Shown: piece by piece, positions 1-64,000 of the stretch
How positions within the stretch are numbered: the first letter of the stretch is position 1
Layout: the number at the start of each line of letters is the position of its first letter
IMG/VR virus record: IMGVR_UViG_3300008516_000159
Length of the DNA stretch: 64,000 nucleotides
Strand: one strand, 5' to 3'
Origin: a virus
Notes under the pieces: model-generated
What the model was told of the DNA's origin: nothing
Database searches by the model: none
What the model saw: only the letters and a program-made list of their open reading frames with translations
Made by a program: the position numbers and the translations under genes

Positions 1-59
1 ATGGATTGCGCGACTGTATATAATATCGCCGCATAAAGTGCATTTTATACCGCTCACTA

Positions 60-922
60 TCATATTAAAAGCTCCTTGGCGTGTTTCTTTTTTATTAAAG
101 GATCTATTATTTCGTATATTTCTTCAAAATCATCGGCCAACTTGTTGTTAAAATTATAACTCAATGGAACATGGTGAGAGCCTAAATCAAAGTCGTAATG
201 CGCTGGATCATCAGGATTTCCGTTACCGCGGATTTTAACAAAGCTTATTTTGCCAGCCTTCCAGCGGCCGCTCCATCTCACTAAATAATACGTATACGAA
301 TCAAACTTGAGTTGCGGTTTGATAAGCGCGAAATCTCTGCTACTAATATCTATTTTCTTCAGTTTCATCCTTGTTGCTCTCGCGCAGTATAAAGACTGCT
401 TTTTTGGAGTTGAGCTTCTTTATAAGTTTTTCGTTTTCCACCAACTCGAGACACCGAAAACTTGGGAGCCTTTCCCAATGTTGTCTTTGGAACTTGCCGG
501 TCTTTTTCTTATAGGCAATCATCATCATGCCTTTGTAGTGTAGTTCTTGGGCATACAAGTATATCTCGTCCTTGCGGTCAAGAGGCCAGGCCTTCATGAA
601 CCATTTACCCAAAAGAGAGTTGAGCATTATTTCATTTGCCGTCATATAATAGATACCTCTTCGCGTATTCTCGTTTTGTCAAAGGTCTTGTTTCGTTTCT
701 TGTAAGAGCCCTGAATGTGCTAGCCTTCCACCAGCTATGCTTACTTTCGCAATGGTCTCTCGACATATAGCTATCCATTCTGACAAAATACATAATCCTA
801 CCAGCGTTGGTCTTTCTGTGTCTTAGCACGGTATAGAATTTGCCATTGTCGTTCCATGTTTTATCGGACCACCTGAAATCTTGGCCTGCGTATACACTAC
901 CAACCTTTATTTTTCGTGACAT
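60..922 (-). CDS. three small hypothetical proteins (60-368, 343-645, 632-922)
   Basis: Overlapping, co-oriented ORFs of about 100 aa. Two end in an AKxxL-type motif (HAKELLI, YAKRYLL). Confidence 0.6.
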
Positions 923-1679
923 CCAACACCTTCTTTACCAACTTGACTGTGCGAATGGCTTTGTTTTTATCGCTGACATCAGGAGGCAAATTCGTTATAG
1001 CCTCCATAACCAAGTCAAACATCTCCATTAATTTTTTCGGAGTCCATTCTTCCGTCGGCTCTGTAGGATTTAACAGTCTTTTAGCTCGTTCGGTTCTTTC
1101 TTTTGCCATTCGTAACATTCCTTATACAGCCTCTTATGTATTTTATCGACTTCTTTTCGACACGATTCATACGTTTTGTTTTGCCACGTTTCACACTCTT
1201 TTTTCATGGCTTCAATCTCCGCGGCCGTTGTCCTCTGCGGTTTTTCCAGTGGAGGATTTAATAAGGCTTTTGCTTTTTTTGTTTTTGGTTTGGCCATATG
1301 TAATCAACTACCTCTCGTTTAGTCATCTTTCTCATCGTGGTGTTGCCACAACTCCAGGTTATCATCAAGATACTCTTCAAGGTTAATCTTGATACGATGT
1401 GGTGTTTTCCACATTTCCCAATTTTCTCTTTCTTGATCAAGTGGTTGTCGCGACCGTATGATCTCGCCCCACATTTCTTCCACTTCGCTGGCTGTTTTCT
1501 CTGGCGGGTTCAAAAGGTCTTTAGCTCTTTTTGTTTTCTCTTTTGGCATGACGTCTTATCTCTTTTATAATGTTATTGTCGAACTCATGGGCCATTTCTT
1601 CAGATACAATACGCCGTAGTAATTCTTCGACAGACGGCGGATTGAGAAGCTCTCTGGCTTTTTTTGCTTTTTCTGTCAA
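897..1679 (-). repeat. tandem array of four small paralogous genes sharing N-terminal K-x-[KE]-[KR]-A-[KR]-x-L-L-N-P-[PT]
   Basis: 897-1118 (RTERAKRLLNPT), 1070-1297 (KTKKAKALLNPP), 1319-1549 (KTKRAKDLLNPP), 1521-1679 (KAKKARELLNPP). Confidence 0.8.
1521..1679 (-). CDS. 52-aa protein missed by the ORF track, fourth member of the AKxLLNPP family
   Basis: Hand translation from TTG at 1679: MTEKAKKARELLNPPSVEELLRRIVSEEMAHEFDNNIIKEIRRHAKRENKKS, TAA at 1521-1523. Confidence 0.7.
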   Translation of the reverse strand: MTEKAKKARELLNPPSVEELLRRIVSEEMAHEFDNNIIKEIRRHAKRENKKS

Positions 1680-1918
1680 TTGCTATTATCAACCAGCGAG
1701 ATATCGTTTGTGTATTCAACAGTTACATAATCTTCTGCTTTGGCAACACCAGCAATTATGATCAGAAACACAATAGTCACAACTATAAAAATCCAAGCCT
1801 TTTTCATAATATAGCCTCTTTATTTTCACCCTTATATATGTTATGACGTTTATTGTTTATAATAAGGGTGGACATATTTGAGTGTTAATCTACAACCTTT
1901 CTGATCGTTTACAATATT

Positions 1919-1947
1919 AATATATCATACCTCATGAGTTCTGTAAA
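1919..1947 (-). promoter_or_regulatory. sigma70-like promoter
   Basis: TTTACA-17 nt-TATATT with TG just upstream of the -10, in an intergenic gap. Confidence 0.5.
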
Positions 1948-2469
1948 GGGTTATTTTGTTTCGGGGAGGGGGCACCACTCTGGTATTTCCAAAGATTCTT
2001 CTAACCTCAGATCTTTTTCCGAACGTTTTATTTGACGGGATTTTACGGAGCAAACGTAGCCACTATTCCAGTAACAATCATGAACATCCTCGAACTCAAG
2101 ACATGGGCACTCGTTACAATAGTTGATCTCATATTTGAGTTCTCGGCACATGATAGTTCTCTGCGTGAATTGGTAGAACTATCTTGTCTCGATTATGATT
2201 TCAGATAAGCTTTGATTATACTATTACCAAGTTTTTTTAGGTTCTTTTTCAGATCTTTAATGTGACATATTTTTTGTTTATCCAAGAACACTTCGTCGTT
2301 AGCGACCACAATGTCACCTCTGTATATGGCATCAACTCTATCTCTCGGCGGAGGGGTTTGCCAAGTTTTTCTTTTCCTCTGGCTCAAAGTTGTCGCAGAG
2401 TCTTTTATTCCGAAGTCCGGTTTTATAGGTCCCATTTTTCTCCTCTTTTTATTTAGTCCTGGTGCAAAT

Positions 2470-2889
2470 TCAGGTCCCATTTCCTTCTCTCAACATTAGT
2501 TTTGCCAACTCGCGCTTTGATAAGTCTATGCCACCTGTCAAAGCTACATTTACGTATCTGCCACGAATGAACGCTCCCATTACGGGTTCCTTGAAAAGTT
2601 TATCCTCACAGCTATCAAAACTCACCTGAAACAGCAACATTCCGTTTCTACGAATGAAGTTATATTTATTAGGATCTCTACTCACCAACACACACGCTAC
2701 ATTATTGTAGAACATCCAAATGTTATAAAAGCTTTTAGAAAAAAGCTTTTCTTGTTCGTAATCATACAGCTGCCAGATTGCTTTATATTGATCTGGTTCC
2801 TCGAAGGAGATTGCGTAAAGATCTTTGTCAACTTTCTCTATCAGCTCCGCTTTGAGAATAATCTTGTCATTCTTTTTTAAAGTTTTCAT
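2470..2889 (-). CDS. hypothetical protein with C-terminal KRELAKLML motif
   Basis: 139-aa ORF directly downstream of a sigma70-like promoter. Confidence 0.6.
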   Translation of the reverse strand: MKTLKKNDKIILKAELIEKVDKDLYAISFEEPDQYKAIWQLYDYEQEKLFSKSFYNIWMFYNNVACVLVSRDPNKYNFIRRNGMLLFQVSFDSCEDKLFKEPVMGAFIRGRYVNVALTGGIDLSKRELAKLMLREGNGT

Positions 2890-2898
2890 ACTGGCACC

Positions 2899-2928
2899 AT
2901 TATAATATGGATTTAGCCCTATAGTAAA
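2899..2928 (-). promoter_or_regulatory. sigma70-like promoter
   Basis: TTTACT-18 nt-TATAAT, 10 nt upstream of the ATG at 2889. Confidence 0.5.
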
Positions 2929-2935
2929 GGACTAT

Positions 2936-3361
2936 CTAACCAGTATGGCCGAAACCACCGCTGCTGCGATCTGTTTCGCTTAGGCTCATGTCTGTCGATA
3001 TAGACGGATGAATAACCTCAGCGAATACCATTTGAGCTATGCGATCTCCTGCTCTGATTTTGTATGGTGACGGACTATGGTTAATTATGAGAACCTTGAT
3101 CTCGCCCCTGTAATCACTATCTACGGTTCCGGGAGCGTTGAGGACTGTGAGCCCGTGATTGACAGCCAAACCGCTTCTCGGCCTAATCTGAGCTTCCATG
3201 TTCTGACTCATTGACATTCTGAGACCGGTTGGAACTAGCTTAAAGCGCTCAGCGCCAATCGTTACATCTTCAGAAGCATAAATATCATATCCACTGGAGC
3301 CATCGGTTTGTCTCTCTGGTGCTCTGGCGTTATCATTCAACAACTCAAATTCAACTAGCAT
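2936..3361 (-). CDS. dut: trimeric dUTPase
   Basis: Motifs SGYDI, RSGLA, GTVDSDYRGEI, RIAQ, DRSSGGFGHTG. Confidence 0.97.
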   Translation of the reverse strand: MLVEFELLNDNARAPERQTDGSSGYDIYASEDVTIGAERFKLVPTGLRMSMSQNMEAQIRPRSGLAVNHGLTVLNAPGTVDSDYRGEIKVLIINHSPSPYKIRAGDRIAQMVFAEVIHPSISTDMSLSETDRSSGGFGHTG

Positions 3362-3370
3362 GTCTTCTCC

Positions 3371-3469
3371 TTATTTCTTTTTCTTCTTATGTCTATCTCT
3401 TCTGCGTCGCTTTTTAAGCTTATGGGTTTTCACCTTCTGTCTGTGCCACTTTTTAGCCGAACGCGAAAT
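3371..3469 (-). CDS. 32-aa basic ribosomal protein bS22/mS38 (AURKAIP1/COX24)-like peptide with AUU start
   Basis: (M)SRSAKKWHRQKVKTHKLKKRRRRDRHKKKKK. AGGAG lies 7 nt before ATT and there is no in-frame ATG back to the previous stop. The TAA overlaps the SD of dut. Confidence 0.7.
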   Translation of the reverse strand: MSRSAKKWHRQKVKTHKLKKRRRRDRHKKKKK

Positions 3470-3495
3470 AAGTTTACTCCTTTGTGTGTTATGAG

Positions 3496-3503
3496 TATAT
3501 ATG
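3496..3503 (-). promoter_or_regulatory. CATATATA putative phage-sigma promoter
   Basis: Recurrent intergenic motif, here about 27 nt before the AUU start. Confidence 0.55.
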
Positions 3504-3843
3504 TTTTATACTTGGACTAAAAAATTGTCATTAGAAGGCTGGTAATCTATTAGGATAAAAGCAGAATCATCTCTGAAAGGGTTGATCTCTGTAACATCGG
3601 GACCATGGATTATTATTTCATGCTTTATTGCGATAGGTTTTTTAGTGGAAGGGCCATAGAAAAATTTTGGTCGATTGCTCCTATAATCGACGAGATCAAA
3701 ATTATTTATCTTTATTTCTAGCTCTTTTTCTACTTCTTTTATGAGGAAGTTCCGTATCGATTTTGGCCAACGCCACGATGGTGTGCATATGGATATCAAG
3801 AGAAAGGCTCGTTTCATGTAGGAAGTGCGTTCTGTAGATGTCA

Positions 3844-4137
3844 TTATTTTTCTATCGCCTTACCCTTCTTTTTGCCTCTTTTGAAGTGACGTCTCTTGAG
3901 TTTAGTCAGCGGAAGAACAGTCTCAGTGCTATCTATATTTGTGTCATCCACAAAATCGAACGTTTCATAAAACTTGGTCAGATCTTCATTGCAGCATTTA
4001 GAGTTAGCTATACGAATAGCTCTACCTTCATCACCGCTGCTTCTCAATACGGCGTTTGCTATTTTGACCCACTTCTTCTTTTCGGCAGAACTAAGTCCTT
4101 TCTTGTGCCTGTCTACATCCGACGGTTTCCAGGGCAT
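3844..4137 (-). CDS. small helical phage protein (ChaB-like N-terminus, tentative)
   Basis: MPWKPSDVDRHKKGLSSAEKKKWVKIANAVL...RAIRIANSK. Confidence 0.35.
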   Translation of the reverse strand: MPWKPSDVDRHKKGLSSAEKKKWVKIANAVLRSSGDEGRAIRIANSKCCNEDLTKFYETFDFVDDTNIDSTETVLPLTKLKRRHFKRGKKKGKAIEK

Positions 4138-4428
4138 TTTATTTCTCCTTGTAACTGTGTATCAATTTAATTAGTTCCAGTTTGTGTATTTCTTTCTGTT
4201 CGATCATGTTGAGATCATAGATTATCTTTAGCATTGACTTGGCATAGCGGTAGGGTTGTTTGCGAGTTACTTTAATCATCTCGCTGCCCTCTTTTGGACA
4301 GCGAGATTTCTTTCCAACATATACGCACATTGGGCAATATTTGTAGAGTTTTATTTCCTCCTCTAAAACTTTAGAGGGTTTATCAATCAGTTTCTTTATT
4401 TTTTTACGTCGCTCTTTCTGTTGCTTAT

Positions 4429-4914
4429 TCACATTAGGCAAAAGCTTCTTGGATTATAGTCGTTTGTTTCGTCGGGTTCGTTCGGCATCTGCTGCTCTTT
4501 ATTCTGTGGTGGTTGGTTCGGTCCCGGTTGTCCCCATATGACGTTATGAACCAAGAATATATAGTCCTCATAAGTAGAGGCAGATAACACACTTAAACCC
4601 ATATCTGTATATATTAGAATCGATGCAACAAGAGGGGATTGACCACCGCCAGGGTTTGTCCGGGCGAGCATGATCATTAAATTGCCGAAATATATTTCTG
4701 GCTCGAAAGGTCCCCAAACGTAGTTACCTTGTCCTTGTTTTTCACCATGCGGGTCACCAGTAATGTTGCCCCATTTCATATTCCATGGGCCATCGCAAAT
4801 AATCTCTACGTATATTTCAACATAATGTGTTTCTTCCTTTGCATCCTGTCCAAAGGCAAGAGCAAGAAAGGAAAAAAGAAAAATAAATGTTAATGCGAAT
4901 ATTAGTTTTTTCAC
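4429..4914 (-). CDS. exported protein with signal peptide
   Basis: MKKLIFALTFIFLFSFLALAFG followed by QDA; Pro/Gln/Asn-rich C-terminus. Confidence 0.6.
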   Translation of the reverse strand: MKKLIFALTFIFLFSFLALAFGQDAKEETHYVEIYVEIICDGPWNMKWGNITGDPHGEKQGQGNYVWGPFEPEIYFGNLMIMLARTNPGGGQSPLVASILIYTDMGLSVLSASTYEDYIFLVHNVIWGQPGPNQPPQNKEQQMPNEPDETNDYNPRSFCLM

Positions 4915-4946
4915 GTCTTCGCTCCCACAGCAACGAAGACTACGTT

Positions 4947-5873
4947 CTACCGATCTCCGTTACCGGTTGATTTTAATCGATTATACGTATTTAATACGTT
5001 CTCGGCAAACTCTCTTTGATTTGAATCTAAATCACTAAAGAGCGCTTCTCCATTTTGCCACCACTCTCGTTTTGTTATACTAGGTCCCCAGTTATAAGCT
5101 AATAATACCCATTCTACCCGACCGTCAAACTCATCGAATAAGTGTTTCAAAAACCTTATTTGAAGCTTCTTTGAATAAACCGGATCATATAGCTTATTTA
5201 TATCGTAACCATCAACCTGTAAAAGGCTGAAGTTAGTGTGAGCCCTCGATATTAACTTGGCGGTTAAAGGCATAAACTGACAAATGCCGCGGGCTCCAAC
5301 TGAACTTTTTGCCTTTTTATTATATTCGCTTTCTACACTATCCATAGCTAAAAGCAGAAAAGGATCGATTCCCGCCAAATTTCCTCCAGCATATGACACT
5401 TCGAGATAGCTTTTCATCTCTTTGTCGGTCATTGGAGAAAACTTCTTTTTTTTGATGTTCGCGGCATGTTCTTGATATTTGGAAGTAATTTTCTTTGCGC
5501 CGATTAGCATGAAGTTTTCGAATCGCTTCTTGTCATCAACGTAATATTCGGCGATGAGATTGTCTTTGATGTAAAACGCCGTGTCTATAATAGCCTGCGT
5601 TTCCTCTTGATGCTGAGTGATTAGCGCGTCTTTTTGAACTTCCCATTTGTGCCATCGCCCATAAAATACAGACAATAGTCCAACTATCATAAGAGATAGC
5701 ACAGCAATAACAAGAAAGGAATGTCTGCGATGTTCCTTGAGGCTTTTTTCGTATAGGTCTTTGTTGTGTTTAAGCAAAAGTTGCGCATCAGCCGTCAGAC
5801 CTTTTATAACGGGCCTATGCTCGCTCATTTTTTTCTCCTTGAGAGTCTTAGGTATTTTTCTATTTGACCGCAT
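4947..5873 (-). CDS. membrane-anchored lytic transglycosylase (SLT domain)
   Basis: Catalytic VESEY, GARGICQFMP, AYNWGP. N-terminal TM segment FLVIAVLSLMIVGLLSVFY. The true start may be MSEHRP, which has an AAGGAG SD. Confidence 0.9.
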   Translation of the reverse strand: MRSNRKIPKTLKEKKMSEHRPVIKGLTADAQLLLKHNKDLYEKSLKEHRRHSFLVIAVLSLMIVGLLSVFYGRWHKWEVQKDALITQHQEETQAIIDTAFYIKDNLIAEYYVDDKKRFENFMLIGAKKITSKYQEHAANIKKKKFSPMTDKEMKSYLEVSYAGGNLAGIDPFLLLAMDSVESEYNKKAKSSVGARGICQFMPLTAKLISRAHTNFSLLQVDGYDINKLYDPVYSKKLQIRFLKHLFDEFDGRVEWVLLAYNWGPSITKREWWQNGEALFSDLDSNQREFAENVLNTYNRLKSTGNGDR

Positions 5874-5891
5874 TACTCATATATGTATGTG

Positions 5892-6578
5892 TTATGTAAG
5901 ATACCAAGTTTCTTCTTTTTCCAGGATGGCCATGAGGAAGTCTTTCTTATGCTTCGCGTAAAAGGATAATGTGGCGGGATCTTTGATTATCATATCTCTG
6001 CGGACAATGCTGCCTATCTCACTAAATATTTTCATAGTGCCCGAGCTTTTATAATAATCTTCTGCAGTTTGTTTATTGTAACCAGAGTCTTCTTGTCTGA
6101 GTGATTTTATCATTTTCGTGAGCTCGTCAGACTGCGACCCATGTTTATCCTTTTTATTCAGATAGCTCCAAAAAGATGCTTTATTTTTGAACTTGTGCCA
6201 TGTGTGCTCAAAACCGTCCGTAAAATGTCTGGCACTAGATGAGTTCCACCACAACAAAACATCATTGTGGCTCCATAACAGTTGATTTTTCAGATAGTCA
6301 ACAAGCCATTTTTCTATCCTAAGAGGCATTTTATAATTAGCGCCGTACCTGGCAACTTCAAGGCGAGATATCGGGTAACCGATCTTCATCCATGAAGGCA
6401 CATTGGGAGCGTAAAATTCCTCATTTTGGTAAGAGTGTCCAGTAGCTCTTATGTGACCGTTTTGAAGTAATTTTTCAAAGCTGGTCTTGAGCTTCATTGC
6501 TTTGATTTCGCCAACGATTTCACGTTTAGTGAGACGCTCGTTGTGAAATCTTTCCATAAAATAGTCTTCATCTGTCAT
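5892..6578 (-). CDS. hypothetical protein
   Basis: 228-aa ORF with no recognised motif. Confidence 0.6.
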   Translation of the reverse strand: MTDEDYFMERFHNERLTKREIVGEIKAMKLKTSFEKLLQNGHIRATGHSYQNEEFYAPNVPSWMKIGYPISRLEVARYGANYKMPLRIEKWLVDYLKNQLLWSHNDVLLWWNSSSARHFTDGFEHTWHKFKNKASFWSYLNKKDKHGSQSDELTKMIKSLRQEDSGYNKQTAEDYYKSSGTMKIFSEIGSIVRRDMIIKDPATLSFYAKHKKDFLMAILEKEETWYLT

Positions 6579-7602
6579 GTTTTTGCTCGTAGTTTACACA
6601 ATATTTTTTCGGGCCCATGTGCATCTTTTTAGAATACAAACATCGGCTATAAGTCTTGCGATAATACCGACAGCTACAACACAGATTCTCCGTCGGTAAC
6701 TCAGTGAATATTGTAAACTCTCTGTCAGGAAAATCGTGATTGAGTGTCTTGATTATCTTGTATGTAAACACCAAAACGTTTTTATGCCTGTCTTCTTTTT
6801 CATATATGAGACGCGTGCCGTCACCAATATAATGCTTTCTCAGTTCGTCTTCCAGCCTACGACCGCCAACGTACTTGTTGTTCAAAAAGTATTTTAAATG
6901 CCCCTTTCTTTGCGTATTGATTGTGACGGTTTGTGTTACGTTGGAATTATTTATTTTATGCTTGATACTTATTGACGCCGAAATCATTTTTTATTGGGTG
7001 GCTCTTCCGCGGCCCTCAAATCTTCCAATTGTTGAAGTGCCTGGCCGTCATATTTAGCAAACAGGTGATATATTAGTTCCAGATTTTTGTTGGCTTTTTT
7101 CAGCTCCAGCAGTATCCCCTTGAGTAGTTCATTATTGTCTGGCATTACAACCTCGCCACAAACTCATTCAAATGAGCCACGCACTTTTGTAATATTTTAT
7201 TGGTTTCTTCAGCTATAACGGGCTGTAGATCCGAATATTCCCCGACAATCAAATCGGCCGTCTTGGCGATAAGAGCGCCGAGCCTGTGAATGTTTGTGTA
7301 GTTGCCTTTGTCGTTTATGGTCTTGCTGGTGACAGTTACCTCTTCTTCGTTGGGATATACACTCGCCTGGGTTACTGGATGTGCATATTCAATTTTGCCC
7401 GCCATATCCTCTTTTAAGACTTCAAGTTTTTCCATCACCTCTTTCATCTGCCTGCCGGCTTCTTCCTTGATGAGTTCAATGGCTTCGGCTTTGGTTATGG
7501 TTTGGGGCTCTTCCGAGTCGGGGGCGTTTTTTATGACAGGCTTTTCGAAGCCCTTGTCTAATATACGACCCTCTATCTCAAGTTGTTTGAGTTCATCACT
7601 CA

Positions 7603-7887
7603 TTATTCATCGTCCTCTACGTTAAAGTTATTGTCCATCTCTTCGAATACTTCATAAAACTCGTGAATGTCATCAAGAGTGACGCCCTTTTTAAACAGGC
7701 TATAGCCGTACTTAAGTAAGCTTACGCGCCAACCTGTTTCGTCAGAAGTGATTTTGAACTCTTCAGTGATCTGCTCATTGATGTCTTTTCTCTCTTGAAT
7801 GAGAGCACTCACGGCGTTAAAACACTTCTTTACTGCCTTTTTTTGTGTTTTATCCATTGTTATCTCCTTGTTAATCTTATATTTCAC
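7603..7887 (-). CDS. T4 DsbA / GapR-like small dsDNA-binding protein
   Basis: Helical pattern LIQERKDINEQITEEF...GWRVSLLKYGYSLFKK...EFYEVFE. Confidence 0.45.
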   Translation of the reverse strand: MKYKINKEITMDKTQKKAVKKCFNAVSALIQERKDINEQITEEFKITSDETGWRVSLLKYGYSLFKKGVTLDDIHEFYEVFEEMDNNFNVEDDE

Positions 7888-7888
7888 C

Positions 7889-9455
7889 TTACAATTTGGT
7901 CATCCTGATTTCCGGATTGTCCGTAAACACTCCAGCAACAATTCCCGTCTTAAGCTTAAAATTATTTCTTTTTATTGTCTTATACGTATTACTCAATCCT
8001 TTTTCGGTACCGCTAACCGACACACTTTCAGGCCCGAACTCCAATCTCATAAAAGTGCGATCAGATGCCCTGTATGTATATATGACTTGGCCGTTCAAAA
8101 GCCAGGAGTCAACTGACATCAGAATATATTTTTTAGCAGGCTCGCTAAGCTTTACGAGAAAGTTTTCTACGCCTGCGCCGGAGCGCCACACGTGGCGGAC
8201 GATATCGCCTTTTTTAAGATTGTCTAGCTCTTTGGCTGTCATTTAGGCGCCACCTTGTCGGTTACTATAACAGGAGGTCCCTCGATATGGATACGCATAT
8301 ACTCATACGCAGCTTGATATTCCCTGTTCTTGTACGGTTTCTTTTTGCGTACTCTTTTTTCTAGATTAAGTATTTGTCCGCCTTTGTAGTTCTTGAGTTG
8401 TTTTTCTGCTCTTTTTTGTATCAACTCTCGTCTATTCATGGTAAATTCCAACTTACATTGACATCATCGGCGGTGAAAACACTAGTTAACATGCCGATCT
8501 TAGATTTTCGAAAATCTTCTGGCTCAATAGAATAAAATTTTTCCGAGGACTCATCGAAAGGTATAGGTAATTTCGGATCTACGTCATACCTCAGGTTAAT
8601 ATGTTTCGGCTTACGATATGTTTGGGACAGAGAGACGCCGGTATAATATAAAAAATATGATTCGCCTCGTTTTGACGAAAGACTAACGCGGTCTTTGCGC
8701 ATGATGCCGAAATTTTCACCGGCTGCGTCAAATGCGAAATACGCTCCCTTGGGTGCATCTACTATTTCTTTTACGGTCATTTTAACATTACCATTTTTCG
8801 ATCTTCGGGTTGTCTCTGAAAATTTTAACAATTGTTTTCATTTCGAATGAAGAAACCTCGACGGCCGATATCTTGTGAAGCCGGTCTAAATCGTCCGATT
8901 CTTTTTCGATTGAGATAATTTCAAAGTCGCCATAAGCGACAGTCGCGAGTCGCCCCTCCTCTGTTCTAAACCTGTATATTACTCGACCCTGCAGGGTCCA
9001 CATCTTCGGGATTTCTTTCCATTTAGCAGATTCATCTAGCTTTATTATGTATTCGTCAACACCCAATGCTGGCACTAGCCATTTATAGAATATCATATCA
9101 TTCTTTTTGAGCTTTTCTATTTCTATCTCGGTCATTACAATAGTTTACCGGTCAAAAAGAGAGTTTTTACAATTTGAGATTTGTTCCTGCTAAACGCATT
9201 TGGATCAACCGAATAGTTTTTAGCGCTACCCAAGTTGACTTCAATAGTATAATATTTAGGAAAAATTAAGTGTGGATCGGGACCATATGACGCTCTTGGA
9301 ACTCTGACCCAGAGGCCAACGTATTCTAGCTGATACCCTTCGGCCTGCTTTTTGTATTCGAACCCCTTTTTGCGCATTATGGCAATATTCTCATCTTTAT
9401 AATTGAATGTGAGAAATGAGCCATCGGGGGTATCTTGTATTTGTTTTATAGTCAT
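7889..9455 (-). repeat. duplicated two-gene module of small beta-barrel-like proteins
   Basis: 7889-8242 resembles 8788-9135 (MT.xE..xLKK[GN]D...KL[SD]E.AK). 8436-8831 resembles 9135-9455 (MT[VI]K[EQ]I.D.P.G.[YF]..F). Confidence 0.7.
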
Positions 9456-10079
9456 TTAGATATCCAGATGGGGTAATACATTCTGTCTTACCAATAAACT
9501 CCTTGGACTATGGCCTACAAACACTCTGTTTTTTAAACCCTCAAACCTTCTGAATTCATTTATCAATTCCCGACCGAACCACTTTTGTTTATTGGCCTTG
9601 AAGTGAGACGGTGTCTCTACCTTCTGCCAGTATGAATACCATCGGTCTACGTATAGATCCTGTCCTAATAAAACAATCTTTTCAAAACCCATCCACAGAG
9701 CCAACTCGGTAGCATATATGGCAGAACTCCCGGCCCTGCGCAATCCTTCCGGACCGAAAAGTCTATTATCTCCCACAGGAAGTCTCTTGACTCTTATCCA
9801 TTTGTACTTGCTGAACTTTGGTAGCGGCGCAAAGTCCATCAAGTTGTAAATATTTTCTTCGTTACCGTTTCTGTCCCAGATCCAATAGTAGTCAGTCCAA
9901 AACGGGATATGAAATACTGATTTATTATAAGAGATGGTGTACTGATCTCTAATTTTGTTCCAATCAAAATCTCTTAATGACGCACCGGTACCGACGATAT
10001 AAACCGTTTTTCCTACGTGTTTATCTTTAAAATCTTCGAATTTCAGATTTTCGTTTAAATGCTTTTGCCTTAGCTCCAT
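9456..10079 (-). CDS. DUF115 / MptE-like (Maf / sialyltransferase-like Rossmann fold) protein
   Basis: GKTVYIVGTGASL, SSAIYATELALWMGFEKIVLLGQDL. Confidence 0.75.
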   Translation of the reverse strand: MELRQKHLNENLKFEDFKDKHVGKTVYIVGTGASLRDFDWNKIRDQYTISYNKSVFHIPFWTDYYWIWDRNGNEENIYNLMDFAPLPKFSKYKWIRVKRLPVGDNRLFGPEGLRRAGSSAIYATELALWMGFEKIVLLGQDLYVDRWYSYWQKVETPSHFKANKQKWFGRELINEFRRFEGLKNRVFVGHSPRSLLVRQNVLPHLDI

Positions 10080-11231
10080 TTATCATTTTTCCTCTTCGAA
10101 AATTGCCGCGAGCGTGAACCTTTTGTATTTATCGTGGAAGCCTTTCGGGGCTTTATCCTTAACAATCTCTTCGATATCCTTTTCTGTGCCCGCGGTCTTC
10201 CGCTTGCTCCCCCAACCGGACATTGGCGCGTTTGGGTCCCATTTAAAACCGGCCTTGAAGCCGGCGTACATGATACGTGTCAGCGCTACAGGATTTCTGT
10301 CGGATATCTTGGCTAAAAAGAAACGTTTATAATCCACACCAACCCGGGCGCCTTCTGAGTAATAGTAATACCTGTATCCCATTAGATTTCCGACACGACG
10401 CTCAGCTGCTCCACGGTCATTTCATCTACCAATAACTCGTCGCTTTCGTAGTGAAACTTCTTGATGTGTCCTGTGAGCGTGAATTTTGGATTTTTATAAA
10501 GCGTGACCCACTTGTCATCCTTTTTGGTGCGGATTACAACTTCATTGTTTATCATTTCTAACTTGGTTTCCATTTTTTATTTATCCCCTGAATCAGACGG
10601 AGTCTCCTTTATATACAGAAAAGTGTGTGGAGAAAAGTGAAAGATCTCACCGAGATGATTTTCTATCGATACAATATTATCCTTGTTATCGACGGACTTG
10701 ACTGCCGAAACTTTGACAATCTCTTGATTGATCAGCTTAACCGTGATATCATTCATTATACTTTCCTATCGGTAAATTCAATCTCGATACAAATCTTCAC
10801 ACGAGCCTCGATACTGTTTGCGATGAGATGCTCTAGATTTTTCCTTTCCCACATCAAGTATTGAGCCATCTTCTTTCTCACGAACATTTCAGCAGGCCCA
10901 ATTTCATCGAACTTATGTTCCTCCGTCAGCTTCGCCGCCTTTTTCATTAATTGTTCTTTTTCTTTTATCATTATTATCTCCAGCGTATAAAGGTTTATTT
11001 AAGATAAGCATATCGTGATCGGCAGTAAACAGATAATGGCCGCTGCCGATGCGCTCGCATTTGTATGTTAACAAAATCATGTTGAGCAGATCGCGCGCGT
11101 CTTCCACATACGATTTGTCGCCTCTCTGAAAGTAAGTTGTCAGGTTGAGAGAGACAACCTCGAGCATATCTTTGATCGTAAAATCAAAGAGTTCGCTTTC
11201 TCTTGGACCCAGTAAATCAGGGATGTTTCCC

Positions 11232-11813
11232 TTATTTGAGGTCATCGCCATAACCGCCAACTTTTAACCTGTCCGCAAAATCAGGAAGGAATATCTTTAT
11301 CCACTCTTTATAACACTCAACTATATTCTGTTTTGTGATAGCGTGGTCAAAGTAAATGCTGTCGAACTTGTCAGCATTATCTTGGCTATTTTGTATCGGA
11401 TATGTCGTTCCATATTCGATTGCCTCCCGACTGTCTGTTTTATATGCCTCATCTGACAACATAGTAAACAGCCATTGCCACTTCCATCGAAACAACCGCG
11501 GTAGTTTTACCATCACATCGACCCAGATGATATCTTCGTCTTCTTTTGTGTCCAACAAATCAAATGGATGATCTATTTGGAGGGATTCGGGGTTTCGTTG
11601 TTCCAACCTGTTCAGATATCTATTGATCCTGCGGTGGAATTTGCGTTCTTTCTTGGCTTGAGTAAGATTGTCGCAGGCTATAAGTTCAACTCTTCTTCTT
11701 GCCACTTTGCCCGTCTTCTTTTTTTCCTCCTCCCAGCTCGCGAATGCTTGTTCCAGGCCCTCGCGAAGTGTCGACTTGTCTTTTTTCAGACTCTTTTTGA
11801 TGGCCCCGGCCAT
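11232..11813 (-). CDS. hypothetical protein
   Basis: 193-aa ORF with a strong AGGAGG SD. Confidence 0.65.
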   Translation of the reverse strand: MAGAIKKSLKKDKSTLREGLEQAFASWEEEKKKTGKVARRRVELIACDNLTQAKKERKFHRRINRYLNRLEQRNPESLQIDHPFDLLDTKEDEDIIWVDVMVKLPRLFRWKWQWLFTMLSDEAYKTDSREAIEYGTTYPIQNSQDNADKFDSIYFDHAITKQNIVECYKEWIKIFLPDFADRLKVGGYGDDLK

Positions 11814-11998
11814 TCTTTCCTCCTATACGAATTTGTTTTTTACCCCGTCTTGGAGGTAGATTTTCCATGACATGTTTTCGAAAAGTTTCGCACATCACAT
11901 AATGATCGCTTAACTCTTCTTCACTTAAGAAAATCGCTCCACAAACACAAACATACTGTTCCATTTCCTGTAGTATATATGTCTCTACAGCAAAGATA

Positions 11999-12289
11999 AT
12001 GCCTGGAGGCGACAATATGCCAGAGAAGAAGGGCTTTTTTAATGATATAGGTAAGCAAATAGTTATTATAATTATATCCCTCCTAATAGGCGGCTCTATT
12101 ACTTTTGTTGCCAACTCCATGAATCTATCTCGGAAGAACCGTGAGAGCATACTTATAATAGAGGAACACATGGCGACTATTGAGTCAGAGATGATAAAGA
12201 CCGGTGCCGCGGCATCGCTCAATGCCTCGGAAGCTCAAAAGATACGCATTGATGTTGCTAAAATAAAAGGTTACTTAGGGATGGACTAA
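11999..12289 (+). CDS. single-TM plus coiled-coil membrane protein (holin-like architecture, tentative)
   Basis: Hydrophobic IVIIIISLLIGGSITFVA followed by a heptad-like helix. Confidence 0.45.
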   Translation: MPGGDNMPEKKGFFNDIGKQIVIIIISLLIGGSITFVANSMNLSRKNRESILIIEEHMATIESEMIKTGAAASLNASEAQKIRIDVAKIKGYLGMD

Positions 12290-12690
12290 TGAAGAAATTA
12301 ATTCTCGCGTTGTTAATGTTTATTTTTGTATGTATGCCGCTGTTTGCAGAAGTTGATCTTGTCGAATATTTGGATGAATTCGGCATAGAGGTGCAAGAGT
12401 GGTTTGCTGTCGAAGGTCTTAATGTTATATACATCGCGGCAAAACTAGGACCTAACGCAAACGACGTAGCCAACAGCACTGTGTATATCATGAACGCCCT
12501 TTCGTATCTAGATGAATATCAGAACTATGGCGTTGTTTTGGCCGACAGACCATGTGCATTGGAGATTGAGTTTGATAATGGGGTCCTGAGGGCGCTTCGA
12601 GAGGCTAAAACCGCTGAGGAGAAGTTGGATATAATACTTGAGTTTTCTCAACCCTATTACATGGACCAACAAAAACAAATGCTATGGTAA
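12289..12690 (+). CDS. exported acidic protein
   Basis: Signal peptide MKKLILALLMFIFVCMPLFA followed by EVD. Confidence 0.6.
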   Translation: MKKLILALLMFIFVCMPLFAEVDLVEYLDEFGIEVQEWFAVEGLNVIYIAAKLGPNANDVANSTVYIMNALSYLDEYQNYGVVLADRPCALEIEFDNGVLRALREAKTAEEKLDIILEFSQPYYMDQQKQMLW

Positions 12691-13060
12691 TATATAATTA
12701 TTCTATATTCGACAAAGTCAAACGTGGAGATGTGATTTATATCTTCGAAGTGGCTTTCGCCGGAGAATTCGAGCTGGATCATTATGAAGAAGATGAAGAA
12801 ATACCTGTTCTTACTGGCATAATAGTAGCAACGGAAAATGGCAAAAAGGACGGCACATTAACCGGGTACAAATTTGAAACTGGAGACGTGATAGATCCTA
12901 GCAAAGACGATTTAGATGAAGTCAGCTTTGCTGAGTTTGAATACTTCTTCAAGGCGGACGTTGATACGGTAGATGTAAAAAAAATAGATCTATTTAATTT
13001 CATTCAAATCAGAGATTATATTGAATTGGATTACAAGAAAGCAATAATTAAATCGATGGA

Positions 13061-13942
13061 TTAAATCCTGAAATGATTATACTTCGTTAAAACCAACTCT
13101 CCCTCATCCTTATTTCTTTTTCCTTCTGTTTCCTCAAACATATAGCCAGGAAAAATAACCTTTTTCATTTTATATGAGAGAAGAATGGCTTCATCACTAT
13201 TCTTAAAAGGATAGTCCGTTGCCACTATGGAGTAATACAGCTTACTGGTGTCCGTGCGACCGTCAAAAATCTCTTCGACATTGTGACACGAATGAGCGAT
13301 AGCCAGTGTCATGCTGTCTTTGACTATTACAACCGCAAAACTGTTGGCATTTTTTACTACCGCCCACGCCAGCTTGTCGTCAAACTCCAGGTCTTCCTTT
13401 ATACGGCTGGTTGTCTGTTCAACAACACCCCATCGAGTCATTGTAAGATCAGTAAAAACAGGCTGCCTAATGTTAGTGGTATATACTTTCAGCAGGGGGA
13501 GGTCTTTTGTGATAAGCCTCATGGCATAGTCTTCTATTGTTGGCGCAATAATAGATTCAGGAACATTTCCGGTTTCAATAAAATAAGTAATCAATCCATT
13601 TCTGAATTCATTGTTGGTAGCGAGGCACTTGCCAGTCAAGCTCAAATTTTGAGTTTCAAGAAGCTCCTGTACAGTATCCACGTGGTCTCTTTTCACACAC
13701 ACAAAAGCGGCAACAGGATTTCCTAACTCGGCCACAGCAAAGGTCTGTTCCTCACCGAACTCGCTGACGATATTGGAGGCCACGTGCATGTTAATTATAT
13801 CATGATAGTTCAGCTTAGGGCCGAATCTGTGCCGTGGAGCGTCGGTGTCGTTTTCCACGTAAAGAGCGGCTGCTTGATGTTCATTCTCGCCATGTTTCAA
13901 TTCAAAGGCTTTTTCGTAATTGAGAGTTAGCTTTTTGTTCAT
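13061..13942 (-). CDS. degenerate PurH AICAR-transformylase-domain homolog (probable pseudoenzyme)
   Basis: LKHGENEHQAAALY matches LRYGENPHQxAAFY; LNYHDI..MHVAS.IV.EF; LAWAVVK; VATDYPF; VIFPG. The catalytic KH of VKHxNPCG appears as EL (AELGNPVA). Confidence 0.7.
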   Translation of the reverse strand: MNKKLTLNYEKAFELKHGENEHQAAALYVENDTDAPRHRFGPKLNYHDIINMHVASNIVSEFGEEQTFAVAELGNPVAAFVCVKRDHVDTVQELLETQNLSLTGKCLATNNEFRNGLITYFIETGNVPESIIAPTIEDYAMRLITKDLPLLKVYTTNIRQPVFTDLTMTRWGVVEQTTSRIKEDLEFDDKLAWAVVKNANSFAVVIVKDSMTLAIAHSCHNVEEIFDGRTDTSKLYYSIVATDYPFKNSDEAILLSYKMKKVIFPGYMFEETEGKRNKDEGELVLTKYNHFRI

Positions 13943-14307
13943 TATCTTCCCCTGTAGCTTTTATTGGTAATACCTATAAAATTAAGCGAGAATAGTGTGC
14001 CTAAAACAAGAGGCACAATGAGTAACGCTTTCGGATAACCAGCATAAGACGCAAAAAATGCCATGAAGAAAAATGCTAATGTCAGTATGCTGTTTAATAT
14101 TGATGACATCATGTTTAGCTCCGCTAAATCATTTGTATCGCCGAATATATATGCTATGAGCAAAAGTAAATAAAAGAAACTAAAAATCCCGGCGATTATT
14201 CCTGCTACTAATAGTGTGTGATTAAAAAAGGAGTAGTAAGCTATAAGAGAGAAAACAACAAAATGAAACACATAGAGGGCTTTTCTTTGTTTTAATTCTT
14301 TGTCCAT
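13942..14307 (-). CDS. multi-pass membrane protein
   Basis: About four hydrophobic segments in 121 aa. Confidence 0.65.
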   Translation of the reverse strand: MDKELKQRKALYVFHFVVFSLIAYYSFFNHTLLVAGIIAGIFSFFYLLLLIAYIFGDTNDLAELNMMSSILNSILTLAFFFMAFFASYAGYPKALLIVPLVLGTLFSLNFIGITNKSYRGR

Positions 14308-14317
14308 ATTATCACTT

Positions 14318-14346
14318 AAAAAAGAAACCCGTGGGCGGCCACGGGT
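14318..14346 (-). terminator. intrinsic terminator after hsp20
   Basis: ACCCGTGG-CCGC-CCACGGGT followed by TTCTTTTTT on the minus strand. Confidence 0.8.
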
Positions 14347-14350
14347 CCTT

Positions 14351-14800
14351 TTATTTGATCTCTATATTTTTTGGTTTTGATTCAGGAGCAATGGGAACCT
14401 TCAGCTGAAGGAGTCCCTTGTCCATATTTGCCTCAAGTTCATCTAAATTGAACTTCGGGGCAATCTTCCAGGCGAACCTGAAAGATCGACGAGCAATACC
14501 CTTTCTGTAGTATCTCCCGTCTTGTGGAGATTCTTCCTCTTTACTTTTGTCATACTCCACAATGAGAGTGTCACCATCCTCGATTCGGAGCGCGATGTCT
14601 TTTTTCCCAAGGCCAACTGCCGCGATATCAATCTCGAGACCAGCTTTAGTCTCTTTGACGTCAACCGGATAGCTGATTTTGGCCTCATCAAGGGTAAAGA
14701 AACCCTCGGAAGAATCGAACAAATCCCTCCACAAAACGTCAAAGGGTTTAAGATTGAAGAAACTGTCTGCTAAATTTAACAACTCTGAAGTCATTTTCAT
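14351..14800 (-). CDS. small heat-shock protein Hsp20 / alpha-crystallin family
   Basis: YPVDVKE, IAAVGLGKKDI, GIARRSFRFAW, ANMDKGLLQLKVP. Confidence 0.95.
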   Translation of the reverse strand: MKMTSELLNLADSFFNLKPFDVLWRDLFDSSEGFFTLDEAKISYPVDVKETKAGLEIDIAAVGLGKKDIALRIEDGDTLIVEYDKSKEEESPQDGRYYRKGIARRSFRFAWKIAPKFNLDELEANMDKGLLQLKVPIAPESKPKNIEIK

Positions 14801-14862
14801 TTACCTCCCTAAGGTAGATAATTATCAAAGACCTTCGTAAGCCGCCCAGGGTCTTACGTGTT

Positions 14863-14870
14863 TATATATG
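14863..14870 (-). promoter_or_regulatory. CATATATA putative promoter upstream of hsp20
   Basis: Recurrent motif, 63 nt before the start. Confidence 0.55.
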
Positions 14871-14877
14871 CCTTGAC

Positions 14878-15138
14878 TTAAAGATGATCGGGCAATTTTG
14901 CACCATAATAGGGGTTCTTTTTTACCCAATCTTTCCGGCCCTTTTTGCGCTCTTTGCCTTCACCATGATATTGGGTGTATGAGTCATTCTTATTAACGAA
15001 TGCACCATGGCCCGTTGATGGCCTGCGCTTCATTTCGGCGCCGCAACTCTCACATACGATCTTTGGATCTTCTTTTATGGAATGTCGCACTTCTTTTTCA
15101 AGTCCACACTCGTAACACTTATAGTCATACGTTATCAA
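14878..15138 (-). CDS. FmdB-family zinc-ribbon protein
   Basis: TYDYKCYECG...VCESCGAEMKR. Likely TTG start overlapping the upstream TGA. Confidence 0.85.
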   Translation of the reverse strand: MITYDYKCYECGLEKEVRHSIKEDPKIVCESCGAEMKRRPSTGHGAFVNKNDSYTQYHGEGKERKKGRKDWVKKNPYYGAKLPDHL

Positions 15139-15606
15139 CTGACAATCTCCGCTATGGTCTTCACCCACGCTTCTTTAGCTTTATCGAAGTCGCTATACTG
15201 CTTCGCGCCTGTTTGTTTGAAGTGTGTTTTATTCTGGCCGTTGAAGTAATGCGTTGTTGTCGCCTGAACGTTCCACGTGTCAGACCCCAATCTTCTGGAA
15301 ATTTCCACCTCTCCTACTCTATTATCGTCCGAGTCCATTACGTGAATGACAAAATCATTTGAACCCGGGCTTTTTGTGTAAAGAGGACTAATCTTAAAAT
15401 TCCTCTCGCTTATGTGGGAAATAGCCTCAATAAGGCTTTTTTGATTTTCTGATCGATTCATAGTTTCGCCACTGAATTAGAGTTTTCCAGAAGCGAACTT
15501 TGTCCCAGAGAGTGGTAATCTTTCTGTTCTTCTGATAAAGCTCGCGAGAGCCGTCTGATCTGGTTTCGATGCACAAATTTGTTCCTCTTAGTGACATTAC
15601 AGCTCC

Positions 15607-16605
15607 TTACACATTAAGAAATTTTGCTTCTTCGCGGGTGATGTAATCTTCGTGCTCTTCTTCCTCACGATAGTTGGTAACTCTATCAATGGCTTTACCC
15701 TTGTATTTATCGATCACCTTGTCGATACTCAAACCTGCCGCAACAGTTATATAGAGAATAGTATCATAGTTGTTTCGAATAATACCCGAAAGGATCCTCG
15801 CACTCTTCGCTCTGCCACTGATCTTTTTGGTTACTTCTACAAGTTTGTTGGCTTCGGCATCAACGTCTGCGTTCTTAATCTTACTGTAGACTGAACGGGC
15901 GATTAAAACGTTCTTTGCTTCGTTGATTCTGCCGTAGCTGATAAACTTGACAGCTTCTTCTTCCAGATTTGAGAAAGAAACATTAACGAAGCCGCCGGCA
16001 TAAGAAATCGAAGTTGTTTCAAGATGGTCGATTGACAGCGGGCTATATAAGCTTGGATCATTAAGCTCGTCGTTCATATTGACGACGCACTTGACGCTGC
16101 CGATGATGTGTTCATTGATATTGGAGAAATCGCGTTCCGCAAACTTGCCAATATCTTCGTTGGAGAACAGCATAATCGAGCACTTGTCCTGAAACTCATT
16201 GAACCTCTGCATCGCTCTGACAGCATTAGCTGTGGCTGGAATCGACTCTGAGAGGAATGGGAGAATGCCGACAAAAAGGATCTTGTTTCTTTGGCGCAAC
16301 AGAGGCATTAGAACCGACTTAATCGAAGAACTGCCGCTGCCACCTCCAAGGGCCGCAAATATAACAACCTTTGTCCTTACGTAGGGCTCAAGTACTTTTT
16401 CTACTTCTTCTTTGTTCTCGCCCCAAATCTTAAGGCCTAGATTATAATTACGACCGGATCCGTCTCTGGAAAGTTCGATGTTGTTGGTTAGTCCAACTTC
16501 ATCTTCGAGTGCGGTGTTAAATGTGATAATTTCATCATCTTTGCTCTTAAAGAGCTCGGCGAGTCGCGAGCCGGTTTGCCCGCAACCCAATAATAAGCGC
16601 TTCAT
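15607..16605 (-). CDS. tubulin/FtsZ-family GTPase (PhuZ/TubZ-like)
   Basis: LLGCGQTGSRL (G1 loop), AALGGGSGSS signature, GILPF..E...A..NA, acidic C-terminal tail. Confidence 0.85.
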   Translation of the reverse strand: MKRLLLGCGQTGSRLAELFKSKDDEIITFNTALEDEVGLTNNIELSRDGSGRNYNLGLKIWGENKEEVEKVLEPYVRTKVVIFAALGGGSGSSSIKSVLMPLLRQRNKILFVGILPFLSESIPATANAVRAMQRFNEFQDKCSIMLFSNEDIGKFAERDFSNINEHIIGSVKCVVNMNDELNDPSLYSPLSIDHLETTSISYAGGFVNVSFSNLEEEAVKFISYGRINEAKNVLIARSVYSKIKNADVDAEANKLVEVTKKISGRAKSARILSGIIRNNYDTILYITVAAGLSIDKVIDKYKGKAIDRVTNYREEEEHEDYITREEAKFLNV

Positions 16606-16634
16606 TTTTTACTCCTTATAGGTGTTCTATATAT

Positions 16635-16642
16635 TATATATG
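16635..16642 (-). promoter_or_regulatory. CATATATA putative promoter upstream of the tubulin gene
   Basis: Recurrent motif, 30 nt before the ATG, with an AAGGAG SD in between. Confidence 0.55.
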
Positions 16643-17559
16643 CGTCTAGACGCCTAAGTTATGTAAATCCTGAGAGCTTTTTTAAAGATATGATTTAGAA
16701 TATCAACTTTAAAAGTAGCAAACTCCGCCGAATTCTCGGCGAACCTTATTCCTTCGACATATTCGTCATTGAATATATCATCTGCTTTTTGTCCGAGGCC
16801 GTGTGGAAAATAGAGCCCGCGGGTATCTTTTCTATAATGAAGCTTAAATGGCGACATTAGCCTTAATCTACTTGATCCTATCGGGACCGGGAGCTCGTCC
16901 CACTCCATGTTGGTAGCGTAATGATAATTAGTAATATTTTTATCATCATATTTACCCAACATTGGTGTTTTTGCTTTATAAAGCTCTGCTCTGTTCGAGT
17001 ATGTTTTCATGGACAGTTCCGATAGTTCTTTTGACGGGCTATAAAATTGTTGGCAAAGTTTCCTCTTGCGTCAGGATCAAAAAGAGCATTAAATAATTCT
17101 AAAAAAAATGATTCAATTTCTGGATCACTTATATAATTAGTTAATACACTTATCCCTTTAGGAGTCACAGCGAAAACTGAAGCTAGCTTATCTGAGCTAC
17201 GAACAAGCGCCAATTTTTTTCTTGCGGTACTGATTGCGACTTCGCCGTTGTGGTTTAGTTGATACGCGTGACTTTTATCCGCCATCTCGGACGTCATCGC
17301 CCATTGCCATTTGAATTGCTTCACCAAAGTTTTAAGCGTATAATGCCTGGCATACGTTTTCATTTCTTTTTAGGGATAAATTTCTCTTTTCTGACAATAT
17401 CGGTTAGATCTTGCTGGATTTTATTCTTTTTCTTCATGGTTCTTTTACGAGTTTTCTCTTCCATCTCGTTAATAACTTCCTGTGCTTCTTCATCGAGCTC
17501 GCGCATAAATTCTTCATAGTCATAGCGCATTTTAATTCGTGGCATGTAGACTCTCCTAC

Positions 17560-18348
17560 TTATCCGGCAGGTATTTCATAAACACTGTCCAGGGTGGACA
17601 AACTTGTTCTAACTTTCAAATCAGGATAAAGATAATATCTTCCCTCTTCGCTTACATAAGAAATGATATCAAGAAAGCCTATATTATATTTGGCAGTGTT
17701 GTATATCTCAAGGTGTTGTTCTTTCCGGACTAACTTACCGGCCGCCGATATGTTTTTATAGAAATCTGTGTTATTAAACTGATCTTGCTCGGTCGTCAAG
17801 AAAGTAATGTTTTTACTGTTGGTTGTGTCCATGAATTCGTCAAAATCTTCCAACACACTTTCGTTCGGATTGCCCAGTTTTGAATTGAAAACAGGAACAT
17901 ACAGAATGGTTGTCAATTTCGAGTTTGCATATCGAATAAGACCCGAAGGTATTTCCATCTGTCGAACTAAACCTGCCAGACTATTGTATTCGTCCGGTCT
18001 GAACGATAAAAGATTGATTTTCAGTTCCGTCAGCCCTATGGAAATCAGTTGATCGAGTAGGGCTTCTTCGAGCAACAGGCCGTTTGTGAGTAAAGAAAAA
18101 TGCTGAAAATAAGGCTGGCCAAGTTTTAACATTTCCAATAAACGAAAAGCATTCATCAAAGGCTCACCGCCGATAAAGGAAACGGCCGAAATGCCGCGGT
18201 TCTTGAAGTGTTCATATATAGTGGCTATTTGCCTTTTGTTGAAAAGATCGTCGGTTTGTGGCAAATGCGTATCAATGTGACAATACTGGCAATTTAAGTT
18301 AGTGTAGCAGCTTGTTATTATGTTTAACTTCTTATTTTTTAAATCCAT
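17560..18348 (-). CDS. radical SAM protein with atypical CX5CX2C motif
   Basis: SCYTNLNCQYCH, FIGGEPL, LLTNGLLL. No SPASM domain. Confidence 0.8.
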   Translation of the reverse strand: MDLKNKKLNIITSCYTNLNCQYCHIDTHLPQTDDLFNKRQIATIYEHFKNRGISAVSFIGGEPLMNAFRLLEMLKLGQPYFQHFSLLTNGLLLEEALLDQLISIGLTELKINLLSFRPDEYNSLAGLVRQMEIPSGLIRYANSKLTTILYVPVFNSKLGNPNESVLEDFDEFMDTTNSKNITFLTTEQDQFNNTDFYKNISAAGKLVRKEQHLEIYNTAKYNIGFLDIISYVSEEGRYYLYPDLKVRTSLSTLDSVYEIPAG

Positions 18349-19518
18349 TATATAGTCCTCTTGTGCTCAAGATCTCCATATTATCTTTGAGCGCCAATAT
18401 ACTTTATTAGTGAATTCCTTCCTTAACTATTATGCCATCATTTCGAAGCTGATCGGATTTACGTTTGAATTCAATAGACGATCTGTCTGTAATCATAAAA
18501 CCGAAGCCTCTGTCAAATTTAAAGTCGTGCTTCGCGAGTACTTTGTCAATCTCTTCAATAACATTGTTTGAGTGGTTCACTCTTTTAACACTTTCTTTAC
18601 TATATGTCTGGTTAGATTTCTAGTAACGGACTTTCTATCACTGAGGTTTCCCAACTTTGTTCCGTCGATGAATATGTCATTGTTGTTATCTATATACATC
18701 CTGCCAATGGACTTCCTATTATCCTGTTTGGCTTTAGACCAATCGCTTGACCAATCGGATATTATACTCGGGTCTATACAATCGCTATGCTTGGCTCCAA
18801 TTTCACAATCTAGTTTCATTTTATTTCCAACATTCTCTTGGCAATAGCTCTTTTTATAATCTTGCCAAGCTTTTTTGGATCAGCATGTCTACTAATAAGA
18901 ACTTTGCCGTCCCAATAGATGTCATCATCTTTTATTTCTATCCGCCAGCTGTTTTTCGGAACGGCCGGGGCCGCGTCGTCGTCGAATGAGAAAACCCCTC
19001 CATCATAATCTACAACTTCCATCAAACGTGGTGTGTCTTCAAGTGTCATTTTATCCCCTCTATATATGTTTTACTCCCCGTATCTATACTCGTCAAAACC
19101 TTCGGTGATATCCTTTTTGATGACAATTTCTATAACTTTGTTTTCAAAGTCGACTTCTATATCAATCCATCCCTTTTCGATATAGCTCCAGCAAAGCTCC
19201 AGTGCATCATTGCGCGTGAACTCGGGATTTATATATTGCAAATGAGGTTCAATAACTCGACAAAACAATAGTTCGTCTATCACCTGAACCTTTTCCGGAT
19301 GTGTCTGAAAAGTGCGCTCTCTTAGAGTCATTTTTTATTGATATCCTCTAGCTCATCCATGAAGTCTTCTAGACCTTTTTCCGCATTATCCTTGGTGACC
19401 TCTATAAGTTTGAGCATTTGATCATGGTTGATTATTTCAGCTCTGTACAGCATTAACGCCATGCCAAGCATGTATGTAAAGAATTCAATTGTCATTTTGT
19501 TCTCCTTCAACCGCGATA

Positions 19519-20208
19519 TTATAAAAGAGCTTCATCTTCGAAGATTTTTTTCGCGAAGATTTTGAGTTTTTCGTTTGTTCTTATTTTGTCTCTAGTAACT
19601 AATAATTTTCCTCTGCTTGCGATCTCCTCTTGTATATCTATGTCTAGGTCCTTGTACATTCCCATGAAAGTTTTAGATATGGATAAAAAGAAAAGAGACA
19701 GCATTCCCTGAATGGCATAATAAATGCCGTCAGACATGACCAAACCATCTGGTATATTTCCAAAAAAATCATCGTAGTTTTGACCAGGATGATCGTCTAT
19801 CCATTCTTGAAACAGCTTCTTGTCTTGAGCCAAAGCATACATTACATCTTTTATCTTATCGCTATCAACCACAATCTTGCGGTTTTGTATATACTCGAAA
19901 TAGTTGCGCATTGCTTTTTGAGTAAGTAACTGATGTGGCCAGATTGTCTTATTTTTACCAAGATGAATTATTTGAGATTCAACATACCATCGCATATTAA
20001 AGTGGCTGTCGTCTTTGACTATGTCATATAGTTTTTCGAATGCTTCCCAATGTTGATGTTTTTTTGGATCTGATCGATTGCAAAAGCGAGACCACTGCTG
20101 TTTGGATGTAGAATCGTGGTTACAGATCCTGTTGTAAAATACGCGCGCCAGGTCATAGATAGTATATTCTCTTGTGTTGAACTTTAAGTCAACTAGATTA
20201 TGAGCCAT
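19519..20208 (-). CDS. hypothetical protein (229 aa)
   Basis: Long ORF with no confidently recognised motif. Confidence 0.6.
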   Translation of the reverse strand: MAHNLVDLKFNTREYTIYDLARVFYNRICNHDSTSKQQWSRFCNRSDPKKHQHWEAFEKLYDIVKDDSHFNMRWYVESQIIHLGKNKTIWPHQLLTQKAMRNYFEYIQNRKIVVDSDKIKDVMYALAQDKKLFQEWIDDHPGQNYDDFFGNIPDGLVMSDGIYYAIQGMLSLFFLSISKTFMGMYKDLDIDIQEEIASRGKLLVTRDKIRTNEKLKIFAKKIFEDEALL

Positions 20209-21135
20209 TTTTAGATTTAAAATTGGGACATTGAATTATTTCTACTTTCGAGCTCTGCTTACATGTGTTTACGCAGCGCTTACACATTTCGTGCTTTTGT
20301 CTCCAATATGTGGTTTTGATTTGTTCTATTGTGACTTTGCTCTTACTCACTCTATTTCCATTATTAATATTTTTTTGGGTCCCAGCGCGGATGAACGAAA
20401 AACGTCGCACTCTCCAAGAGTTTCTGCTGAAATAGTCAAGTCGATTTTTACATCTCTAGGCCCCTTGGGAATTGGGCAGCCAGGGCCTCCTACCGGCATT
20501 AATATGGGATCATATGTTACATTCATTGCGGTTATGTAACCTGTTAATATTACTTTATCCTTTAGAATAGCCTTGGCCACTTTTTTTTTCATATCATCTT
20601 CGGCCATTTATTTAACCTTCTCCCAGTTTTTGGCCGCATAAACCCACTTTAAACCATCATGGAACAAAGCAACATCTGAATATATGTCTGCGTCTTCTGA
20701 TGTACATTGCTCAACGCCTTCTAGAAAACTACCTTCTTGGATCACGTTTATCTGCCAAATGGCCATTTCCATCTTGCCGTACTTGATTCCAAGCAAAGTT
20801 CCATCGCTGCATATTAACAGCACTTCATCGTCGTAGCAATCGACTTCGCCGCGTACATCTCCATCGACTTCTATTAAATCGTCGCTCGTTCCCCATATTT
20901 TAGTCATTTCTCGTGGCCCCTTGTGATTTTTATAGCGTATTAAAATACCTTCTGAAAAAGATACGAAAGCCCGAAAAACGCAGCCGCACATACTATAAAC
21001 GTCGATACCATTATAAATACGGTCACCAAAGCCGCGCTGCTCTTAATAGAATCGGCTACAGTACGATATATGTTTTTGACAGGCGCCGGCCTAGACCAGG
21101 CGCCCGTCTTCAGGAGAGTCTTTGCTGCTTCTTTT

Positions 21136-22110
21136 TTAATCTTCTTTCTCATTCAAGCTCTTTTTGAGAGTACGGATGAGATACTCATTAGCCCAGTTGA
21201 AATCAGGCTTTTTTCGGATTTCGGTTTGAGCGTAAGCCAGTTCAACTTCTTTGTTGTATTCGTCATACATCCGCATAAGTTCGTCAAATGAAACCTCTTT
21301 GTTGCGGATACGGATAATGTCTTCACGAGCCTTGCCTACAATTGGAAAGTCAATTCGGCCTTTCTCAAGTAGCTGACGACCTTCATTGAGCAGGCGAATT
21401 AGATGATAAGCAAACTTAACATCGTAACTGTCGCGACCTTCACCGGTGAAGCCCAGCTCTTTGACTCTCCAACCATACATCCCATATTCACTCTTAATCC
21501 TGTTATATATATGCTCCAGAGGCATGCCCTTGTGAAAGTGCTCCGTATTGCCCTTTTCGCCTTTGTAGAACTTGAGAATATGATTAAGTTCTGAGGCTTC
21601 GAGTTCGGTAATCGGACGATCTTCAACAATCTCTTTCAGATATTTCAGACCAACACCAAGAGAACGAAACCTCTCGCGTTTCACAACCAGATGTTTGCGC
21701 TGGGAATAAGCATACCCAGTAAAAGTGTGGAACACACGGGTGCTGATAATCTTATCATAGTTGTCCATGATTTCCTTGAACTCAGGTTCAAGAAGCAGGA
21801 TGTCCTCGGGTTTAGCGAAAAGCACCTCAACTATATTGGGGTTATTCTGCATCACCAACTTGAGAAACTTTTTGATATTATAAGCTTTGTCATCAACGTC
21901 GCTCTTGACGTTCCGATGTTGAGCACTGGATTTTTTAGTAGATCTGTCGATTTCATCGACGTTCTTGAGGCCAAGGATATACTCCTCATCGGGAATGAAA
22001 ACACCCAGATAGTCTTCATCGGATTCAGGAGTATTGAGACCGTAGAGGTGCGAACCTATTCTGGAACGGAATATGTACTTGTGAACTTTTACTTGATGTT
22101 CTTGAGGCAT
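21136..22110 (-). CDS. Pol-beta-superfamily nucleotidyltransferase (RlaP/YcgL-like)
   Basis: GSHLYGLNTPESDEDYLGVF, NPNIVEVLF, YDVKFAYHLIRLL. Confidence 0.85.
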   Translation of the reverse strand: MPQEHQVKVHKYIFRSRIGSHLYGLNTPESDEDYLGVFIPDEEYILGLKNVDEIDRSTKKSSAQHRNVKSDVDDKAYNIKKFLKLVMQNNPNIVEVLFAKPEDILLLEPEFKEIMDNYDKIISTRVFHTFTGYAYSQRKHLVVKRERFRSLGVGLKYLKEIVEDRPITELEASELNHILKFYKGEKGNTEHFHKGMPLEHIYNRIKSEYGMYGWRVKELGFTGEGRDSYDVKFAYHLIRLLNEGRQLLEKGRIDFPIVGKAREDIIRIRNKEVSFDELMRMYDEYNKEVELAYAQTEIRKKPDFNWANEYLIRTLKKSLNEKED

Positions 22111-22582
22111 TTTAAACTCCTGAATAAATTATAACGCCTTTTCTCGTTGTTGTAAACCCATATCGGCAGCCTTTTTTGATACTTTATTGCGCGCGACAAG
22201 CGCTATAACATACACGGGCAGATAAGCAAAAATAAGCAACCACCATTTATTGGCAGGATAATCTTTTATAATGTGAAGTATAGAACAAGCAATCATGGGT
22301 ATGGCATAGGCGCACACAGAAACTAACGCAATCTTGGTTAATTTCTTCTCAATATTTCTGTAATATATCTCTAATTTGCGCAATGGCAGCATGACCGGAT
22401 CAGCAAGAGCGAGACTCTCTTTGTGTGCTGCGCAAGTAACTCTGTGTGGCTTTTTCCATCTTTTTGTGTCTATGCATGGCTTTCTGTTAAGAACGAATGA
22501 GCAACTCCGGCATGATTTTTCTTGTAGCAGCTTTTTGGCTATTTTTGTTTTTTTTGAGGTTCTTGCGATGTTCATAATGTAT

Positions 22583-22610
22583 AAAAAATGCCCAGGCAAA
22601 AGCCTGGGCA
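22583..22610 (-). terminator. intrinsic terminator after the SSB gene
   Basis: TGCCCAGGC-TTTT-GCCTGGGCA followed by TTTTTT on the minus strand. Confidence 0.85.
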
Positions 22611-22632
22611 CTAGTCCATAGAGAAAATCTTA

Positions 22633-23490
22633 TTATTCGTCTTCGAGTTCAAGCATTAGTTTTTTTTCAAATTCATCTATGTTATCAGAATCGTCTTCGG
22701 TCTCCATTGTTGGAGTAGGCTCTGCTTCTTCTTTCTTCTTTTTTGGTTTTGTTTGAGGTTTCTTTGTGTCTGATTTTTCTTTAACAACGGGCTTCTTTTC
22801 AGAAACAGCCTCTGTTGCTTTATTGTCTTCGCCGTAATACTCTTCGAGGAATTGCTCCAGAGCTTCTTTCATAACATCAGGTTCTTTGAAACTTACAAGA
22901 GTATCCAAATCTTTCACATTAGAAAGGATCTCAGCAATCTCCTCGTTATCATCAGACAGCGCGGATGGGTTTTTCATTGGACGAGAATCATCGTAATTAG
23001 GATAATCGCCTTGTTTCTTTCTTATGAGTTTGAAATCATATCCTTTTTCAACATCATCCAGCGCACCGTATTCTTCATCGAAGTAGTAAGAAAGAACTTT
23101 TTCCCATACCTTTGGACCTGTTATATACTGCTTAACTTCTGTTGGATCTTCTGCTTTGCGATCAACAATGTTATATATATACTTTTTGTTGACTTTGATC
23201 TTTCTGGCTATTTCAGTATCCAACTCGGTGTCTGCTGCGTAACGCCTTTTGGTTTCTTCGCAGATAGGACACCTCTTGCCTTCCGTCAAACGAGGACACC
23301 AGAAAAAGTTGTCTTCACCAAACCTGTGACTTCCTGTTTCCTTGTAGAATACCTCTTTCCCTTCCATTGGCGGTAAAATACGAATGATGTTTTCTTCCTC
23401 TGGGGGATACCAGAATGAGCTTGAGAAGCCGCGATTCTTGTGCTTATCGTACATTTCGCGAAGCTTATCAAGATTTGTGTGTCTTGCCAT
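22633..23490 (-). CDS. T4 gp32-like single-stranded DNA-binding protein
   Basis: FWYP...IRILPP, C..L.....CPICE zinc site, KKYIYNIV, GYDFKL, YPNYDDS, acidic C-terminal tail. Confidence 0.85.
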   Translation of the reverse strand: MARHTNLDKLREMYDKHKNRGFSSSFWYPPEEENIIRILPPMEGKEVFYKETGSHRFGEDNFFWCPRLTEGKRCPICEETKRRYAADTELDTEIARKIKVNKKYIYNIVDRKAEDPTEVKQYITGPKVWEKVLSYYFDEEYGALDDVEKGYDFKLIRKKQGDYPNYDDSRPMKNPSALSDDNEEIAEILSNVKDLDTLVSFKEPDVMKEALEQFLEEYYGEDNKATEAVSEKKPVVKEKSDTKKPQTKPKKKKEEAEPTPTMETEDDSDNIDEFEKKLMLELEDE

Positions 23491-23522
23491 TTTCTTTATT
23501 CTCCCTCGGACTTGGTTTCTTC

Positions 23523-23530
23523 TATATATG
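23523..23530 (-). promoter_or_regulatory. CATATATA putative promoter upstream of SSB
   Basis: Recurrent motif, 33 nt before the ATG. Confidence 0.55.
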
Positions 23531-24168
23531 CCTCATCGGGTTTCTTTTTACGATAGGCGTTCCGGAAGTTGCTCACTGCCGACATGATTCTCTTATCCTC
23601 TGAAGGTTTTTTCAGAACAGGCTCGGCTTTGGCTCTTTCCTCTGTTTTCTTTTTTAAAAACGGAAGTTTCATTTTTTCCTCTCTTGAATATTCTGTTGAT
23701 TTTTTATCAATAAACCGTTTTACTGTAATAAACGGAAGTCCATCGAATAACGCTTCAATAGCGTTTAATTTTATTCTATTTATTGTCTTCATGGACCTCA
23801 AGTACTCCGTCTCTCATCAATCTCTTCATTTCGTGGGTAAACCCATCGACGTCGATTGTTTCACCGGATTTGATTACGTGATTCTTACCCTTAAACCGCA
23901 GAGTAAGTGTGTTTTTGGTGTTGTTAATGAGCGTTATTTTTTCATACTCAAGCAGCGTTTTAGCCACTTTGGTTAGGATCTTCCTTTTGGCCATTCCTTA
24001 GAATCTCCTTGGCTAATAACATTTTCTTCTGGCTCTCTGTTAGCGGGTTGCCGCCCATACTAATAAATACCGGTTTACCATCTGGTCCATGGAACCAACT
24101 AAAAGGAACTTCAATCTGTCTAGCTGTATTCTCCACAATCTTCACCACTCTCTCCTAGAATGTCATTA

Positions 24169-24501
24169 TTATATATGCTTCTTCCACCCCTTTATCAGTT
24201 GATGAAATGGTGCCCATGTTGCCTCGGGTAATATGTCTTTTATCGCCCTCGCTCCTACCGGATTTATCGAATGAACCACTATTTGAGCGTGAATGTCTTT
24301 CTCCGCTATAACCTTGGCCAGTTCACACCCTGTTACTGGTGTGCCCAAATCGTGATCTATAAAAATGATATCGTATTCGTGCTCATCCAACGAAGCAATA
24401 GCCTTCTTTGCGCTGTAGTATATGTGCAGCTCATGACCAGGTAGATACTCTTTGAATGCTTCTTGTCTCTGAGGTGAATCTTCTAATATGAGCACTCTCA
24501 T
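24169..24501 (-). CDS. stand-alone receiver domain, cyclic-phosphate-processing (cREC-like) type
   Basis: VLILED, IFIDHDLG, TG.ELA, VVHSINPVG. Confidence 0.75.
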   Translation of the reverse strand: MRVLILEDSPQRQEAFKEYLPGHELHIYYSAKKAIASLDEHEYDIIFIDHDLGTPVTGCELAKVIAEKDIHAQIVVHSINPVGARAIKDILPEATWAPFHQLIKGWKKHI

Positions 24502-25359
24502 GGTTTCACTCGTGTAACAGTATTTTAGCTTTGTCTTTCTTTCTTTTTGCTCTATGTAGCTCTATTTCGCGCTTGATTTTCTCACGCCAATTCGGTATAA
24601 ACTCATCACACAACGCGTCGACTATTTCCTGTCTTTTGTTTCTGAGCAAATCCAGACAATCACGACAGGCCACGGTACTCTGTGACGAAAAATCGCGATT
24701 TTCGTGGTGTTGCTGGAAAGACTCAAAGACGCTTTGGATTATGTCATCCACGAAGTTTTGTTTATCTTTTTTTCCCAAAAAGCTTTCTGTGGCGGCTTCC
24801 AATTGGTCTATATAATCAGGACTTAATCTGTCTCCGCAAAAATCACAGTAGTATCTAATCATTCCCGGGCCTCAGCAATAATTTCGCATAATATTTTTTA
24901 TACTTCTCTTTAGTGACTTTCCGGTAACCGCGGCCATTGAGCGTCTTTTTTAGATATATATCATGCACATCTCTCGCGAAAGTGCTATGTTTATCAACGC
25001 CTTGAACAAACCACCATGCGGCTTCCTGGGCCGAATCTGAACATTCCCAGTAATCTGTTATGTTAACAAGTGTGTCTTTGTGGATCCAAATAGAATCCAG
25101 TTGTATGTTATTCACCGCCGCTACCAATCCAACACCAGCTTGATTTTAGCCAGTTCTTTTTTCTCCGGTTTTTTACATTTTACTAGTATCCGTTTCATGC
25201 TCCAGGGAGAAATACCGTTTATCGTGCGAGATCGATAGGGATACCTTGAGTTGGTTAGATTATTTCTGCACGCTACATATACATTCCAAAGATCTAAATC
25301 GTCGGATTCTATTTTCAAGACCGCCCCTCCGTCAACGAATATGTCTCCATCGATCAGTT

Positions 25360-27468
25360 TCATATCTCAGGCACCATTATTTTGTTTATAATGAGATCAC
25401 CATCCCGCATCTTGCCCATTTTGAAAACCAAAACTTTATTTTTGATCAGGTTACGAGCACTTTCGTTAAATTGATGCGCAAACAACGGATAACGCCTTAC
25501 TCCGTTCTCATCCCTAATCGATACAAAAGCCATCATGTTGCCGTTTCTATCGCGCTTTCTTGTTACATCAGTTATAATGCCGATCAAAGCCCTACTATCA
25601 AGCATGCTTTTCAGCTGTGCTATCTCATCGGCCTTTTCTTCATACAGTATCATTGATATATCCAATGTCAATAAGTCCTGTAATAACTCCAGCTTTTCCT
25701 GCTTGTTCCAATCTGTTCCTTCCCTGGTCTTGATGAACTGTTCAAATGGAACTTTTGCGCCCTTCTTGCGCCACTCATCATAGTTAGTATACAGCGTCCT
25801 GCGATTGCCGTAAAGCTTATCAAAAGCGCCCGCTTGTATCAAGCTGTCAAGAACCCTCTTGTTTACTTTCGTGCCGGTTTTGTGCTCCTTCAATTTGGTG
25901 AAAAAGTCAGTAATACTCTCATGAGGCGCGTGCTCGGAAATCCATTTAGCGGGAACCACGCCGCAGTTCTTGACATGGCTCAATCCATAAATGACGGTCT
26001 TGTCGTCTATAATGCTAAAGTGCGTTTTACTTTTGTTTACGTCCGGATATAATACTTCTATACCAAGCTGCTTACATTCAGCAGTCAGCCTATCCACAGG
26101 GGTTTTGTCAGAGTTCAACGAGGCGCACATAAACTCAACAGGATAATGGACCTTGAGCCACGCGGTGTAATACGCAATGGTCGCATACGATAAAGAGTGG
26201 CTGCGGTTGAACTGGTAACCGGTCTGTTTGATAAGATATTCCCACAGCAGCCTCGTCTCTTTCTGATTTCTGTTTTTCTTTTGACAGCCCTCGAAGAACT
26301 CCTGCTCCCACTTCTTTTTACCCTTGGTGTCATTCTTGAACTTGGAGTGCCATTTTTCCATATAGCGCCTGAGTGAGTCCGCGCGGCCCAAACTAATTCC
26401 GGATGCCATGTGCGCAATGTTGATGGTTTGTTCCTGGAACACCAATAGACCCAAAGTAGGTTTTAATACCTCTTCTAGAACAGGATGCGCATACTTGATC
26501 TCCTCTTCGCCGTGTCTGCGTTTGATGTAGTTGTTTATAATAGGAATAGAACCTGGCCTGAATAAAGCATTCATGATTACAATATCCTCAAATATTTTAG
26601 GTTTCAGCTTTTGTAAATAACCTTTCATCGATGGACTTTCAAACTGAAACACAGAGGTGGTCAGGCCTTTGCCAAATAATTTATAAACATCTGGAACCTC
26701 GAAGTTTATATTATGTATGTCTATTTCTTTTCCATGCCTCTCCTTTATAAAGTCCAGCGTATCATGAATAATTTTGAGAGTAGACAGTCCGAGTATGTCA
26801 AGCTTCAACAGTTTCATTTCTGCTATTGACTCACCATCAAACTCAGTCAAAAGCATGTCATCATCCCTGTTGTACTGACATGGAATATATTTTTGGACAG
26901 CCTTGTCCGCTATGATGATGGCGGCTGCGTGTTTGCCATAGTTACGCATCTGTCCTAACAGTTTCTCAGCAAACTTGAAGATTTCAGGATACTGGTGATA
27001 AGCGCTGCTTTCGTTCCAGTTAGTTTCGTCTATGTTCTTGGATATAGCAATAGCTTTCTGGGCGGGTATACCATGTATTCTCGCGGAATCCTGAAAAGCT
27101 GACTTGATGGAATAAGTAATGACGTTACACACCTGAGCGACGTTCGTCTGACCAAATCTTCGCTTGATGTAATCAATGACATCACCTCTGCGGGCATCTT
27201 CAAAATCAATGTCTATATCAGGAGCTTTGCCAGATATCGTCAATTTTTCAGGTTCGTCATTTATGGGATCATGATGAATGTATCCCAACAAATACCAAAT
27301 CAGGATATTGGGATGCGGGTCGGTTCCGTTATCAACATCTTTCAAAAGGTTGGTGTGAGTTATGATCTCATATTTCTTGAACTCTTTTAGTTCATAATCC
27401 AATCGCTGGCGATGCTTCTCGTCGTTTATGCCTTTTTCTTTCAACAGGCGGTATAGTTTTTCTTTCAT
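25360..27468 (-). CDS. dnaE: DNA polymerase III alpha, C-terminal part (catalytic palm, fingers, HhH, OB)
   Basis: APDIDIDF, GKHAAAIII, KLDILGL, VFQFES, GYQFNRSH, OB fold. No PHP domain and no GRGS. Confidence 0.95.
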   Translation of the reverse strand: MKEKLYRLLKEKGINDEKHRQRLDYELKEFKKYEIITHTNLLKDVDNGTDPHPNILIWYLLGYIHHDPINDEPEKLTISGKAPDIDIDFEDARRGDVIDYIKRRFGQTNVAQVCNVITYSIKSAFQDSARIHGIPAQKAIAISKNIDETNWNESSAYHQYPEIFKFAEKLLGQMRNYGKHAAAIIIADKAVQKYIPCQYNRDDDMLLTEFDGESIAEMKLLKLDILGLSTLKIIHDTLDFIKERHGKEIDIHNINFEVPDVYKLFGKGLTTSVFQFESPSMKGYLQKLKPKIFEDIVIMNALFRPGSIPIINNYIKRRHGEEEIKYAHPVLEEVLKPTLGLLVFQEQTINIAHMASGISLGRADSLRRYMEKWHSKFKNDTKGKKKWEQEFFEGCQKKNRNQKETRLLWEYLIKQTGYQFNRSHSLSYATIAYYTAWLKVHYPVEFMCASLNSDKTPVDRLTAECKQLGIEVLYPDVNKSKTHFSIIDDKTVIYGLSHVKNCGVVPAKWISEHAPHESITDFFTKLKEHKTGTKVNKRVLDSLIQAGAFDKLYGNRRTLYTNYDEWRKKGAKVPFEQFIKTREGTDWNKQEKLELLQDLLTLDISMILYEEKADEIAQLKSMLDSRALIGIITDVTRKRDRNGNMMAFVSIRDENGVRRYPLFAHQFNESARNLIKNKVLVFKMGKMRDGDLIINKIMVPEI

Positions 27469-27483
27469 ATTGTTATGTATGTC

Positions 27484-29490
27484 TTATGATTTAGTAACGT
27501 CATGTAATACCTTTGCGAGAGTCTCGAGCGTAAACGGTTTCTGTATAACATCCTTGAAACCATAATCTTTGTAGTTGCTCATAGCATTGGATGTAGAATA
27601 GCCGCTTGAAACAATAGCCTTGACCTGCTTGTCTATTTCCAGGAGCCTCTTTATGGTCTCAATACCATCCATACCCCCAGGCATAGTAAGATCTATAACA
27701 ACGGCATCAAAGTGCTTATCTATCATGGAACCCTTGTAGGTCTCTAATGCCGCCTCACCGCACGACACCACGGTAACAGTGTAGCCCAAGTCTTCTATTA
27801 GATCCTTGGCTATCTCTCTAACCGGCGCCTGATCATCTACAAAGAGCACGTTGCCTCGGCCATTTAGGTGTGCATCCAAATCTTCTTCTTTTATTTCTTC
27901 TAAAGTCGTGGGTAAATACAAAAAGAATGTGGAGCCTTTGCCTAACTCGGAATCAACCCACACGCAGCCTTCGTGATTTTTGATAACAGAATAGGCGGTG
28001 GCCAATCCAAGCCCGCTTCCTGCGTGTTTAGTTGTGAAATAGGGATCAAATATTTTGTTGAGGTGTTCCTTTGGTATGCCTATGCCTTTGTCAGCAATCG
28101 TAACTTCCAAATATGCACCCGGCTTTAGATGAGCATCGCAAGGTACGCCCATGGGCGCCTTCACCTCTCTCGCCGCTAATTTTATGACGCCGCCTGTGGG
28201 CATGGATTGCATAGCGTTTATCAATATGTTTTGTATAACCTGAGATATTTGACCAGGATCAATGTGAGCGTTAGGTATGTCTTCTGGTATGTTGTATTCT
28301 ATTTTAGAGTTACAACCACTAGTGGTAAAAGTGGTTGTCTCCATTATAATTTCCTTTATGGATACTGTTCGACGAACTGGCAGACCTCCACTGGAGAATG
28401 TCAACAACTGCTGCGTCAGACTTTTAGCGCGCTTGCAGGCCTTTAGTGCCTGTACAAGTCTGTTTATTACTTCATTTTCCAGTTTTAGATCTGGCTCGTC
28501 GAGAACCTGGTCAGATTTTACATGTCTGCGGCTATGCATCAAAGCCAGTTCGACATTGCCACTGATAGCCGTCAGTATGTTATTGAAATCATGGGCAATA
28601 CCACCGGCCATTACGCCAACTGCTTCCAGTTTTTGGGATTTAGATAACTCCAACTCGGTCTTTCTCTGGAGTGTAATATCTCTAAACACCGCGACAGCAC
28701 CGACAATATCGCCTTCTTTATTTTTGATTGGCGCTGCTGTATTATCGATAAGCCGGCTTTTGCCTCGTTTAGATATAAGAACTACATCTTTTTTAAGTTC
28801 AATAATCTTACCTGTCTCTAGAGCCTTTTGTAACGGGTTAGGGGCCATTGCGTTGGTCTTTTCATCAAACAAATGAATGATGGCATCAAAAGGCTTTCCT
28901 ATCACTTCCTTCTGTTTCCAACCAAGTATGTGTTCCGCCATGCGGTTTAGTATAGTTATTTCGCCTTTGGCACCTACAGCGACAACACCATCGCTGATGC
29001 TCTTCAATGCAATATTTAATCGTTCGGTTTCTTCGGCCAAGGCTCGCTGCGCCTTTACCCTTTCGGTAATGTTGCGATGCTGCACTATAGCATTGACAAC
29101 TTTGTTCTTAATTATAATAGGCGTGATAGTTACATCTAACGCGAGGGCGCTGTGCATCGTAAGGTGTGCGTGTTTTATCTCTGCAGGAGTATAATCTAAC
29201 ATAAAATGCACAGGTTGTTTTTCATAGAAAACCTTATCTATGAGAGGAATCAAATTCTCTTTGTGAAACTCTTCATCCTTGAATAGATTATATACTCCAA
29301 CTACTTGTTCATCCGTGATATCAAACAGATCGCGGTTGACCTGGTTCTGCATAATCATTGTGCCCTTTTCGTCCGACAACCACATACTGTTTGGGCTGTT
29401 TTGTATGATTTTGCCGCAGAACTTATTTATATCTTCTTTTGTGATTTTGTTATTAGTATTTAGTAACAGGTCGTTTTTTCTTTTTCTCAT
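27484..29490 (-). CDS. hybrid sensor histidine kinase PAS-PAS-HisKA-HATPase-REC
   Basis: GIAHDFNNIL (H-box), NILINAMQ, DKGIGI, FDPYFTTK, GSGLGL, VDDQ...IDLTMPG...KPF. Confidence 0.95.
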   Translation of the reverse strand: MRKRKNDLLLNTNNKITKEDINKFCGKIIQNSPNSMWLSDEKGTMIMQNQVNRDLFDITDEQVVGVYNLFKDEEFHKENLIPLIDKVFYEKQPVHFMLDYTPAEIKHAHLTMHSALALDVTITPIIIKNKVVNAIVQHRNITERVKAQRALAEETERLNIALKSISDGVVAVGAKGEITILNRMAEHILGWKQKEVIGKPFDAIIHLFDEKTNAMAPNPLQKALETGKIIELKKDVVLISKRGKSRLIDNTAAPIKNKEGDIVGAVAVFRDITLQRKTELELSKSQKLEAVGVMAGGIAHDFNNILTAISGNVELALMHSRRHVKSDQVLDEPDLKLENEVINRLVQALKACKRAKSLTQQLLTFSSGGLPVRRTVSIKEIIMETTTFTTSGCNSKIEYNIPEDIPNAHIDPGQISQVIQNILINAMQSMPTGGVIKLAAREVKAPMGVPCDAHLKPGAYLEVTIADKGIGIPKEHLNKIFDPYFTTKHAGSGLGLATAYSVIKNHEGCVWVDSELGKGSTFFLYLPTTLEEIKEEDLDAHLNGRGNVLFVDDQAPVREIAKDLIEDLGYTVTVVSCGEAALETYKGSMIDKHFDAVVIDLTMPGGMDGIETIKRLLEIDKQVKAIVSSGYSTSNAMSNYKDYGFKDVIQKPFTLETLAKVLHDVTKS

Positions 29491-29984
29491 GATATTTCAG
29501 AACACGGCACACCATTCTCCATTAGAAATGTTGAGCCGCTTATATCTCTGTCATACGGCTTGTTGAAATATACTTCTTTCACCCCAGCTTGTAATATTAG
29601 TTTTGAGCATGGCATGCATGGGGAATAAGAAATATACAGAACAGAACCTTGAGTTCGCACGCCGTTTTTGGCGGCATATATTAGAGCGTTTGCTTCGGCA
29701 TGAAGCTCGTTCCGTTCGGAAAATATTCTATGTTCTTCTCTGAACAATTCGGAGTTTAGATAATCTTCGAAGGATTTGAATTCATCATAATAATTTAATT
29801 TGTAAACTAGCTTAAAATGTTCTTCGCAATGCTTCTGACCTTCAGGAACACCATTGTATCCCATGGATATTATACGGTTATCCCTAACCAAAAGACCACC
29901 GACTTTAATACGGGCACATGTGCTTCGACTTGCTACAATCTCGGTAATCTCTGAAAATACCTTTTTCCAATCCGGTCTGCTCAT
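29487..29984 (-). CDS. dCMP deaminase (ComEB family)
   Basis: RSTC.R.KVG, GYNG, HAEANAL, SPCMPC. Start trimmed to MSRPDW; ATGA overlap with the kinase gene. Confidence 0.95.
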   Translation of the reverse strand: MSRPDWKKVFSEITEIVASRSTCARIKVGGLLVRDNRIISMGYNGVPEGQKHCEEHFKLVYKLNYYDEFKSFEDYLNSELFREEHRIFSERNELHAEANALIYAAKNGVRTQGSVLYISYSPCMPCSKLILQAGVKEVYFNKPYDRDISGSTFLMENGVPCSEIS

Positions 29985-31962
29985 GTTATTTTCCTTTGCT
30001 TTTGGTGATTTCGACTTTAAACTTCCGACAGTATACAACCGTAAACTCAGACAGTTGTCCACATTCTTTTTTATGCCGGCATTGCCTACACTTTTTTGCT
30101 AACAGCTCATTTGGCGTTTCAGTTCGCTTTTTGCCCATCTGATAAATCCTCCGAAATCAACATCATGGTCGTGTGGAAAATGCGTATCCTCAGAATGCTC
30201 AGCCCAATCTATAGCACATTTTAAATCGTAATCACCATAATGAATGTCTTTTTTCAAACCCCAATTTTCACCATTACAGTAATCTCTATAAGCCATTAAC
30301 ATGACTCTACAAATCGCCATTTTCTGCTTCCTACACTATAACTCTTTACATTAGATATTGAATTACTCCGTCGACTTGAAATGCGCAGGAATTAATATAC
30401 GGACTGAGATAAACTGGAGCTTTATTAAAGTTACCTACCTGGTGTACGCCAATACTTGACGCAACTTTAATTGGCTCGAATTCATCGAACTCCACCATAG
30501 CCTTATAGCCCTCTAAACTAAGAATGATCCAATTCATTTTTAAAAACACCTTCGAAAGAGAATCTCCTATTACATTTCTTACAGAGACAAGAAATCGTGA
30601 GTCTATTCTGATCTACTCCTGTAAAATATGCAACTAAAGTTGTCTCCTCAGACTGTTCTATATCTTTACCATCACAATCTACATAAGCACACTCTTCTAT
30701 TCTGATCATTTACTTTCCGCCTTCTATTCAGGTTCGATTACGACTTGTTCCTCGTGCTTAAACTCAAAAGCAAAGCCACACGTTACGCATTCTGCCCTGT
30801 AACCGGCCGTGAAACAGCCATCATCGGCCAGATAGAACTCATAATCCTCACGCAATGATTCATCAAGCTTTATCGGCTCTCTTGATTCCAACAACAAGGC
30901 TTCATATGCCTCTGGTGTCAATTTTCCATAGCCAGCTCTTGCTTTTTTTGAAAGATCCTCTGCTTTACTTTCTGCCATCTTAAGACACCTTGGGCATGTT
31001 GTCCAATTATCTGCACTCATTTTTCCTCCTTTAGTTTACGTATACAACGGCGCAACCCATAAAACTCGAGTTTACATTCGCAGCAATAAAACAGGCATTT
31101 TCCTTTGCCCCATTCAACCGCGGTTACTGTGTGTCCTTGGTGCTCGCTGTATCGCGCTATATATTTATATTTCATCTTTTGTTTGTCATGTCAATCCCCA
31201 AGGCCATAAACACACCACCAAAAAAGCATCCACCTATAGACAACCAGAGGGCCAGCATCGAGTGGCCCGTTTCTATAAGAGTTGGATCTTTGAGAAAAAC
31301 CCATAATGATATAAATCCAGACCCGCCAAACACGCCACACAGTAGGCAAAGTGGCATAAATATCATTGCCCAATTAATCTTTTCCATCTCACCTTTCCTT
31401 TAGTTCACTAAAAGAAATGTGCTTTTCTTTTAATGCTTCGAGCCTTATTAAAGCTCTATCTGCCGATTTATTATTGCCTGTCCTGTAAGCTGTGCATAAA
31501 TCCTTATAGATGCTAACTTCTTTTTCGAGTCTTTGGATGCAAATGTGGTGTTCTTCTCTCTCTGATAACCACAATCCTTCTTCAGCGGTCCGTAATTCAT
31601 CGTTCTCCAACTGAAGCTTTTGAATACAAGCTTCTGCCTGCTGCAACGCTCCTTCAAGCGCTTGTGCATCTACGCCCGATAAGGGTTTCCGTTGTTTACA
31701 TGCCGCTCGTATTGTCAATTTGTTCATCTTTTTTTTACCTTCAGAGCTCTTTGGATAACGGGGTCGGGAAATCCTCGCCACGAAGAATCTTCTCCATTGT
31801 CTCGACGATGTTTACGCCAATGTGAAATAACACCTAGGTGAATAGTGTTTCTTCTTCCTTCTACAACTTTTCCACATTCCGAACATGTCCAAGTATCTCT
31901 GCACCTACTTTCTTGCAGTCCCACCTTATATTTCCTTATCTTTTTTCAAGGTCTGCTCCATC

Positions 31963-32343
31963 TTATATTTTGTGCAATTCTTCCGCGGAAGGATCGTTCT
32001 TTTCTGAATAATTTGCAAATATTATATATAGCGCGCTTGCCACTGGATGATTCAGGTGATCATCCGCTTCGTAGTATTTATCCACCATATCGATGAGCCA
32101 ATCAAAAGTTGTGTTCGGGGGAAAGATGATGTTAGATATCTCATCGGCTTCTTCTCGGGTCACATAGTCATTACCGAAAAAGAGAAAAACGGATATTTGT
32201 GCACCGGCTGCGTAACCGGCCAGATACGTTGTTTTCATTTCGAGATCCCATCGTCTCCAATCTGTGCCATCCTCCATGAATGAATCTGCAAATAATGGAC
32301 AAGCAATCAGCATTATCATCAATACAAAAATAATCTTTTTCAT
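31963..32343 (-). CDS. exported protein, Rap1a-like fold (tentative)
   Basis: Signal peptide; TYLAGYAAG...LIDMVDKYY...NHPVASAL. Confidence 0.4.
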   Translation of the reverse strand: MKKIIFVLMIMLIACPLFADSFMEDGTDWRRWDLEMKTTYLAGYAAGAQISVFLFFGNDYVTREEADEISNIIFPPNTTFDWLIDMVDKYYEADDHLNHPVASALYIIFANYSEKNDPSAEELHKI

Positions 32344-32349
32344 AGTGTT

Positions 32350-33570
32350 TTATCCTAAGAATTTTATTGTTTTACCGCCTAATCTTTCTGGATTTAAGAA
32401 GCGCTCAAACTGTAACTTGTGTACAATAGGATCAACATCTGTTATGTTCAGGGCATAGGCTATAAGAGATCCTGCTGCGCTTCCCCTGCCAGGTCCTACA
32501 TAAATATTTTCAGACTTGGCCCAGCCAACTATATCTGCCACTACTAAGAAATAAGAAGAAAATCCTGCGCTATAGATGATCTTGAGTTCATAAGCCAATC
32601 TCATCATGTAGGTGTCATTTCGCAAGCATCTCCTATCCAGACCCTCTACGCACTTTTTGCGGAGTATCTCATCAAGGTCGGCGCCCTCGAACTCTGGAAT
32701 AGGAGGCACGATATAATCATGCTGCTTAATATCAAACACCTCTATTTTATCGGCTATCTTTACGGTCGTATCACACCACCCCTCAATGTCCTTTTTATCG
32801 TAGCCGGTGTTTATGCCTTCTCTGATGATTTCTTCTCTTGAGTGCAAATATATATTGTCTTCGTCGAATTGAAGCCCTTTGTCGTCGCCTACTTTACCGC
32901 CAGTATTGACCAACAGCAGTTTGGCGTGATCGTCTTTCTGATCTGCCGTTATATAGTGGGCATCAGCGGTGATAATGGCTGGAACCTTCAACATTTTCCA
33001 GAACTTGTATAGTTTTATTTCTATGGCTTTTAATCTCTCGGTCTGATGTGGTTGAAACTCTATATAAAAGTCATCGCCAAATACATCAAGATACCAATCT
33101 AGGTTCCTCTTGGCCGCTTTTATATCATTGTTTATCAACATGCTTGTTACATCGTTGGCAAGACAGGCGGTTGTGGCTATTATATTTTTACTGTACGCCT
33201 TCAAGGTCTCTCTATCTATACGCGGTCTTTTATAAAAACCATAACGATGACCAATATATTGCATCTGCATTATGTTACGATAACCTTCGATGTTTTTCGC
33301 CAACAGTACAACATGAAAACGTTTTTCTCCCTTTGGTTTGACTTTCAGATCATCAACCATATAGGCCTCAACACCTATCAACGGTTTGATCTTGTATTTC
33401 TCGGCAAGGTGCCAGAACTCATAAACTCCTGACATTGTTCCATGATCGGTTATAGCTAAGGCAGGCTGCCTTAGTTCTTCTGCTACATACTTAAGGCGTG
33501 CTTTTTTCGTCCCTAGCCCATCGAGTGCACTAGAATCGGTGTGTACGTGAAGATTTACGAAGTTATCCAT
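32350..33570 (-). CDS. dnaE: DNA polymerase III alpha, N-terminal part (PHP domain plus palm start)
   Basis: HVHT, ITDHG, GVEAY, DAHY, GPGRGSAAGSL, FERFLNPER, then ends before PDIDID. Confidence 0.95.
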   Translation of the reverse strand: MDNFVNLHVHTDSSALDGLGTKKARLKYVAEELRQPALAITDHGTMSGVYEFWHLAEKYKIKPLIGVEAYMVDDLKVKPKGEKRFHVVLLAKNIEGYRNIMQMQYIGHRYGFYKRPRIDRETLKAYSKNIIATTACLANDVTSMLINNDIKAAKRNLDWYLDVFGDDFYIEFQPHQTERLKAIEIKLYKFWKMLKVPAIITADAHYITADQKDDHAKLLLVNTGGKVGDDKGLQFDEDNIYLHSREEIIREGINTGYDKKDIEGWCDTTVKIADKIEVFDIKQHDYIVPPIPEFEGADLDEILRKKCVEGLDRRCLRNDTYMMRLAYELKIIYSAGFSSYFLVVADIVGWAKSENIYVGPGRGSAAGSLIAYALNITDVDPIVHKLQFERFLNPERLGGKTIKFLG

Positions 33571-33579
33571 TTAGTATAT

Positions 33580-33987
33580 CTATGTCTTGAGTAAGCTTTT
33601 GACACGACATCTTTCGCACATATTGCGCAACCAGCTATGCTTATAATTTTGTACTGCTACTTTTTTAGTCGAACCGCAAATCTCACACGTTTTTGCGCAT
33701 TGTTTTTGAGCCTCGCTGATCAACTCGATTACCTTTACGTACACATCACCGCACTCATGCACATAAACTCTGAGCTCGGCAAACTTTTCTTTTACCTGCA
33801 CAATCTCAAAATCTTTCGGAGGACGAAGGCTATCTATTTTAAGAATTAGGTCCAAAATAATATCAAACCAGCCGTCGCCGCAAGCAAAACCCTCTCTGTG
33901 ACCCATGCGGCTAACCGATTGATCTTCTTTGTGTTCGAAAAAATGTGGAAACCGATCGAATATTTTTTTCTCTAATTTGTCAGTCAC
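33580..33987 (-). CDS. phage hypothetical protein with C-terminal CxxC-CxxC
   Basis: GDGWFDII, QVKEKFAELRVY, TCEICG...CERC. Confidence 0.7.
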   Translation of the reverse strand: MTDKLEKKIFDRFPHFFEHKEDQSVSRMGHREGFACGDGWFDIILDLILKIDSLRPPKDFEIVQVKEKFAELRVYVHECGDVYVKVIELISEAQKQCAKTCEICGSTKKVAVQNYKHSWLRNMCERCRVKSLLKT

Positions 33988-34089
33988 TTTATCTGACCCC
34001 TGGATTTTATTAAGATAAGAATACCAGACCTAACAGTCCCGGTCATAATTATATATGGCCCAAGCGCACATCAAAACAGGAGGAGTTTA

Positions 34090-34707
34090 ATGAGAAGAAT
34101 ACTGTTTTCACTTTTAGCTTTGTTGTTTTTATTCGGTCTCGGTTCCGGATTGTTCGCTCAGAAAGATGCCTATAGATGGTACGTCCGAACTATTGAGCTT
34201 AAAGTTACATTCTGGGAAGATGACGAGCAAAAGACGGAATATCGTGAAGAATATCTCTTATATTTTGGCAACGAAAAGACGTTAGAAGTAGAAGCTCAAC
34301 TCGCAAGATCTAGAATGGGTTTTGGAGCCATGGTGTTCCATCCTATACCAGAAGTGACAGAAAGCATGAGCTTCCAGGCCCCCGAAAGATGGTACGTGCA
34401 ACCATACGACCATAGTAAGCATGATTCTCCTAAATTATATCCATTGTTTGAGGATCGCGTATGGAACAACATGCCGCAGAACATCAAGCTCATCATAATG
34501 GCCCTGGATTACAAAGATGACGATCTTATTCTTATTCATATGAGAGGCAACACTGGCAGCATTAGTATTTGTTACCACCCTAAGTTTGACGAAGACAAGG
34601 AGTTTTATGGGGCAAAATTGGAGCAGCTTTTGGATTATCTAAACAACCTGGAAGATCCTGAGAAAGAAATACCTAATCCAATTTTACCAATTAAGAACAC
34701 AATATAA
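34090..34707 (+). CDS. exported protein
   Basis: Signal peptide MRRILFSLLALLFLFGLGSGLFA; AGGAG SD. Confidence 0.65.
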   Translation: MRRILFSLLALLFLFGLGSGLFAQKDAYRWYVRTIELKVTFWEDDEQKTEYREEYLLYFGNEKTLEVEAQLARSRMGFGAMVFHPIPEVTESMSFQAPERWYVQPYDHSKHDSPKLYPLFEDRVWNNMPQNIKLIIMALDYKDDDLILIHMRGNTGSISICYHPKFDEDKEFYGAKLEQLLDYLNNLEDPEKEIPNPILPIKNTI

Positions 34708-34720
34708 AGATAATTTTGTT

Positions 34721-35344
34721 ATGACTAGAGAAGAGTTTCTGTCCATCGAACATCCATCTATAGAAGAGTACCGCTATTCAGACGTTGTGGTGTACTTTTT
34801 GTGGAATAAACCAAGCAAAAGTAGTATCACCTTGAAAGGCTCAGTATGGATCTACACGGATGGCAACAAAAGCATTGCACTAAAGAACGAAGTATTAAAG
34901 GAGCTTAAAGATCTTGAAGCCGCGGCTTTTTCTATAAGAAAAAAGAATTTAATATTGTTAAACCCCGGTAAAAAATATGTTATAGGTCGACTTTTCGGTG
35001 AAAAGGTGCGACAGGAATAAAATATGAAATCAGCTGACACCATAAGCGATGTCGCAGTCCCGTTTCTTGTTAAAAGCAAAAGCGGTCAAGGCTCTACAAA
35101 AAGCTGGGAATACATATACGTAACAGAGGTCTACGATCGATTAGCCAAGAAAGAAAGTAAAGTCGGGGCTGTTGTGAGACTAATGCGGTTCGGTAGTAAC
35201 GTTGGCGTATTAATAGAAAAGGGTAAAGAAGCTCAATACATGTGGTCACATATATTTTCACCGAGGGCGCAACAGGTTGAGATGAAACGAGGTAAAAAAG
35301 ATCTACTTGTTGACCTTTTCACTTTTCCTGACAGAATGATTTAA
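34721..35344 (+). CDS. two small proteins with the shared C-terminal helix (34721-35020, 35024-35344)
   Basis: End in KKYVIGRLFG and KKDLLVDLFT. Confidence 0.6.
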
Positions 35345-35773
35345 ATTTTTTCTTAACTCCTTCTTCATGCCCAACTGGATTTCCTTGTTGGTCTCGTGTT
35401 CAATTACTTCATAATTATGATCAAAAAACTTGATGTTTTTTACCCAATCATTACGGCTGTCATCTGAGCTTATCATTTTTGCTATATCGGAGCGCTTCTT
35501 TTCCTTGCGCATGTTGTCCATTACATCGCGACGAATGACTTGATAGAAATAAGAAAACGCATACTTGTTTTTGGTGGGATCATACTTGTCCAGCTTTTTC
35601 CAGGAAAGTATAACAGCGCTCTGAATATAGTCATCGCGCTTGGAGTAGGCGATGTCAAAGTGGTGAGTTATCTGGCTGCCCATTTCATAAAAGTTGCTGA
35701 GCAGTTGCTGCATCTTCTCCGGATCCCTTCGGTCATTATAAAGCTTTTCCATTTCCTTCTTGTCAATGTTCAT
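35303..35773 (-). CDS. T4 gp55-like / region-2-only RNA polymerase sigma factor
   Basis: DDYIQSAVILSWKKLDKYDPTKNKYAFSYFYQVIRR...MRKEKK. Confidence 0.75.
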   Translation of the reverse strand: MNIDKKEMEKLYNDRRDPEKMQQLLSNFYEMGSQITHHFDIAYSKRDDYIQSAVILSWKKLDKYDPTKNKYAFSYFYQVIRRDVMDNMRKEKKRSDIAKMISSDDSRNDWVKNIKFFDHNYEVIEHETNKEIQLGMKKELRKNLNHSVRKSEKVNK

Positions 35774-36410
35774 GTTTTCTCCTAGTCTTTTAATAAAAAC
35801 TTAGCTTTTTCTTTCTTAGTTGTAGCCACTTCCCAAAATTTCGCCTCGCACATGTAACTTAGCTGTATTGGAACCGCTCGTGTTCTAGAGCCACTGCCAT
35901 CAGTTGCCTCTAGAATCATCGAGTCCTTGCCTTTTTCCAAGACCTTGTACAGACCTGAGTGCGTTCGAATCAGGTCGCCTTCTTTCATGTTTTTGTACGG
36001 CGACAATTTTCTCATTATGCGATTTGCCGCCTTTTGGGCCTTTGAAGGATTCAACTATTATATCCGCCTTGTCTTTAAAATATGCTTCGAAAGGTCGCCA
36101 AGTGTCTAGGCTCTCTTTTCTTTTTTTCTTTTTCGACAAAAACTATACCCTCCCTAACAATAGCATCTTGGCCGCCATTGCTTTTCCTTTTTTGCATTCT
36201 ACAATAATAACTTCGCGCCTCTCAACCGCCGCGGCGAGCCACTCGACCCCACAAGAGGTAGTGTAACCAGAAGGAAGGCCCTTAGTTTTTACAAGATCTA
36301 TTATTTTTATCGACTCGCCGTCGTTATACCGGTAATCTCCCTCACGGAACCCTGTTACCACATAGTAATCTTTTTGCTCTTTTAAATAAAAAACATCGTA
36401 CCTTTCGGGT

Positions 36411-37484
36411 TCATACATGCTTCAATCTCTCTTTCAATACATTATAACTCGGACCGCTACTCATTGTAAAGCCTTTTTTTTCAGCGGAATCCAGTATTCT
36501 TCCGCGTAGCATTTCTGTTTTGTGATCTGTTTTGACTTTATGATGTTCTACTTCTTTTAATCCTGCCTCATTGGCGTCTTTATATCTGCTGTCCAGCTCG
36601 TAATAACCGACTTCTATTTCAGGCGCGATCTCTTTCATTATTTTGATGTTTTTGATTAAAGTACTGCGGCCAGCCTCATCATTGTCAGGAACAAAAATTA
36701 TTTTTTTAGGATTCTTCTCGGCTATTTTCTTTGCCTGAGGTTTTGATATGGTATTGCCCAATATCGCCACACCGTTTTTAACGGTCATCGCGTCAAATGG
36801 CCCTTCGACTACCACCACCGTACCACCTTCCAGAATACTATCGTAGTTATATACTATCTGGCTTTTCTGTATGCCCTTTGGATTCAAGTATTTCCGATAT
36901 TTGCGTTTTCTTTTATGAACCTTGAAAAACAAATCTTCACCCAACAGGTCGCGGGCCTGGAAGAACACAAGCTCGTGATTCATGTAAAATGGAATGTATA
37001 ACCTGGCCTTGTAATAGTTACTAGGAAAGTACTTCAACCCGAACCTCTTGACTGTTTGTGGTGATATGTTTTTATTGAACAAGAATTTTATGGCCAGCTT
37101 TCCTAACTCGGTTTTATTCGTAATGGTCATCAACCCAGGCGGCTCATTCATCTTTGCCAGTTTTATGACTTTGATTGGTGTTTTATATGGCTTGATTATA
37201 TCCTTGAATGACAGATAACTAAGGTATGTTTTAACTATGTATTCTTGGGCTTGTTTTGTTGACATGTCCAGCAAGTCGCTTACAAAGCCCAAAAAGGTAT
37301 TTGAGTAGCCGGTGTTGAAATCATGTACCACATTCATTGGCACATTTATTGACATTCTAAATCTCGTGTCTGGCTCAAACGGCCCATTGAAACATATTTC
37401 CGTGCCTCTGGGCCCTTCTTTTACTTTGTATTTCTCGAACTGATCATACGCAAATGCTTCCATTACGTTTTGAGGAAAGGTCAA
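36411..37484 (-). CDS. DNA primase (TOPRIM)
   Basis: RLYIPF, FFQAR, KYLNP, VVEGPFDAM, PDND.AG, KDANE. Confidence 0.9.
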   Translation of the reverse strand: MTFPQNVMEAFAYDQFEKYKVKEGPRGTEICFNGPFEPDTRFRMSINVPMNVVHDFNTGYSNTFLGFVSDLLDMSTKQAQEYIVKTYLSYLSFKDIIKPYKTPIKVIKLAKMNEPPGLMTITNKTELGKLAIKFLFNKNISPQTVKRFGLKYFPSNYYKARLYIPFYMNHELVFFQARDLLGEDLFFKVHKRKRKYRKYLNPKGIQKSQIVYNYDSILEGGTVVVVEGPFDAMTVKNGVAILGNTISKPQAKKIAEKNPKKIIFVPDNDEAGRSTLIKNIKIMKEIAPEIEVGYYELDSRYKDANEAGLKEVEHHKVKTDHKTEMLRGRILDSAEKKGFTMSSGPSYNVLKERLKHV

Positions 37485-37487
37485 ACT

Positions 37488-38414
37488 TTACTCCACTTCT
37501 GTGCGTCGCAGGGCCAAATAGTTTGGTTTAATTAACTCAGTAGGGCCGTACCTGGACAGCTTTTCTTGTAGCCATTCTTTTTCAACATCCAGCTTGTTGT
37601 TCAGCTTAAACACAAGATGTTCAAAATCTATTTCCATTATGACTGGCAACATGGCCGCCCAGTGTTTTATGAATTTATCGCCGCGGTAGATATAACTTTC
37701 TGCTTTGTTCCTGATTTCTTCTGAAAGATGTAGTCGGTTTTCTATGAAGTGTCCCGTGTTATAATTCTCACATATATCATAAATAGGGTGATAATCATAA
37801 AACAGGTTCCTGGTGGGGATTTCATAATATATTATTCCCGCAGTACTAATGGTCTTTATAAAACTTAATACATCTAAATCGAGCACAGTTACTTCGGCAC
37901 CGCTTCTTATCTTGTTCTTCAAATCCGCAATAATAAACAAAAACTCATCTTTTGTTAGATTTTCTTTTTCACCGACGTATCCCTCGGTCGATGTATTAAA
38001 CCTGCCGTAAATGGATTGATGTAACATAATCTCAATCATAGCTGAAATAAGAAACGATTTTATATATTCATTATGAATCTTTGTGCTAATGAGTTTATAC
38101 ATCCTATCGAAGAAATTGCAGTCATCATCAGTCCAATAGATATTATAATGCTCGCGAATGTAGTGATCGCTTTTTTTGGTTTCGCTTATCTGCTTCCACA
38201 GAAAGTTGGCATCTTTGAGGGTGTATTTACTATTCGCCACCAAACCTTTAATTTGGTGGTATACAGATTGAGAAATAGCATTGGCGAACAGGCGTATGTC
38301 GCGACCCTTGATGTCTATGATGTTTTGATACTTTGTAGCCAGCAAATCGACAATAATGCGATTGCGTGGTTTTATGCTGCTTAATAGATAATCCATGTTA
38401 TACTGTCCAATCAA
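37488..38414 (-). CDS. catalytically degenerate N6-adenine DNA methyltransferase homolog (M.NlaIII / D12-class-like)
   Basis: Collinear similarity to the family: DLLATK for DLFAG, ANAI for AND, YWTDDD, FLISAMIE, SIYGRF, IYYEIPT for LYLDPPY, DFEHLVF.LNN. Confidence 0.7.
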   Translation of the reverse strand: MIGQYNMDYLLSSIKPRNRIIVDLLATKYQNIIDIKGRDIRLFANAISQSVYHQIKGLVANSKYTLKDANFLWKQISETKKSDHYIREHYNIYWTDDDCNFFDRMYKLISTKIHNEYIKSFLISAMIEIMLHQSIYGRFNTSTEGYVGEKENLTKDEFLFIIADLKNKIRSGAEVTVLDLDVLSFIKTISTAGIIYYEIPTRNLFYDYHPIYDICENYNTGHFIENRLHLSEEIRNKAESYIYRGDKFIKHWAAMLPVIMEIDFEHLVFKLNNKLDVEKEWLQEKLSRYGPTELIKPNYLALRRTEVE

Positions 38415-38773
38415 AACAGATCGTCGCGGCGTTTTTTAATTCGTATTTTATGTAGCGTTCGTGATGCTTGCAACGACGACAGGCCGGAGCCCGATCGCAA
38501 GAAACAATATTTCTTTCATCATCAGTAGGCAGGCACCACATCCAAGTATTGCACGGCTTGTTCATACTTTCTACTATGCGATGAGCGCAATTATCACATG
38601 TGTCGATTAAAAGCGATTTGGCTATTTCGGCTTTAGTCATATAGGTTGTCCGATTCTACCTCCGAAGAGTGTGGCAATGTCGAGAGTCGAGCTCGACCTG
38701 GTCTTGTTTAAGGATCAGCTCCAAGACTGCCTACCTAATATAATTATAACACAGTCCGGAGAAAACGTAAAGC

Positions 38774-39475
38774 CTAAAGTATTATTAGCAATAATAAAAA
38801 GACTCCGCCGACAACGCCAAGACCTAATAATCCAGGTCTCTTTAACTCTTCATCCCACGCTTCCTTTGTTTCCTCAGAAATATCCTTTGGTTCCGTGGGC
38901 GCAAAATCATAGACGGTTACCATTTGTCCTCTACGAACTACAATAGGAGCAAATTTACCTTGTGTGCTGGATACCTCAACCTCGCCCTTGAACACCAGTA
39001 TGTCTGTCTCATCAACCTTGGAATTCACACCATAAACCGTGCCCCTGACACCAGCAAGCACTGTGTTCGTCATTATACAAAAGCCACTGTCCTTATTTAG
39101 TAGCCTTCCTATTTTAGCTTTTACTTGGCCTCTAATTAAAGAAAATATGGCATTTTGTTTTCTTTCCCTGAGGGATAGTTCGAGACTATCCAACTTGAAA
39201 TAGGTGTCGGATGCCAGTTTGATTGTACTGCCATCGGGCATTGTTATGTCACACAAGCTATTATAACCAGTTTTGACAATAGAATTAACTGGCAAATCCA
39301 TGTTGATTCTGGCGGCCTTGATTTTTACAGAGTTCCCGCCATTGTCTCGGAACTCCACATCGACCTCGCCAGACATGTAGGACACATATGGTACCTCTTT
39401 TTCATAATACGCGCCGTAGCCGACACACGTTATGGCAAACATTAGTACTGCCAAAATAATCAAAAGCTTTTTCAT
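38774..39475 (-). CDS. FecR-domain exported protein with C-terminal TM
   Basis: Signal peptide; VKTG..S...I...DGS.IKL.SDT; TVLAGVRGT; V.KGEVEV; hydrophobic C-terminus. Confidence 0.8.
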   Translation of the reverse strand: MKKLLIILAVLMFAITCVGYGAYYEKEVPYVSYMSGEVDVEFRDNGGNSVKIKAARINMDLPVNSIVKTGYNSLCDITMPDGSTIKLASDTYFKLDSLELSLRERKQNAIFSLIRGQVKAKIGRLLNKDSGFCIMTNTVLAGVRGTVYGVNSKVDETDILVFKGEVEVSSTQGKFAPIVVRRGQMVTVYDFAPTEPKDISEETKEAWDEELKRPGLLGLGVVGGVFLLLLIIL

Positions 39476-40139
39476 TTTTTCTTCCTGAACTAAACTTTAG
39501 AAAATCACAATGCTCTTGCGTGAAGCTCTACAAACTCCGCCTGCATCGTGCCAACCTCTTTCTTGAGTTCAGCCACCTCCTCTTTTAATTTCTTGTTTTC
39601 GTCTTCAAGCAAATTTAATCGCCTGTAGATCTCGTCGTGTACTCCACCAGTTGGGGCCATTTTTATATCCTCACCATTTTCCAATTTTTGACATTACTCT
39701 TCAGAAGATGTAACTGTCCAAATCTGCGCAACTGAGAAGTCGCCCTTTCGTCTTTGGCTATGTTTACATCTATTAACCCGTCTTCCCTGGGGTGAAACGT
39801 AAAGAAATGAACAGATCCGCAGTCGCAGCAAGCAAATTTTATATTTTGTGTCAAAGGATCTATTGTATGTGTGTCATCATCGGTAGCTTCTTTATATTTT
39901 CCCATTTTTTATCTCCTCCCGGTATTTGGATGTCCCGGTGCTATTTTTCTGTGTTCGGCTTGTTTTATTATATCGCGGCCGTTCTTCCCCGCGGGTCGTT
40001 TTACAGGTCCATTTTGACTTTTATTCACCCTTTCTTGTTGTTTTGCTCTTCTATATTTTCCAAAGAATTCGATTCTGTTGGCCACAACTAAGCCTCCTAA
40101 AATAAGTTTCTATATTTTCATTTCATGATTACATATTGT

Positions 40140-40747
40140 TTAGTACGCGTTTTTATGACGCCAATTTTGCAGCATACCGGCGCCTGAGCCCTGATACTCT
40201 TTAGACGCATACAGATAAAACACCACGATGTCCCCTATTTCTGTTTCGTAATAAAGAGACAGATCACGAAATTGCCAGTATTGTCCGTTTTCATACTTGA
40301 CTATGACACTCTGGTCGCGCTTGTCTATAATCTCCCCTGTGATTTCATAAGTTTGAAACTTACCATACAAGCTACAACCCATGAGCAAGAACACTATCAG
40401 ACCCATGATGCAACACAACTTGATCATTTTATTTACCATATTTGTTCCTCCGGATTTCTCCCATATGCATAATCCTTTATTTTTCCATTCCGTTTAAAAC
40501 GAATGCTCAAACAGCTATAATCCTCCAATTTAAGATACGTATGAAGATCTAGATTCAGCACCACTTGATCGCCGTCATGAGTTAAGAGAACTATTTTTCC
40601 CCAAAACTCACCCCTCGGGGCATCAATCAGTATCCAGTCTCTCGCGATGATCGTTCCCTGAACTCCTGTCACATATGGTGCTTGATCACACCCAATTGCG
40701 CCGAGAAAAAGGAGAAGTAAACTACCTATTAACAATACTCGCTTCAT
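40140..40747 (-). CDS. two tandem putative lipoproteins (40433-40747, 40140-40439)
   Basis: Lipobox-like GAIG|C and LLMG|C after hydrophobic leaders. Confidence 0.6.
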
Positions 40748-41186
40748 GTTTATTCCTCCGGCTTCACTTTTTTCTTCTTCTTTAGTTCATTTGGTATATA
40801 TATGTTCTTGAGTGCCTGTTGTATGGCCTCTTGTGGGATATGTACTTGTATTTTATCATCTGTTTTACGTACTGGTTTTTTAGTCATCTTTCCCCCAAGA
40901 TAACTACATGACAGAAGCCGAACTTTACAATCTAAAATTACCGGCAGCTTTACATATCCAAGACACGCTTGGAAACCGCGCGCATATCATCAACGTCACG
41001 GCGCGCCGCGTGAGACGCGTGTTTTTCGATGTTCAAACAGTCAGACTTTACAACAGCAACAAAAGATATATTATATTTCACAGTCGAGGCGAATCTTCAG
41101 GAATCGCGGTTCTTGACGGAGAAATTCTGACAGGAACATCGAAGCTATCACATCAGAAAGCCAAGAGGAGCATGATCCTCATGGCC

Positions 41187-42473
41187 TTAGGACGATAACA
41201 ACTGCGTTAATCTGAATGTCCCGTAATCAATATCAAACTCAATCCTCATTGATGATTCGCCGTTTCTATTTTTGGCAACATATAATGTCATTTTGTTCTG
41301 TCCCTTTTGGTCCTGGCTCTGGCTTATCGTCGCAAAAAAATCAAGTATCTGTAATTTAATAATCGAATCTGCGATAAGCGCTCCTGAAATAATCTCCTTG
41401 GTACCGCCTTCTTTATCCATGGACTCTCTGTTGGTTTGTGAAGCTGTAATAATCGGAACTTCCATCTCGACAGCAAGGCCCCTGAGATTTTCATATATGT
41501 TGCCTAACTCCTCATACTTAGAAGAATAAGCATGAGTTGGTTTCATAATGTCTGCATAATCTACGATTATCATATCTGGCGTGAAGCCTTCGTAAACTTT
41601 TAATTTCTCCAAGTGAGCTTTTATAGAATTAACATTGCCACCTCTGGTTGGAAACTCTTTAATGTACAACCTAGCCTGTGTTCTGGCCTGTATCTCATTC
41701 ATTTTCTTTTTGAGTTCAGGTACCTCGTTTTTCAATTGAAGTGATGGTATACGGCTCATACAGGCATCATAACGCATACCGAGCCTTTCTTCGGATATTT
41801 CAAACGTATAGACCGCCACGTTGTAGTTTTTCAATAAAGCATTAGCGCCAACATTAACCAAGAATATAGATTTGCCTATCCCAGGTGGGGCTCCGAAACA
41901 GAATAAGCTTTTCTTTTCGAAACCACCGCCAAGGACCTTATCTATAAACGTCCAGCCGGACGGAACTTTTTCCAGGTGTAATTGATTGATACGTTCGTAT
42001 CGCTCTTCTATTTTCCATATGTCGATGCCAAGATCTATATCAATATTGAATAGTAGTGCGTCTTTGACTAAATCGTTTATTTCATCGAAGCTGTCATTCT
42101 GAAGCAAATCGACGGACTTGTACAAGGCATCCCGCATGCGAGCCTTTTTAGTAAAGCTCTTGACTTCGTCTAGTAGGTATTGTTTGTCTTTCCCGGAAAG
42201 TTCCTGATCATATATTACATCTGCGGCCCTCTTGACTGTATCCTTGTCTAGGTTGACATTCTTGAGTCTGTCAAATAAGATATTTTCGCTTGGAAGTTTA
42301 TTATACTTCTCAAATAATAACTTGAATGTAACAAAGATAGACTTGGTGACGCGATTATCAAAATAATGCGGCTCCAGGCTGTTCAGCATAAGTAGCCAAA
42401 AACTTCTATCGCGTAAGCTGTAGTTGAGTATTTCGAGCTCTAGTTGGTAGCCAAATTGGGGGGATTCTTTCAA
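41187..42473 (-). CDS. replicative DNA helicase (T4 gp41 / DnaB family)
   Basis: APPGIGKS, TFEISE, IKEFPT, IIVDYADIM, TASQTNR, KNRNG. Confidence 0.95.
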   Translation of the reverse strand: MKESPQFGYQLELEILNYSLRDRSFWLLMLNSLEPHYFDNRVTKSIFVTFKLLFEKYNKLPSENILFDRLKNVNLDKDTVKRAADVIYDQELSGKDKQYLLDEVKSFTKKARMRDALYKSVDLLQNDSFDEINDLVKDALLFNIDIDLGIDIWKIEERYERINQLHLEKVPSGWTFIDKVLGGGFEKKSLFCFGAPPGIGKSIFLVNVGANALLKNYNVAVYTFEISEERLGMRYDACMSRIPSLQLKNEVPELKKKMNEIQARTQARLYIKEFPTRGGNVNSIKAHLEKLKVYEGFTPDMIIVDYADIMKPTHAYSSKYEELGNIYENLRGLAVEMEVPIITASQTNRESMDKEGGTKEIISGALIADSIIKLQILDFFATISQSQDQKGQNKMTLYVAKNRNGESSMRIEFDIDYGTFRLTQLLSS

Positions 42474-42500
42474 GGACGTTCCTTGTGTGATTCTTTCATT

Positions 42501-42508
42501 TATATATG
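42501..42508 (-). promoter_or_regulatory. CATATATA putative promoter upstream of the helicase
   Basis: Recurrent motif, 28 nt before the TTG start. Confidence 0.55.
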
Positions 42509-42825
42509 CTTTATCTATGCTTCCAAAGATAACAGAGAAGAGACGTCTATAATGTAGACAAACACCAAAGATAATAAAAAAGAAGGGAGAAAAACATGGA
42601 TCTTACAAATTTGCTCCAAAAACTTCACGACAAGATAGACAAAGAAGCAGCTGACAAAACCAAAGATCGTGGCATATCCGTTTTTGCCGCAGGCGACCCA
42701 GATAAGAGACCGAAGGAGTCTTTTGCCGAACTAGGCAAGGTTGTTACAAAGCCTCAGTCGGGAGAGGTATCCACAGGAAAGTAAATGAAACCGATGGTAG
42801 TGTCGGTTTAAAAAAGGATAAAAAA

Positions 42826-43847
42826 ATGGATTTAGAAAAGTTTCTCAAGAGTCTGAATGAACAAGAACCAACCGTACGAAGAGCTCCGGCCCCTGCGGCA
42901 GTTGCTGGTCCAGCACCGGTTAGACAAGCAACAGTACAGCCAGGGGTTGTTCAACCAGCGGCTCCAGCAAGACAGGCCGCAGCTCCTCCACCTCCTCCTG
43001 CTCCCAAGGCTCAGGGATTTACAGATGCTCAAAAAAAGGAAGTAAAGGCTATCGTAGATAAAGCCATTGAAGATTTCATGAAAGGTCAAGTAGAAAAGGA
43101 ACTCTAATGAAATTCTCTGATATAGTCGAAGCTGGTGTCGACAAGTCTGTCAAAAGAGATGTCAAGCACACAGAAAGAGCAGTAAAACTAGTTGGCAAAC
43201 GCTTGTATGATACAGCCACGCAGGCTTCCTATTATCATAAGAAAATGAAAGAGCTAGAAAGAAAGAGGGCCAGCTTGAAGGACAGGGTGGCTGTTTCTAG
43301 AAAACCCACAAAAGACATAGGGGAAGTAGCAGCACTAGATCATGCCATAAAGGATTATAAGGTAAAGATCAGAGACATGGGAAGTAAAATCGGATCTTAC
43401 CTGGCCGCAATGCCTTTCGGTACCAAAAAACAATACTTGACTACCATTCAGAAAAGATTCCCTGAGATATATACTTTCTTAAGAGTAGAACCAAAACAAG
43501 AGCGCGCCGATCAATTAGCCAGGGACAAAGAGGCGCGGCCAGGAGAACAAGTGGCACCGGAGCAACAGCCTCCTGGCGAACCAAAAGAACTTATTGATAA
43601 AATGAGACGCGAAATAGTCGACCTCAAAAAACAGCTTGCCGACAAACCAGAAGCACAACCCGCAAACGAAATAAGAGACGCTTTAATTGGCACTCTCACA
43701 TCGGATATGTATGGATATGGTGTTCGAGAGAGCGAAGCGTTTGTAGATAAATGGCTCAAGGCCAACCCACCAAAACCAAACGAAAAAATCCAAGATATAC
43801 TACCACGATTTCTTGCCGACATGGCAGAACAAAAAAGCCTCGTTTGA
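42826..43847 (+). CDS. two possible virion-internal proteins (42826-43107 Pro/Ala-rich; 43107-43847)
   Basis: N-termini MDLEKFLKSLNE and MKFSDIVEA resemble T4-type capsid-targeting leaders. Confidence 0.4.
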
Positions 43848-43879
43848 TACATATATAACCAAAAAGAAAGGACATACAC

Positions 43880-44215
43880 ATGATTAAAGATTTCGATGAA
43901 ATTGTTGACGAATGCCGCGAGCTGCACCGCAAAAAGGGCAGCGACTACGCAAACGACAAGGATCCTTACCTCAACTTCAGGATTACCGGGCTGACCGGTA
44001 TATCGACCCGCCTCGTAGACAAAGCCGTTCGACTGTTCAATGTTTGGGAAAATAAAAAAATCAACGTTACCGACGAAACCATAGAGGATACCATCAAAGA
44101 TGTTATCGTTCTCGGCATAATAGCTCTCTCCTGGTTTCGAAACGAAGAGCAGGCTATGAAAGAGGTGCCAAAGCCCAAGGATTCCGGTGGCATCATTCAT
44201 CACGAGGACAAATAA
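43880..44215 (+). CDS. DUF1599 / MazG-like nucleotide-modification-associated all-alpha protein
   Basis: KKGSDYA, GISTRL.DK..RL, ETIEDTIKD. Confidence 0.7.
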   Translation: MIKDFDEIVDECRELHRKKGSDYANDKDPYLNFRITGLTGISTRLVDKAVRLFNVWENKKINVTDETIEDTIKDVIVLGIIALSWFRNEEQAMKEVPKPKDSGGIIHHEDK

Positions 44216-44720
44216 TGAGCAAAGAGATTAGCGAAGCAAGACGAGTAATGAGGGAAGCCTTCGATAAGGACGAGAATTTTAGGTTTGGATATGTAGCCAA
44301 TATATCCTGCCTAATTCACGACAAAATTTCGTGGGATAAAAAGAAATACGCACTGGTGCTGTTAGAGGACAATAAAGCAGGTTGGAGTTGGGCCGCAACA
44401 AACGAGCTGGCAGAAAAGATACTGGATTTAATCTTCTATGACAAAAGAAACTAAAAAAGCTAAAGACATACTCAAAGACAGATCGTTTAGAATAATCTAC
44501 CTTCGTGAAGATGACATTGTATTATACAAAGAAGACTACCCATCGTTTATTCCTAACAAAGGCGACGCGGTTCTACTCGATGGAAAACATTATGTCGTAA
44601 TCGACAGAACATTTTGCCCTGAGGAAAACAATGTATGTATATATGTCAATGATTATAACACTATAGCGACAAAAACAATTAAAGAGATGAAGCCGGTGCC
44701 ATATAGGGGTTCGCTATAAT

Positions 44721-45275
44721 ATGAAATGTGTGCGATGCCAGCTAGGACAAAGCAGGGAAGATAATAACTACGAAACAGTTTGGCATGATGGAAGTCCATC
44801 TGCCAAGATTATGATTGTAGGCGAAGCTCCCGGAAAAGAAGAGGCCGAGACAGGCAAGCCTTTTGTTGGCAGAGCGGGCAAGAAGCTTCGTTCAATACTG
44901 AAAGATTTTGTGGACCTCAAGAAAGATGTGTTCATTACCAATACTGTTCTGTGTAGGCCTCCCAATAATCGCAATCCTGAGATCTCCGAACAAGATGCCT
45001 GTTTTCCTCACCTAGAGGCGATGTTCTTTACCGTCAAACCAAGACTAGTAATGACAGTCGGCCGTGTTTCATCGGATTGGCTACTGAGAATAATTCATAA
45101 AGAATATAAGATATACGAAATGAAAGAGGCTACGTGGAATGATCATTGGTTTTTGTGGCTGCCCCTGTATCATCCCTCTTATCTGTTAAGAAAGCCCACC
45201 GCTGTAGAACCATTCGTAGCTTGTTTACAAAGATATAAAGGAATACTGGACAAGCTACGGACCCATGGCAATTAA
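44721..45275 (+). CDS. uracil-DNA glycosylase family 4 (Fe-S)
   Basis: CxxC, VGEAPG, PFVG.AG, N.V.CRPP.NR.P, YHPSY. Confidence 0.95.
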   Translation: MKCVRCQLGQSREDNNYETVWHDGSPSAKIMIVGEAPGKEEAETGKPFVGRAGKKLRSILKDFVDLKKDVFITNTVLCRPPNNRNPEISEQDACFPHLEAMFFTVKPRLVMTVGRVSSDWLLRIIHKEYKIYEMKEATWNDHWFLWLPLYHPSYLLRKPTAVEPFVACLQRYKGILDKLRTHGN

Positions 45276-45975
45276 ATACTACATCAACTTCGCAGACGAG
45301 TTGTTTATTCTCAAAGAGATAAAACTCGGAATAAGCCGCGTTAATGCAGAGGTAGTGTTTGCCACGGCCGATGTTCTATGGGCTCCTAAACTTCCTGACG
45401 GCAGCATTGGCGTATCAACAGACAACTGGCTCGATCTCTTCAAAGAGCCCAATGGTTTGCAAGATAAAAAGGAAATATTATTGGTAGCAATGGGAATATA
45501 AATGAGCCAAACAAAGTATTATATCAACCTTTCAGACGAAGTTATTATCCTCAGAGAGAAAAAACGCGACGAGAAGCATGTGAATACAGACGTATTATTT
45601 ACCACAGCGACGTCGATTAAATTCAACACACTTGATGACGGTAGTTTTAATGTGGGGGCTGGCCATTGGGATCACTCTTTTAGAGAACCTTATGGAATTA
45701 AAGATAAAAAGATTATACTGCGATATGTAGGAATATAAATGAACTCAGCCAGATACTATATCAATTTTTTACCCCGCGACGTTTTAATCGTCAGAAAAAA
45801 GAAACGTACTAAAGAACGCGTATATACGGATTTGTTGTTCACCTTCGGCGGTGATGTTCATGATTATTATATAACCAGCGATTTCACTGTATTAGTCCGG
45901 GACTGGGATCGATTTTTCACAGAGCCCAAGGGTGTTGAAGATAAAAAAGAGATACTACAAGCCATGGGAATATAA
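45265..45975 (+). repeat. three tandem 78-aa paralogs with an exact 237-bp period
   Basis: Starts at 45265, 45502, 45739 (next gene at 45976). Junction GGAATATAAATG repeated three times. Shared YYIN...KK.IL...GI. Confidence 0.9.
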
Positions 45976-46875
45976 ATGGAAAACACAAGGTACATCTGGA
46001 GAGTATTAAACTTTAGTCCGCCAGAAATAATTTTATACAAAGAAACAAAAGACAATAACTTCAAAGTAGTGTATACTGACGATGATAAGTTCTTTCCTGT
46101 AGGCTTTCAGCACTATAGAAAATTCATATTGCCAGTCGCCTTTACATTTTACCTAGAGAATGAAGACAAAAAAAGAATGATACACCTCAAATTTTCAGGC
46201 GAATTGTGGCCACAAAGTTAAATGGAAACTAAACCCGGTGAAATCAGATATCATAAAAAGCTAGGCATCAAAGTAAAGTACTTGGGCACCCTTGACCATG
46301 TTTGGTATGACGTCAGCGTAAAAATGATACCTCCAGCCGTTCATAAAATGTATGATATAACGAAAACGACAGGAGAAATCCCACAGTGGGAATGGCATAA
46401 ACACTGGACCACTGATGATCCAAAACTTTCTTCTGAAGAGATATTGAGGTCGGTAAAGATAATGAAACTTTTATGGCGGTTAGATAAGATCCCCGATAAA
46501 TACTCTGTTTACTACTTACAGAGGCGGACATGAAAATAGAGCCAGGAACAACAGGATATTATGCGTTCACTGGAAATGGAACATTCGAATGGCACGCACT
46601 ATAAAAATTCGGGTATGGTACGAACAAAATAAAGACAGCTCAATCTTTACTGTCGGCGAAAAAGAACAGGACATGCCGAACGAAAACGTATCGATAAAAA
46701 TATTACTATCCAACGAAACTCAAGCTAGCACCATGGTCGAAAGGGATGTAGCCTGGGATTACGGCTGGTATCCTAAACTTTTAGAAAAAGATAGCCACTA
46801 TACCAGTAATATTAAAAAGATAATCATAAGTAAATCAATATTTAAACCAGAACATAAACTACATGGAGATTTATA

Positions 46876-47604
46876 ATGGATCTCGGTAAAATTAAACCCG
46901 AAAAAATAAAGACAGATTCGGTCGACAAAATAGATGATTTTGAAAACGACCAACTAGGAGCACTAAAACAGAGGAGAGTATGGCTCTCGATGCGCGATGA
47001 AGTAGTTAAAGCTTTAAGACATGCGGAGGCAAAAATCGCGAGGGCCAAAGCTATGAAGAAGCCAATCAAACGTGTTGCAGAATTGGCTAAAGAGATCAGG
47101 GGAGCAAAAAAAGAAGAAGCTAAAAAGAAATCCAGCAAGAACCTCAAGGAATTTATGGAACAATATGTAGGCCAGTTCCAGTTTAAAAAGGGCAATTCTG
47201 CGTTGGGTTTCTCTCGAGGCCACAGCAATTCGATTTATAACAAATATGGCTTTGACCAAGAAAATCTTAAAGTAGAAGATTTGGAAGCCATCAAAGAGTT
47301 TGTTGTTTACGCGAAAGGCCTCGTGAAAAAGGATAATAAAGACGTTCACGCTTTAATGGACGTCTGGACAAAAGCTCTGGATAGGACGATTGCAGATTGG
47401 CCAAAATCATTTGACGATTATGGCAAGGAAATTGTCAGTGAAATACTAGATGCCCTATTTGAGCTCGAAGACACCAGAGAAGAAAAAGAAAAATATATGG
47501 ATAAAGTAGATCTCGTAACCTCTCCTATGAATGATTCGGATTTTGTAGTTGCGAAAAAAGCAACGCCTCCGCTTCAAACCAAGGGAGACTACGAGAAATA
47601 CTAA
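46876..47604 (+). CDS. hypothetical protein (242 aa)
   Basis: Long helical, charged ORF with a GGAG SD. Confidence 0.65.
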   Translation: MDLGKIKPEKIKTDSVDKIDDFENDQLGALKQRRVWLSMRDEVVKALRHAEAKIARAKAMKKPIKRVAELAKEIRGAKKEEAKKKSSKNLKEFMEQYVGQFQFKKGNSALGFSRGHSNSIYNKYGFDQENLKVEDLEAIKEFVVYAKGLVKKDNKDVHALMDVWTKALDRTIADWPKSFDDYGKEIVSEILDALFELEDTREEKEKYMDKVDLVTSPMNDSDFVVAKKATPPLQTKGDYEKY

Positions 47605-48755
47605 TGAACAAAATCAGCCAATACTTACGTAACAAAGAACTTACGCCGTGTGACCTGAAAACTCTGATACATTACATTGAAATAATTAGAGATATCGTCA
47701 ATTTGCCAGATGATATAGATCAGCTATCTGAAATTGCCGGGCTTGTAGCAGAAGAGCCCGGTGATTTGCTTGATGAAGCTGCTAGGAGAGTTGTAATTGA
47801 TGTATTAGATGCTTTAGATCAGGTAGATATTGATAGTGCTATTGCGGAATGTGACAACGATGACAACATTAGTCTTAATAATGGCGACTGGGATTAATAA
47901 CCGCGGCGCTCAATCTTTACGTCCCTCAAAGGCTTGCCGAACAAACATCTTTTTGGCTTTCAAAGGCGTATGGCTAAAGTTGGATAAACGATCTTGATCA
48001 TAATTTCCAGGTAATATCAACCCCTCCTTGTGGCTTGTGTATATGTTTTTAACAACTCTATAAGTGACAAGAGTTTCTATGCCGCTCCCAATCATTACAG
48101 ATATCTTGCCTTTGTCTATCACGACATAAAGCACGTTCTGCATGTTCTCAGCCTCGATATAGGCCGCAAGCACTCTGTAAATTATATCACCTCTTTTAAA
48201 TGGTTTCATGTTTGTTCGCCTTCTATATTGTGCCGAAACGCTCGAAGTATTGCTCCTCTTTTTGCTTTTCTTAAAGTAGAATATACAGTTTGCGTCGGAG
48301 CCTCGTCATAGTCGCCTACTTTTAAGGCCTCCACACCGCTGAGTTTGCATAGCATACTCTTGATGATAGTAAAACCTACTACATCCTGATGGACTTCTGG
48401 GTCGTCTATTCTCACTTTCTCGATCGCGATACCGGTTACAGAAAACTTGGGATGAAAGCTGGCAAATGTTCTGTATGCAACATCACCCTTTTTCATTCTG
48501 AGTACCACCAAAACAATCGACTTATGATAACGAGTTTGACTTCGATTAAGATCTTATAAAGATTATCCGTGTGAGCTTTTGAAAAATCTCCGGGTCCTAA
48601 AGCAAAGCCTTTTGCTTTGGGAGAGGCATACAACGAATCTTTTATACGTAGAGATGCCAACTCTATGCCTTCGGGGCTGTTTAATAGTTCAGCTCTTGAT
48701 ACCTCCAGCATAGACGGCGAAGACGCACTTATTAAATAAACTAAATCTCCTTGTC

Positions 48756-49923
48756 TCATTGTCCCACATCATCTAATGATAGTCTTATAAGCTCTTTTTT
48801 TGCATCCTGAGGATTGTCAGGAAAACGATAGAACTCCATTACAATCAGATTACCTTCTTGATACTCTCCGAAACTCTCGTCGTCTATACTTTGATATATT
48901 ATTTTGGTTATCTCTGCATCAGCATGACGGCTCGCTGGATAAACCTTAAGCATATCTACTTCTAATAACACCGCGACCGCATCCCGCGGATTACCATATA
49001 CATAGTATCGTTTTCCGGGAGTGTCGTCGTAGTAATGTTTGCGCATTAGTTTCACATCAGTGCTCCACCAAAGTTTAAATGAATAAATAACTTTTTGGCC
49101 TCAAGCAAGCTGTCTGGTAACATTTTAATATACGATATATATCTCTCCTTACTGACCTCTATCTTTCTGTCTAGACCTTTGTAAAAAAGCGCTTTATCCA
49201 CCACATATGTTGCGTCACGGCTAGCCACGCTAGTAATTTTTACGCGGAATGCATATTGCTTGTCTTGCTTCGGATGGGCATAAACATACCATCTCATGTC
49301 GCCTTTTTCTGGTCTAGGATATTTAAATAGCATACTGTTCTTCCGCTTATTTTATTGGCCGACATCATCTAACGACAGTCTTACAAGTTCTTTCTTTGCG
49401 TCTTGAGGAGTCTCTGGAAGATGATAGAAAAGTGCCATGAACGTATACCCCTCTTCGTAAACGCTAAATACGCCGGGAGTTTGATATATCACCTTGGTGA
49501 CTTTACAATAAACTTGATCGCTCGTGGGATGGACTTCATGAATCTCTATCTCTAATAATGTAGCACGAGCATCCCACGGATTGCCATACAAATAATATCG
49601 TTTTCCTGGAGTATCGTCAGGATAATACTTGCGCATTAACTTCACATAAATACTCCTTCGAAACGCGCACGAATAAACAGCTGTTTTGCCTCAAACGCGG
49701 TTTCAGGTAAATGTCGCTTCCATGGGATTTCGAATGCTTCCCCAATGCTGCTTGGAGAATTGACGCTATAGATCACTTCTTCAACAGTAACATCGGCCAT
49801 ATCATCACCAACGTCGTCAATCACAACATCTAATATAAATGCTGATGAACGCTCCGCCGAGTGAGCATATACACACCATCTATTTTTGCCTTTTTTGGGT
49901 CTTGGATAATTTAATAATGGCAT
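48756..49923 (-). repeat. duplicated two-gene module (B-A-B-A)
   Basis: 48756-49055 resembles 49352-49645 (MKLMRK.Y.DDTPGKRYY.YGNP...RLSLDDVGQ). 49052-49333 resembles 49642-49923 (YPRP.KG..RW.VYAH). Confidence 0.9.
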
Positions 49924-49945
49924 TCAATATTCCATGACATATAAT

Positions 49946-50297
49946 TGGAGCCGGGGAGGTTCGAACTCCCGTCCCTCGAATATTCACTTTGAAACACTAC
50001 ATGCTTAGCCCTGCTGCGGGATTCGGTTATTAATTCACAGGACGAAACGTCATAACCTAGCCTAACTTGTTTTTCGCTTTTGAATCGGTATTGGCTTCGG
50101 TTCAAATAGCATAGTCTCCGTTTCTGACGCCCTATTTCTCACCAGAGACAATAAGAAATAGAACGGCTGCTTAATTAAGCAGCAAGTGCAAGTGTTTCGT
50201 TAGCAACTATAGTTTGAATGGTCTTTTAAAGAGCCTTACCAAACTCTGCATGCGTCTCAAAGATCATCATCCCAGGTCGAATCCAAATGTCGGCCCC
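49946..50297 (-). ncRNA. ssrA: tmRNA, tag (A)ANETLALAA
   Basis: 5' GGGGCCG and 3' CGGCTCCA acceptor stem with G3:U70. T-arm GGGAG-TTCGAAC-CTCCC. Tag ORF at 50175-50204, preceded by ATAGTT and followed by a stem. Confidence 0.97.
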
Positions 50298-53200
50298 GTC
50301 ATCATTATCTATGTCCTAAAGTGGCTTTAATTATGTTGTATTTAAATCTTTTCTGTTCATTGATCGCGTTCATTATCTTTTTAAGTTCTTCGGTAGTCGG
50401 CCTGACTACGGCACGTCGCGGACTAATCTGTACTCTCTCGGTGCGATCATATCGCCCATAAAGAGAGGCCCACCATTCTGTTCCATATGAAGAAGGCACA
50501 TATGTACCAATTTTAATTACTGCCGGCCACCCATATTTATTACCTGAATCGATTAGATATACAAATAGCTCACGATATTTTGCCGGACCTTTTTGTTTTT
50601 CATCTATTATAATTTCACCAGTTTTGAACTTCATTCATCAACCCATTAAATCAAATATGTCTTGTATAATACTTATTTTTTTACGCGGCGTAGTGCGCCT
50701 GGCGTACGGCTTCAATTGAGGCCACGAATCGATATGAGCAAAACCTTGATAATTAATATTTGTCCCCATTACTTCTGGCTTTCTTCTGGCAGAATATAAA
50801 AGATTCTCGAACTTTTTGCGGCTCGCTCTGCCTATCTGTACCACTAGTCTCACATTGTACGTGCGCGACTTGGACATAAGTACTCCAATGTACAGAAATA
50901 CCCTTCCGGAAGTGTGTTGTTTCCAGACTATTATATCACCCGTTTTAAATTTCAAACCTATATGCCTCTCACGGTCGATATCATTATATGTGTCTCATAA
51001 GAATCGTTACAATATTCTTTTTCAAACGAACGGTTTTTTTTATTTTATCGTTAATCATTTTCATTTCTTTGGCCGTAGGCTTCTCAACTGCCCGACCATG
51101 ACTGATTAATACATATCTTATGTTCCCCAGGCGATCGTCTATAGAAACCCAATCATCTGTACTATATTTTCCGGCAGAAATAAATCCGCCAATTCTTACT
51201 ACATTATGCATAGTTGCTCCTGAATAAATTAAAACAAATATCCCTCGCGATATATTTCGCGGGTCACGCGGCGAAGTGTCTTTTTCATCAATTAATATAT
51301 CGCCTGTCTTAAATTTCATATTTAGGTTCCTTTCGCAGCTCGATCAAACATACTAGCCACGATGTCACCTTTGTGACGTGCTTTGCGGACTTCTTGCTTC
51401 AATCTTTTAAAAAGGTCTAAATCCATTATTTTAGTTGATTTCGTAATATTATTTCCTGAGAACACTACCGTTTTTCGTTCATACGTATCCTTGGTTTTTC
51501 TGGCAATACTGTATAGAACCAGCCAGATACGGTCTCCTTTATGGCTCTTGAGATAGGGGTATATAAAATAATATATCATTTTATTTTTTTGACCTAAATA
51601 TTCTTTCGATAATAAAACGCTTGTCGCCTGTGGCCGAGGCTCTGCCATTGGTTATCTCAAAAAAACTTGGAACGCCTTCGGTGCCGGTTTCGTTAAGTAT
51701 ACCAAAAATCACTTTAACTATTGGCCCTGAATACGCGGTGCGGCCCACAACCTGGACGATATCATTCCAAGTAGTTTTCTCTATAACAGGACTGTATTCT
51801 CTATAATAGAACACTGAACCGATCTGCAATTGGTCAATATCTTCGCTTGACAAATATTTCATTTCACTATATTATTCCCTCGGTAGTAAAATATTCCTTC
51901 ACTACGGTTTTTTTTATCTTGCTGCTTTTTGCCCGCGTCATCTGTTGTTTTAATAACTGCATATCTTCATCTTTTATCAGGCCTCGTATTCCTGCCGGAT
52001 GTATCGCAGCAATACTCAAATCATGACGATCGCCGTATACAAATACCTGTTTTTTATCGAGCCTATGGGCGATGTTAAACCCTACAAACCAATCATCGTG
52101 AGAAGATGTATACAGATATACCCAAAATTCATCATCTAGACGTTCGTATATATAACCCGTTTTAAATTTCAATTTTTATTTCCAACTCGGCGCGGCAAAA
52201 AGACCCGCTATGAACCCTTGCTTGGTGCTGCGCTCGAAGTGTAGTCTGGCTACATAATCTATCACTATGATGTTTTTCTTGATATCCAGCGGCTCTCCTT
52301 CAAAAGCTTCGACCTTAAAAACGCGCATATCGCCTAGCGAAGTTTCCCCAGTACGATAAAAAACTATAAACATTTTTGTTTTTTGTGGACCACTTTTTGA
52401 AAATAATGTATAAAAAATTTCCATTATGATGCCTTTCCAAATACATCTTTCACAAAGCTTTTTTTCGTGCCTTTAGTCATCATTATTGTCGTATGAAAAA
52501 CTGATTCATGATATAATCCTTTGCGCCATTTTTTATCTTGCGCGCTCCACCAAACACGATTGACCTTAAGTTTCCCGCTATCCAACGTCTTAATAACACG
52601 AGCCATAGTTATATGTGGCTGTACTAAATAATAGATTACCATCGTTTGAAGAAGTCCTTGATAAATGTTTGTTTGGTGCCTTTTGTCCAAAAGGCGGGAT
52701 CCGTTATGTCTTTGAGAGGAAAGTCAGTTACCATATGATATATCTTGCCTCCTCTTCTAAAATCTACAGCGTCTATATCGAAGCTTCCCGATCTTTTTTG
52801 TCTTATGATACTATGAAGCGCAATTGTTCTTGACGGTGTCGTTGAGCCAAAATCATAATATAGTTCTAATGCCATTACTTATACATCCTTTAAAAGAACG
52901 CCATTTGGGTCCCACATCTTTTCTCTCAGAGCTTCGCCTTGTTTGTTATAACTGGTGTCAAAATTAATTTGGCCGCTGCTCCAGTATATTTTCCAATCTC
53001 CTACACGAATGCGGCCCCGGGCGTCGTCTTTAAGCTGACCGTATTGAAACACGTTTAGGTTCTCATGAGTTGATAAAAACCATCCGCACCGATAAGGCCC
53101 CTTAAAGCCATTTCGTTGTGATGCGTATATTGACACTCCCTTGCCATGCTTTTCGAAAAAATATTTTATGGCGTTGGTTTTATTCATGTTCTTTCCTTTT

Positions 53201-53308
53201 TATTATCTTTGAAGCATACATACTTAAAAGGTTCCCCAAGATAAATTAAAGAAAAGGTCACTGACCTTCCCTTTTTTTTGCCTAAATTTTTTTTGCTCCG
53301 GAGGTAAC

Positions 53309-55081
53309 ATGCTCTTCTTGGGTGTAGAAATAAAAAACCGTTCAGTATTAGCATCCGGCATTTTAGGCTTATCGGCCGCGGCACTATCAAGAGTTCACAA
53401 AGAAGGAGCTGGCATAGTCACCAGTAAATCTATCGGACCTAAAAAAAGAGCGGGCCACCATGGCCCTGTTGTGTTTGACTGGGGCGAGGGACTGGTGAAT
53501 GCTGTCGGTTTATCTAATCCGGGCATAGACGCTTTTATCACACAATTCGAAAGATGCGATATAAACTTTCCTGTAATCATTTCCATATACGGCTCAATAG
53601 AAGAAGACTTTGAAATCATAGCTGAAAAACTCAAAAGGATCCGTCATGATTTCATAGAGCTTAACCTTTCCTGCCCCAACACATTAACTGAATTCGGCAC
53701 ACCCTTTGCCTACTCTGCTGCGGCAACCGCGGTTATTGTAAATGGGGTCAAGAGAGCGACAGACAAGCCCGTCATCGCCAAACTCAGCCCAAACACAAGC
53801 GAATTGAACAATATAGCCAAAGCTGCTGAGGCAGCTGGAGCAGACGCGCTATGTGTAATGAACAGTGTGGGTCCTGGTATGATTATAGATACCAACACCG
53901 CGGTGCCTGTGCTAGGAAATAAAATGGGCGGTGTTTCAGGCAAGGCTATACTGCCGTTAACTATCAAAAATGTGCATGAGCTATATAAAAAAGTCAGAAT
54001 TCCAATTATAGGCACAGGCGGCGTCACAGATACAGATAGCGCGCTGCAAGTATTAATGGCTGGCGCTACACTATATGGCATCGGCAGTGCGATTTATCAA
54101 AGAGACCTTGGTGTGTTCAAAGAAATAGATAATGGCATTCACCAGTTCATGGTAAACAATAACATAACAGAAAGTGAGGAATTGATTGGTCTATCTCACA
54201 AGCAAGCTATACATTCCTTTTATCAGACGACACATAAAAAACATCACTCCAAAATGGCTGTCCTGCCTATTACCGAAATAGAAAGGGATAATAGTGATAA
54301 AATTATTACCGTATATTTTGATGCTCACGAACTAAAAGAGTACCAGCGAAATCCAACACAGCCATTGCCGGGACAGTTCTACATGTTATGGCTTCCTGAG
54401 GCAGATCAAAAGCCATATTCTGTGTCATACTATAACGACGGACGCATTGGCTTTACGGTCAAACTAAGAGGTTGCTTTTCCAAGAAACTGTTTGAGGCCA
54501 AAGAAGGAGATCCCATAGGATTGTTGGGACCATTGGGCAGTCCATTCGGTCTGGATTATGATAACTATTTATTGGTAGGCGGCGGTATTGGCTGTGCACC
54601 TATGTTGTTTGCCGCGGCAGAGTTATATAAATCTGGTAAAAAGTTCAATCTATTCGTAGGTGCTGAAGAAAAACCATGGCTGAAGTGGGTTGAGCCTCTA
54701 TTAAACAAGACTGTACCGTGTAGTAAAGATTTAATTACGTACTGCACTGAAGACGGCTCGTGGGGCCACAAAGGTATGATAACAGATTGGTTGAAATACA
54801 CAGTCAAACGCGAAAAACCTGATTATACATTATTATGCGGCCCTGAACTGTTCACCAAGAAAGCTATTCACATACTCACAGACATGAAAATGCTTGGTCA
54901 AGCAAGCATAGAGCGCATGATGAAATGCGGCATCGGTATCTGCGGTTCCTGTTCAGTAGATCACACAGGAGATCGCGTCTGCGTTGAAGGACCTATGTTT
55001 GACTTTGATTACCTGCTACAAATGAAAGAGTTTGGTTCTTACTTTATGGATGAAACCGGCGCGGTAATCCAGCAAAGATAA
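53309..55081 (+). CDS. pyrD: dihydroorotate dehydrogenase family 1B fused to its electron-transfer subunit (PyrD-PyrK)
   Basis: NAVGLSNPG, ELNLSCPN, KLSPN, GGVSG, IGTGG, then PGQF, GPLG, GGGIG, MKCGIGICGSC...VCVEGP. Strong GGAGG SD. Confidence 0.95.
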   Translation: MLFLGVEIKNRSVLASGILGLSAAALSRVHKEGAGIVTSKSIGPKKRAGHHGPVVFDWGEGLVNAVGLSNPGIDAFITQFERCDINFPVIISIYGSIEEDFEIIAEKLKRIRHDFIELNLSCPNTLTEFGTPFAYSAAATAVIVNGVKRATDKPVIAKLSPNTSELNNIAKAAEAAGADALCVMNSVGPGMIIDTNTAVPVLGNKMGGVSGKAILPLTIKNVHELYKKVRIPIIGTGGVTDTDSALQVLMAGATLYGIGSAIYQRDLGVFKEIDNGIHQFMVNNNITESEELIGLSHKQAIHSFYQTTHKKHHSKMAVLPITEIERDNSDKIITVYFDAHELKEYQRNPTQPLPGQFYMLWLPEADQKPYSVSYYNDGRIGFTVKLRGCFSKKLFEAKEGDPIGLLGPLGSPFGLDYDNYLLVGGGIGCAPMLFAAAELYKSGKKFNLFVGAEEKPWLKWVEPLLNKTVPCSKDLITYCTEDGSWGHKGMITDWLKYTVKREKPDYTLLCGPELFTKKAIHILTDMKMLGQASIERMMKCGIGICGSCSVDHTGDRVCVEGPMFDFDYLLQMKEFGSYFMDETGAVIQQR

Positions 55082-55088
55082 CTCTGTC

Positions 55089-56121
55089 ATGAGCGCAAAC
55101 GTATACAAAGTAATAGATAGTACCTGGACCTACAGCAGTATTTTTCATGACCGCGGTTCGCGTTCTATTACAAAAGACCAATGGAAGCTTATTCCGAAAG
55201 AGCTGCGCGCGAATATAGAATACTATGACGGCGCAGAGCTGAATAAAATGCCGCAGCGTGTATTTCCTTTTCGTGCAATAATGGAGTTTCAACATCATAG
55301 GGATCCGAATTATTACTTGATACAATATGGTTATGATAAAAAAGATTGGGCATTCATAGGTAAACGTGGTCTGAAAAAATATACCAAACAAGATGCTATA
55401 AAAGAGATGCTAAAAGGAAGCTTGCATATATCATGAGTGCAAAAGTATACAAAATCATAGATAGTAATTGGATCTACAGCAGTATTTTTTATGACCGCGG
55501 TTCGGGCTGTATTACAAAAGACCAATGGAAACTTATTCCAAAAGATTTGCGCGCGAATATCGAATATTATGATGATGCAGAAATGTACAAAATGCCGAAG
55601 TATGTATTTCCTTATCATAAGATAATGGAGTTTAAACACTATAGAGATCCAAATTACTATTTGATACAATACGCTTATGATAAAAAAGATTGGGGATTTG
55701 TTAGTAAAAACGGTTTGCAAGAATATACAAAACAAGATACTGTAAAGGAAATCCTAAAAGGAAATCTCAGGGTCATATGAGCGCTAAAGTGTATCAAATT
55801 GAAGATCGTGGTTATGCATATCCTGCCGTATTTTGGGATCTAGAAGCATGGATAAAAAACCCCGACAGTATACCGCCGGATATGCAAAAACGAATAAAAC
55901 GTAAAGTAGCTCTTGATGAGAAATCTAGGCCGGCTGATGACTGGAAAAACAAAGCATATCTTAGCAGAGGCGAGTTCGTTCATATACTTGATAGTAAGTT
56001 GTTATATTTATTACAAAACCCTTTAGATCCTGACGAATGGTTTTTTATGGACGCTTCGTTTTGCCGAGGCGGTAGCAAACAGGATTATATACACAAAATG
56101 TTTATAGGACAAATAAAGTGA
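55089..56121 (+). repeat. three tandem ~115-aa paralogs with a 344-bp period
   Basis: Starts at 55089, 55433, 55777 with ATGA overlaps. Shared MSA[NK]VY.I.D, YLIQ, KQD.[IV]KE[MI]L. The first two are similar at DNA level. Confidence 0.9.
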
Positions 56122-56486
56122 AATTAGATCGAATATTAAAAGAAAGCGGAATGATACAAGAATCCAGAATAGGTCAGGTTGTCGCGCAATGGAAGGCTGG
56201 CAAACTTGTGCCGGGAAAAATACTACAACAGATAGGTTTGGTTCAGGATGATACAACTGGTCAGCCGTTGACTGGCACGCAGGTTAAGTTGAGAATGGTG
56301 CAGGCTGGTATGAAAGAAAACGATCCTTTAATGCCTGAAATAAAACAGGCTGCTGATAGGGCTTTTGTTAGCAGCGCTGGTAGAGAGGAATATAAACAGG
56401 AAAGAGAAAAAGAACAAAGAAGGATCGGCACCACAATAAAGGGTGCGGCTAAGAGGCAATCAAGACCATTTTTTCAAGAGACCTAA
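56118..56486 (+). CDS. possible virion-internal protein
   Basis: MKLDRILKESGMIQES, containing [IL]-x-E motifs. Confidence 0.4.
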   Translation: MKLDRILKESGMIQESRIGQVVAQWKAGKLVPGKILQQIGLVQDDTTGQPLTGTQVKLRMVQAGMKENDPLMPEIKQAADRAFVSSAGREEYKQEREKEQRRIGTTIKGAAKRQSRPFFQET

Positions 56487-56863
56487 GATATCATGAAAAA
56501 CGGTCTATCTAGCCAATGTTGGATTCTGTATATATGAAAGAATATTGAAAAATAAAGCTTGCGCAAAATAGGATTACTTTTAGAGCCCATTATGGAATCA
56601 ACCTTCCTGTGGGCTCTCATTTGTAAACCACAATAAGTATCCATCCCAAGACCCATTGAGCCTAGTTTTTCAATCTTGGCTGATACATCAGGGTCATTTT
56701 CGCGGCCCTTGTGCTGGTCGAGGTAATCGCACACTTTATCAGACGGCTTGCCTACTATACGATTCCAAATCTTGTCTACTATTTTGCCAAACAGTTTGAA
56801 ACACATATCGCTTCTCCTTGTTATTATAATATCACACACTCCTCTTTTTGTAAAGCATTAATT

Positions 56864-56935
56864 AGCCCCTACTCGGATTCGAACCGAGATAAGATGGTTT
56901 TAGAAACCACCGCCTAACCATTCGGCCATAGGGAC
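56864..56935 (-). tRNA. amber suppressor tRNA (anticodon CUA), Cys-like body, U73
   Basis: GTCCCTA/TAGGGGC acceptor, GTGGT-TTCTAAA-ACCAT anticodon arm, CTCGG-TTCGAAT-CCGAG T-arm. No encoded CCA. Confidence 0.9.
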
Positions 56936-56939
56936 ACAA

Positions 56940-56957
56940 GCCGGTATCTCTACCGGC
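56940..56957 (-). other. perfect 7-bp GNRA hairpin immediately 5' of the suppressor tRNA
   Basis: GCCGGTA-GAGA-TACCGGC, between a CATATATA motif and the tRNA. Confidence 0.7.
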
Positions 56958-56959
56958 TA

Positions 56960-56967
56960 TATATATG
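56960..56967 (-). promoter_or_regulatory. CATATATA putative promoter of the suppressor tRNA
   Basis: Recurrent motif, 25 nt before the tRNA 5' end. Confidence 0.55.
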
Positions 56968-57995
56968 TTACCTCTTCAGTTCCCAAAGACGAATTTTACC
57001 ATCGGTTTCGCCCTTGATAAACATACCGCTTTTGCGTACAGCCTGACACTGCCCTATATTCATACGTTTGACTTCATCGCCTAGCACAAAATCCATGGTT
57101 AATTGAGACCACCGACCTGAGGAAAGATCTTCTCTTATGTGCCAACCATTCTGGATCATTCTGATAACAGAGATCGTGCTGTGCTCGGTTGAATCTTCAA
57201 CAAACTTTTCGACTTCCTTGGCTACTTTCTCGAAGCTTTTGATATAATCATTAATCTTGCTTTTGAGGGTATTGCCTTCGTAGCCTGGGAAATCCAGTCG
57301 TATCTTCGAGTAATCTCCATCATGGTCCCATATCCAACTTTGATAGTCCATGGTTATAATATCCACCTTGCTGCCCCTCGTAGATATCACAAGCTCGTCG
57401 CCTTCAATATACTGATACGCGCCATCCCAGTAGCCAGGCTTTTGCTCCAAATTGAATATCGCACCACCTGGCACCCTGACATAATCTTCGGGGCTTTCTT
57501 TTTGCAATAGCGCAATAAGTTCTTTTACTTTCATACCGTTAACAACTCCTTCGCGGCACACTTGCGAGCTCTAGGGGGAACATAAGGCGCTTCTGCCCAA
57601 ACGATAACTGTTTGTCCTAACTCATTGTGGGTCGTCTTATAACCCCAATTCTTGAGGGTGGTGTGGATATCATTTTCATCGGGCATGTTGTGCTTAGGTT
57701 GTTCAATCTCGTCGCGTGTTCGGCCACGAATTAAGCAATACGCAATGTGCTGATGACGATATAAATGGCTCAAATTCTTGGGACTGCTTTTGTACATCGC
57801 TTCCATTATGTTCCAGTACGCCTCTTTGAGTCTATCCCAAGCGCCGCGGTGGCGCATCTCTCGGGGTAGACCGCAAACACGCTGAAATCTGGAAAGCGCT
57901 CTTTGTTTTTCTTTGTAAATTGGTTTTGCTTCTTTGATTTGGTGAGCGAGCTCTTTGAGCTCTTCTTTGATTTGTAGATATTCTTTCTTTGTCAT
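56968..57995 (-). CDS. two hypothetical proteins (57531-57995, 56968-57561) downstream of the amber leader
   Basis: 154-aa and 197-aa ORFs; the first carries HIAYCLIRGR..EIEQP. Confidence 0.7.
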
Positions 57996-58106
57996 TGTCT
58001 TTCTCCTATTTGATTTTAATTGGCGTGAATAGGAGCGACAATTACGGTGGTAATAAAGCCTATGTCATTCTGCTTTCCTCCTTTTTGTTACATGTTATTA
58101 TATATG
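57993..58106 (-). promoter_or_regulatory. leader with an amber-containing uORF and an SD/AUG-sequestering hairpin
   Basis: CATATATA, then AGGAGG, ATG ACA TAG GCT TTA TTA CCA CCG TAA, then TTGTC-G-CTCCTATT pairing with AATAGGAG-AAA-GACAA(TG). Confidence 0.65.
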
Positions 58107-58690
58107 TCTCATCTATTATCTTTATCGTTGGAAACCTAAAAGCAAAGCTTTGGCGAGATCTCTTTTATTGGCAGGAACTAAACGCTGTGTCTTAAATATA
58201 GCTTCTAAACTACGCTTGTCGGCGAAACAGCCGTCTGTCGAGCCTTCTGAATACATATATTTGAGACGGTATTCGCTGGTAGGCAGATAGAAAGGCTCAT
58301 CCTCTTTGAACAAATGCAATTCTGTTATTTCTGCGATTCGCCACATGTTCGAAACCGCGGATTTATAAATCCCGTTTTTATATGGTTTATTGTCGCTTGT
58401 TATACGTGGCAAATTCATACTGAATAACCGCCTCTTACAGATTTTATGCCGTATGGACTTTCAATCGTTTCTTTTGCCAAGTCGCGGACCTTGCGGGTCT
58501 TGGCGTGGCACTTTATACATTCTGCCACTATCCTTATTCTTCCGCGAGGAGCTTCAGAATGTACCTGTATTTCGCCTCCGCAATATTTGCAAAAGAAAAC
58601 ATATTTCTGTCCCTTGTTAACTGCCACAACTTTCCCTCTTTAATTCAATTTTATCTTGAAACAATACTGTTAAGGTAGGGAGTTAAAAAG

Positions 58691-59062
58691 TTATTTTGAT
58701 TTTGTTTGAAACTTTTCCCATAATGGAACCATATTTTCAAAACACTTCTTACCTTCTTCGCCTTTTGGCCAAAGACCAGGAATAATACGTATTTCTTTAT
58801 TCATAGCAAAAGCCATGCCCATGTCAAAAACGCATCCGCGCGATTGGCCGTCCCAGGCGACAAAAACAACATCTGCTTCTAGAATAGCATGTTTGTTATT
58901 CAAACATATCCTATAGCCAAGAGTTTTATCCTCCTGTTTTGTGTCTTCGACCGGCAGATATACAAAGTGGCCGGCCGCCTCAAGACCCTTTACGAATGAT
59001 TTGACTTCATTCATGAAATCTGGATCCGCATCTTTAATTGGGTGTATCACAAATACTTTCAC
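58691..59062 (-). CDS. nucleoside 2-deoxyribosyltransferase-like (TIR/NDT fold) protein
   Basis: VFVIHP, YLPVED, AILEADVV, SRGCVFDMGMAFA.NK (Asp at the usual catalytic Glu position). Confidence 0.7.
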   Translation of the reverse strand: MKVFVIHPIKDADPDFMNEVKSFVKGLEAAGHFVYLPVEDTKQEDKTLGYRICLNNKHAILEADVVFVAWDGQSRGCVFDMGMAFAMNKEIRIIPGLWPKGEEGKKCFENMVPLWEKFQTKSK

Positions 59063-59585
59063 TTTTTACTCCAACATGTAAGAGCCAGGGGGCGGCACGG
59101 GTTTATCGTTGCCAGCTTCTGCTTTCTTCAATGCACTGTAGAAACTATACCCTCCCAACTTTTGGTAACAATCTTCGTGCATATTATTACCTTGTATTTT
59201 ACGGAACTGCTGGCACACTTCTATTTTCTTGCCGCATACTGAACATCTAATCTTCTTCATTTTTTACTCCTGATAATGAAATGTTATCTCTGAGTTAGAA
59301 CAATTATAAGATCTATTTTCTAAACCAGCTACAACGGGAACCAAAGTAACGCTTCTCCATCTGAGCTCGCTGGCTTTCCTTTGTTTTCTTTTTTTAGTCA
59401 ACACTGCGGCAACATCAAACATAAAATAGCCAAGTGTAGCCGAGAGCACCAGGCTTATATCAAATCCAAAGAACACATGAAAAGGAAGCATCATACAAAA
59501 CAATAACCCGCAAAACACAGTTGCTGTCCTTAGTGTCTCTTTTATGCTATCACTCTTGGTATAAAAAAACATTTTTATCTCCTCT

Positions 59586-59657
59586 TATCCCCGGTAGGAA
59601 TCGAACCTACAATCCAGGTTTAGGAAACCCGCGTTTTTTCCATTAGACTACGGGGAC
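59586..59657 (-). tRNA. tRNA-Arg(CCU)
   Basis: CGGGT-TTCCTAA-ACCTG anticodon arm; GTAGG-TTCGATT-CCTAC T-arm. Confidence 0.9.
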
Positions 59658-59926
59658 TCAAATGTGACCGTTAAGAGTCTTAATCACATTATTAAATAGT
59701 TCTCTGAACTTATCGTCGCCGTTCAAAAGAGCCTTGGCTGCATCTGTTTTTGTTATATCCACGCAGGCTTGCAAAACGGCAGCTAAGGCGGCAATTTTGT
59801 TATTTACGGTAGTATCGTAATCGTGTGATACCTTGAGATTGATTTCTTCGAGCTCGATTTTAGCTGGAGTATATCCACCAGATATTTGAATTTGATGCTC
59901 TTCCATATTTACTCCTTTAATAATGT

Positions 59927-59944
59927 GGGGCCCTTGCGGGCCCC
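59927..59944 (-). other. GC-rich GNRA hairpin downstream of the csp gene
   Basis: GGGGCCC-GCAA-GGGCCCC with no U-tract. Confidence 0.6.
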
Positions 59945-59953
59945 TCTGTTGAT

Positions 59954-60154
59954 TTAAAGAACCGTTACATTTGATGCTTGCAAACCCTTCGGACCCTCTT
60001 TTACGTCAAAAGAAACCTCTTGATCTTCAGCCAATGTTTTAAAGCCTTCGGTGTTAATTTCGGAGTAATGCACGAATACATCATCGCCATCATCCCTACT
60101 GATAAAACCAAAACCTTTCTTTTCATTAAACCACTTTACTCTTCCTTCTGGCAT
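59954..60154 (-). CDS. cold-shock protein (CspA family)
   Basis: [37 protein letters not shown]. Start trimmed to MPEG. Confidence 0.97.
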
Positions 60155-60198
60155 TAAAACTAAAACCTCCAAACTAAAATTGTGGCCAAACTGGCCAT

Positions 60199-60271
60199 TA
60201 TCCCCGGCAGGACTCGAACCTGCGTATATCTGATTAGAAATCAGATGCGTGCTCCACTACGCTACGGGGAC
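60199..60271 (-). tRNA. tRNA-Arg(UCU)
   Basis: TCTGA-TTTCTAA-TCAGA anticodon arm; GCAGG-TTCGAGT-CCTGC T-arm. Confidence 0.92.
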
Positions 60272-60279
60272 TCTAATAA

Positions 60280-60975
60280 TTAATCCCAAAGACTCATGAA
60301 GTGCATAGCAAATAAATCCAATCCCTTTTGGACCCTTTCGTAATATTCCATTTCAAGGTCAAAATTGTAATAAGAAATATCCTCTCCGAGATATTCCCTG
60401 TTTGCATTCTCAGGATCCTCTGGAGGAAGATATGAACTCATGACGTGTTTGTCGTTATCCTCTCCGCACCTGTATGCATAATAAACTGTTCTATTCTCTG
60501 GTGTTTTCTCATGAGGATATTTTAGTCCATATTTTTTTAGCATCCTGTCGCGTTTCTTATCATTAGCTTCGTAGCAAGTAATAAACTCAAACGCAAAAAC
60601 CATCTCATTCAAAACCTCATTCCACGCCTTTTCACCACCACCAGCCATTTTGCCCTTTGCGACAGCATCATCATATTCTTCCTTGGATTCCCACTCCTCT
60701 TCATAATAATCAGAAAAAAAAGAAGGATATCCATGTCGCGGCGCGTTTTTAAAAGCTTGAAGTTTGCCAAGAATGATTGGCGCTAAATGATTAGACAACC
60801 CCCACAGATCACAGTCTGAAGCGTGATATGTTCGAAACGCTCTTTGAGAAAACCATTTTACAGATCTATACGCGAGACCGATTTTTTCGATTTTCCATCT
60901 GATCCTTTTTAAAAAAGAAATCTTGCCAGCTCCCTCCTCTTCAGACAAATAATCCAAAAAGCTTTTCTCTACCAT
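60280..60975 (-). CDS. hypothetical protein (231 aa)
   Basis: Long acidic ORF: DLWGL..HLAPII...W...L.EM..AFE...QKGLDLFA.HF.SLWD. Confidence 0.7.
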   Translation of the reverse strand: MVEKSFLDYLSEEEGAGKISFLKRIRWKIEKIGLAYRSVKWFSQRAFRTYHASDCDLWGLSNHLAPIILGKLQAFKNAPRHGYPSFFSDYYEEEWESKEEYDDAVAKGKMAGGGEKAWNEVLNEMVFAFEFITCYEANDKKRDRMLKKYGLKYPHEKTPENRTVYYAYRCGEDNDKHVMSSYLPPEDPENANREYLGEDISYYNFDLEMEYYERVQKGLDLFAMHFMSLWD

Positions 60976-61174
60976 ATTATAACTCCCAGGACATTATTGT
61001 GTCTGTCGATAGTCCTCATCTGTTTTTAGGAAAACAGCAAGTCCAAATTACTGTCACAAGAATTGCAATACCCGTAGCGCCAAGCAGTAGTTGATTAAAC
61101 AATGATATCATTTCACTGCTTATATCCACATTGTCCTCTTGCTTTGTTATCTGTGTTTCTTTTCTTAAAATATC

Positions 61175-61843
61175 CTAATCATATATATGTGCCGTATCTG
61201 CTAGTTTGTTCCTGATGACAGGCTTGTTCATCCAATGTTCATCTTCTTCGAGCTGCTTAATGAACTCCGCTCTCACCAGCTTACCGCGCTGCTGCTTGCG
61301 ATAATTTTTTATAACTATACCTTCCATCATATCCTTGAAAGAACAATGAGAAGTCATTATAAAGTCATCCAAAGAATTAGTTTCTGTATAACCATAATAT
61401 AAGACAGGCACATGCTGAAAACCGAACTTTTTAACCTCCTGTATTCTATCGCCATGGTCAAGAAACTTTTTACCATTCCATATGTCAAAAACCAAAAAAT
61501 ACGATGGCAATTTATCGTAATCTATATTATGCTGAGCATACATTAATTCGCCGTAAATTATCCAGCCGATTGGAATCTGTACTATCTTTGGCTCATTGTG
61601 TCTTGCCCAATTCCAAAAGAATGAGAACTGTGGATGTATGCTATCCGCAAGACCTCTCCGCTTTTGCAAAGTCCAACCCTGTTTGCTGCGAATTATGCCG
61701 ACATTAGCTCCGTCAACTTTTTCGGTAATCTCAACTCTACCGGTCAAAAGAGCGTTCTGCTCCTGCTTGGACAGACAAAATTTGCCGCGGATCCGGATCT
61801 TAGGCGAAACCACCCTAAATGTCTTTTCGTACTTCAGGTACAT
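61175..61843 (-). CDS. ATP-dependent RNA ligase family protein
   Basis: Motif I EKVDGAN, IYGEL, FLVFDI, EGIVIK, GKLV. Confidence 0.85.
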   Translation of the reverse strand: MYLKYEKTFRVVSPKIRIRGKFCLSKQEQNALLTGRVEITEKVDGANVGIIRSKQGWTLQKRRGLADSIHPQFSFFWNWARHNEPKIVQIPIGWIIYGELMYAQHNIDYDKLPSYFLVFDIWNGKKFLDHGDRIQEVKKFGFQHVPVLYYGYTETNSLDDFIMTSHCSFKDMMEGIVIKNYRKQQRGKLVRAEFIKQLEEDEHWMNKPVIRNKLADTAHIYD

Positions 61844-62106
61844 CTTTAAATGAACCCCTTGAAAGTCCCTAAATTATTTACCATGGACTCGTTAAGTTCG
61901 AAATGTTTACAAGAACCAAATTTATGAATACTCAACTCTCTTGTTGTTTCGCTATGCTTGAGGTGATCATACTTGTGTAGACCACAGGTGCCCCACTCAG
62001 AGTTAGGAAAATTACTGTGCAGACAAAGGCCACACACTTTACAAACTTGATAATCTATTTTCTGAAGCTTAGCGAGTTTATTGGCGTCCATGTTGGCTCC
62101 TTATAT

Positions 62107-62180
62107 TACCCTCGGCAGGACTCGAACCTGCGATCTCTGCGTTCGAAGCGCAGCATCTTAGTCCACTAGACGACGAGGGC
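62107..62180 (-). tRNA. tRNA-Arg(UCG)
   Basis: CTGCG-CTTCGAA-CGCAG anticodon arm. Confidence 0.92.
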
Positions 62181-62350
62181 TCGGTTTAAAATCAGTGCAA
62201 GCTAGCTCCTTTTGGTTGAGGATTGGGATGTTGTGACTGTCACAATGGCCCAATCCATCATCACAGTTCCAGAGTTGAAAGTGCGCGCAACCAGCGCAAT
62301 GACTCTCACCTAGGAGCAGCTCTCTAGCTATTTCAGCTTTCATCTTCATT

Positions 62351-62424
62351 AGGCCAGGACAGGATTCGGACCTGCATCATCTCGGGTTGCAACCGAGCGC
62401 CTAAGCCATTTCAGCCACCTGGCC
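62351..62424 (-). tRNA. tRNA-Cys(GCA)
   Basis: CTCGG-TTGCAAC-CCGAG anticodon arm; U73; T-loop TCCGAAT. Confidence 0.9.
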
Positions 62425-63443
62425 GTTTAATCAGAATCGAGGATATCAACAATCTGCCAGTGACAATACTCATCAAACTGACGAGGTTCTAATATCTTTC
62501 TGGCAGCCGCGGCATCACCCTGCGTAGCTTTTTCGTATATCCTGGATTCCATTTCTTTCAGATCATCAAACAATTGCCAATCCTTATCCAGGTAATTAAA
62601 GCACGCGAGAAAAGCTTTTGCCATCAGCTCTTCTGTTGATGCATCCCAGGCTATGGGAGCAATCTTTCTGTTTTCGTACAAAAGTATCCTGTCCATGTTT
62701 TCTCCTGTCTATCTTCTTTAATTTAACTTCGTCCTCGGCCTTCATCCGCATTAGATTGTCCATTGCCAGACATCTGCCACAAACAACCTTTTTACGGTTT
62801 GCTTGATGCCACCATCGGTTTCCACAGTCGCACTCTATTAAAAGATAATTAACTCTTGAAGACCAGCGAGCATCAATTATAGCCAGCTTTTTCTGCATTT
62901 CTCACAACACCTCACACATCAACCCAGATCTACTTTTTTCCAGCGCGAGTGGAAGTACTTTAATTTCTTTTTCATCTTTCTACACTTCTCACAGTACTTC
63001 GTATACTTATGCACTCCTGGGTGATCCTCGCTACCAGTATATCTTTCTATTGTTGGTATCCATACCCAATCATGTTTACACATCACATATATCCTAGGTT
63101 TCTGATATGCCTGCGTTTTATCGTGGGATATTTTCTTCTTTTCCTTCCCATTTGTTACAATACATTTCCTTTGGAAATGCTTCTTGTTTCAAGTTTCTCT
63201 CGTCGCAAAAGTAGTACAATCCAGATACTGCGAACTCTGTGTGCATGTGACAACAGTTTTTACAAGAACCAGATTTTAGCAATAGTCTTTTTGCTATTGT
63301 TTTTCTTGAAATATTTTTTAACTTATCTATTGTTTTTTCTAATGGTTCAACTGGCCGCAATTCTTGATTCCACAAAACAGGCATTTGCACCTTATAATAA
63401 TTATTGCTATCGTCGCTCATTAAATTCTCAACCTATATTCTTG

Positions 63444-63529
63444 TGCCCGAGGAGAGATTCGAACTCTCACGACCTTCAAGATCACAAGGCCCTCGACCTT
63501 GCGCGGCTACCTAGTTACGCCACCCGGGC
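63444..63529 (-). tRNA. tRNA-Leu(GAG), long variable arm, atypical C33
   Basis: CAAGG-TCGAGGG-CCTTG anticodon arm; variable stem GATC-TTGAA-GGTC. Confidence 0.85.
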
Positions 63530-63868
63530 TATTTCCTCTCTTCTGGATCACCGCAAAATATACAGCAATCACTAGATTCGTGATCGGGATTATAACATTT
63601 GAGAATAATTTTCTCCTTGTTTACAGAGACTACATATTTATTCCCAGACTTATCTGTTTTAGAGAAATAATGGCATATGTGATCTGGACTCTTCGGGCAA
63701 TACCAACAAAGAAATTGACCTCCTGTTTTACCGTAACCACCACGGTAACCACAATGTTTACATTCGGCCCCACCATAAACCTTGCTCTTCATTTCGTGCC
63801 AACATTCACCGCGCAGGATTTTCTTAGCTTTTTCTGTCTTTGGCATGCTCTCTGTTTTATATTTCATT

Positions 63869-63941
63869 TGGAGCTGAGGGGATTCGAACCCCTTACCTAC
63901 TGAATGCCATTCAGCCGCTCTCCCAATTGAGCTACAGCCCC
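63869..63941 (-). tRNA. tRNA-Ala(GGC)
   Basis: G3:U70; GCTGA-ATGGCAT-TCAGT anticodon arm with A32/U38. Confidence 0.93.
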
Positions 63942-64000
63942 TCTATTGACTTAGCAAACGCTTTGCTCTGTGTTTCCTAAATCTTCTCATCTCTCTTTTT

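Follow-up and report, generated by a model that had tools for sequence, protein, structure and literature searches.

Does the 144-nt gap between two same-strand genes of an uncultured phage hold a third gene, and if so, what would it encode and from which codon would it start? The initial annotation had proposed a hidden gene for a 32-residue peptide like the ribosomal protein bS22/mS38, with an AUU start codon. The stretch analysed here (the window, 64,000 nt of IMG/VR record IMGVR_UViG_3300008516_000159) is a fragment of the genome of a large, uncultured phage, with PHROG matches to a split DnaE, DnaB, a primase and a lysozyme-like protein, and with a tmRNA and seven tRNAs, one of which has a CUA anticodon (a suppressor). 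Its genes are nearly all co-oriented and many are ORFans; the genes flanking the small frame are phage ORFans, and the product of the 112-aa neighbour is on record on a 191-kb contig. These features place the small gene within a genuine phage genome and not in the DNA of a host flank. The Logan contig carrying the locus derives from run SRR3095939, from Baltic Sea sediment at 0.75–3 m below the sea floor (PMC9301287). Searching GenBank phages by megablast with 2.5 kb was negative, IMG/VR contained nothing close to the 112-aa protein, the 308-aa lysozyme-like protein or DnaE-C, a dut search returned unrelated phages only, and a protein homologue search with a 44-residue stop-to-stop version of the peptide yielded no word-sharing candidate. 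The peptide itself, run by tblastn against phages, was likewise without a match, since low-complexity filtering masks it. As for the host, the usual gene start in the window is a Shine-Dalgarno sequence (SD) followed by ATG (56 instances in which 30 or more codons stay open), which argues against one of the Bacteroidia, whose ribosomes disregard the SD (PMC7797042).

All features of the locus lie on the minus strand. The upstream 112-aa ORFan gene runs from 3844 to 3506 and ends in TAA (3508..3506); directly 3' of that stop is a promoter-like motif, CATATATA (3503..3496), 26 nt 5' of the ATT. The SD, AAGGAG (3482..3477), can be read directly 13 nt after the motif, and a 7-nt spacer separates it from ATT (3469..3467), which opens 32 sense codons followed by TAA (3373..3371), so that the gene spans 3469..3371. 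This TAA abuts a GGAG placed 5 nt before the ATG (3361..3359) of the next cistron, dut (3361..2936), a dUTPase gene by its matches to Pfam dUTPase (E 2.9e-34) and NCBIfam dut (4.2e-49). The elements listed in the initial annotation (an AGGAG SD, the 7-nt spacer, ATT, the upstream motif and a stop overlapping the dut SD) are thus all present as it gave them. The small frame is in phase with the 112-aa gene and open only back to TAA 3508..3506; between that stop and the ATT there is no in-frame ATG, GTG or TTG. Its peptide is strongly basic, with 19 of 32 residues Lys or Arg (59%).

Could the frame be something other than a gene? In the predicted local RNA fold the SD and ATT are unpaired and stability is no greater than that of shuffles, and no Rfam family matches at the locus; on these two grounds an RNA element was rejected. 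A readthrough extension of the 112-aa gene was also rejected: the stop is TAA, while the suppressor tRNA of the phage reads TAG, and the 112-aa gene is absent from a diverged relative (L219, described below) that keeps the small gene. The 112-aa protein itself has no Pfam, NCBIfam or PHROG family, and among 5.8 billion proteins it matches itself only. There is also the prospect of chance resemblance, in which a non-coding A/G-rich spacer happens to translate into something like a basic peptide. About 17 places in the window have an SD-like motif, then ATT and a run of 30 or more open codons, and basic low-complexity peptides align readily. Such an arrangement by itself is not above chance; what exceeds chance here is similarity to a protein family together with conservation in a relative.

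Among 177,635 distinct PDB sequences searched with phmmer, only six matched the peptide at E-values up to 10, all of them bS22, mS38 or eL41. The best was bS22 of F. johnsoniae (7JIL chain 5, E 0.0094, 19 of 28 residues identical), followed in order by mS38, B. burgdorferi bS22, two eL41 and P. gingivalis bS22. A core pattern, back-translated and scanned on the raw DNA of species-representative genomes, identified at least 119 loci. Nearly all of the matches listed belong to the FCB group (Bacteroidota, Ignavibacteria, Chlorobi, Zixibacteriota and Neomarinimicrobiota), the remaining listed ones to Omnitrophota, one PVC bacterium and spirochaetes, and each listed bacterial match is a frame of 29–34 residues with a near-invariant consensus. 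The consensus that the initial annotation had given for bacterial bS22 proved letter-for-letter identical to the one recovered from Bacteroidota genomes.

From 62 distinct bacterial sequences among the matches listed we built a bS22 profile, against which the window peptide scored 23.0 bits, its residues 5–31 falling on profile positions 4–30 of 30. Shuffled peptides scored −7.8 on average (SD 3.2, maximum 18.4) and none of 20,000 reached 23, a result that is partly circular because the positions in the fishing pattern had been picked from those common to the window peptide and the PDB sequences; the independent, non-circular test is the PDB phmmer search. Compositional bias, the doubt raised with the original proposal, reached at most 18.4 in the shuffles against the 23.0 bits of the peptide itself. 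When the profile was run over six-frame translations of the window and 80 unrelated viral loci (526 kb, 19,222 segments), the small frame was the sole significant match (E 1e-4), with the next best at 11.7 bits; a weak profile match upstream of dut in another locus, L001, was set aside as noise. All positions of the conserved core K-[VI]-x-T-H-K-x-K-K-R-x-R-x-x-R-H-K-K are present in the peptide, which ends in five C-terminal Lys; it keeps every position that is invariant in bacterial bS22 among the matches listed, as well as the length and the Lys tail. The closest bacterial sequence among those matches, with 21 identities, comes from a Zixibacteriota MAG, and an Omnitrophota sequence has an R-R-R-R-D-R-H-K-K-K tail in common with the window peptide.

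Curated profiles gave a different picture: the window peptide reached 8.6 bits on Pfam PF08213 (COX24_C; cut-off 23) and had no match to NCBIfam NF047430 (ribo_bS22). Genuine bS22 proteins fail likewise, for those of Bacteroides, of Borreliella and of a Flavobacterium MAG (whose residues 3–30, in this calibration, coincide with the part of the 7JIL chain that was aligned) had no match or a sub-threshold match to the same two profiles. These profiles do not cover the Bacteroidota/Spirochaete branch of bS22, and their miss is uninformative for the window peptide because verified Bacteroidota and Borrelia bS22 are missed too. Sequence similarity, in the PDB search as in the shuffle comparison, therefore supports the initial assignment to the bS22/mS38-like family: the peptide belongs to the bS22/mS38/eL41 group and, specifically, to the Bacteroidota/Spirochaete type of bS22.

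A metagenome scan with the pattern K-W-H-R-x-K-V-K-x-H-K found L219, a contig of 2,075 bp whose flanks are 86% and 85% identical to window positions 3038–3373 and 3837–4883. It is without the 112-aa gene, and between the small gene and dut it has an additional gene for a 119-aa membrane protein and a hairpin; because these intervene, linkage to dut is not obligatory. The small cassette itself is intact: CATATATA, a 12-nt gap, AAGGAG, a 7-nt spacer, ATT and a 32-codon frame. Ten codons of the small gene differ between the window and L219, nine of them synonymously, and the sole non-synonymous change turns Arg21 into Gln, a residue also there in other phage copies. Under neutrality, with 19–28% of changes expected to be synonymous, nine or more of ten would arise with P 3e-6 to 9e-5; dut, over the same pair, shows 20 synonymous and 17 non-synonymous differences. 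Judged on this one diverged relative, the small gene is demonstrably under purifying selection.

Such codon-periodic substitution is not what a non-coding spacer would produce. Together with the failure of all 20,000 composition-matched shuffles to reach the profile score, the single match in 526 kb of six-frame translation, a tblastx comparison in which 11 viral loci matched this frame alone in the whole window, and the lack of any Rfam match or unusual fold, it leaves chance resemblance with a vanishingly small likelihood in our estimation.

Selection on one strand can also be mimicked from the other, and on the plus strand a frame of 44 aa (3360..3494, hydrophobic) is open antisense to the small gene, with its wobble positions coinciding with those of the minus frame. 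Were it the true gene, the lack of stops across the overlap, the single residue by which it differs from L219 there, and the open frame in L219 as well (832..987, plus) would all be accounted for. But Lys/Arg-rich genes have open antisense frames by composition, and this one differs between the window and L219 in its start (ATG vs TTG) and at both termini, has no SD upstream, and runs against neighbouring genes that are all on the minus strand. It would also leave unexplained why the minus-strand peptide matches a family conserved across bacterial phyla, and we regard it as a most improbable substitute for the bS22-like frame.

The ATT start was the most unusual part of the proposal. Of the seven bases between SD and ATT, three differ in L219, whereas the SD is identical; the CTT near the SD in the window, the only other conceivable codon, is TTA in L219, which also has an in-frame TAA six codons 5' of the ATT. 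Behind the SD, neither sequence offers a near-cognate codon other than ATT. Alignments to the family extend to residue 4–5, and translation must therefore begin at or just before the ATT. Two further assemblies, L206 (JGI) and L207 (Logan), match the window base for base over the region, the ATT among the matching bases; they were found via the upstream ORFan, possibly derive from the same samples and are not independent populations, but agreement of three assemblies rules out an error private to one of them. L219 thus retains both the frame and its AUU, the latter while spacer and neighbouring CTT changed, in keeping with the AUU start that the initial annotation had proposed, and on the evidence of this single diverged relative with ATT (n = 1) we read ATT as a conserved start codon.

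An ATT could instead mark a dying copy: a captured host bS22 gene whose ATG mutated to ATT and left a start-less relic. Bacteria and phages very seldom start genes at ATT, and 32 codons could remain open for a while by chance. Against decay, ATT is found in both diverged lineages, the ratio of nine synonymous changes to one non-synonymous requires selection on the protein after ATT arose, and the SD and its spacing were kept though the sequence of the spacer changed; a relic is very unlikely. We consider the reality of the gene, its membership in the bS22 family and its ATT start to be well supported, and the family match and conservation in L219 bear out the suggestion that gene callers had missed a real gene.

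Transcription of the cassette may start at CATATATA itself. The window contains 22 copies where 2.6 are expected, a number reached in none of 100 shuffles, and 19 of the 22 are on the minus (gene-sense) strand. Several lie 5–35 nt before an SD and ATG or before a tRNA, and the copy at the small gene is kept at the same relative position in L219. From this distribution we infer that the motif is a promoter element of the phage.

In IMG/VR, pattern scans brought up further viral contigs that carry diverged bS22-like genes, with ATG or TTG starts. Two long contigs have ATG starts: L083 (297 kb, 93% complete by CheckV), which has an 18-kb relative, L081, with the same type of bS22, and L084 (231 kb). 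A third, L218 (115 kb, 99% complete), has an actinobacterial-type bS22 that reaches 17–20 bits on the curated bS22 and COX24 profiles. In L215, identical to metagenome contig L220, the gene starts at TTG behind a strong SD and has K-W-H-R as in the window, on a contig with an HK97-capsid match. Between L083 and L081 the bS22 genes differ by nine synonymous changes and one non-synonymous, while their flanks are only ~71% identical, in patches. Since tblastx found nothing else in common with the window, the gene has been acquired or retained in several lineages. Other candidates did not survive inspection: the pattern matches in L208, L211, L214 and L216 are longer Lys/Gln-rich proteins (false positives), the canonical Bacteroidota bS22 genes of L082 and L209 are host DNA at prophage edges, adjoining RNase G, DnaK and MutY (in L082 also an integrase), and L210, L212, L213 and L217, with the same bS22 sequence as these two, were judged to be prophage host flanks.

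How does the phage peptide compare with the cellular proteins? The bS22 proteins of F. johnsoniae (Fjoh_1533, PDB 7JIL chain 5), P. gingivalis (9I5V) and B. burgdorferi (bb0822, PDB 8FMW chain V) have, like it, about 30 residues and ~60% Lys/Arg, and their core and C-terminal Lys run are collinear with the phage sequence. In the phage peptide, by contrast, the N-terminus is longer by one residue and reads (M)-S-R-S-A in place of M-P-[SC]-G, Trp-His stands for Arg-Lys, and Leu replaces the near-invariant Arg of T-H-K-R. The phage gene also starts at ATT where cellular bS22 genes use ATG or GTG, and it has a strong SD, which genes of Bacteroidia are without. Annotation missed the cellular genes as it did the phage gene, and Borrelia bS22, itself unannotated, also has a non-AUG start, GUG (PMC10618245). 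In mitochondrial and eukaryotic ribosomes the structural and positional counterparts of bS22 are mS38 and eL41 (PMC10618245). With mS38 (AURKAIP1/COX24, Pfam PF08213) and eL41 the phage peptide has a K-W-H/W-R element in common; mS38 is far longer overall, and with 8.6 bits against the cut-off of 23 on the Pfam model the relation is a distant or analogous one, not membership.

In the ribosome, bS22 is a single bent helix in a pocket formed by 16S h2, h27, h44 and h45, its Lys tail contacting the 50S subunit (PMC7797042; PMC10618245). It modulates access of aminoglycosides to h44 in M. smegmatis (PMC10081302) and dissociates from isolated 30S subunits (PMC13000457). Phages are known to encode bS21, bL12, bL31, bL33 and other ribosomal proteins (Mizuno et al. 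2019, PMC6375957; Chen et al. 2022, PMC9723584). Phage proteins of the bS21/bL12 type are, like bS22, small, loosely bound and exchangeable; they are carried especially by large aquatic phages, and their presumed role is the remodelling of host ribosomes in infection. Because viruses favour loosely bound, exchangeable ribosomal proteins (PMC6375957), we infer by analogy that the phage peptide occupies the same h44/h45 pocket on the ribosomes of the infected cell. A promoter of the CATATATA type, belonging to the phage itself, would drive transcription of the gene within a short cassette, with dut directly next in this phage, and translation would begin at the AUU behind a strong SD that is free of structure. 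In the infected cell the peptide would then bind 30S or 70S particles, where it would take the place of the loosely bound host bS22 or add to it, much as has been proposed for phage bS21 and bL12.

A peptide of bS22 descent might instead have left the ribosomal pocket for another role, as a nucleic-acid binding or condensing protein, an RNA chaperone, or a pocket-blocking inhibitor of host ribosomes. With 59% Lys/Arg it would bind any RNA or DNA, and about a third of its positions are off the bacterial consensus, including the Trp of K-K-W-H-R, which is closer to mS38/eL41 than to Bacteroidota bS22. Yet that Trp variant recurs in the independent lineage of L215/L220, and the positions invariant across bacterial bS22 are all retained, as are length and Lys tail. 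That several unrelated large phages hold the family under purifying selection also fits a conserved, specific target, so that we think a changed role unlikely. Our preferred reading, which on the sequence comparisons we hold to be probable, takes the frame at 3469..3371 (minus) as a functional gene of the phage whose product, a highly basic bS22-family peptide of 32 residues, would work by the mechanism proposed here.

The start codon of this gene recalls E. coli infC, which encodes IF3 and has an AUU start behind a good SD; since IF3 discriminates against AUU, expression of infC depends on IF3. In both infC and the phage gene a conserved AUU stands behind a good SD. The phage product is not IF3, and autoregulation in the manner of infC is without support here. 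IF3 rejects AUU starts, and the conserved ATT would therefore most simply mean that a strong promoter and SD drive expression which is low and sensitive to IF3: default output would be low and would increase when IF3 is scarce relative to 30S subunits. By analogy, then, IF3-gated expression of the phage bS22, the initiation-fidelity control suggested in the initial annotation, is plausible. Weak initiation at AUU fits poorly with a protein required once per ribosome. A bolder reading links start and product functionally, in that phage bS22 would alter IF3 binding or start-codon fidelity on the 30S subunit while its own synthesis senses, or feeds back on, the balance of IF3 to 30S; a 2026 structural paper predicts that the C-terminus of bS22 comes close enough to the IF3 C-terminal domain for contact (PMC13000457). 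We rate this link as quite unlikely. If it were true, the phage would produce a pool of specialized ribosomes with changed initiation rules, beside its tmRNA, tRNAs and amber suppressor.

The bS22 family and phage-encoded ribosomal proteins are both already known; what the sequence comparisons point to is a new ribosomal protein, bS22, in the phage set, with a conserved ATT start as its unusual feature in this phage. A full-text literature search found no report of a viral bS22, in agreement with the initial annotation, by which bS22 was not known to have been highlighted in phages; the 2019 survey counts 14 virus-encoded ribosomal proteins and leaves bS22 unmentioned in its main text (PMC6375957). 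Ribosomal proteins of phages are thought to remodel host ribosomes, and surveys of them rest on called proteins and curated profiles, to which this gene is invisible because it has 32 codons, an ATT start and no profile that it passes. In view of the copies in other viral contigs, bS22 is probably a recurrent, overlooked part of the viral translation toolkit. Since bS22 is found on the decoding-centre side of the subunit interface, the phage version is a natural probe of a poorly understood protein, and its conserved AUU, rare on a phage gene, allows IF3-dependent expression to be tested directly on a gene other than infC.

The bS22-like cassette stays in place while its neighbours are swapped between the window and L219, a 2,075-bp metagenome contig from a related phage: L219 carries an extra 119-aa membrane-protein gene (L219:394-753, minus strand) and a hairpin (L219:960-1030) between the small gene and dut, whereas the 112-aa ORFan upstream in the window is absent from L219. 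A 44-aa hydrophobic frame lies antisense to the Lys/Arg-rich small gene (window 3360-3494, plus strand); the two share wobble positions, and the antisense frame therefore appears equally 'conserved' in the comparison with L219. Such a frame is a trap for conservation tests based on frames.

Non-ATG starts, such as the ATT of the window gene, are recurrent in the bS22 family. The matches listed from our scan of species-representative bacterial genomes include six spirochaete bS22 genes, of which five (L162, L176, L193, L203 and L204) start with GTG, and the only starts available to a Cytophagia gene (L177) are GTG or TTG. An IMG/VR contig, L215, has a bS22-like gene with a TTG start preceded by GAGGAGG (L215:9557-9649, plus strand), identical in the metagenome contig L220; its peptide shares a K-W-H-R-x-K-V-K-x-H-K element with the window peptide, and the gene is surrounded by genes for a glycosyltransferase, a radical-SAM protein and an epimerase. 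The same contig yields an HK97-capsid match as well. The 115,399-bp, 99%-complete viral contig L218 encodes an actinobacterial-type bS22-like peptide (M-G-S-V-V-K-K...; L218:656-748, minus strand), scoring below cut-off with both NCBIfam ribo_bS22 (17.1 bits) and Pfam COX24_C (20.3 bits).

In several IMG/VR 'viral' contigs, canonical Bacteroidota bS22 (L082:2101-2187 and L209:3023-3109, both minus strand) is adjoined by RNase G, DnaK and MutY, and in L082 an integrase gene (4270-5598) lies ~2 kb away; these bS22 genes are in host DNA at a prophage edge, which suggests a prophage integration site near the bacterial bS22 gene.

The motif CATATATA occurs 22 times in the whole window against 2.6 expected (sites spanning 1833-61189, e.g. 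58106, 56967, 24177, 16642 and, ahead of the bS22-like gene, 3503), with 19 of the 22 copies on the minus strand. Several are followed 5-35 nt downstream by an SD and ATG, and one immediately precedes a CUA-suppressor tRNA; the motif is probably a phage-specific promoter class.

Elsewhere in the window DnaE is split into two minus-strand genes ~5 kb apart (25360-27468 and 32350-33570), covering PHROG 405 positions 42-440 and 441-1053; among the intervening genes are one of 668 aa that is kinase-like (27484-29490) and a frame of 191 aa (29487-30062). The window also encodes a tmRNA with the tag ANETLALAA (49946-50297, minus strand), the amber-suppressor tRNA with anticodon CUA (56864-56935, minus strand) and six more tRNAs (59586-63941), which together with the bS22-like gene constitute a sizeable phage translation toolkit.

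Follow-up and report, generated by a model that had tools for sequence, protein, structure and literature searches.

The DnaE-type replicative polymerase of a large marine-sediment phage is encoded, in the 64,000-nucleotide stretch of DNA analysed here (the window), by two genes that divide its catalytic centre between them. The two products probably act as separately translated subunits, which would assemble non-covalently into one enzyme with a single composite active site and with a conserved additional segment, the head, at the start of the second subunit. All DnaE-type features were found except a catalytic core on a single polypeptide, two ORFs being present instead.

Two complementary dnaE genes

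The following features were assigned to the first gene, dnaE-N, and its product.

32350..33570, minus strand: dnaE-N gene, 406 aa, PHP and first palm segment, TAA stop
33046..33552, minus strand: PHP domain core, residues 7-175 (Pfam)
32383..32667, minus strand: N-palm segment, residues 302-396, with RLAYELK helix, IYVG strand, GS motif and FERFLNPER
32467..32496, minus strand: GPGRGSAAGS nucleotide-binding loop, residues 359-368
32353..32382, minus strand: conserved 10-residue C-terminal N tail LGGKxxKFL(E/G), residues 397-406

In the N protein, Pfam recognizes a PHP domain (PF02811, E 3e-39) and positions 2-98 of the 260 of PF07733, and the protein could be aligned to residues 5-398 of E. 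coli DnaE and 3-412 of M. tuberculosis DnaE1. All nine PHP metal ligands are retained (H8, H10, D17, H43, E68, H86, C136, D203 and H205); they align with those of M. tuberculosis DnaE1 and are invariant or nearly so in 81 sequences. The palm segment, which is more strongly conserved in the clade than any other part of the N gene (76% pairwise identity), carries the triphosphate-binding residues R362-G363-S364 and R390/R396 in intact GPGRGSAAGS and FERFLNPER motifs. These are followed by LGGKTIKFLG and the stop codon, about two residues short of the PDxDxD strand and its first catalytic Asp. A reading of the N tail (LGGKxxKFLE) as a degenerate copy of the DxD strand was unsupported, the hhalign alignment ending at G398.

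For the second gene, dnaE-C, the assignments were as follows.

25360..27468, minus strand: dnaE-C gene, 702 aa, with head, catalytic palm strands, thumb, fingers, HhH and OB; TGA stop
27223..27468, minus strand: head, C residues 1-82, conserved helical paralogue of the N-palm segment
27202..27222, minus strand: PDIDIDF strand, catalytic D84 and D86 (E. coli D401 and D403)
26788..26805, minus strand: KLDILG (K222-L-D224-ILG), third catalytic Asp D224 (E. coli D555)
26275..26781, minus strand: fingers domain, PF17657, residues 230-398, E 4e-52 (Pfam)
25792..26064, minus strand: HhH / clamp-binding domain, PF14579, residues 469-559, E 3e-18 (Pfam)
25363..25599, minus strand: C-terminal OB fold, residues 624-702 (model and weak sequence match)

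An earlier note, made from the letters alone, had described a DnaE split into these two ORFs with complementary motifs, and had proposed an alignment to known DnaE. Both ORFs are present, and in that alignment the C gene picks up at E. coli DnaE 398/399, exactly where the N gene is cut. From residue 82 onwards the C protein aligns to E. coli DnaE 399-901, and Pfam assigns to it positions 100-260 of PF07733, the fingers and HHH_6. The C-terminal OB region is weakly similar in sequence to Taq 1045-1104, and its model resembles the OB folds of SSB, PriB and RecO (Z 8-9). The family C palm is thus complete over two proteins, with the GS motif and arginines on N and the three catalytic Asp on C.

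Recurrence of the split in relatives

A survey of the split point, also proposed earlier, showed the same cut in about 10 lineages from independent assemblies, at 60-96% identity. In all of these the N gene lies upstream of the C gene on the same strand, and no clade member carries a PHP domain on its C gene. A scan of viral_contigs with the C-part returned no relatives. Outside the clade, every other protein that is about 400 aa long and stops close to NPER proved to be a contig-end or frameshift fragment continuing into PDxD, and was rejected as an example of the same cut.

The distance between the halves ranges from 0.2 to 4.9 kb, with variable genes in between. In the window they lie on the same strand 4881 bp apart, in agreement with the collinear order and spacing of about 4.9 kb noted earlier, and the gap holds about 10 small ORFs, which gave no Pfam or PHROG match, besides two larger genes:

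27484..29490, minus strand: PAS hybrid histidine kinase gene, common to relative L002 at 46% identity
29487..30062, minus strand: dCMP/cytidine deaminase gene, common to relative L002 at 55% identity

In the phages of this clade, the gap serves as a hotspot at which accessory genes insert. The dnaE genes belong to the replication module, and close to them lie genes for DnaB, primase, gp32 and a sigma factor.

The split gene could also be a decaying remnant, replication being left to the host polymerase or to another phage polymerase, which the rest of the genome may encode; those jumbo phages whose Pol III alpha is minimal and split do carry a family B polymerase as well (PMC7824862). This is very improbable given that neither ORF is broken in any of about 10 lineages, down to 60% identity, with no frameshifts seen, all catalytic residues retained and the genes placed inside a replication module. 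An accessory instead of a main role would still require an active enzyme.

An assembly or sequencing artefact has a negligible probability. The window is a metagenome assembly, and the best-matching sequencing run may be the one it came from, but different samples, assembled by JGI, ENA and Logan, show the same architecture. The check for mis-assembly suggested in the earlier note gave independent contigs over the junctions: one from a second sample crosses the N stop with 0 differences, and contigs from a cold-seep study, belonging to a relative about 93% identical here, run across the N stop as well as the C start, with no indel in either dnaE portion. Candidate joints inside the kinase gene, from the contig comparison, were discarded, as they have short sides and stem from conserved kinase motifs of other organisms.

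Inteins, introns and recoding

Several routes could rejoin the halves covalently or let them be read as one: a split intein, possibly an atypical one with a short N part, an intron that is large or trans-spliced, or translational recoding. Inteins are common in the dnaE genes of this clade, and the phage carries a suppressor tRNA with a CTA anticodon. Nevertheless, no intein, intron or recoding signal was found at the junction. Neither window protein contains an intein domain according to Pfam, an approach that does detect inteins in relatives. The N tail is 10 residues long and begins with Leu and not with Cys, Ser or Ala, while the head is helical and homologous to the palm, with no conserved Asn followed by Cys, Ser or Thr ahead of PD. 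Rfam, which covers described families only, gave no match over 24000-35000 at E up to 1. The N stop codon, TAA in the window and TAA, TAG or TGA among relatives, also speaks against a joined product. The gap itself is occupied by real protein-coding genes and differs in content among relatives; between the window halves these are the histidine kinase, the deaminase and small ORFs, with no homing endonuclease gene. The earlier description of the split as free of inteins is borne out by the Pfam and Rfam results, and a covalent product is highly improbable.

True inteins of relatives are situated at other catalytic motifs, namely GRG/S in the N gene and PDID/C and FNR/SHS in the C gene, the GS-loop site being used in relatives L003 and L005. 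Their presence in catalytic motifs of both genes implies that both genes are translated and are under strong functional constraint.

The head of the C protein

The earlier note had regarded the first part of the C protein as a decayed, dead copy of the end of the N-part. When the N-part was compared with the C-part by direct BLASTP, no significant pair appeared, and profiles were therefore required to see the likeness. By hhalign, the head profile scored 38.5 against the N-tails (P 1.1e-6) and 31.7 against 101 canonical DnaE segments (P 2.9e-5), while 200 column shuffles used as control had a mean of 11.2 (sd 2.05, max 17). The alignment of head and N-palm segment is collinear, with a single 11-residue gap exactly over VGPGRGSAAGS. 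The strand and GS loop and the FER..ER arginines are missing from the head in every clade member; the lack of GRGS and of the arginines had been noted before. The head is a diverged paralogous copy of the last segment of the N gene, the likeness being beyond chance.

Of the earlier view, homology was upheld while decay was not. In the clade, the head has a mean pairwise identity of 59%, close to that of PHP (60%) and above that of the OB end (50%); it is a conserved segment and no dead, decaying relic. An HMM search with the head profile among 1.84 billion representatives recovered four head-bearing proteins only and no canonical DnaE; it adds no independent support, and homology of the head is therefore deduced from profile-profile comparison and position. 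The same search exposed a second, more distant head-bearing clade (P0243, P0244 and P0245).

Structural models and proposed assembly of the subunits

The model of the N-C complex reached an ipSAE of 0.85 (0.85, 0.85 and 0.86 in three runs) versus 0.26 for the best control; the mark applied separates most solved complexes (58 of 80 attain it) from mismatched pairs (2 of 110). The runs agreed in at least 95% of contacts, with a partner pLDDT of 87. In this model, residues 356-359 of N are paired with 88-90 of C, the N strand running alongside the DxD strand of C, and N helix 346-354 lies on C helix 93-104. The predicted interface takes in head residues 26-58 and N residues 384-406, and contains the whole of the conserved tail 397-406. 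The pass of the complex model may simply mirror solved single-chain DnaE structures; full-length single-chain DnaE rows were included in the alignments behind both this model and that of the C-part alone.

Modelled alone, the C-part is confident and compact, compares with single-chain DnaE structures at Z 23-28, and has its head at the position of the N segment of solved DnaE. In the complex model this palm position is taken by the N strand and helix. An AF2 run of the C-part on a clade-only alignment of 10 rows was set aside as too shallow, with confident head helices and a pLDDT below 50 in the palm sheet (76-119, 172-225).

The C-alone model could point to two independent genes, with C a self-sufficient PHP-less polymerase in which the head, in canonical palm position, replaces the palm segment, and N a stand-alone PHP nuclease or phosphoesterase; the halves are, after all, separate genes up to 4.9 kb apart. 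This is improbable. The head has no strand, no GS loop and neither arginine in any member, and the N gene keeps as its best conserved part (76%) a palm segment for which a free nuclease would have no use. Moreover, relatives carry an intein inside the GS motif of the N gene, N and C always occur together and in order, and the complex model is above controls.

With complementary active-site residues on the two halves, a cut inside the catalytic centre and an extra palm copy devoid of motifs, a non-covalent two-subunit enzyme is the best reading. Such an assembly had been put forward in the earlier note and gains weight from the roughly 10 conserved lineages and from the complex model. We infer that the N subunit would supply a PHP proofreading nuclease, probably active. 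Of the Pol-beta-like palm it would provide the first strand, including the GS loop and the arginines for holding the incoming dNTP. The C subunit would contribute the metal-binding Asp triad, thumb, fingers, clamp-binding HhH and OB fold. The head, as a paralogue of the N-palm helices minus the strand and GS loop, is probably kept by selection as a structural piece. While the C subunit is free, it most likely shields the palm surface that would otherwise be open, and in the complex it would contribute to the contact between the subunits. As to origin, a partial duplication spanning the palm segment probably came first and fission within the overlap second; other genes would then have used the gap as a landing site, widening it from 0.2 to 4.9 kb.

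Displacement of the head by the N segment is consistent with the C-alone and complex models. A stronger version, with the head as an intramolecular placeholder that sits in the palm of the free C subunit and keeps this subunit soluble but silent until the N segment displaces the head, is rather unlikely. If true, it would mean that polymerase activity is gated by subunit assembly, and that an active site first duplicated and later split has given rise to a strand-swap switch.

Relation to known split polymerases

A split DnaE is known from cyanobacteria, and phage or metagenomic replication genes broken by inserted DNA are known as 'fractured genes' (Dassa et al. 2009, PMC2677866). Like these, the window has dnaE in two genes. 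The cyanobacterial enzyme, however, is cut in the fingers and rejoined by protein trans-splicing, whereas no intein parts occur at the window cut, nor does a homing endonuclease lie between the window halves as in fractured genes (PMC2677866).

A cut at the palm fold boundary has already been published. Iyer, Anantharaman, Krishnan, Burroughs and Aravind (2021, Viruses 13:63, PMC7824862) described in group 2.2 jumbo phages a minimal split Pol III alpha, with NTP-binding N-terminal and Mg/DNA-binding C-terminal subdomains as stand-alone proteins, which were predicted in that purely computational work to reconstitute one enzyme. Compared by description, the cut falls at the same boundary, between the GS motif and arginines and the DxD strand. 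The group 2.2 version lacks PHP and other DnaE domains, its two genes lie at a distance from each other, a family B polymerase accompanies it, and no duplicated segment has been described for it. The window enzyme, by contrast, is a full-size DnaE that includes PHP, fingers, HhH and OB; its collinear halves are placed within the replication module, and the C half keeps the conserved paralogous head.

All domains and catalytic residues are shared with single-chain DnaE of E. coli (2HNH/5FKU), T. aquaticus (2HPI/3E0D) and M. tuberculosis (5LEW/7PU7), and the window halves match single-chain bacterial DnaE with E-values of 1e-71 to 1e-85. The bacterial enzyme is one polypeptide, in contrast to the window enzyme, which is cut and has an extra diverged palm segment on its C piece.

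In T4-related phages, the family B polymerase gp43 is split and associates non-covalently. DNAP-N and DNAP-C of phiKZ form a 1:1 complex, according to cryo-EM and activity assays (Basu et al. 2026 preprint, PMC13648687). These too are phage replicative polymerases of two subunits without splicing, but their family and fold are unrelated and no duplicated junction segment has been reported.

This natural case suggests that a replicative polymerase of full size can share out its Pol-beta-like active site between two polypeptides, one chain taking nucleotide binding and proofreading, the other the metals and DNA binding. How fission was tolerated may be recorded in the paralogous segment that was retained: duplication and then complementary loss, a textbook model rarely seen so clean inside a catalytic core. 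The split DnaE could also serve as a testable system for palm folding and assembly and for the engineering of split family C polymerases.

Upstream motifs

Putative upstream motifs were found close to both start codons.

27474..27481, minus strand: CATACATA, one-mismatch variant of the enriched CATATATA, 5 nt before the dnaE-C ATG (putative)
33577..33584, minus strand: CATAGATA, one-mismatch variant, 6 nt before the dnaE-N ATG (putative)

No SD precedes dnaE-C, so the earlier observation of a motif variant 5 nt before an ATG without SD is correct. The leaderless dnaE-C mRNA deduced from it is not supported, since about 60% of one-mismatch variants are expected by chance. Separate regulation of the halves, also suggested, finds no footing: both dnaE genes belong to one co-directional array, and sigma-70 promoter and terminator scans over 24800-34200 gave nothing above shuffles. 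Among relatives, halves can be only about 0.2 kb apart. The motif upstream of the C gene is inconsistent in them, being absent in L003 and L006 and present as an exact CATATATA 5 nt before the ATG in L002.

Two complementary dnaE genes

The dnaE gene of the window is present as two ORFs with other genes between them:

32350-33570, minus strand: dnaE-N (N-part), 406 aa
25360-27468, minus strand: dnaE-C (C-part), 702 aa
between the halves (4881 bp), same strand: PAS hybrid histidine kinase, dCMP deaminase and about ten small ORFs, the latter with no family match

Pfam analysis of the N-part revealed a PHP domain (E 3e-39), whereas PF07733, the Pol III alpha catalytic model of 260 positions, is matched there only at positions 2-98; the C-part covers positions 100-260, followed by the fingers and HhH domains. 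This confirms the complementary active-site halves described in the earlier note. Alignment to solved structures likewise gave complementary pieces, the N-part matching E. coli DnaE residues 5-398 and the C-part, from its residue 82 on, residues 399-901. The cut therefore separates FERFLNPER from the PDxDxD strand and precedes the first catalytic Asp by two residues. The N-part retains the complete set of nine PHP metal ligands, the GPGRGSAAGS loop and the two arginines of FERFLNPER, and ends with a conserved 10-residue tail (77% identity among the related split-dnaE phages, here the clade) and TAA. D84, D86 and D224 are present in the C-part.

In three of five lineages the next ORF shares the frame of dnaE-N and lies no more than 1-2 codons beyond its stop, which is probably due to chance:

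window 31963-32349, minus strand: 126 aa product with a signal-peptide-like start
L006:8609-9070 and L008:1220-1426, loci of relatives: ORFs in frame after dnaE-N

Mis-assembly could be ruled out as the origin of the split. The window stretch derives from marine sediment, and a contig of another sample runs across the N stop with zero differences. A cold-seep study supplied contigs of a relative, about 93% identical over the stretch in question, that cross the N stop as well as the junction between kinase and C start, with no indels in the dnaE parts.

Inteins, introns and recoding

No intein domain was found in either window protein by an approach that detects inteins in relatives, where the following insertions occur:

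GRG/SAAGS, N gene: L003:8144-9784 and L005:2-1207
FNR/SHS, C gene: four relatives, with intein-bearing C genes at L002:10001-12640, L006:10001-12937 and L008:1386-4043
PDID/C: P0241, a relative's protein

The FNR/SHS site lies three residues from the cyanobacterial split-intein site. An atypical split intein with a short N-terminal piece was excluded, since the N tail has only 10 residues beginning with Leu, and the head of the C-part (residues 1-82) is predicted to be helical and has no conserved Asn-nucleophile junction. The split is thus intein-free, as had been proposed. The Rfam search across 24000-35000 gave no match with E values up to 1. At 56864-56935 on the minus strand, ARAGORN calls a tRNA-Pyl whose anticodon is CTA, of the amber suppressor type; as the N-gene stop varies between TAA, TAG and TGA across relatives, it is irrelevant to the dnaE split.

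Recurrence of the split

A survey of other phages showed that the split point recurs in relatives. In a large protein database, nine close relatives of the C-part (60-76% identity), none with a PHP domain, and six of the N-part (405-409 aa, each with the same tail at its end) were identified. In every case with available context, the N gene is upstream, and the C gene follows on the same strand. Searching the whole library with the head profile yielded P0243 (739 aa), a more distant C-part that also bears a head and has two relatives. Other proteins ending near NPER outside these groups were fragments running on into PDxD.

Table. Region between dnaE-N and dnaE-C in the window and related contigs
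L003, L005, L008: about 0.2 kb; one ORF of 57-66 aa
L007: same small ORF directly before the C gene; contig begins shortly ahead of the C gene, with no N gene identified
Contigs of P0004 (relative's protein): 0.7 kb; two ORFs
L006: 1.4 kb; three ORFs
L002 (189-kb contig): 2.4 kb; deaminase and kinase (L002:7607-9987)
Window: 4.9 kb; includes deaminase and kinase (27484-30062, minus strand)

The dCMP deaminase and PAS hybrid histidine kinase (55 and 46% identity, respectively) are the only genes common to the gaps of the window and L002. The gap is a variable insertion site rather than a conserved element. For the small conserved ORF (L003:9785-10000, L005:1204-1383, L007:258-470, L008:1223-1426), no homologue was found in the gap of the window or in L002 or L006.

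The head of the C-part

No Pfam model matched the head, and BLASTP against the N-part gave no match. BLASTP against the full-length DnaE of Moorella phage MTATph1 produced an alignment passing through the head in collinear register. With hhalign, a 12-sequence head profile scored 38.5 against the N-part tails (P 1.1e-6, probability 91%) and 31.7 against the corresponding segment from 101 canonical DnaEs (P 2.9e-5), while 200 column-shuffled head alignments gave a mean of 11.2 (sd 2.05, maximum 17). These results together show homology of the head to the first palm segment at the end of the N-part. RLxYELK pairs with RLxYELK and ILIWYLLGYxxxDPI with SLIAYALGITxVDPI; the single gap, of 11 residues, falls exactly over VGPGRGSAAGS, and the stretch in place of FERFLNPER contains zero arginines. 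The head is accordingly a paralogous copy of the palm segment without the strand, GS loop and arginines, and the earlier description of it as lacking loop and arginines holds in the hhalign comparison and the alignment gap.

The accompanying claim that this copy is decayed was not borne out. Mean pairwise identity in the clade is 59% for the head, compared with 60% for the PHP domain and 50% for the OB end, and ILIWYLL, DP, E74 and GK show little or no variation. Rather than a dead relic, the head is a structural paralogue that has been conserved.

Structure prediction

Modelled alone (87-row alignment, pLDDT 88), the C-part places the head over the N-palm segment of solved DnaE structures; for example, residues 10-572 superimposed on residues 313-910 of the 2HNH chain with Z 25.9 and rmsd 7.8 A over 514 aligned positions. 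Complex prediction with N 1-406 and C 1-590 gave ipSAE values of 0.85, 0.85 and 0.86 versus 0.26 for the best control, with at least 95% contact agreement between runs and a partner pLDDT of 87; of 80 solved complexes 58 attained that mark, as did 2 of the 110 mismatched pairs. In the model, the lowest-error contacts bring N strand 356-359 alongside the DxD strand of C (88-90) and N helix 346-354 onto C helix 93-104, which would reassemble the canonical palm in trans; the predicted interface further includes head residues 26-58 and the N tail 384-406 in its entirety. The prediction supports binding of the two parts, although the pass may come from likeness, because the pair corresponds to a solved single-chain fold that has been cut in two, and the alignments include full-length DnaE rows. 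A clade-only alignment, too shallow to interpret, gave confident head helices and a low-confidence palm sheet.

Two subunits with one composite active site are the best-supported reading, and we consider it likely. The proposed non-covalent assembly is accordingly probable; of the proposed displacement of a dead segment, the models of the C-part alone and of the complex together fit displacement of the head, and the segment is not dead.

Comparison with known split polymerases

A minimal Pol III alpha of group 2.2 jumbo phages, consisting of one NTP-binding and one Mg/DNA-binding protein, was described by Iyer et al. 2021 (PMC7824862). It is cut at the same fold boundary, but has neither PHP nor other domains, and the paper mentions no duplicated segment, whereas the window dnaE has both. 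Non-covalent splitting was shown experimentally for the family B polymerase of PhiKZ (PMC13648687). Our literature search found no paper on a split DnaE of full size in which the palm segment is duplicated. The split is confirmed as observed.

Upstream motif and regulation

The motif CATATATA is strongly enriched in the window, with 22 sites where 2.6 are expected; the minus strand, on which most genes lie, has 19 of these. It is usually situated 11-60 nt upstream of SD-bearing starts and looks like a phage promoter-like motif. Examples are:

23523-23530, minus strand
16635-16642, minus strand
34050-34057, minus strand

The variant CATACATA before the C gene had been regarded as a promoter signal and the halves as separately regulated. 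Neither view was sustained. One-mismatch variants number 118 against about 71 expected, so CATACATA is not distinguishable from background. No exact CATATATA occurs between 24177 and 34050, hence a single transcription unit may comprise both halves; scans for sigma-70 promoters and terminators remained at chance level. A CATAGATA variant is situated 6 nt before the N-gene ATG, where an SD is absent as it is before the C gene, and in L002 an exact CATATATA precedes the ATG of the C gene by 5 nt; this pattern does not hold in L003 and L006. An SD core is found in about 42% of window ORFs and AAGGAG is enriched 5.8-fold upstream of ORFs, which makes SD absence a genuine but minor oddity. For both halves, translation from a short leader or from a leaderless mRNA can be put forward as an idea.

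Gene neighbourhood

The dnaE halves are located within a replication module with DnaB, Toprim primase, a sigma factor and gp32. Other genes of the window include:

24169-24501: cREC_REC receiver, just downstream of dnaE-C
15607-16605, minus strand: tubulin/FtsZ-like
17560-18348, minus strand: radical SAM
13061-13942, minus strand: AICARFT/IMPCHase-like
21136-22110, minus strand: RlaP nucleotidyltransferase
61175-61843, minus strand: RNA ligase
49946-50297, minus strand: tmRNA, tag ANETLALAA (ARAGORN)
59586-63941: six further tRNAs

The tubulin/FtsZ-like, radical SAM, AICARFT/IMPCHase-like and RlaP genes have the same order in L002 and L004, and no RNA ligase gene was seen in the relatives' loci fetched. 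Two tandem runs of small ORFs of similar size with near-identical upstream sequences, at 45265-46221 (plus strand, 78-81 aa) and 48206-49923 (minus strand, 88-99 aa), look like paralogous miniprotein arrays.

Follow-up and report, generated by a model that had tools for sequence, protein, structure and literature searches.

The window (the 64-kb stretch of viral DNA that we searched directly) is part of a 191-kb contig. On its minus strand, a run of genes leads from the N-terminal half of a split DnaE polymerase to a dCMP deaminase, a hybrid histidine kinase, and the C-terminal half of DnaE. The features of the region are:

24169..24501, minus strand: cREC protein of 110 amino acids (Pfam cREC_REC, PF20274)
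25360..27468, minus strand: C-terminal half of the split DnaE (Pfam DNA_pol3_finger, DNA_pol3_alpha, and HHH_6)
27484..29490, minus strand: hybrid histidine kinase gene, 668 amino acids, P0001 (open reading frame and translation, Pfam, AlphaFold2)
27490..27852, minus strand: C-terminal receiver of the kinase, residues 547-667 (Response_reg, 2e-20; residues checked)
27904..28371, minus strand: catalytic ATP-binding (CA) domain of the kinase, residues 374-529, with N, G1, F, and G2 boxes (HATPase_c, 8e-22; residues checked)
28390..28674, minus strand: DHp (HisKA) hairpin of the kinase, residues 273-367, with the phospho-histidine H300 (H-box AHDFNNILT; match to CckA)
28678..29001, minus strand: PAS-B of the kinase, residues 164-271 (Pfam PAS, 4e-15; AlphaFold2)
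29071..29439, minus strand: PAS-A of the kinase, residues 18-140, a divergent sensor (AlphaFold2 topology; sub-threshold PAS_9)
29487..30062, minus strand: dCMP deaminase gene (Pfam dCMP_cyt_deam_1, 5e-20)
32350..33570, minus strand: N-terminal half of the split DnaE, with PHP and the start of the palm (Pfam PHP; DNA_pol3_alpha positions 2-98)

The open reading frame at 27484..29490 encodes a soluble hybrid histidine kinase with the domain order PAS-PAS-DHp-CA-REC. Pfam identifies PAS at residues 161-272, HATPase_c at 411-528 (78 bits), and Response_reg at 548-662 (73.8 bits); HisKA, at 294-367, scores 25.6 bits, which is 1.3 under the cut-off of 26.9. The best match in the PDB for the DHp and CA domains is CckA (PDB:5idj; E = 4.5e-30). 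In the AlphaFold2 model (mean pLDDT of 85), the DHp domain consists of two long helices (273-324 and 333-367), and the loop of the hairpin is lengthened by about 17 amino acids that are specific to the lineage. The initial annotation described a soluble kinase with intact H, N, G1, F, and G2 boxes and a receiver with its phospho-accepting aspartate, and we verified every one of these residues. (They are H300 in the H-box; N425; D467, G469, and G471 in G1; F481; G491, G493, and G495 in G2; and, in the receiver, D552/D553, the phospho-acceptor D600 within IDLTMP, S629, and K651.) Across an alignment of 70 homologues, the column of H300 and all the other catalytic residues are invariant, except for D552 and F481, which are at least 90% conserved. 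No transmembrane segment had been noticed either, and the hydropathy of the protein bears this out (the highest Kyte-Doolittle mean for any 19 residues is 1.30). The range given for this feature, 27484-29984, does contain the kinase; it also takes in most of the dCMP deaminase gene.

As for the sensors, PAS-A has only a sub-threshold match in Pfam (PAS_9, over the full length of the profile; E = 0.032), and in the AlphaFold2 model, residues 18-140 adopt a PAS topology with five strands. The N-terminus of the corresponding kinase from a related phage (G001, described below) matches PAS_3 at 2e-12. Reading an alignment of the two phage kinases, we saw no LOV-type cysteine motif in the PAS domains and no histidine common to both on the helical face of PAS-B. 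These cofactor motifs point to no particular ligand.

We read the junctions on either side of the kinase gene directly. Its ATG overlaps the TGA stop of the dCMP deaminase gene (ATGA), and the ATG of dnaE-C begins 15 nt past its stop, just as had been annotated. The replication-operon setting of this phage-borne kinase is real, and because of its position in the run, the kinase is probably produced together with the replication proteins. Both the GC content and the GC3 of the kinase gene (GC3 of 0.44) are like those of the flanking phage genes: its composition has ameliorated to that of its neighbours.

The only close relative that we found is G001, a 189-kb phage contig from IMG/VR that is 79% complete according to CheckV. 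In G001, dnaE-N, the deaminase, the kinase, and dnaE-C have the same order as in the window, with the same start/stop overlap, so this relative has the kinase in the syntenic slot. Between the two phages, the core genes on either side show 55-77% identity, and at this divergence, a neutral 2-kb open reading frame would not have stayed open. The two kinases are 48% identical at the protein level, with saturated synonymous sites. By domain, their identity is 67% for DHp, 56% for REC, 52% for CA, 45% for PAS-B, and 29% for PAS-A. Judging from these identities, the kinase has a conserved transmitter and a sensor that evolves fast. A caveat is that conservation in relatives is seen in one sister genome, because a scan with the dnaE-C alignment returned G001 and no other relative. 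When IMG/VR was scanned with one protein at a time (the kinase or dnaE-C), nothing was found; a 20-kb megablast query had zero matches among the GenBank phages, and tblastn against INPHARED gave no match to the kinase with at least 80% coverage (the partial matches are below 30% identity). Several of the partial matches in INPHARED sit on records that bear bacterial names. We also scanned metagenomes with the pattern KIFDPYFT, which turned out to be generic: its matches were swamped by bacterial kinases, and G001 was not among them.

The best cellular homologue of the kinase is 47% identical. In the phylogenetic tree, the two phage kinases are sisters (SH-aLRT of 99). They are nested in a clade with a support of 100 that also contains 68 cellular homologues, and the pair lies near the base of this taxonomically mixed sediment clade. 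The homologues with names come from Desulfobacterota, Nitrospirota, Kiritimatiellota, Poribacteria, Spirochaetes, and archaeal MAGs, and cellular homologues are plentiful in sediment anaerobes. On this tree, the kinase has a single origin within the phage lineage. Phylogeny against bacterial homologues had been put forward as a way to recognize recent capture and as a hint to the host. It argues against recent capture (with a best identity of 47%), and it gives no usable host hint, as the named homologues are taxonomically mixed and the phage pair is near-basal. Our main explanation, to which we give an even chance as a whole, includes that the kinase was acquired once, long ago, from cellular PAS hybrid kinases that resemble CckA, and was then kept under selection.

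CckA from Caulobacter vibrioides, a hybrid cell-cycle kinase with PAS-A and PAS-B domains (PDB:5idj and 5idm), is the best relative by sequence with a solved structure, and one close homologue of the phage kinase carries the JGI name CckA. CckA and the phage kinase share the H-box GG(I/V)AHDFNN, the order PAS-PAS-DHp-CA-REC, and the lack of an HPt domain in the protein. In contrast to the phage kinase, CckA has an N-terminal membrane anchor, and it has a phosphotransferase partner, ChpT, whereas no ChpT-like partner is known for the phage kinase. At this low sequence identity, the likeness is a family resemblance, not orthology. The c-di-GMP site of CckA is formed by Y514, G515, K518, and W523 in the CA domain and by G318 and R374 in DHp (PMC5026420). 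In the phage kinase, these positions are Y500, S501, K504, and C509 (CA) and G296 and S367 (DHp). Although Y514 and K518 are kept, W523 is replaced by cysteine and both G515 and R374 by serine, so we rejected CckA-style control by c-di-GMP.

A candidate partner for the kinase seems to lie just outside the window. G001 has exactly three matches to receivers: a 326-amino-acid REC-HD-GYP protein, the receiver of the kinase itself, and the cREC protein. The REC-HD-GYP protein has a canonical N-terminal receiver with an intact phospho-accepting aspartate. We found no second kinase in G001 (the sole other match to HATPase_c is weak, at 21 bits, in a frame of 691 amino acids). The genes next to this regulator in G001 match 61849..62100 and 62599..62901 of the window. 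Also, P0123, which is 63% identical to the G001 regulator and belongs to the same 99-supported subclade, shares 45 of 67 index words with a 990-nt stretch that starts 681 nt past the end of the window. From the synteny and this index look-up, rather than from a direct reading of the sequence, we infer that the orthologous REC-HD-GYP gene of the window phage is located there. Across all six frames of the whole window, the REC profile matched just the kinase's receiver and the open reading frame at 24169.

The regulator and the kinase also occur together in other phages. All three near-complete phage records from the regulator's clade (G001, G006, and G014) contain a soluble hybrid kinase, and the three kinases fall in two different clades. 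From the trees, it seems that the kinase was replaced, not lost. As controls, we took 13 large viral records that encode other HD-GYP proteins. In these, we saw no full-length match to a hybrid kinase; one record has a possible kinase fragment. The co-occurrence is a count of three or four genomes, and most members of the regulator-clade tree are unlabelled short contigs. Two-gene units of a REC-HD-GYP protein and a PAS hybrid kinase, without HPt, are found in a cellular contig (L051) and a viral contig (L125). Another contig (L076) contains a probable unit of this kind, in which the HD-GYP reading frame is cut at the contig's edge.

We propose, with middling confidence, that a phage-owned PAS kinase gates a cyclic-dinucleotide phosphodiesterase, and that the kinase is a working cytoplasmic sensor of a T4-like phage lineage. 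The two PAS domains would read an intracellular cue, and the kinase would autophosphorylate at H300 and pass the phosphate on to D600 in its own receiver. The phosphate would then move to the phage's REC-HD-GYP regulator (about 35 kb away), either directly or via a host HPt protein. Phosphorylation would switch the regulator's phosphodiesterase activity on cyclic dinucleotides; the target might be c-di-GMP or CBASS-type signals. More tentatively, the two proteins might form a self-contained two-component circuit of the phage: the PAS kinase, expressed with the replisome, would sense what state the infected cell is in, and the regulator would erase c-di-GMP or CBASS-type signals just at times of need. 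In this circuit, the conserved core would be the regulator, and the kinase would have been swapped between lineages of phages. If this is true, it would be the first two-component pathway of a virus for which the output is identified.

Several observations count against this proposal. First, the two genes are far apart (21 kb in G001, and 35 kb in the window phage at the inferred position) and do not form an operon. Second, hybrid kinases normally need an HPt domain. This kinase ends with its receiver, and Pfam searches (E ≤ 1) found no HPt in G001 or in the nine small reading frames that neighbour the kinase, which for these neighbours agrees with the initial annotation. Third, just 3 of 13 large viral contigs with kinases encode any HD-GYP protein, and phage kinases generally have other outputs. 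Fourth, among 80 loci that encode this kinase family in cellular DNA, just 3 have an HD-GYP gene in the flanks.

Some of this evidence fits an alternative in which the kinase works on the host only. It would inject phosphate into, or (as a phosphatase) drain it from, a host relay of HPt protein and response regulator, and so reprogram host physiology during replication, while the REC-HD-GYP protein would be under the control of host kinases. An architecture that ends in a receiver and lacks HPt is the usual form for the input of a relay, and the lack of HPt in G001 points the same way. The host could supply a matching HPt, given how abundant the homologues are in sediment anaerobes, and HD-GYP is missing from most of the large phages with kinases. 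But this alternative leaves unexplained why the near-complete phages of the regulator's clade all have a hybrid kinase, from two clades. Also, the kinase is at most 47% identical to any cellular homologue, and after such divergence it may no longer fit the relay of one particular host. We consider action on the host only to be possible but rather unlikely. Injecting or draining host phosphate was the first idea about this gene, and the intact, soluble, phage-borne kinase that it supposes is there; because of the canonical REC-HD-GYP regulator just outside the window, a pathway internal to the phage is at least as likely.

A further alternative would pair the kinase with the receiver at 24169. 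The kinase would then act on the neighbouring cREC protein and steer an activity in RNA repair or cyclic-phosphate processing. This gene is on the same strand, 3 kb downstream of the kinase, and is syntenic in G001. The protein retains the acidic pair and an aspartate at the position of the phospho-acceptor, and it passes Pfam's cut-off for Response_reg (34.4 bits versus 30.2) as well as for PF20274 (50.8 bits versus 27). On the other hand, it lacks the conserved lysine of receivers and the alpha4-beta5-alpha5 face. The literature (PMC7824862, PMC9503650) describes the cREC family as a phosphoesterase-like derivative of receivers that occurs in RNA-repair and ADPr contexts, that up to 18% of jumbo phages encode, and that never accompanies histidine kinases. 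The window also encodes RlaP (21136..22110) and an RNA ligase (61175..61843), which suits a role in RNA repair. Because the lysine is missing and the family is described as unconnected to histidine kinases, cREC is a poor candidate, and we consider this pairing quite improbable.

Finally, a functionless passenger or an assembly chimera from a bacterial genome is very improbable: full-length hybrid kinases are typical of chromosomes, and INPHARED offers no high-coverage match and several partial ones on bacteria-named records, but the gene is intact in the same slot of G001; a chimera is excluded because G001 was assembled independently and has this gene order too, and a passenger is at odds with the top cellular identity of just 47%, the composition equal to that of the flanks, the tight packing of start and stop against essential genes, and the retention of catalytic residues while the sensor diverged. 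A passenger gene or a chimeric contig had been named as the refuting outcomes; this gene is not a chimera, and it is not a recent passenger.

The proposed pairing of the phage kinase with a phosphodiesterase resembles RpfC/RpfG of Xanthomonas, in which a hybrid kinase feeds a REC-HD-GYP c-di-GMP phosphodiesterase. The architecture of the regulator is identical, and in both cases (for the phage, as proposed here) a hybrid kinase would switch it by phosphorylation. Unlike RpfC, which is membrane-bound and has its own HPt, the phage kinase is soluble, with PAS sensors and no HPt. Also, the genes for RpfC and RpfG are clustered, whereas the phage genes are 21-35 kb apart, in a phage with no signal synthase evident.

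For the stand-alone HD-GYP enzymes of jumbo phages, the predicted role is the destruction of immune signals made of cyclic di- or oligonucleotides (Iyer et al. 2021, PMC7824862). By analogy, such signal destruction is likely to be the output end of the proposed pathway. In contrast to the stand-alone enzymes, the regulator of this lineage adds a canonical receiver and co-occurs with a phage kinase. Given the intact N-terminal receiver and this co-occurrence, its activity would be conditional, not constitutive.

Phages are usually thought to read the state of their host via host regulators or via small peptide or quorum signals. Here, a conserved and intact kinase stands in the replication run of a T4-like phage, and these genomes also encode a receiver-gated cyclic-dinucleotide phosphodiesterase, which suggests that a whole switch from stimulus to response can be part of a large phage. 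Should the two proteins indeed be partners, they would offer a testable example of conditional counter-defence, or of resetting of second messengers, by a virus, and would give a functional handle on many unannotated kinase genes in huge-phage genomes and in PHROGs. If the pairing fails, this is still a clean case of a phage retaining a bacterial signalling protein over the long term.

Histidine kinases are present in other viruses as well. They are known from phaeoviruses, where their function is unknown (PMC11890097), and in the literature that we searched, we found neither a paper dealing with the histidine kinases of phages nor a published function or partner for any of them. Using Foldseek against BFVD, we found histidine kinase or receiver proteins in the phaeoviruses EsV-1 and FirrV, in Klosneuvirinae and other giant-virus MAGs, in the Agrobacterium jumbo phage Atu_ph07, and in "uncultured Caudovirales." These other viral kinases are about 30% identical or less to the window's kinase and fall outside its clade, and, unlike it, none of those found is set between the halves of a split polymerase. 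PHROG 5982 matches residues 138-665 of the kinase (5.5e-80), and 44 contigs in IMG/VR carry kinases with its H-box.

The kinase is a complete hybrid histidine kinase, as the initial annotation had described: its 668-amino-acid ORF lies on the minus strand (27484..29490), its start overlaps the stop of the dCMP deaminase gene (ATGA), and a 15-nt spacer separates it from the start of dnaE-C, which encodes one half of a split DnaE. The H, N, G1, F, and G2 boxes are all there, and the receiver keeps DD, D600, S629, and K651. These catalytic and receiver residues are invariant in 70 homologues, except for D552 and F481 (each at least 90% conserved). The absence of a transmembrane segment was also borne out, as a scan of the sequence found no hydrophobic segment. 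An AlphaFold2 model, with 70 homologues as input (mean pLDDT 85, pTM 0.62), resolves five domains.

Domains of the kinase (residues in the AlphaFold2 model, with Pfam matches in brackets)
18-140, PAS-A
164-271, PAS-B (PAS, 161-272)
273-367, DHp hairpin (HisKA, 294-367; 25.6 bits, cut-off 26.9)
374-529, catalytic domain (HATPase_c, 411-528)
547-667, receiver (Response_reg, 548-662)

PAS-A has diverged too far for Pfam (the top match is PAS_9 over its full length, E = 0.032). This region has a PAS topology in the predicted structure, and the N-terminus of the kinase from G001 (a related phage contig, see below) matches PAS_3 at 2e-12. The DHp hairpin loop carries an insert of about 17 amino acids (residues ~320-336; 28480-28530, minus strand; pLDDT 64-71), which is absent from the G001 kinase and four other aligned homologues. 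The nearest solved protein is CckA. The c-di-GMP site of CckA is not conserved in the kinase, which also has no membrane anchor. Their relationship is a family resemblance, not orthology.

The window is phage DNA. It encodes a gp32-like SSB, a DnaB helicase, a primase, DnaE in two genes, and dCMP deaminase, as well as RlaP, an RNA ligase, and a lysozyme-domain protein. GC content is flat throughout (~0.40-0.42), and the GC3 of the kinase (0.44) is inside the range of its neighbors. In the database cluster of the kinase protein, the longest contig listed is 191,071 bp. The motif RCATATATA, with 1.5 copies expected, occurs 17 times in the window; almost all copies are on the coding strand, upstream of genes (such as 42501-42509, 40797-40805, 24170-24178, and 23523-23531, all on the minus strand). 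The minus strand has none between 40797 and 24178, which leaves the kinase without a copy of its own upstream.

We found nothing close among GenBank phages. A large protein database contains thousands of cellular homologues, of which the best is 47% identical over ~80% of the length. One homologue in this database (P0011) sits on G001, a 189,375-bp IMG/VR contig that is collinear with the window for over 25 kb. Their protein identities are 76% for the helicase, 72-74% for dnaE-C, 72% for RlaP, 67% for the primase, dnaE-N, and gp32, 55% for the deaminase, 48-51% for the kinase, and 41% for the cREC protein discussed below. The arrangement in G001 is alike: the kinase gene overlaps the stop of the deaminase gene, and dnaE-C comes next. 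When 107 kinases (these two, 68 cellular, and 37 other IMG/VR proteins) are placed in one tree, the two phage kinases are sisters (SH-aLRT 99). The pair is nested in a 100-supported clade with the 68 cellular proteins, and the other IMG/VR kinases are distant. So the kinase gene entered the lineage a single time, ahead of the split between the two phages. By domain, the two kinases are 67% (DHp), 56% (REC), 52% (CA), 45% (PAS-B), and 29% (PAS-A) identical. The transmitter is held, and the sensor drifts.

The kinase has diverged from every cellular gene sampled and has remained intact. With that divergence and its presence before the split, we can exclude a recent passenger, which the initial annotation had pictured as nearly identical to a host gene. 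An assembly chimera is excluded because the kinase is syntenic and intact in G001, as the sister of the window's. The kinase gene is genuine, belongs to the phage, and is conserved. Its protein family is ordinary; its viral setting is unusual and stable.

The neighboring polymerase genes differ between the two phages. In the window, ~2.3 kb of small ORFs (63-130 amino acids; 30099-32343, minus strand) separate dnaE-N from the deaminase, versus just 17 nt in G001, so this gap is a variable insertion site. (Six of these ORFs were compared to Pfam, with no match.) Also, dnaE-C has 879 amino acids in G001 (L081:11862-14501) versus 702 in the window (25360-27468). The difference is one insert of ~177 amino acids that begins with Cys, ends just before SHSLSYA, and weakly matches Pfam's Intein_splicing (E = 1.5e-4). 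This element is intein-like and is missing from dnaE-C in the window.

We searched the entire G001 record for receivers. There are three: the kinase's own, cREC, and a 326-amino-acid REC-HD-GYP regulator with intact phospho-Asp, HD, and HHExxDGxGYP motifs. We did not find an HPt or a second kinase in G001. Regulators from phage contigs of 250 kb (G006) and 388 kb (G014) fall in the same well-supported clade as this one. No copy lies inside the 64-kb window. However, the two genes after the regulator in G001 match 61849..62100 and 62599..62901 in the window, and P0123, a database protein that is 63% identical to the G001 regulator and shares a 99-supported subclade with it, has 45 of 67 index words in common with a 990-nt stretch of the window's genome, 681 nt past the window's end. 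Given this synteny and the index look-up, the orthologue is probably just outside the window, ~35 kb upstream of the kinase.

Positions of the regulator
L083:1459-2439 (G001), REC-HD-GYP regulator
about 64681-65670 (window coordinates), putative orthologue

We propose, with roughly even confidence, that a PAS kinase owned by the phage would gate a phage cyclic-dinucleotide phosphodiesterase. Such a circuit would work like RpfC/RpfG, but without the HPt, the adjacent genes, or the membrane sensor. The main rival, that the kinase acts on a host phosphorelay, seems somewhat unlikely to us. Counter-defence has been discussed as a role for the HD-GYP enzymes of jumbo phages (PMC7824862). Viral kinases are annotated in phaeoviruses, giant-virus MAGs, phage Atu_ph07, and PHROG 5982; in the literature that we searched, no paper studied a phage histidine kinase or linked one to HD-GYP.

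On large IMG/VR contigs, kinases that share this H-box are no rarity (44 loci), and only 3 of 13 large kinase-bearing contigs have an HD-GYP protein of any kind. The association is stronger in the other direction: every near-complete record with the regulator's clade (G001, G006, and G014) has a soluble hybrid kinase. In 13 large viral records that carry other HD-GYP proteins, there was no full-length match to a hybrid kinase (one has a possible fragment). The G006 and G014 kinases are from a different clade and are only ~30% identical to the window's. A phage kinase accompanies the regulator even where that kinase is a different one, as functional dependence of the two proteins predicts; the sample comprises three or four genomes, however, and the two genes are not adjacent. 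L051, a cellular contig, has a two-gene unit of REC-HD-GYP and PAS hybrid kinase, without HPt, and so, probably, does L076, where the HD-GYP ORF is cut at the contig's edge.

The second clade of soluble hybrid kinases from huge phages is represented on L107, L090, L196, L201, and L125 (IMG/VR contigs of 44-388 kb). These kinases travel with HD-GYP genes: a REC-HD-GYP gene directly follows the kinase in L125, and the genes are 10-14 kb apart in G006 and in G004, another large phage record. G006 has three kinase-like genes.

The ORF at 24169, which had been suggested as a receiver for the kinase, is an unlikely partner. It belongs to the cREC family and lacks the receiver Lys. In published descriptions, the family is a module that processes cyclic phosphates or ADP-ribose and occurs in RNA-repair contexts, never alongside histidine kinases (PMC7824862, PMC9503650). 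(The protein at 24169 also scores above Pfam's Response_reg cut-off, at 34.4 bits.) It is syntenic in G001, and in the window it is accompanied by RlaP and an RNA ligase.

24169..24501, minus strand, cREC (PF20274)
21136-22110, minus strand, RlaP
61175-61843, minus strand, RNA ligase

Together, these three genes look like an RNA-repair set of the type described for jumbo phages.

Follow-up and report, generated by a model that had tools for sequence, protein, structure and literature searches.

A phage from marine sediment that keeps TAG as a stop codon carries an intact tRNA gene with a CUA anticodon, set on a body of cysteine type. The gene lies in the window, the whole 64-kb stretch analysed here, with which a contig of 191,071 bp begins. 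Judged from its sequence, it is an intact, canonical elongator-type tRNA with a UAG-reading anticodon. Its ancestry is very probably that of a tRNA-Cys, and the combination of a Cys-type suppressor body with an unrecoded phage appears to be new. The reading that we favour, at about even confidence, is that of a weakly charged, probably cysteine-inserting amber suppressor that would allow partial read-through of UAG without a change of the genetic code.

A canonical tRNA with a UAG-reading anticodon

ARAGORN calls eight RNA genes in the 64-kb window, one of them a 72-nt tRNA with anticodon CUA.

56864-56935, minus strand: tRNA(CUA), putative amber suppressor (ARAGORN, Rfam, identical copies in assemblies L002 and L004)

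Its score against Rfam RF00005 is 57.4 bits (gathering score, 29), in the middle of the range of the seven tRNAs that Rfam places in the window (39.6-65.9). The acceptor stem, GUCCCUA/UAGGGGC, forms seven pairs (G1-C72, U2-G71, C3-G70 and four more), and the discriminator base is U73. The D stem has three pairs and a G13-A22 mismatch, with a 7-nt D loop carrying G18G19. Five pairs make up the anticodon stem; a variable loop of 5 nt follows, and the T loop reads UUCGAAU. In the anticodon loop UUCUAAA (U33, A37, A38), the run A36-A37-A38 after U33 follows the pattern of tRNAs that decode U-starting codons. No CCA end is encoded. The ARAGORN call, the Rfam score and the reading of the sequence thus bear out the canonical cloverleaf, CUA anticodon, G1-C72 pair and U73 given in a preliminary description of this DNA.

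All 72 nt and their flanks are identical in two further assemblies, L002 and L004, so that the CUA anticodon is no one-off assembly error. The anticodon is therefore real, as that description had taken it to be, and a sequencing or assembly error is ruled out. In one run the assembly breaks beside the tRNA, L001 ending near 56760 and L004 starting near 56825. Almost no reads from four runs map to the stretch.

ARAGORN labels the tRNA ‘Pyl’, a name taken from the anticodon alone. The hallmarks of tRNA-Pyl are a 3-nt variable loop, a 6-bp anticodon stem and a small D loop without G18G19. Since the core of the present tRNA is canonical, with 5 nt in the variable loop, 5 bp in the anticodon stem and GG in a D loop of 7 nt, a tRNA-Pyl identity is ruled out. 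A tRNA-Leu(UAG) on the opposite strand was also rejected, the T and D loops fitting the minus strand only; in IMG/VR, the anticodon-arm pattern matches only such opposite-strand tRNA-Leu(UAG) genes.

The body of the tRNA is of cysteine type

Inside the phage, the closest tRNA to the suppressor is an ordinary tRNA-Cys.

62351-62424, minus strand: the phage's tRNA-Cys(GCA) (ARAGORN), nearest in-phage relative of the suppressor, 66% identity

The two tRNA-Gln of the phage are 50% and 60% identical to the suppressor. The likeness of its D arm to that of the tRNA-Cys, first noted by eye, was confirmed on comparison, and the Cys-like body as a whole now stands more firmly, on blastn, D-arm matches and a classifier. 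With blastn against 50,697 phage genomes, all seven matches covering at least 80% of the suppressor are annotated as tRNA-Cys, at 74-76% identity and with weak E-values; they come from six records of the Lactococcus P087 group and from Streptomyces phage Kenrey. The sole tRNA in IMG/VR that shares the 19-nt D arm is a tRNA-Cys(GCA), which over positions 7-43 differs from the suppressor only at 27, 34, 35 and 43. In 185,579 species genomes, the 18-nt D arm of the suppressor is carried by 11 tRNAs: seven called Cys, two more whose loop is compatible with GCA, and a single tRNA each of His and Gly.

The classifier compares position profiles, ignores the anticodon columns and was trained without the tRNAs fetched for their likeness to the suppressor. 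Cys comes out on top with +1.0, followed by Arg with -4.9, which gives a margin of 5.9 nats; in leave-one-out runs, margins of at least 5 were correct in 67 of 85 cases, a reliability of about 79%. Gln falls below the top six families. As a control, a crAss-like CUA tRNA (cr7_1, U1-A72) was classified as Gln. U73 occurs in nine of nine phage tRNA-Cys examined, and also in most Gly and Thr tRNAs and a good share of Ser-called ones. Overall, the suppressor has the U73 and the Cys-closest body of a tRNA-Cys and lacks its GCA anticodon. The departure from a Cys tRNA appears to lie mainly at anticodon positions 34 and 35, with U73, D arm and anticodon stem of Cys type.

In about 500 tRNAs from related and other large phages, no second Cys-like CUA tRNA was found. 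Across 50 records, a Cys-type covariance model recovered many tRNA-Cys(GCA) and no Cys-like CUA tRNA, and IMG/VR holds no exact copy of the suppressor. Among 315 tRNAs from 106 loci of large environmental phages there are two other CUA tRNAs, both with different bodies and in locally unrecoded DNA.

L115:7633-7707 and L090:16788-16859: other CUA tRNAs, in large IMG/VR phages, with non-Cys bodies

Two relatives linked through the RNA ligase, L065 and L066, have tRNA islands, L065 with a tmRNA; within 20 kb no CUA tRNA was found in either.

TAG is an ordinary stop codon of the phage

Coding coverage of the window is 87.6% under table 11 and 88.7% with TAG as a sense codon, a gain of 1.1 points. 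This comparison agrees with the earlier view of the region as non-recoded. Stop usage in the window is 79 TAA, 32 TGA and 18 TAG, TAG making up about 14%. The preliminary description had TAG ending the dut, SLT and RNA ligase genes at sensible places. The SLT gene is TAG-terminated, and for the other two the claim could be made sharper: the dUTPase profile match covers positions 2-129 of 129 and stops at the last residue before the TAG, and the TAG-terminated RNA ligase has 222 aa, 80 relatives being mostly 218-231 aa long. Its read-through product would have 275 aa, a length reached by none of the 80. In a PD-(D/E)XK protein of the contig part L012, TAG also falls at the end of the profile. 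The long genes said to have no in-frame TAG proved open under table 11, among them those for DnaE, a histidine kinase, DHODH and DnaB.

The phage DNA read amounts to about 107 of 191 kb, the terminase, portal and capsid genes lying in the remaining ~85 kb or so. The late region L016, the last 19.9 kb of a second, JGI contig, has 86% coverage under table 11. It encodes a gp13-like adaptor, an M23 lysin-like gene, RtcB, a radical-SAM gene and three tail-fibre-like genes, including ones of 421 and 405 aa. TAG ends three of its 33 genes and is internal in no long gene. The tRNA island L012 also reads under table 11, and in L019 a tail-fibre gene of 676 aa, which includes a Collar domain, is likewise unrecoded. 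In G001, the closest relative in IMG/VR, the genes follow the order of those in L016 and the proteins are 27-68% identical; the late half of G001 (108.6 kb) has 95.8% coverage under table 11, with ORFs of up to 2901 aa. In-frame TAG at sense positions, the mark of code 15, was not found in the 107 of 191 kb, and no TAG was found at Cys positions of Cys-rich ORFs or miniproteins.

The 107 of 191 kb read, together with the late half of G001, support the view that the suppressor tRNA is not part of wholesale TAG recoding. The absence of wholesale recoding proposed at the outset therefore extends to the late genes as far as they were read (L016, L019 and G001, all standard code), and recoded structural genes in the rest of the phage are unlikely. 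Since TAG is a normal stop in this phage, the suppressor is very probably not a code-15 (TAG=Gln) device.

A promoter-like motif and a hairpin precede the tRNA

The DNA around the tRNA contains the following features.

56960-56967, minus strand: CATATATA, promoter-like motif that abuts the TAA of orf188, the gene upstream
56939-56958, minus strand: 8-bp hairpin AGCCGGUA-GAGA-UACCGGCU, read from the sequence and present in the minimum-energy fold
56826-56854, minus strand: sigma-70-like promoter TTTACA-N17-TATTAT (consensus scan, 10 of 12 matches, TG extension)
56968-57534, minus strand: orf188, directly upstream of the tRNA, with no Pfam, PHROG or Atlas assignment
35303-35773, minus strand: gp55-like late sigma factor (phrog_234 ‘late sigma transcription factor’, 1.1e-5; Sigma70_r2, 6.5e-6)

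The motif CATATATA stands 25 nt ahead of the tRNA. The window has 22 copies of it where 2.6 +/- 1.7 are expected, and this excess strengthens the earlier proposal that the tRNA has a promoter-like motif of its own. The main coding strand carries 19 of the copies, most of them 10-60 nt ahead of start codons, and the late region of the phage and a related phage have the motif too. No other tRNA of the window is directly preceded by a copy. The gp55-like sigma factor is possibly the reader of CATATATA as a -10-only promoter. Its own gene is TAG-terminated, and read-through would add 14 residues.

The GAGA-loop hairpin ends 3 nt before position 1 of the tRNA. It exists as noted in the preliminary description and is part of the minimum-energy fold; it may be a 5' leader of the tRNA or, just as well, the structure at the 3' end of the upstream mRNA. 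The sigma-70-like promoter sits just past the tRNA, before a TAG-ended gene at 56483-56839. A code-change module was rejected, as the long ORFs of the window include neither a synthetase nor a release factor. The two neighbour genes have no Pfam, PHROG or Atlas assignment.

Distances beyond TAG codons look random

The median distance to the next in-frame stop is 11 codons after TAG, 13 after TAA and 7 after TGA. Programmed C-terminal extension is ruled out, since the stretches after TAG look random, and for the same reason there is no sign that the genome is adapted to suppression. Among single candidates, the 52-codon extension after the RNA ligase TAG is absent from every relative. A 73-aa ORF and the dCMP deaminase (29487-30320), considered as one read-through gene, are instead two genes. 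The gap behind the RNA ligase (61016-61174, minus strand) holds an ATG-started ORF of 31 codons, hydrophobic, membrane-helix-like and in frame with the ligase.

Gene content of the phage

The phage is T4-like and 191 kb in size. Its RNA genes include more than 40 tRNAs, a tmRNA and a GOLLD RNA; at least 24 of the tRNAs lie past the right end of the window. The second assembly, JGI Ga0309839_1000076, has 148,677 bp, and its coordinates are shifted by 43,147 bases against those of the window. No near DNA matches were found in INPHARED and no close relatives by DnaE in IMG/VR. GC content is 40%. The replication set in the window is T4-like and comprises a split DnaE, DnaB, a primase-like Toprim protein, gp32, dUTPase, dCMP deaminase, a DHODH fusion, a hybrid histidine kinase, a tubulin-like protein, an RNA ligase, an RlaP-like enzyme and the tmRNA. 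Synthetase or release factor genes were not found among the parts scanned, the long ORFs of the window.

DnaE, the DNA polymerase III alpha subunit, is split between two minus-strand genes about 5 kb apart, at 32350-33570 and 25360-27468, one encoding the PHP domain together with the beginning of the NTPase domain, the other the remainder. Between them lie a 668-aa hybrid histidine kinase/response regulator, the dCMP deaminase and small ORFs. The same interval includes some 400 nt (30320-30720) with coding-strand stops in all frames, which could be a non-coding RNA or a gene remnant. The tubulin/FtsZ-like protein is encoded at 15607-16605 (minus strand). Enzymes of an RNA-repair kit comprise the RlaP-like nucleotidyltransferase (21136-22110, minus strand), RtcB (L016:7354-8478) and the RNA ligase.

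Several of the structured RNAs are of interest in their own right. The tmRNA (49943-50297, minus strand; Rfam, 140.9 bits) has the tag ANETLALAA, and that of a distant relative (L065:13176-13530) the tag AENTLAQAA; a link between tmRNA and stop-codon read-through is only a thought. About 18.6 kb past the window end, the GOLLD RNA (RF02032, L012:242-721) scores 155.7 bits against a cut-off of 150 and contains a tRNA at 324-398 to which ARAGORN gives a 4-base anticodon. At L012, about 9727-9981, no Rfam match to an RNase P RNA reached the gathering score. Four tRNAs with Leu anticodons (UAG, CAG, UAA and CAA; L012:15455-16747) are 74-78 nt long and have no long variable arm like that of bacterial tRNA-Leu; only tRNA-Leu(GAG) reaches 87 nt. 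Mismatch of anticodon and body may be common in the tRNA set of this phage.

Charging and the function of the suppressor

Mischarging by GlnRS or LysRS through U35 is known for many amber suppressors. As GCA, a major CysRS determinant, is absent here, Gln or Lys mischarging of the phage tRNA is possible. Two of the three anticodon bases of a tRNA-Cys are lost, for which reason poor charging by CysRS is expected, and the tRNA may be near inert or carry another amino acid. The major Cys determinants are U73 and GCA (PMC9976931). When E. coli tRNA-Cys is given a CUA anticodon, the CysRS of the cell still charges it, the change of G34 costing more than 1000-fold in vitro (PMC13449415), which makes weak Cys charging of the phage suppressor plausible. 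This E. coli tRNA-Cys(CUA) also suppresses UAG (Normanly et al. 1986, cited in PMC5389517).

The earlier interpretation is borne out in part, namely for the absence of wholesale recoding, the Cys-like body and the promoter-like motif, whereas insertion of Cys and a role in regulation are proposals. The weakly charged, probably Cys-inserting suppressor could work as follows. Transcription would start at CATATATA, possibly through the phage's gp55-like sigma factor. RNase P would cut off the hairpin leader and a CCA-adding enzyme would finish the 3' end. Host CysRS would then charge the tRNA inefficiently by way of U73, some Gln or Lys mischarging via U35 being possible, and the charged tRNA would compete with release factor 1, giving partial UAG read-through during infection.

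Less likely is a near-inert paralog: a copy of tRNA-Cys that drifted to CUA and has little or no effect on translation, being tolerated because CysRS hardly charges it. The weight of the anticodon as a CysRS determinant (PMC9976931, PMC13449415) speaks for such a history, as do the other mismatches between anticodon and body, namely the four Leu-anticodon tRNAs of 74-78 nt without a long arm, the unadapted TAG stops and the lack of a similar tRNA in the other phages searched. However, the stems are intact, the Rfam score is mid-range and the anticodon loop suits a reader of UAG. An identity of 66% to the phage tRNA-Cys indicates no recent copy, and yet there is no decay. The tRNA also has its own copy of the promoter-like CATATATA, and GCA can become CUA only by two changes, via a harmful GUA or CCA on a Cys body.

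Doubtful, to a slightly greater degree, is a gene-specific switch in which the tRNA would read a UAG in a short leader of the transcription unit that it ends. The elements concerned are these.

58042-58068, minus strand: leader ORF, candidate target, AUG-ACA-UAG-GCU-UUA-UUA-CCA-CCG-UAA (from the sequence; eight codons, UAG being codon 3)
57994-58042, minus strand: hairpin from the UAA of the leader (minimum-energy fold, -19.6 kcal/mol, z -2.5)
57531-57995, minus strand: orf154, first gene of the unit ending with the suppressor tRNA, with no Pfam or PHROG assignment

The leader is preceded by CATATATA (58099-58106) and then by a GGAGG Shine-Dalgarno site, and the 3' arm of the hairpin covers the Shine-Dalgarno site of orf154 and the AU of its start codon. 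By decoding the UAG at codon 3, the tRNA would let the ribosome melt the hairpin and free the orf154 ribosome-binding site. Read-through would run five codons further, to a UAA abutting the hairpin, and a stop at the UAG would fall short. The leader has a strong Shine-Dalgarno site and CATATATA upstream, belongs to the same unit 1.1 kb upstream of the tRNA, and the hairpin that buries the orf154 Shine-Dalgarno site and start is the minimum-energy fold, with a z of -2.5. In addition, the CUA tRNA of L115 has an ORF with UAG at codon 6 and a phage-family match 3 kb downstream (10776-11156; phrog_3668 ‘hydrolase’, 9e-5, a weak match). An identification of this ORF as PTH2 was rejected, Pfam not recognising it and the PHROG matches being weak. 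In the DNA examined no homologue of a Pth2-like gene was found, and the UAG of the present phage is part of a tiny leader, not of a conserved protein gene. Against a switch, the window has a single SD-ATG-NNN-TAG match where 0.83 are expected, which is the level of chance, and 53 of 100 shuffles have at least one; orf154 itself has no known function, its family comprising about 200 small proteins of unassigned function with one 90% relative (P0131). Because the pattern is expected by chance and the orf154 family has no assigned function, we keep the switch as a doubtful reading. Still more improbable is the larger proposition that the tRNA is the first natural UAG-to-Cys suppressor, that it is the key to the leader/orf154 switch, and that this is one variant of a broader and so far undescribed class in which suppressor tRNAs gate genes of standard-code phages.

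A code-15-type tRNA, with TAG as a sense codon of late genes within the ~85 kb outside the part read, is very unlikely. In recoded phages the early and replication regions usually keep the standard code and TAGs cluster in structural and lysis genes (bioRxiv 10.1101/2021.08.26.457843), and the capsid, portal and terminase genes do lie outside the part read. On the other side, the neck, tail-fibre and lysin-like genes are unrecoded, and so is the nearest relative throughout its 108-kb late half. Stops of the TAG type show no depletion, GC content at 40% is not low, and the body with G1-C72 and U73 is not of Gln type, the crAss-like suppressor having U1-A72. The least probable reading is a role apart from decoding, either as a decoy or replacement target for a host defence that cleaves tRNAs or in another tRNA-like function: the RNA-repair kit (RNA ligase, RtcB and RlaP-like nucleotidyltransferase) and the very large tRNA set would fit a conflict over tRNAs, but nothing ties the suppressor to a nuclease, and a stop anticodon is no known nuclease target.

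The phage offers a clean case of an intact amber suppressor tRNA where TAG is demonstrably kept as a stop. Until now, nearly all links drawn for phage suppressor tRNAs have been to TAG=Gln or TGA=Trp recoding. The case raises the question of purpose: the tRNA might operate a specific switch, harm host translation, buffer against nonsense mutations or be an initial move towards recoding. A further question is whether a natural tRNA-Cys(CUA) can be charged by an ordinary CysRS. Tools for amber suppression with cysteine or selenocysteine could take this natural tRNA as their starting point; if inert, it would exemplify anticodon drift within oversized phage tRNA sets.

Comparison with known suppressor tRNAs

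The recoding seen in phages by Borges et al. is only TAG=Gln and TGA=Trp, and a suppressor in a standard-code phage was read there as a step toward recoding (bioRxiv 10.1101/2021.08.26.457843). The tRNA described here resembles the code-15 suppressors of crAss-like, Lak, Garnet, Topaz and other phages (bioRxiv 10.1101/2021.08.26.457843, PMC9523058) in being a phage CUA tRNA, with a host presumably of standard code, and in lying in an early, replication-type region. Unlike in those phages, TAG is an ordinary stop (~14%), GC content is 40%, no in-frame TAG was found in 107 kb, late genes included, and the parts scanned yielded neither a release factor nor a synthetase gene. The body is also different, of Cys type with G1-C72 and U73, whereas crAss cr7_1 has U1-A72 and is classified as Gln.

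The TGA suppressor of the Agate phage (bioRxiv 10.1101/2021.08.26.457843) is likewise a suppressor tRNA within a standard-code genome. However, it is an opal suppressor in a lineage of low GC with depleted TGA stops and recoded sister phages; here TAG is undepleted and no recoded relative is known. The engineered E. coli tRNA-Cys(CUA) (Normanly et al. 1986, cited in PMC5389517; PMC13449415) shares the Cys body, U73 and the CUA anticodon; it is laboratory-made and has G15-G48, whereas the phage tRNA is natural and has A15 and U48. A natural parallel is a deltaproteobacterial Cys-type opal-suppressor-like tRNA (Mukai et al., PMC5389517), which also joins Cys identity elements to a stop anticodon. 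That tRNA reads UGA and has an 8/4 fold of tRNA-Sec-like shape, in contrast to the phage tRNA, which would read UAG from an ordinary 7/5 cloverleaf.

Follow-up and report, generated by a model that had tools for sequence, protein, structure and literature searches.

The locus and its features

The stretch of phage DNA analysed here ('the window', 64,000 nucleotides, part of its own 191-kb contig) carries on its minus strand, at 56864-56935, a 72-nt tRNA with the anticodon CUA (56901-56903). Both ARAGORN and Rfam return a canonical 7/5 cloverleaf (RF00005 score of 57.4 bits versus a gathering score of 29; E 9e-10), which confirms the fold, the anticodon, the discriminator U73 and the pair G1-C72 given in the original prediction. 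Further features are U2.G71, C3-G70, G13.A22, A15:U48 and a D-arm of the Cys type; CCA is not encoded. The anticodon lies in a loop of seven nucleotides with U33 and a purine at position 37, as is characteristic of an amber suppressor tRNA. Since the same CUA is found in an independent Logan assembly (L002) and in two relatives at roughly 87-90% (L011 and L195), a sequencing error in the anticodon, named at the outset as one way in which the original prediction could fail, is excluded. An extra pair, G26-C44, is not kept in L011.

Two special classes of tRNA were considered and rejected. A tRNA-Pyl has a small D-loop devoid of GG, a T-loop devoid of UUC, a variable loop of 3 nt, an anticodon stem of 6 bp and G73, whereas the window tRNA possesses GG, UUC, a 5-nt variable loop and U73; the label 'Pyl' assigned by ARAGORN derives from the anticodon only. 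Allo-tRNAs, or selC*, have a longer acceptor stem and a shorter T-stem (8/4 or 9/3 acceptor branch; PMC5389517) and are excluded by the 7/5 architecture. Exact DNA patterns of the tRNA gave zero matches in IMG/VR, and blastn against GenBank phages gave weak matches only, the best being a tRNA-Cys (76%, E 0.1). Judged from its sequence, this is a real tRNA, reading UAG by its anticodon, in a large sediment phage that probably keeps the normal genetic code.

The unit to which the tRNA belongs lies entirely on the minus strand and is headed by the promoter-like motif CATATATA (58099-58106), which recurs at the corresponding position in L011 and in G006, a collinear relative (189 kb, 79% complete, helicase 76% identical, with a single CUA tRNA at the same place). 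There follow a Shine-Dalgarno (SD) sequence (GGAGG, 58077-58081) and a leader of nine codons, Met-Thr-UAG-Ala-Leu-Leu-Pro-Pro-UAA (58042-58068), whose UAG at codon 3 (58060-58062) is 1.1 kb upstream of the tRNA. A predicted hairpin (57995-58041) pairs CTCCT with AGGAG, the ribosome binding site (RBS) of a gene for 154 amino acids (57531-57995). In its sequence features, this arrangement, in which a leader carrying an SD of its own is followed by an SD-masking hairpin, has the layout of a leader attenuator; the arrest motifs RAPP or RGPP are present in several relatives, whereas the window leader ends in LLPP-stop. The start of the next gene (56968-57534; 188 aa) overlaps the preceding stop (ATGA), and the two genes are probably translationally coupled. 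In most loci a Pth2-like gene occupies this second place.

The 154-aa protein belongs to a family marked by the motif RHxHIAYC-x-RGR, which comprises 835 representatives at 50% identity and is not matched in Pfam; tblastn did not find the family in GenBank phages. Its model (pLDDT 91) predicts a helical hairpin, for which the structural matches are generic coiled coils only (Z 6.9 or less). The 188-aa protein yielded a poor model without a Foldseek match, and neither model points to a new fold. In L156 the Pth2-like gene is fused to the gated protein.

A second copy of CATATATA (56960-56967, minus strand) stands directly before the tRNA leader, where it had been taken for a promoter of the tRNA's own. 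The motif is a genuine promoter-like element of the phage, with 19 copies on the minus strand of the window against 3.4-4.5 expected, mostly before genes; it is nevertheless common and not peculiar to this tRNA, and only in the narrow lineage of the window does it adjoin a CUA tRNA. The likewise predicted hairpin at the 5' side of the tRNA (56939-56958, minus strand; 8 bp, GAGA loop, 3 nt from G1) is borne out, and its shape is kept in relatives: in each of the five nearest lineages a strong hairpin ends 2-4 nt from G1, and hairpins of unrelated sequence occupy this side in G006, L016, L020 and L142. Such a hairpin accompanies 10 of 26 CUA tRNAs versus 31 of 237 other tRNAs (p 0.002, for tRNAs that are not phylogenetically independent). 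At T4 late promoters the start of transcription lies about 6 nt beyond the motif; with a similar start at CATATATA, the 5' arm would be incomplete in a local transcript, so that the long operon transcript may be the one on which the hairpin acts, through processing, protection or pausing. A sigma-70-like promoter of the next gene (56826-56854, minus strand; 10/12 match, extended -10, similar site in G006) suggests that the tRNA closes the unit.

Elsewhere, the window encodes a phage tmRNA (49943-50297, minus strand) with the tag ANETLALAA (ADENLALAA in G006 and L200), a 590-aa fusion of dihydroorotate dehydrogenase with an electron-transfer subunit (53309-55081, plus strand) that is absent from G006, a DNA polymerase in two pieces corresponding to consecutive parts of phrog_405 (25360-27468 and 32350-33570, minus strand), and a protein of the Tubulin/FtsZ family (15607-16605, minus strand; 73% identical in G006). 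G006 carries a tRNA-Leu(UAA) and a tRNA-Leu(CAA) without the long variable arm (L015:1833-1908 and 2703-2779), the former with a T-stem identical to that of the window tRNA(CUA). In L020, two tRNA calls that are nearly identical (2230-2470; anticodon AAC) show a very small loop region and may be degenerate, and L200, a relative without a CUA tRNA, encodes a 113-aa, ArfB-like RF-1-domain protein with a GGQ motif (3290-3631).

Genetic code of the phage

As originally stated, TAG ends the dut, SLT and RNA ligase genes of the window at sensible places, and deep internal TAGs are absent from its code-15 ORFs of at least 300 aa (ten ORFs, 4445 codons). A TAG extension of 203 codons at 30099 merely enters the next gene. 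The window holds replication and accessory genes only, however, and virion genes are absent; since recoded phages keep their replication genes compatible with code 11 (bioRxiv 10.1101/2021.08.26.457843), such a window cannot decide the matter. The test was made on the structural genes of whole relatives. In G006 the genes for the major capsid protein (503 aa), the portal (857 aa) and the terminase (545 aa) are all open in code 11, and a deep internal TAG is found in only 2 of its 47 long code-15 ORFs (4 in the TGA control), an RBS-like sequence following directly after both TAGs. Three complete, more distant carriers of CUA tRNAs (G001, G015 and G024) use code 11 as well. A Gln-type tRNA body has G73 and a weak 1-72 pair, whereas the window tRNA has U73 and G1-C72. 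By inference from the relatives, wholesale recoding is unlikely. The conclusion originally drawn is supported by the structural genes of G006 and by the comparison of codes 11 and 15 in G006 and the three other carriers, although the evidence from the window, on which it had been founded, is weak.

Amino-acid identity of the tRNA

For the isotype of the window tRNA, a position-wise classifier was used whose training set of 311 phage tRNAs includes only 8 Cys tRNAs and whose leave-one-out accuracy is 70%; the Cys profile was built on 6-8 tRNAs and has a leave-one-out recall of 4-5 of 8. The window tRNA scores 23 bits on this profile, 5 bits for the next isotype and -13.8 bits for Gln; when the Cys tRNAs of its own lineage are left out, 21 bits remain. 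Its Cys score exceeds that of every non-Cys tRNA tested (maximum 11.3). The similarity of its D-arm to the phage's own tRNA-Cys at 62351, pointed out in the original prediction, is corroborated by agreement at 13 of 14 columns of the D region. The acceptor stem agrees at 12 of 14 with the CUA tRNA of L016 (and two Arg tRNAs), and the two matches together suggest that the tRNA is a chimera.

The identity set of bacterial tRNA-Cys includes U73, C3-G70, G2-C71 and the anticodon nucleotides G34, C35 and A36 (PMC9976931). The window tRNA possesses U73, C3-G70 and A36, and lacks G2-C71 (having U2.G71), G34 and C35 (having C34 and U35); most phage Cys tRNAs compared are also devoid of G2-C71. An engineered E. 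coli tRNA-Cys(CUA) apparently stays a substrate of the endogenous CysRS (PMC13449415), and Cys is hence the best single guess for the residue inserted by the window tRNA, with a chance that we put a little short of even. U73 and the CUA anticodon are common to both tRNAs; unlike the engineered one (PMC13449415), the phage tRNA has U2.G71, looks chimeric and has orthologues without Cys features.

The Cys-like character noted at the outset indeed holds for this copy, but it does not extend to the orthologues: the CUA tRNA of G006 scores -15 for Cys, the D-arms of the orthologues are generic, and position 73 is taken by any of the four bases (of 27 CUA tRNAs, 11 have U, 10 A, 4 G and 2 C there), although the nearest ones with the same leader form, G006 and L193, also keep U73. 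The body turns over, and only the invariant anticodon loop (YU-CUA-RM) and, mostly, G1-C72 are conserved. From these comparisons, Cys identity is not conserved and appears to be a local quirk, and the absence of a conserved identity fits a tRNA whose inserted residue would be irrelevant. An origin from tRNA-Trp, hinted at by the anticodon arm, gained no support across the family, the classifier scores being mixed and low. Genes for a phage CysRS or a Glu/Gln synthetase were not found among 17 records, most of which are incomplete.

Conservation of the UAG leader and its tRNA

A UAG leader ending in PP or GP (often KPP, RGPP or RAPP) precedes the gated gene in 24 of 26 distinct loci of the 154-aa family, and that of a 25th, cut by the contig end, looks alike by eye. 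The leader is matched across loci whose proteins share about 30% identity. By comparison, any leader consisting of an SD, an ATG and an early TAG is found at 24 of 1096 genes in four genomes, and one with a PP or GP end at 2, of which one is the module itself. A canonical CUA tRNA is present in 23 of the 26 loci, mostly 0.5-2.8 kb downstream. The other three are L148, whose contig ends after 640 nt, L145, where the D-arm has collapsed, and L200, which is collinear and has the same flanking genes but is devoid of the leader, the 188-aa gene and the CUA tRNA over 18 kb; this co-loss is a single event in a fragment of that length. The degenerate tRNA of L145 (11183-11248) stands beside a retained leader and is intact in the close relative L147.

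At the +4 position, U follows the leader UAG in 1 of 19 cases versus 39 of 116 gene-ending TAGs (p 0.013, for loci that are not independent); +4U lowers readthrough and favours termination (PMC5289835). Back-up stops after gene-ending TAGs are not enriched (median 12 codons, p 0.79), so that nothing at the genome level indicates active suppression. In several loci the Pro-Pro codons partly coincide with the anti-SD, and part of the conservation of this motif may thus act at the RNA level; in the window the two are separate. Among the matches listed, the protein-coding genes of the window have no in-frame TAG conserved with G006.

Constrained folding, with an assumed ribosome footprint, gives the gated RBS of the window a probability of being unpaired of 0.00 on the free RNA; this stays at 0.00 when a ribosome occupies the UAG and rises to 0.66 when one occupies the final stop of the leader. 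In 18 of 20 rows (three rows having an imperfect leader end) the modelled RBS opens with a ribosome at the end of the leader, and the shift with one at the first UAG is 0.07 or less.

In a second design, the early in-frame TAG is found within the Pth2-like gene, at the sixth codon in G001, the second in mycobacteriophage Cane17 and the third in Tenacibaculum phage pT24, and each of these has a CUA tRNA close by. The annotated peptidyl-tRNA hydrolase of Cane17 (L198:3995-4375), 250 nt before the CUA tRNA, starts with GTG right after an SD-ATG-TAG and its annotated start is possibly wrong; 208 mycobacteriophage records matched the Cane17 query. In pT24 the Pth2-like frame (L199:2947-3324) is likewise annotated from a later start, and the CUA tRNA is 2.6 kb upstream. 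Directly behind a CUA tRNA of G001 lies a methyltransferase-like gene (L001:8411-8938) that has a TAG in frame near codon 26, immediately ahead of its EPSAG motif; it may be a second amber-gated gene or a pseudogene. The module is also found on contigs binned into MAGs of Saccharibacteria, Desulfobacteraceae and Thermoplasmatales (L190, L191 and L192), which may be prophages or mis-binned phage DNA.

A proposed translational switch

We consider it likely that the tRNA is a dedicated and probably weak amber suppressor that acts in trans as the key to a translational switch within the unit to which it belongs. The proposal builds on anatomy, conservation, co-occurrence and one co-loss, all read from sequence, and on the modelled opening of the hairpin; charging, readthrough, stalling and purpose we infer. 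Ribosomes would start on the leader and normally stop at the UAG of codon 3, too far ahead of the hairpin to affect it, and the 154-aa gene would remain off. Charged tRNA(CUA) would outcompete RF1 and let a ribosome proceed to the Pro-Pro-stop (R[AG]PP in many relatives), where it would dwell, melt the 5' arm of the hairpin and free the gated RBS; the 154-aa protein would then be made, together with the product of the gene coupled to it, which encodes 188 aa in the window and is Pth2-like in most loci. A Pro-Pro-stop would slow termination, and a ribosome that has read through the UAG and dwells there would hence be held on the 5' arm of the hairpin. RAPP and RGPP are proven arrest motifs (PMC12992588). 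As the residue would be inserted into a throw-away peptide, any host synthetase would suffice and the tRNA body would be free from constraint. The original prediction of a role in regulation or partial readthrough, rather than in wholesale recoding, thereby gains support and a proposed target, the UAG leader at 58042-58068. The purpose is most likely feedback, in which a clean-up or limiting translation function would be made only while suppression is active.

Going further, one may tentatively envisage that in standard-code large phages of many lineages the identity-free suppressor tRNA is the sensor of a circuit asking whether amber suppression is working, that mischarging of this sensor occurs chiefly under conditions that free host synthetases or limit RF1, such as those following the destruction of host tRNAs in anti-phage defence, and that the UAG-gated stalling leader is the readout, switching on a new protein family and a Pth2-like enzyme. 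Taken as a whole, this extension appears to us possible, yet on balance doubtful; if true, it would account for the orphan suppressors of jumbo phages and represent a stepping stone to TAG recoding.

Several other readings have to be weighed against the keyed switch. The leader might sense another signal, such as loss of RF1, a pyrrolysine or suppressor tRNA of the host, or a co-infecting recoded phage, or else uncharged tRNA might hold ribosomes at the UAG. A poorly charged tRNA would agree with the missing synthetase identity, and L145 keeps its leader beside a degenerate tRNA; yet leader and tRNA are tightly linked and were lost together, the model leaves the hairpin closed when a ribosome stands at the first UAG, and the early in-frame TAGs of the Pth2-like genes require true readthrough, so that we regard this reading as unlikely. 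Quite unlikely, in our judgement, is a device specific for Cys, in which a tRNA charged by CysRS would make the switch report cysteine supply or CysRS occupancy, or would place Cys in a protein. U73, C3-G70, the Cys-type D-arm and the 21-23 bits (non-Cys maximum 11.3) speak for it, as do the apparent CysRS charging of the engineered E. coli tRNA-Cys(CUA) (PMC13449415) and the U73 kept in G006 and L193. Against it stand the missing G34, C35 and G2-C71 (PMC9976931), the generic D-arms and four discriminators of the orthologues, the failure to find a protein-coding TAG target in the window or a phage CysRS in the 17 mostly incomplete records, and a profile resting on 6-8 tRNAs with a recall of 4-5 of 8.

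An ordinary code-15 recoding tRNA, with TAG read as Gln in late or structural genes elsewhere in the genome, would be compatible with a window that has no virion genes, given that replication genes of recoded phages stay code-11-compatible, and the verdict 'not recoded' is indeed drawn from relatives rather than from the phage's own structural genes. We nonetheless hold it to be highly improbable in view of the open capsid, portal and terminase genes of G006, where only 2 of 47 ORFs have a deep TAG, of a tRNA devoid of G73 and a weak 1-72 pair that scores about -14 on the Gln profile, and of the failure to find a Glu/Gln synthetase gene in the 17 mostly incomplete records. Suppressor tRNAs in standard-code phages have been read as mutated neutral tRNAs or as general weak suppressors without a target (pre-recoding, rescue of nonsense mutants, interference with the host), and in XacN1 no target was found by C-terminal readthrough (PMC5852040). 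Here, however, the anticodon loop is invariant (YU-CUA-RM) although the body changes, and a matching UAG leader is kept at loci with about 30% protein identity; to this last reading, which we consider largely refuted, only the slightest probability can be given. The keyed switch thus remains the reading that we prefer.

Significance and comparison with known systems

Phage CUA tRNAs are usually taken as the sign of a changed code, and those of standard-code phages, such as XacN1, had no known target. If the proposed switch is real, it would be the natural counterpart of amber-gated switches that synthetic biologists have constructed, with a UAG planted in a regulatory leader, and orphan phage suppressors would become a question for a simple reporter test, for which a related design is at hand in a cultured mycobacteriophage with the host M. 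smegmatis. For annotators, a CUA tRNA implies neither code 15 nor pyrrolysine, and genes with an early TAG, for example phage Pth2, may be mis-started in databases. A literature search, covering few subscription journals, brought up no account of a leader gated by UAG together with its suppressor.

The module has features in common with several known systems. With the Sup-CTA tRNAs of code-15 crAss-like and Lak phages (bioRxiv 10.1101/2021.08.26.457843; 10.1101/2022.06.29.495998), which are probably charged by host synthetases and are proposed to control which genes are made, it shares a phage-encoded CUA tRNA. Unlike there, however, the relatives have no recoded block of genes, the proposed target is one leader codon, the tRNA body is not Gln-like and TAG stays a normal stop; the window tRNA falls outside the class of code-15 suppressors. 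The orphan suppressors of the XacN1 type (PMC5852040) likewise combine a CUA tRNA with a peptidyl-tRNA hydrolase in a large phage using code 11, but no target was found there, where C-terminal readthrough only was examined, whereas a 5' leader is proposed here. In Streptomyces, the bldA tRNA-Leu(UAA) is also a single dedicated tRNA controlling chosen genes via a rare codon (PMC10732093); in that case the codon is the sense codon UUA in regulators of the host, and here it is a stop codon in a phage leader, read in competition with RF1. Translational attenuators with an arrest leader include ermC and SecM. The RAPP/RGPP peptides ApcA, ApdA and ApdP (PMC12992588) belong to the same kind. As in the proposed switch, the position of a ribosome on the leader opens an SD-masking hairpin in such systems, and RGPP or RAPP occurs in many relatives of the window; in the phage module, by contrast, the stall site would be gated by an in-frame UAG and its cognate suppressor tRNA, and the leader of the window ends in LLPP-stop. 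By analogy, the module would work like an arrest-leader attenuator that is locked by a stop codon and keyed by a dedicated tRNA.
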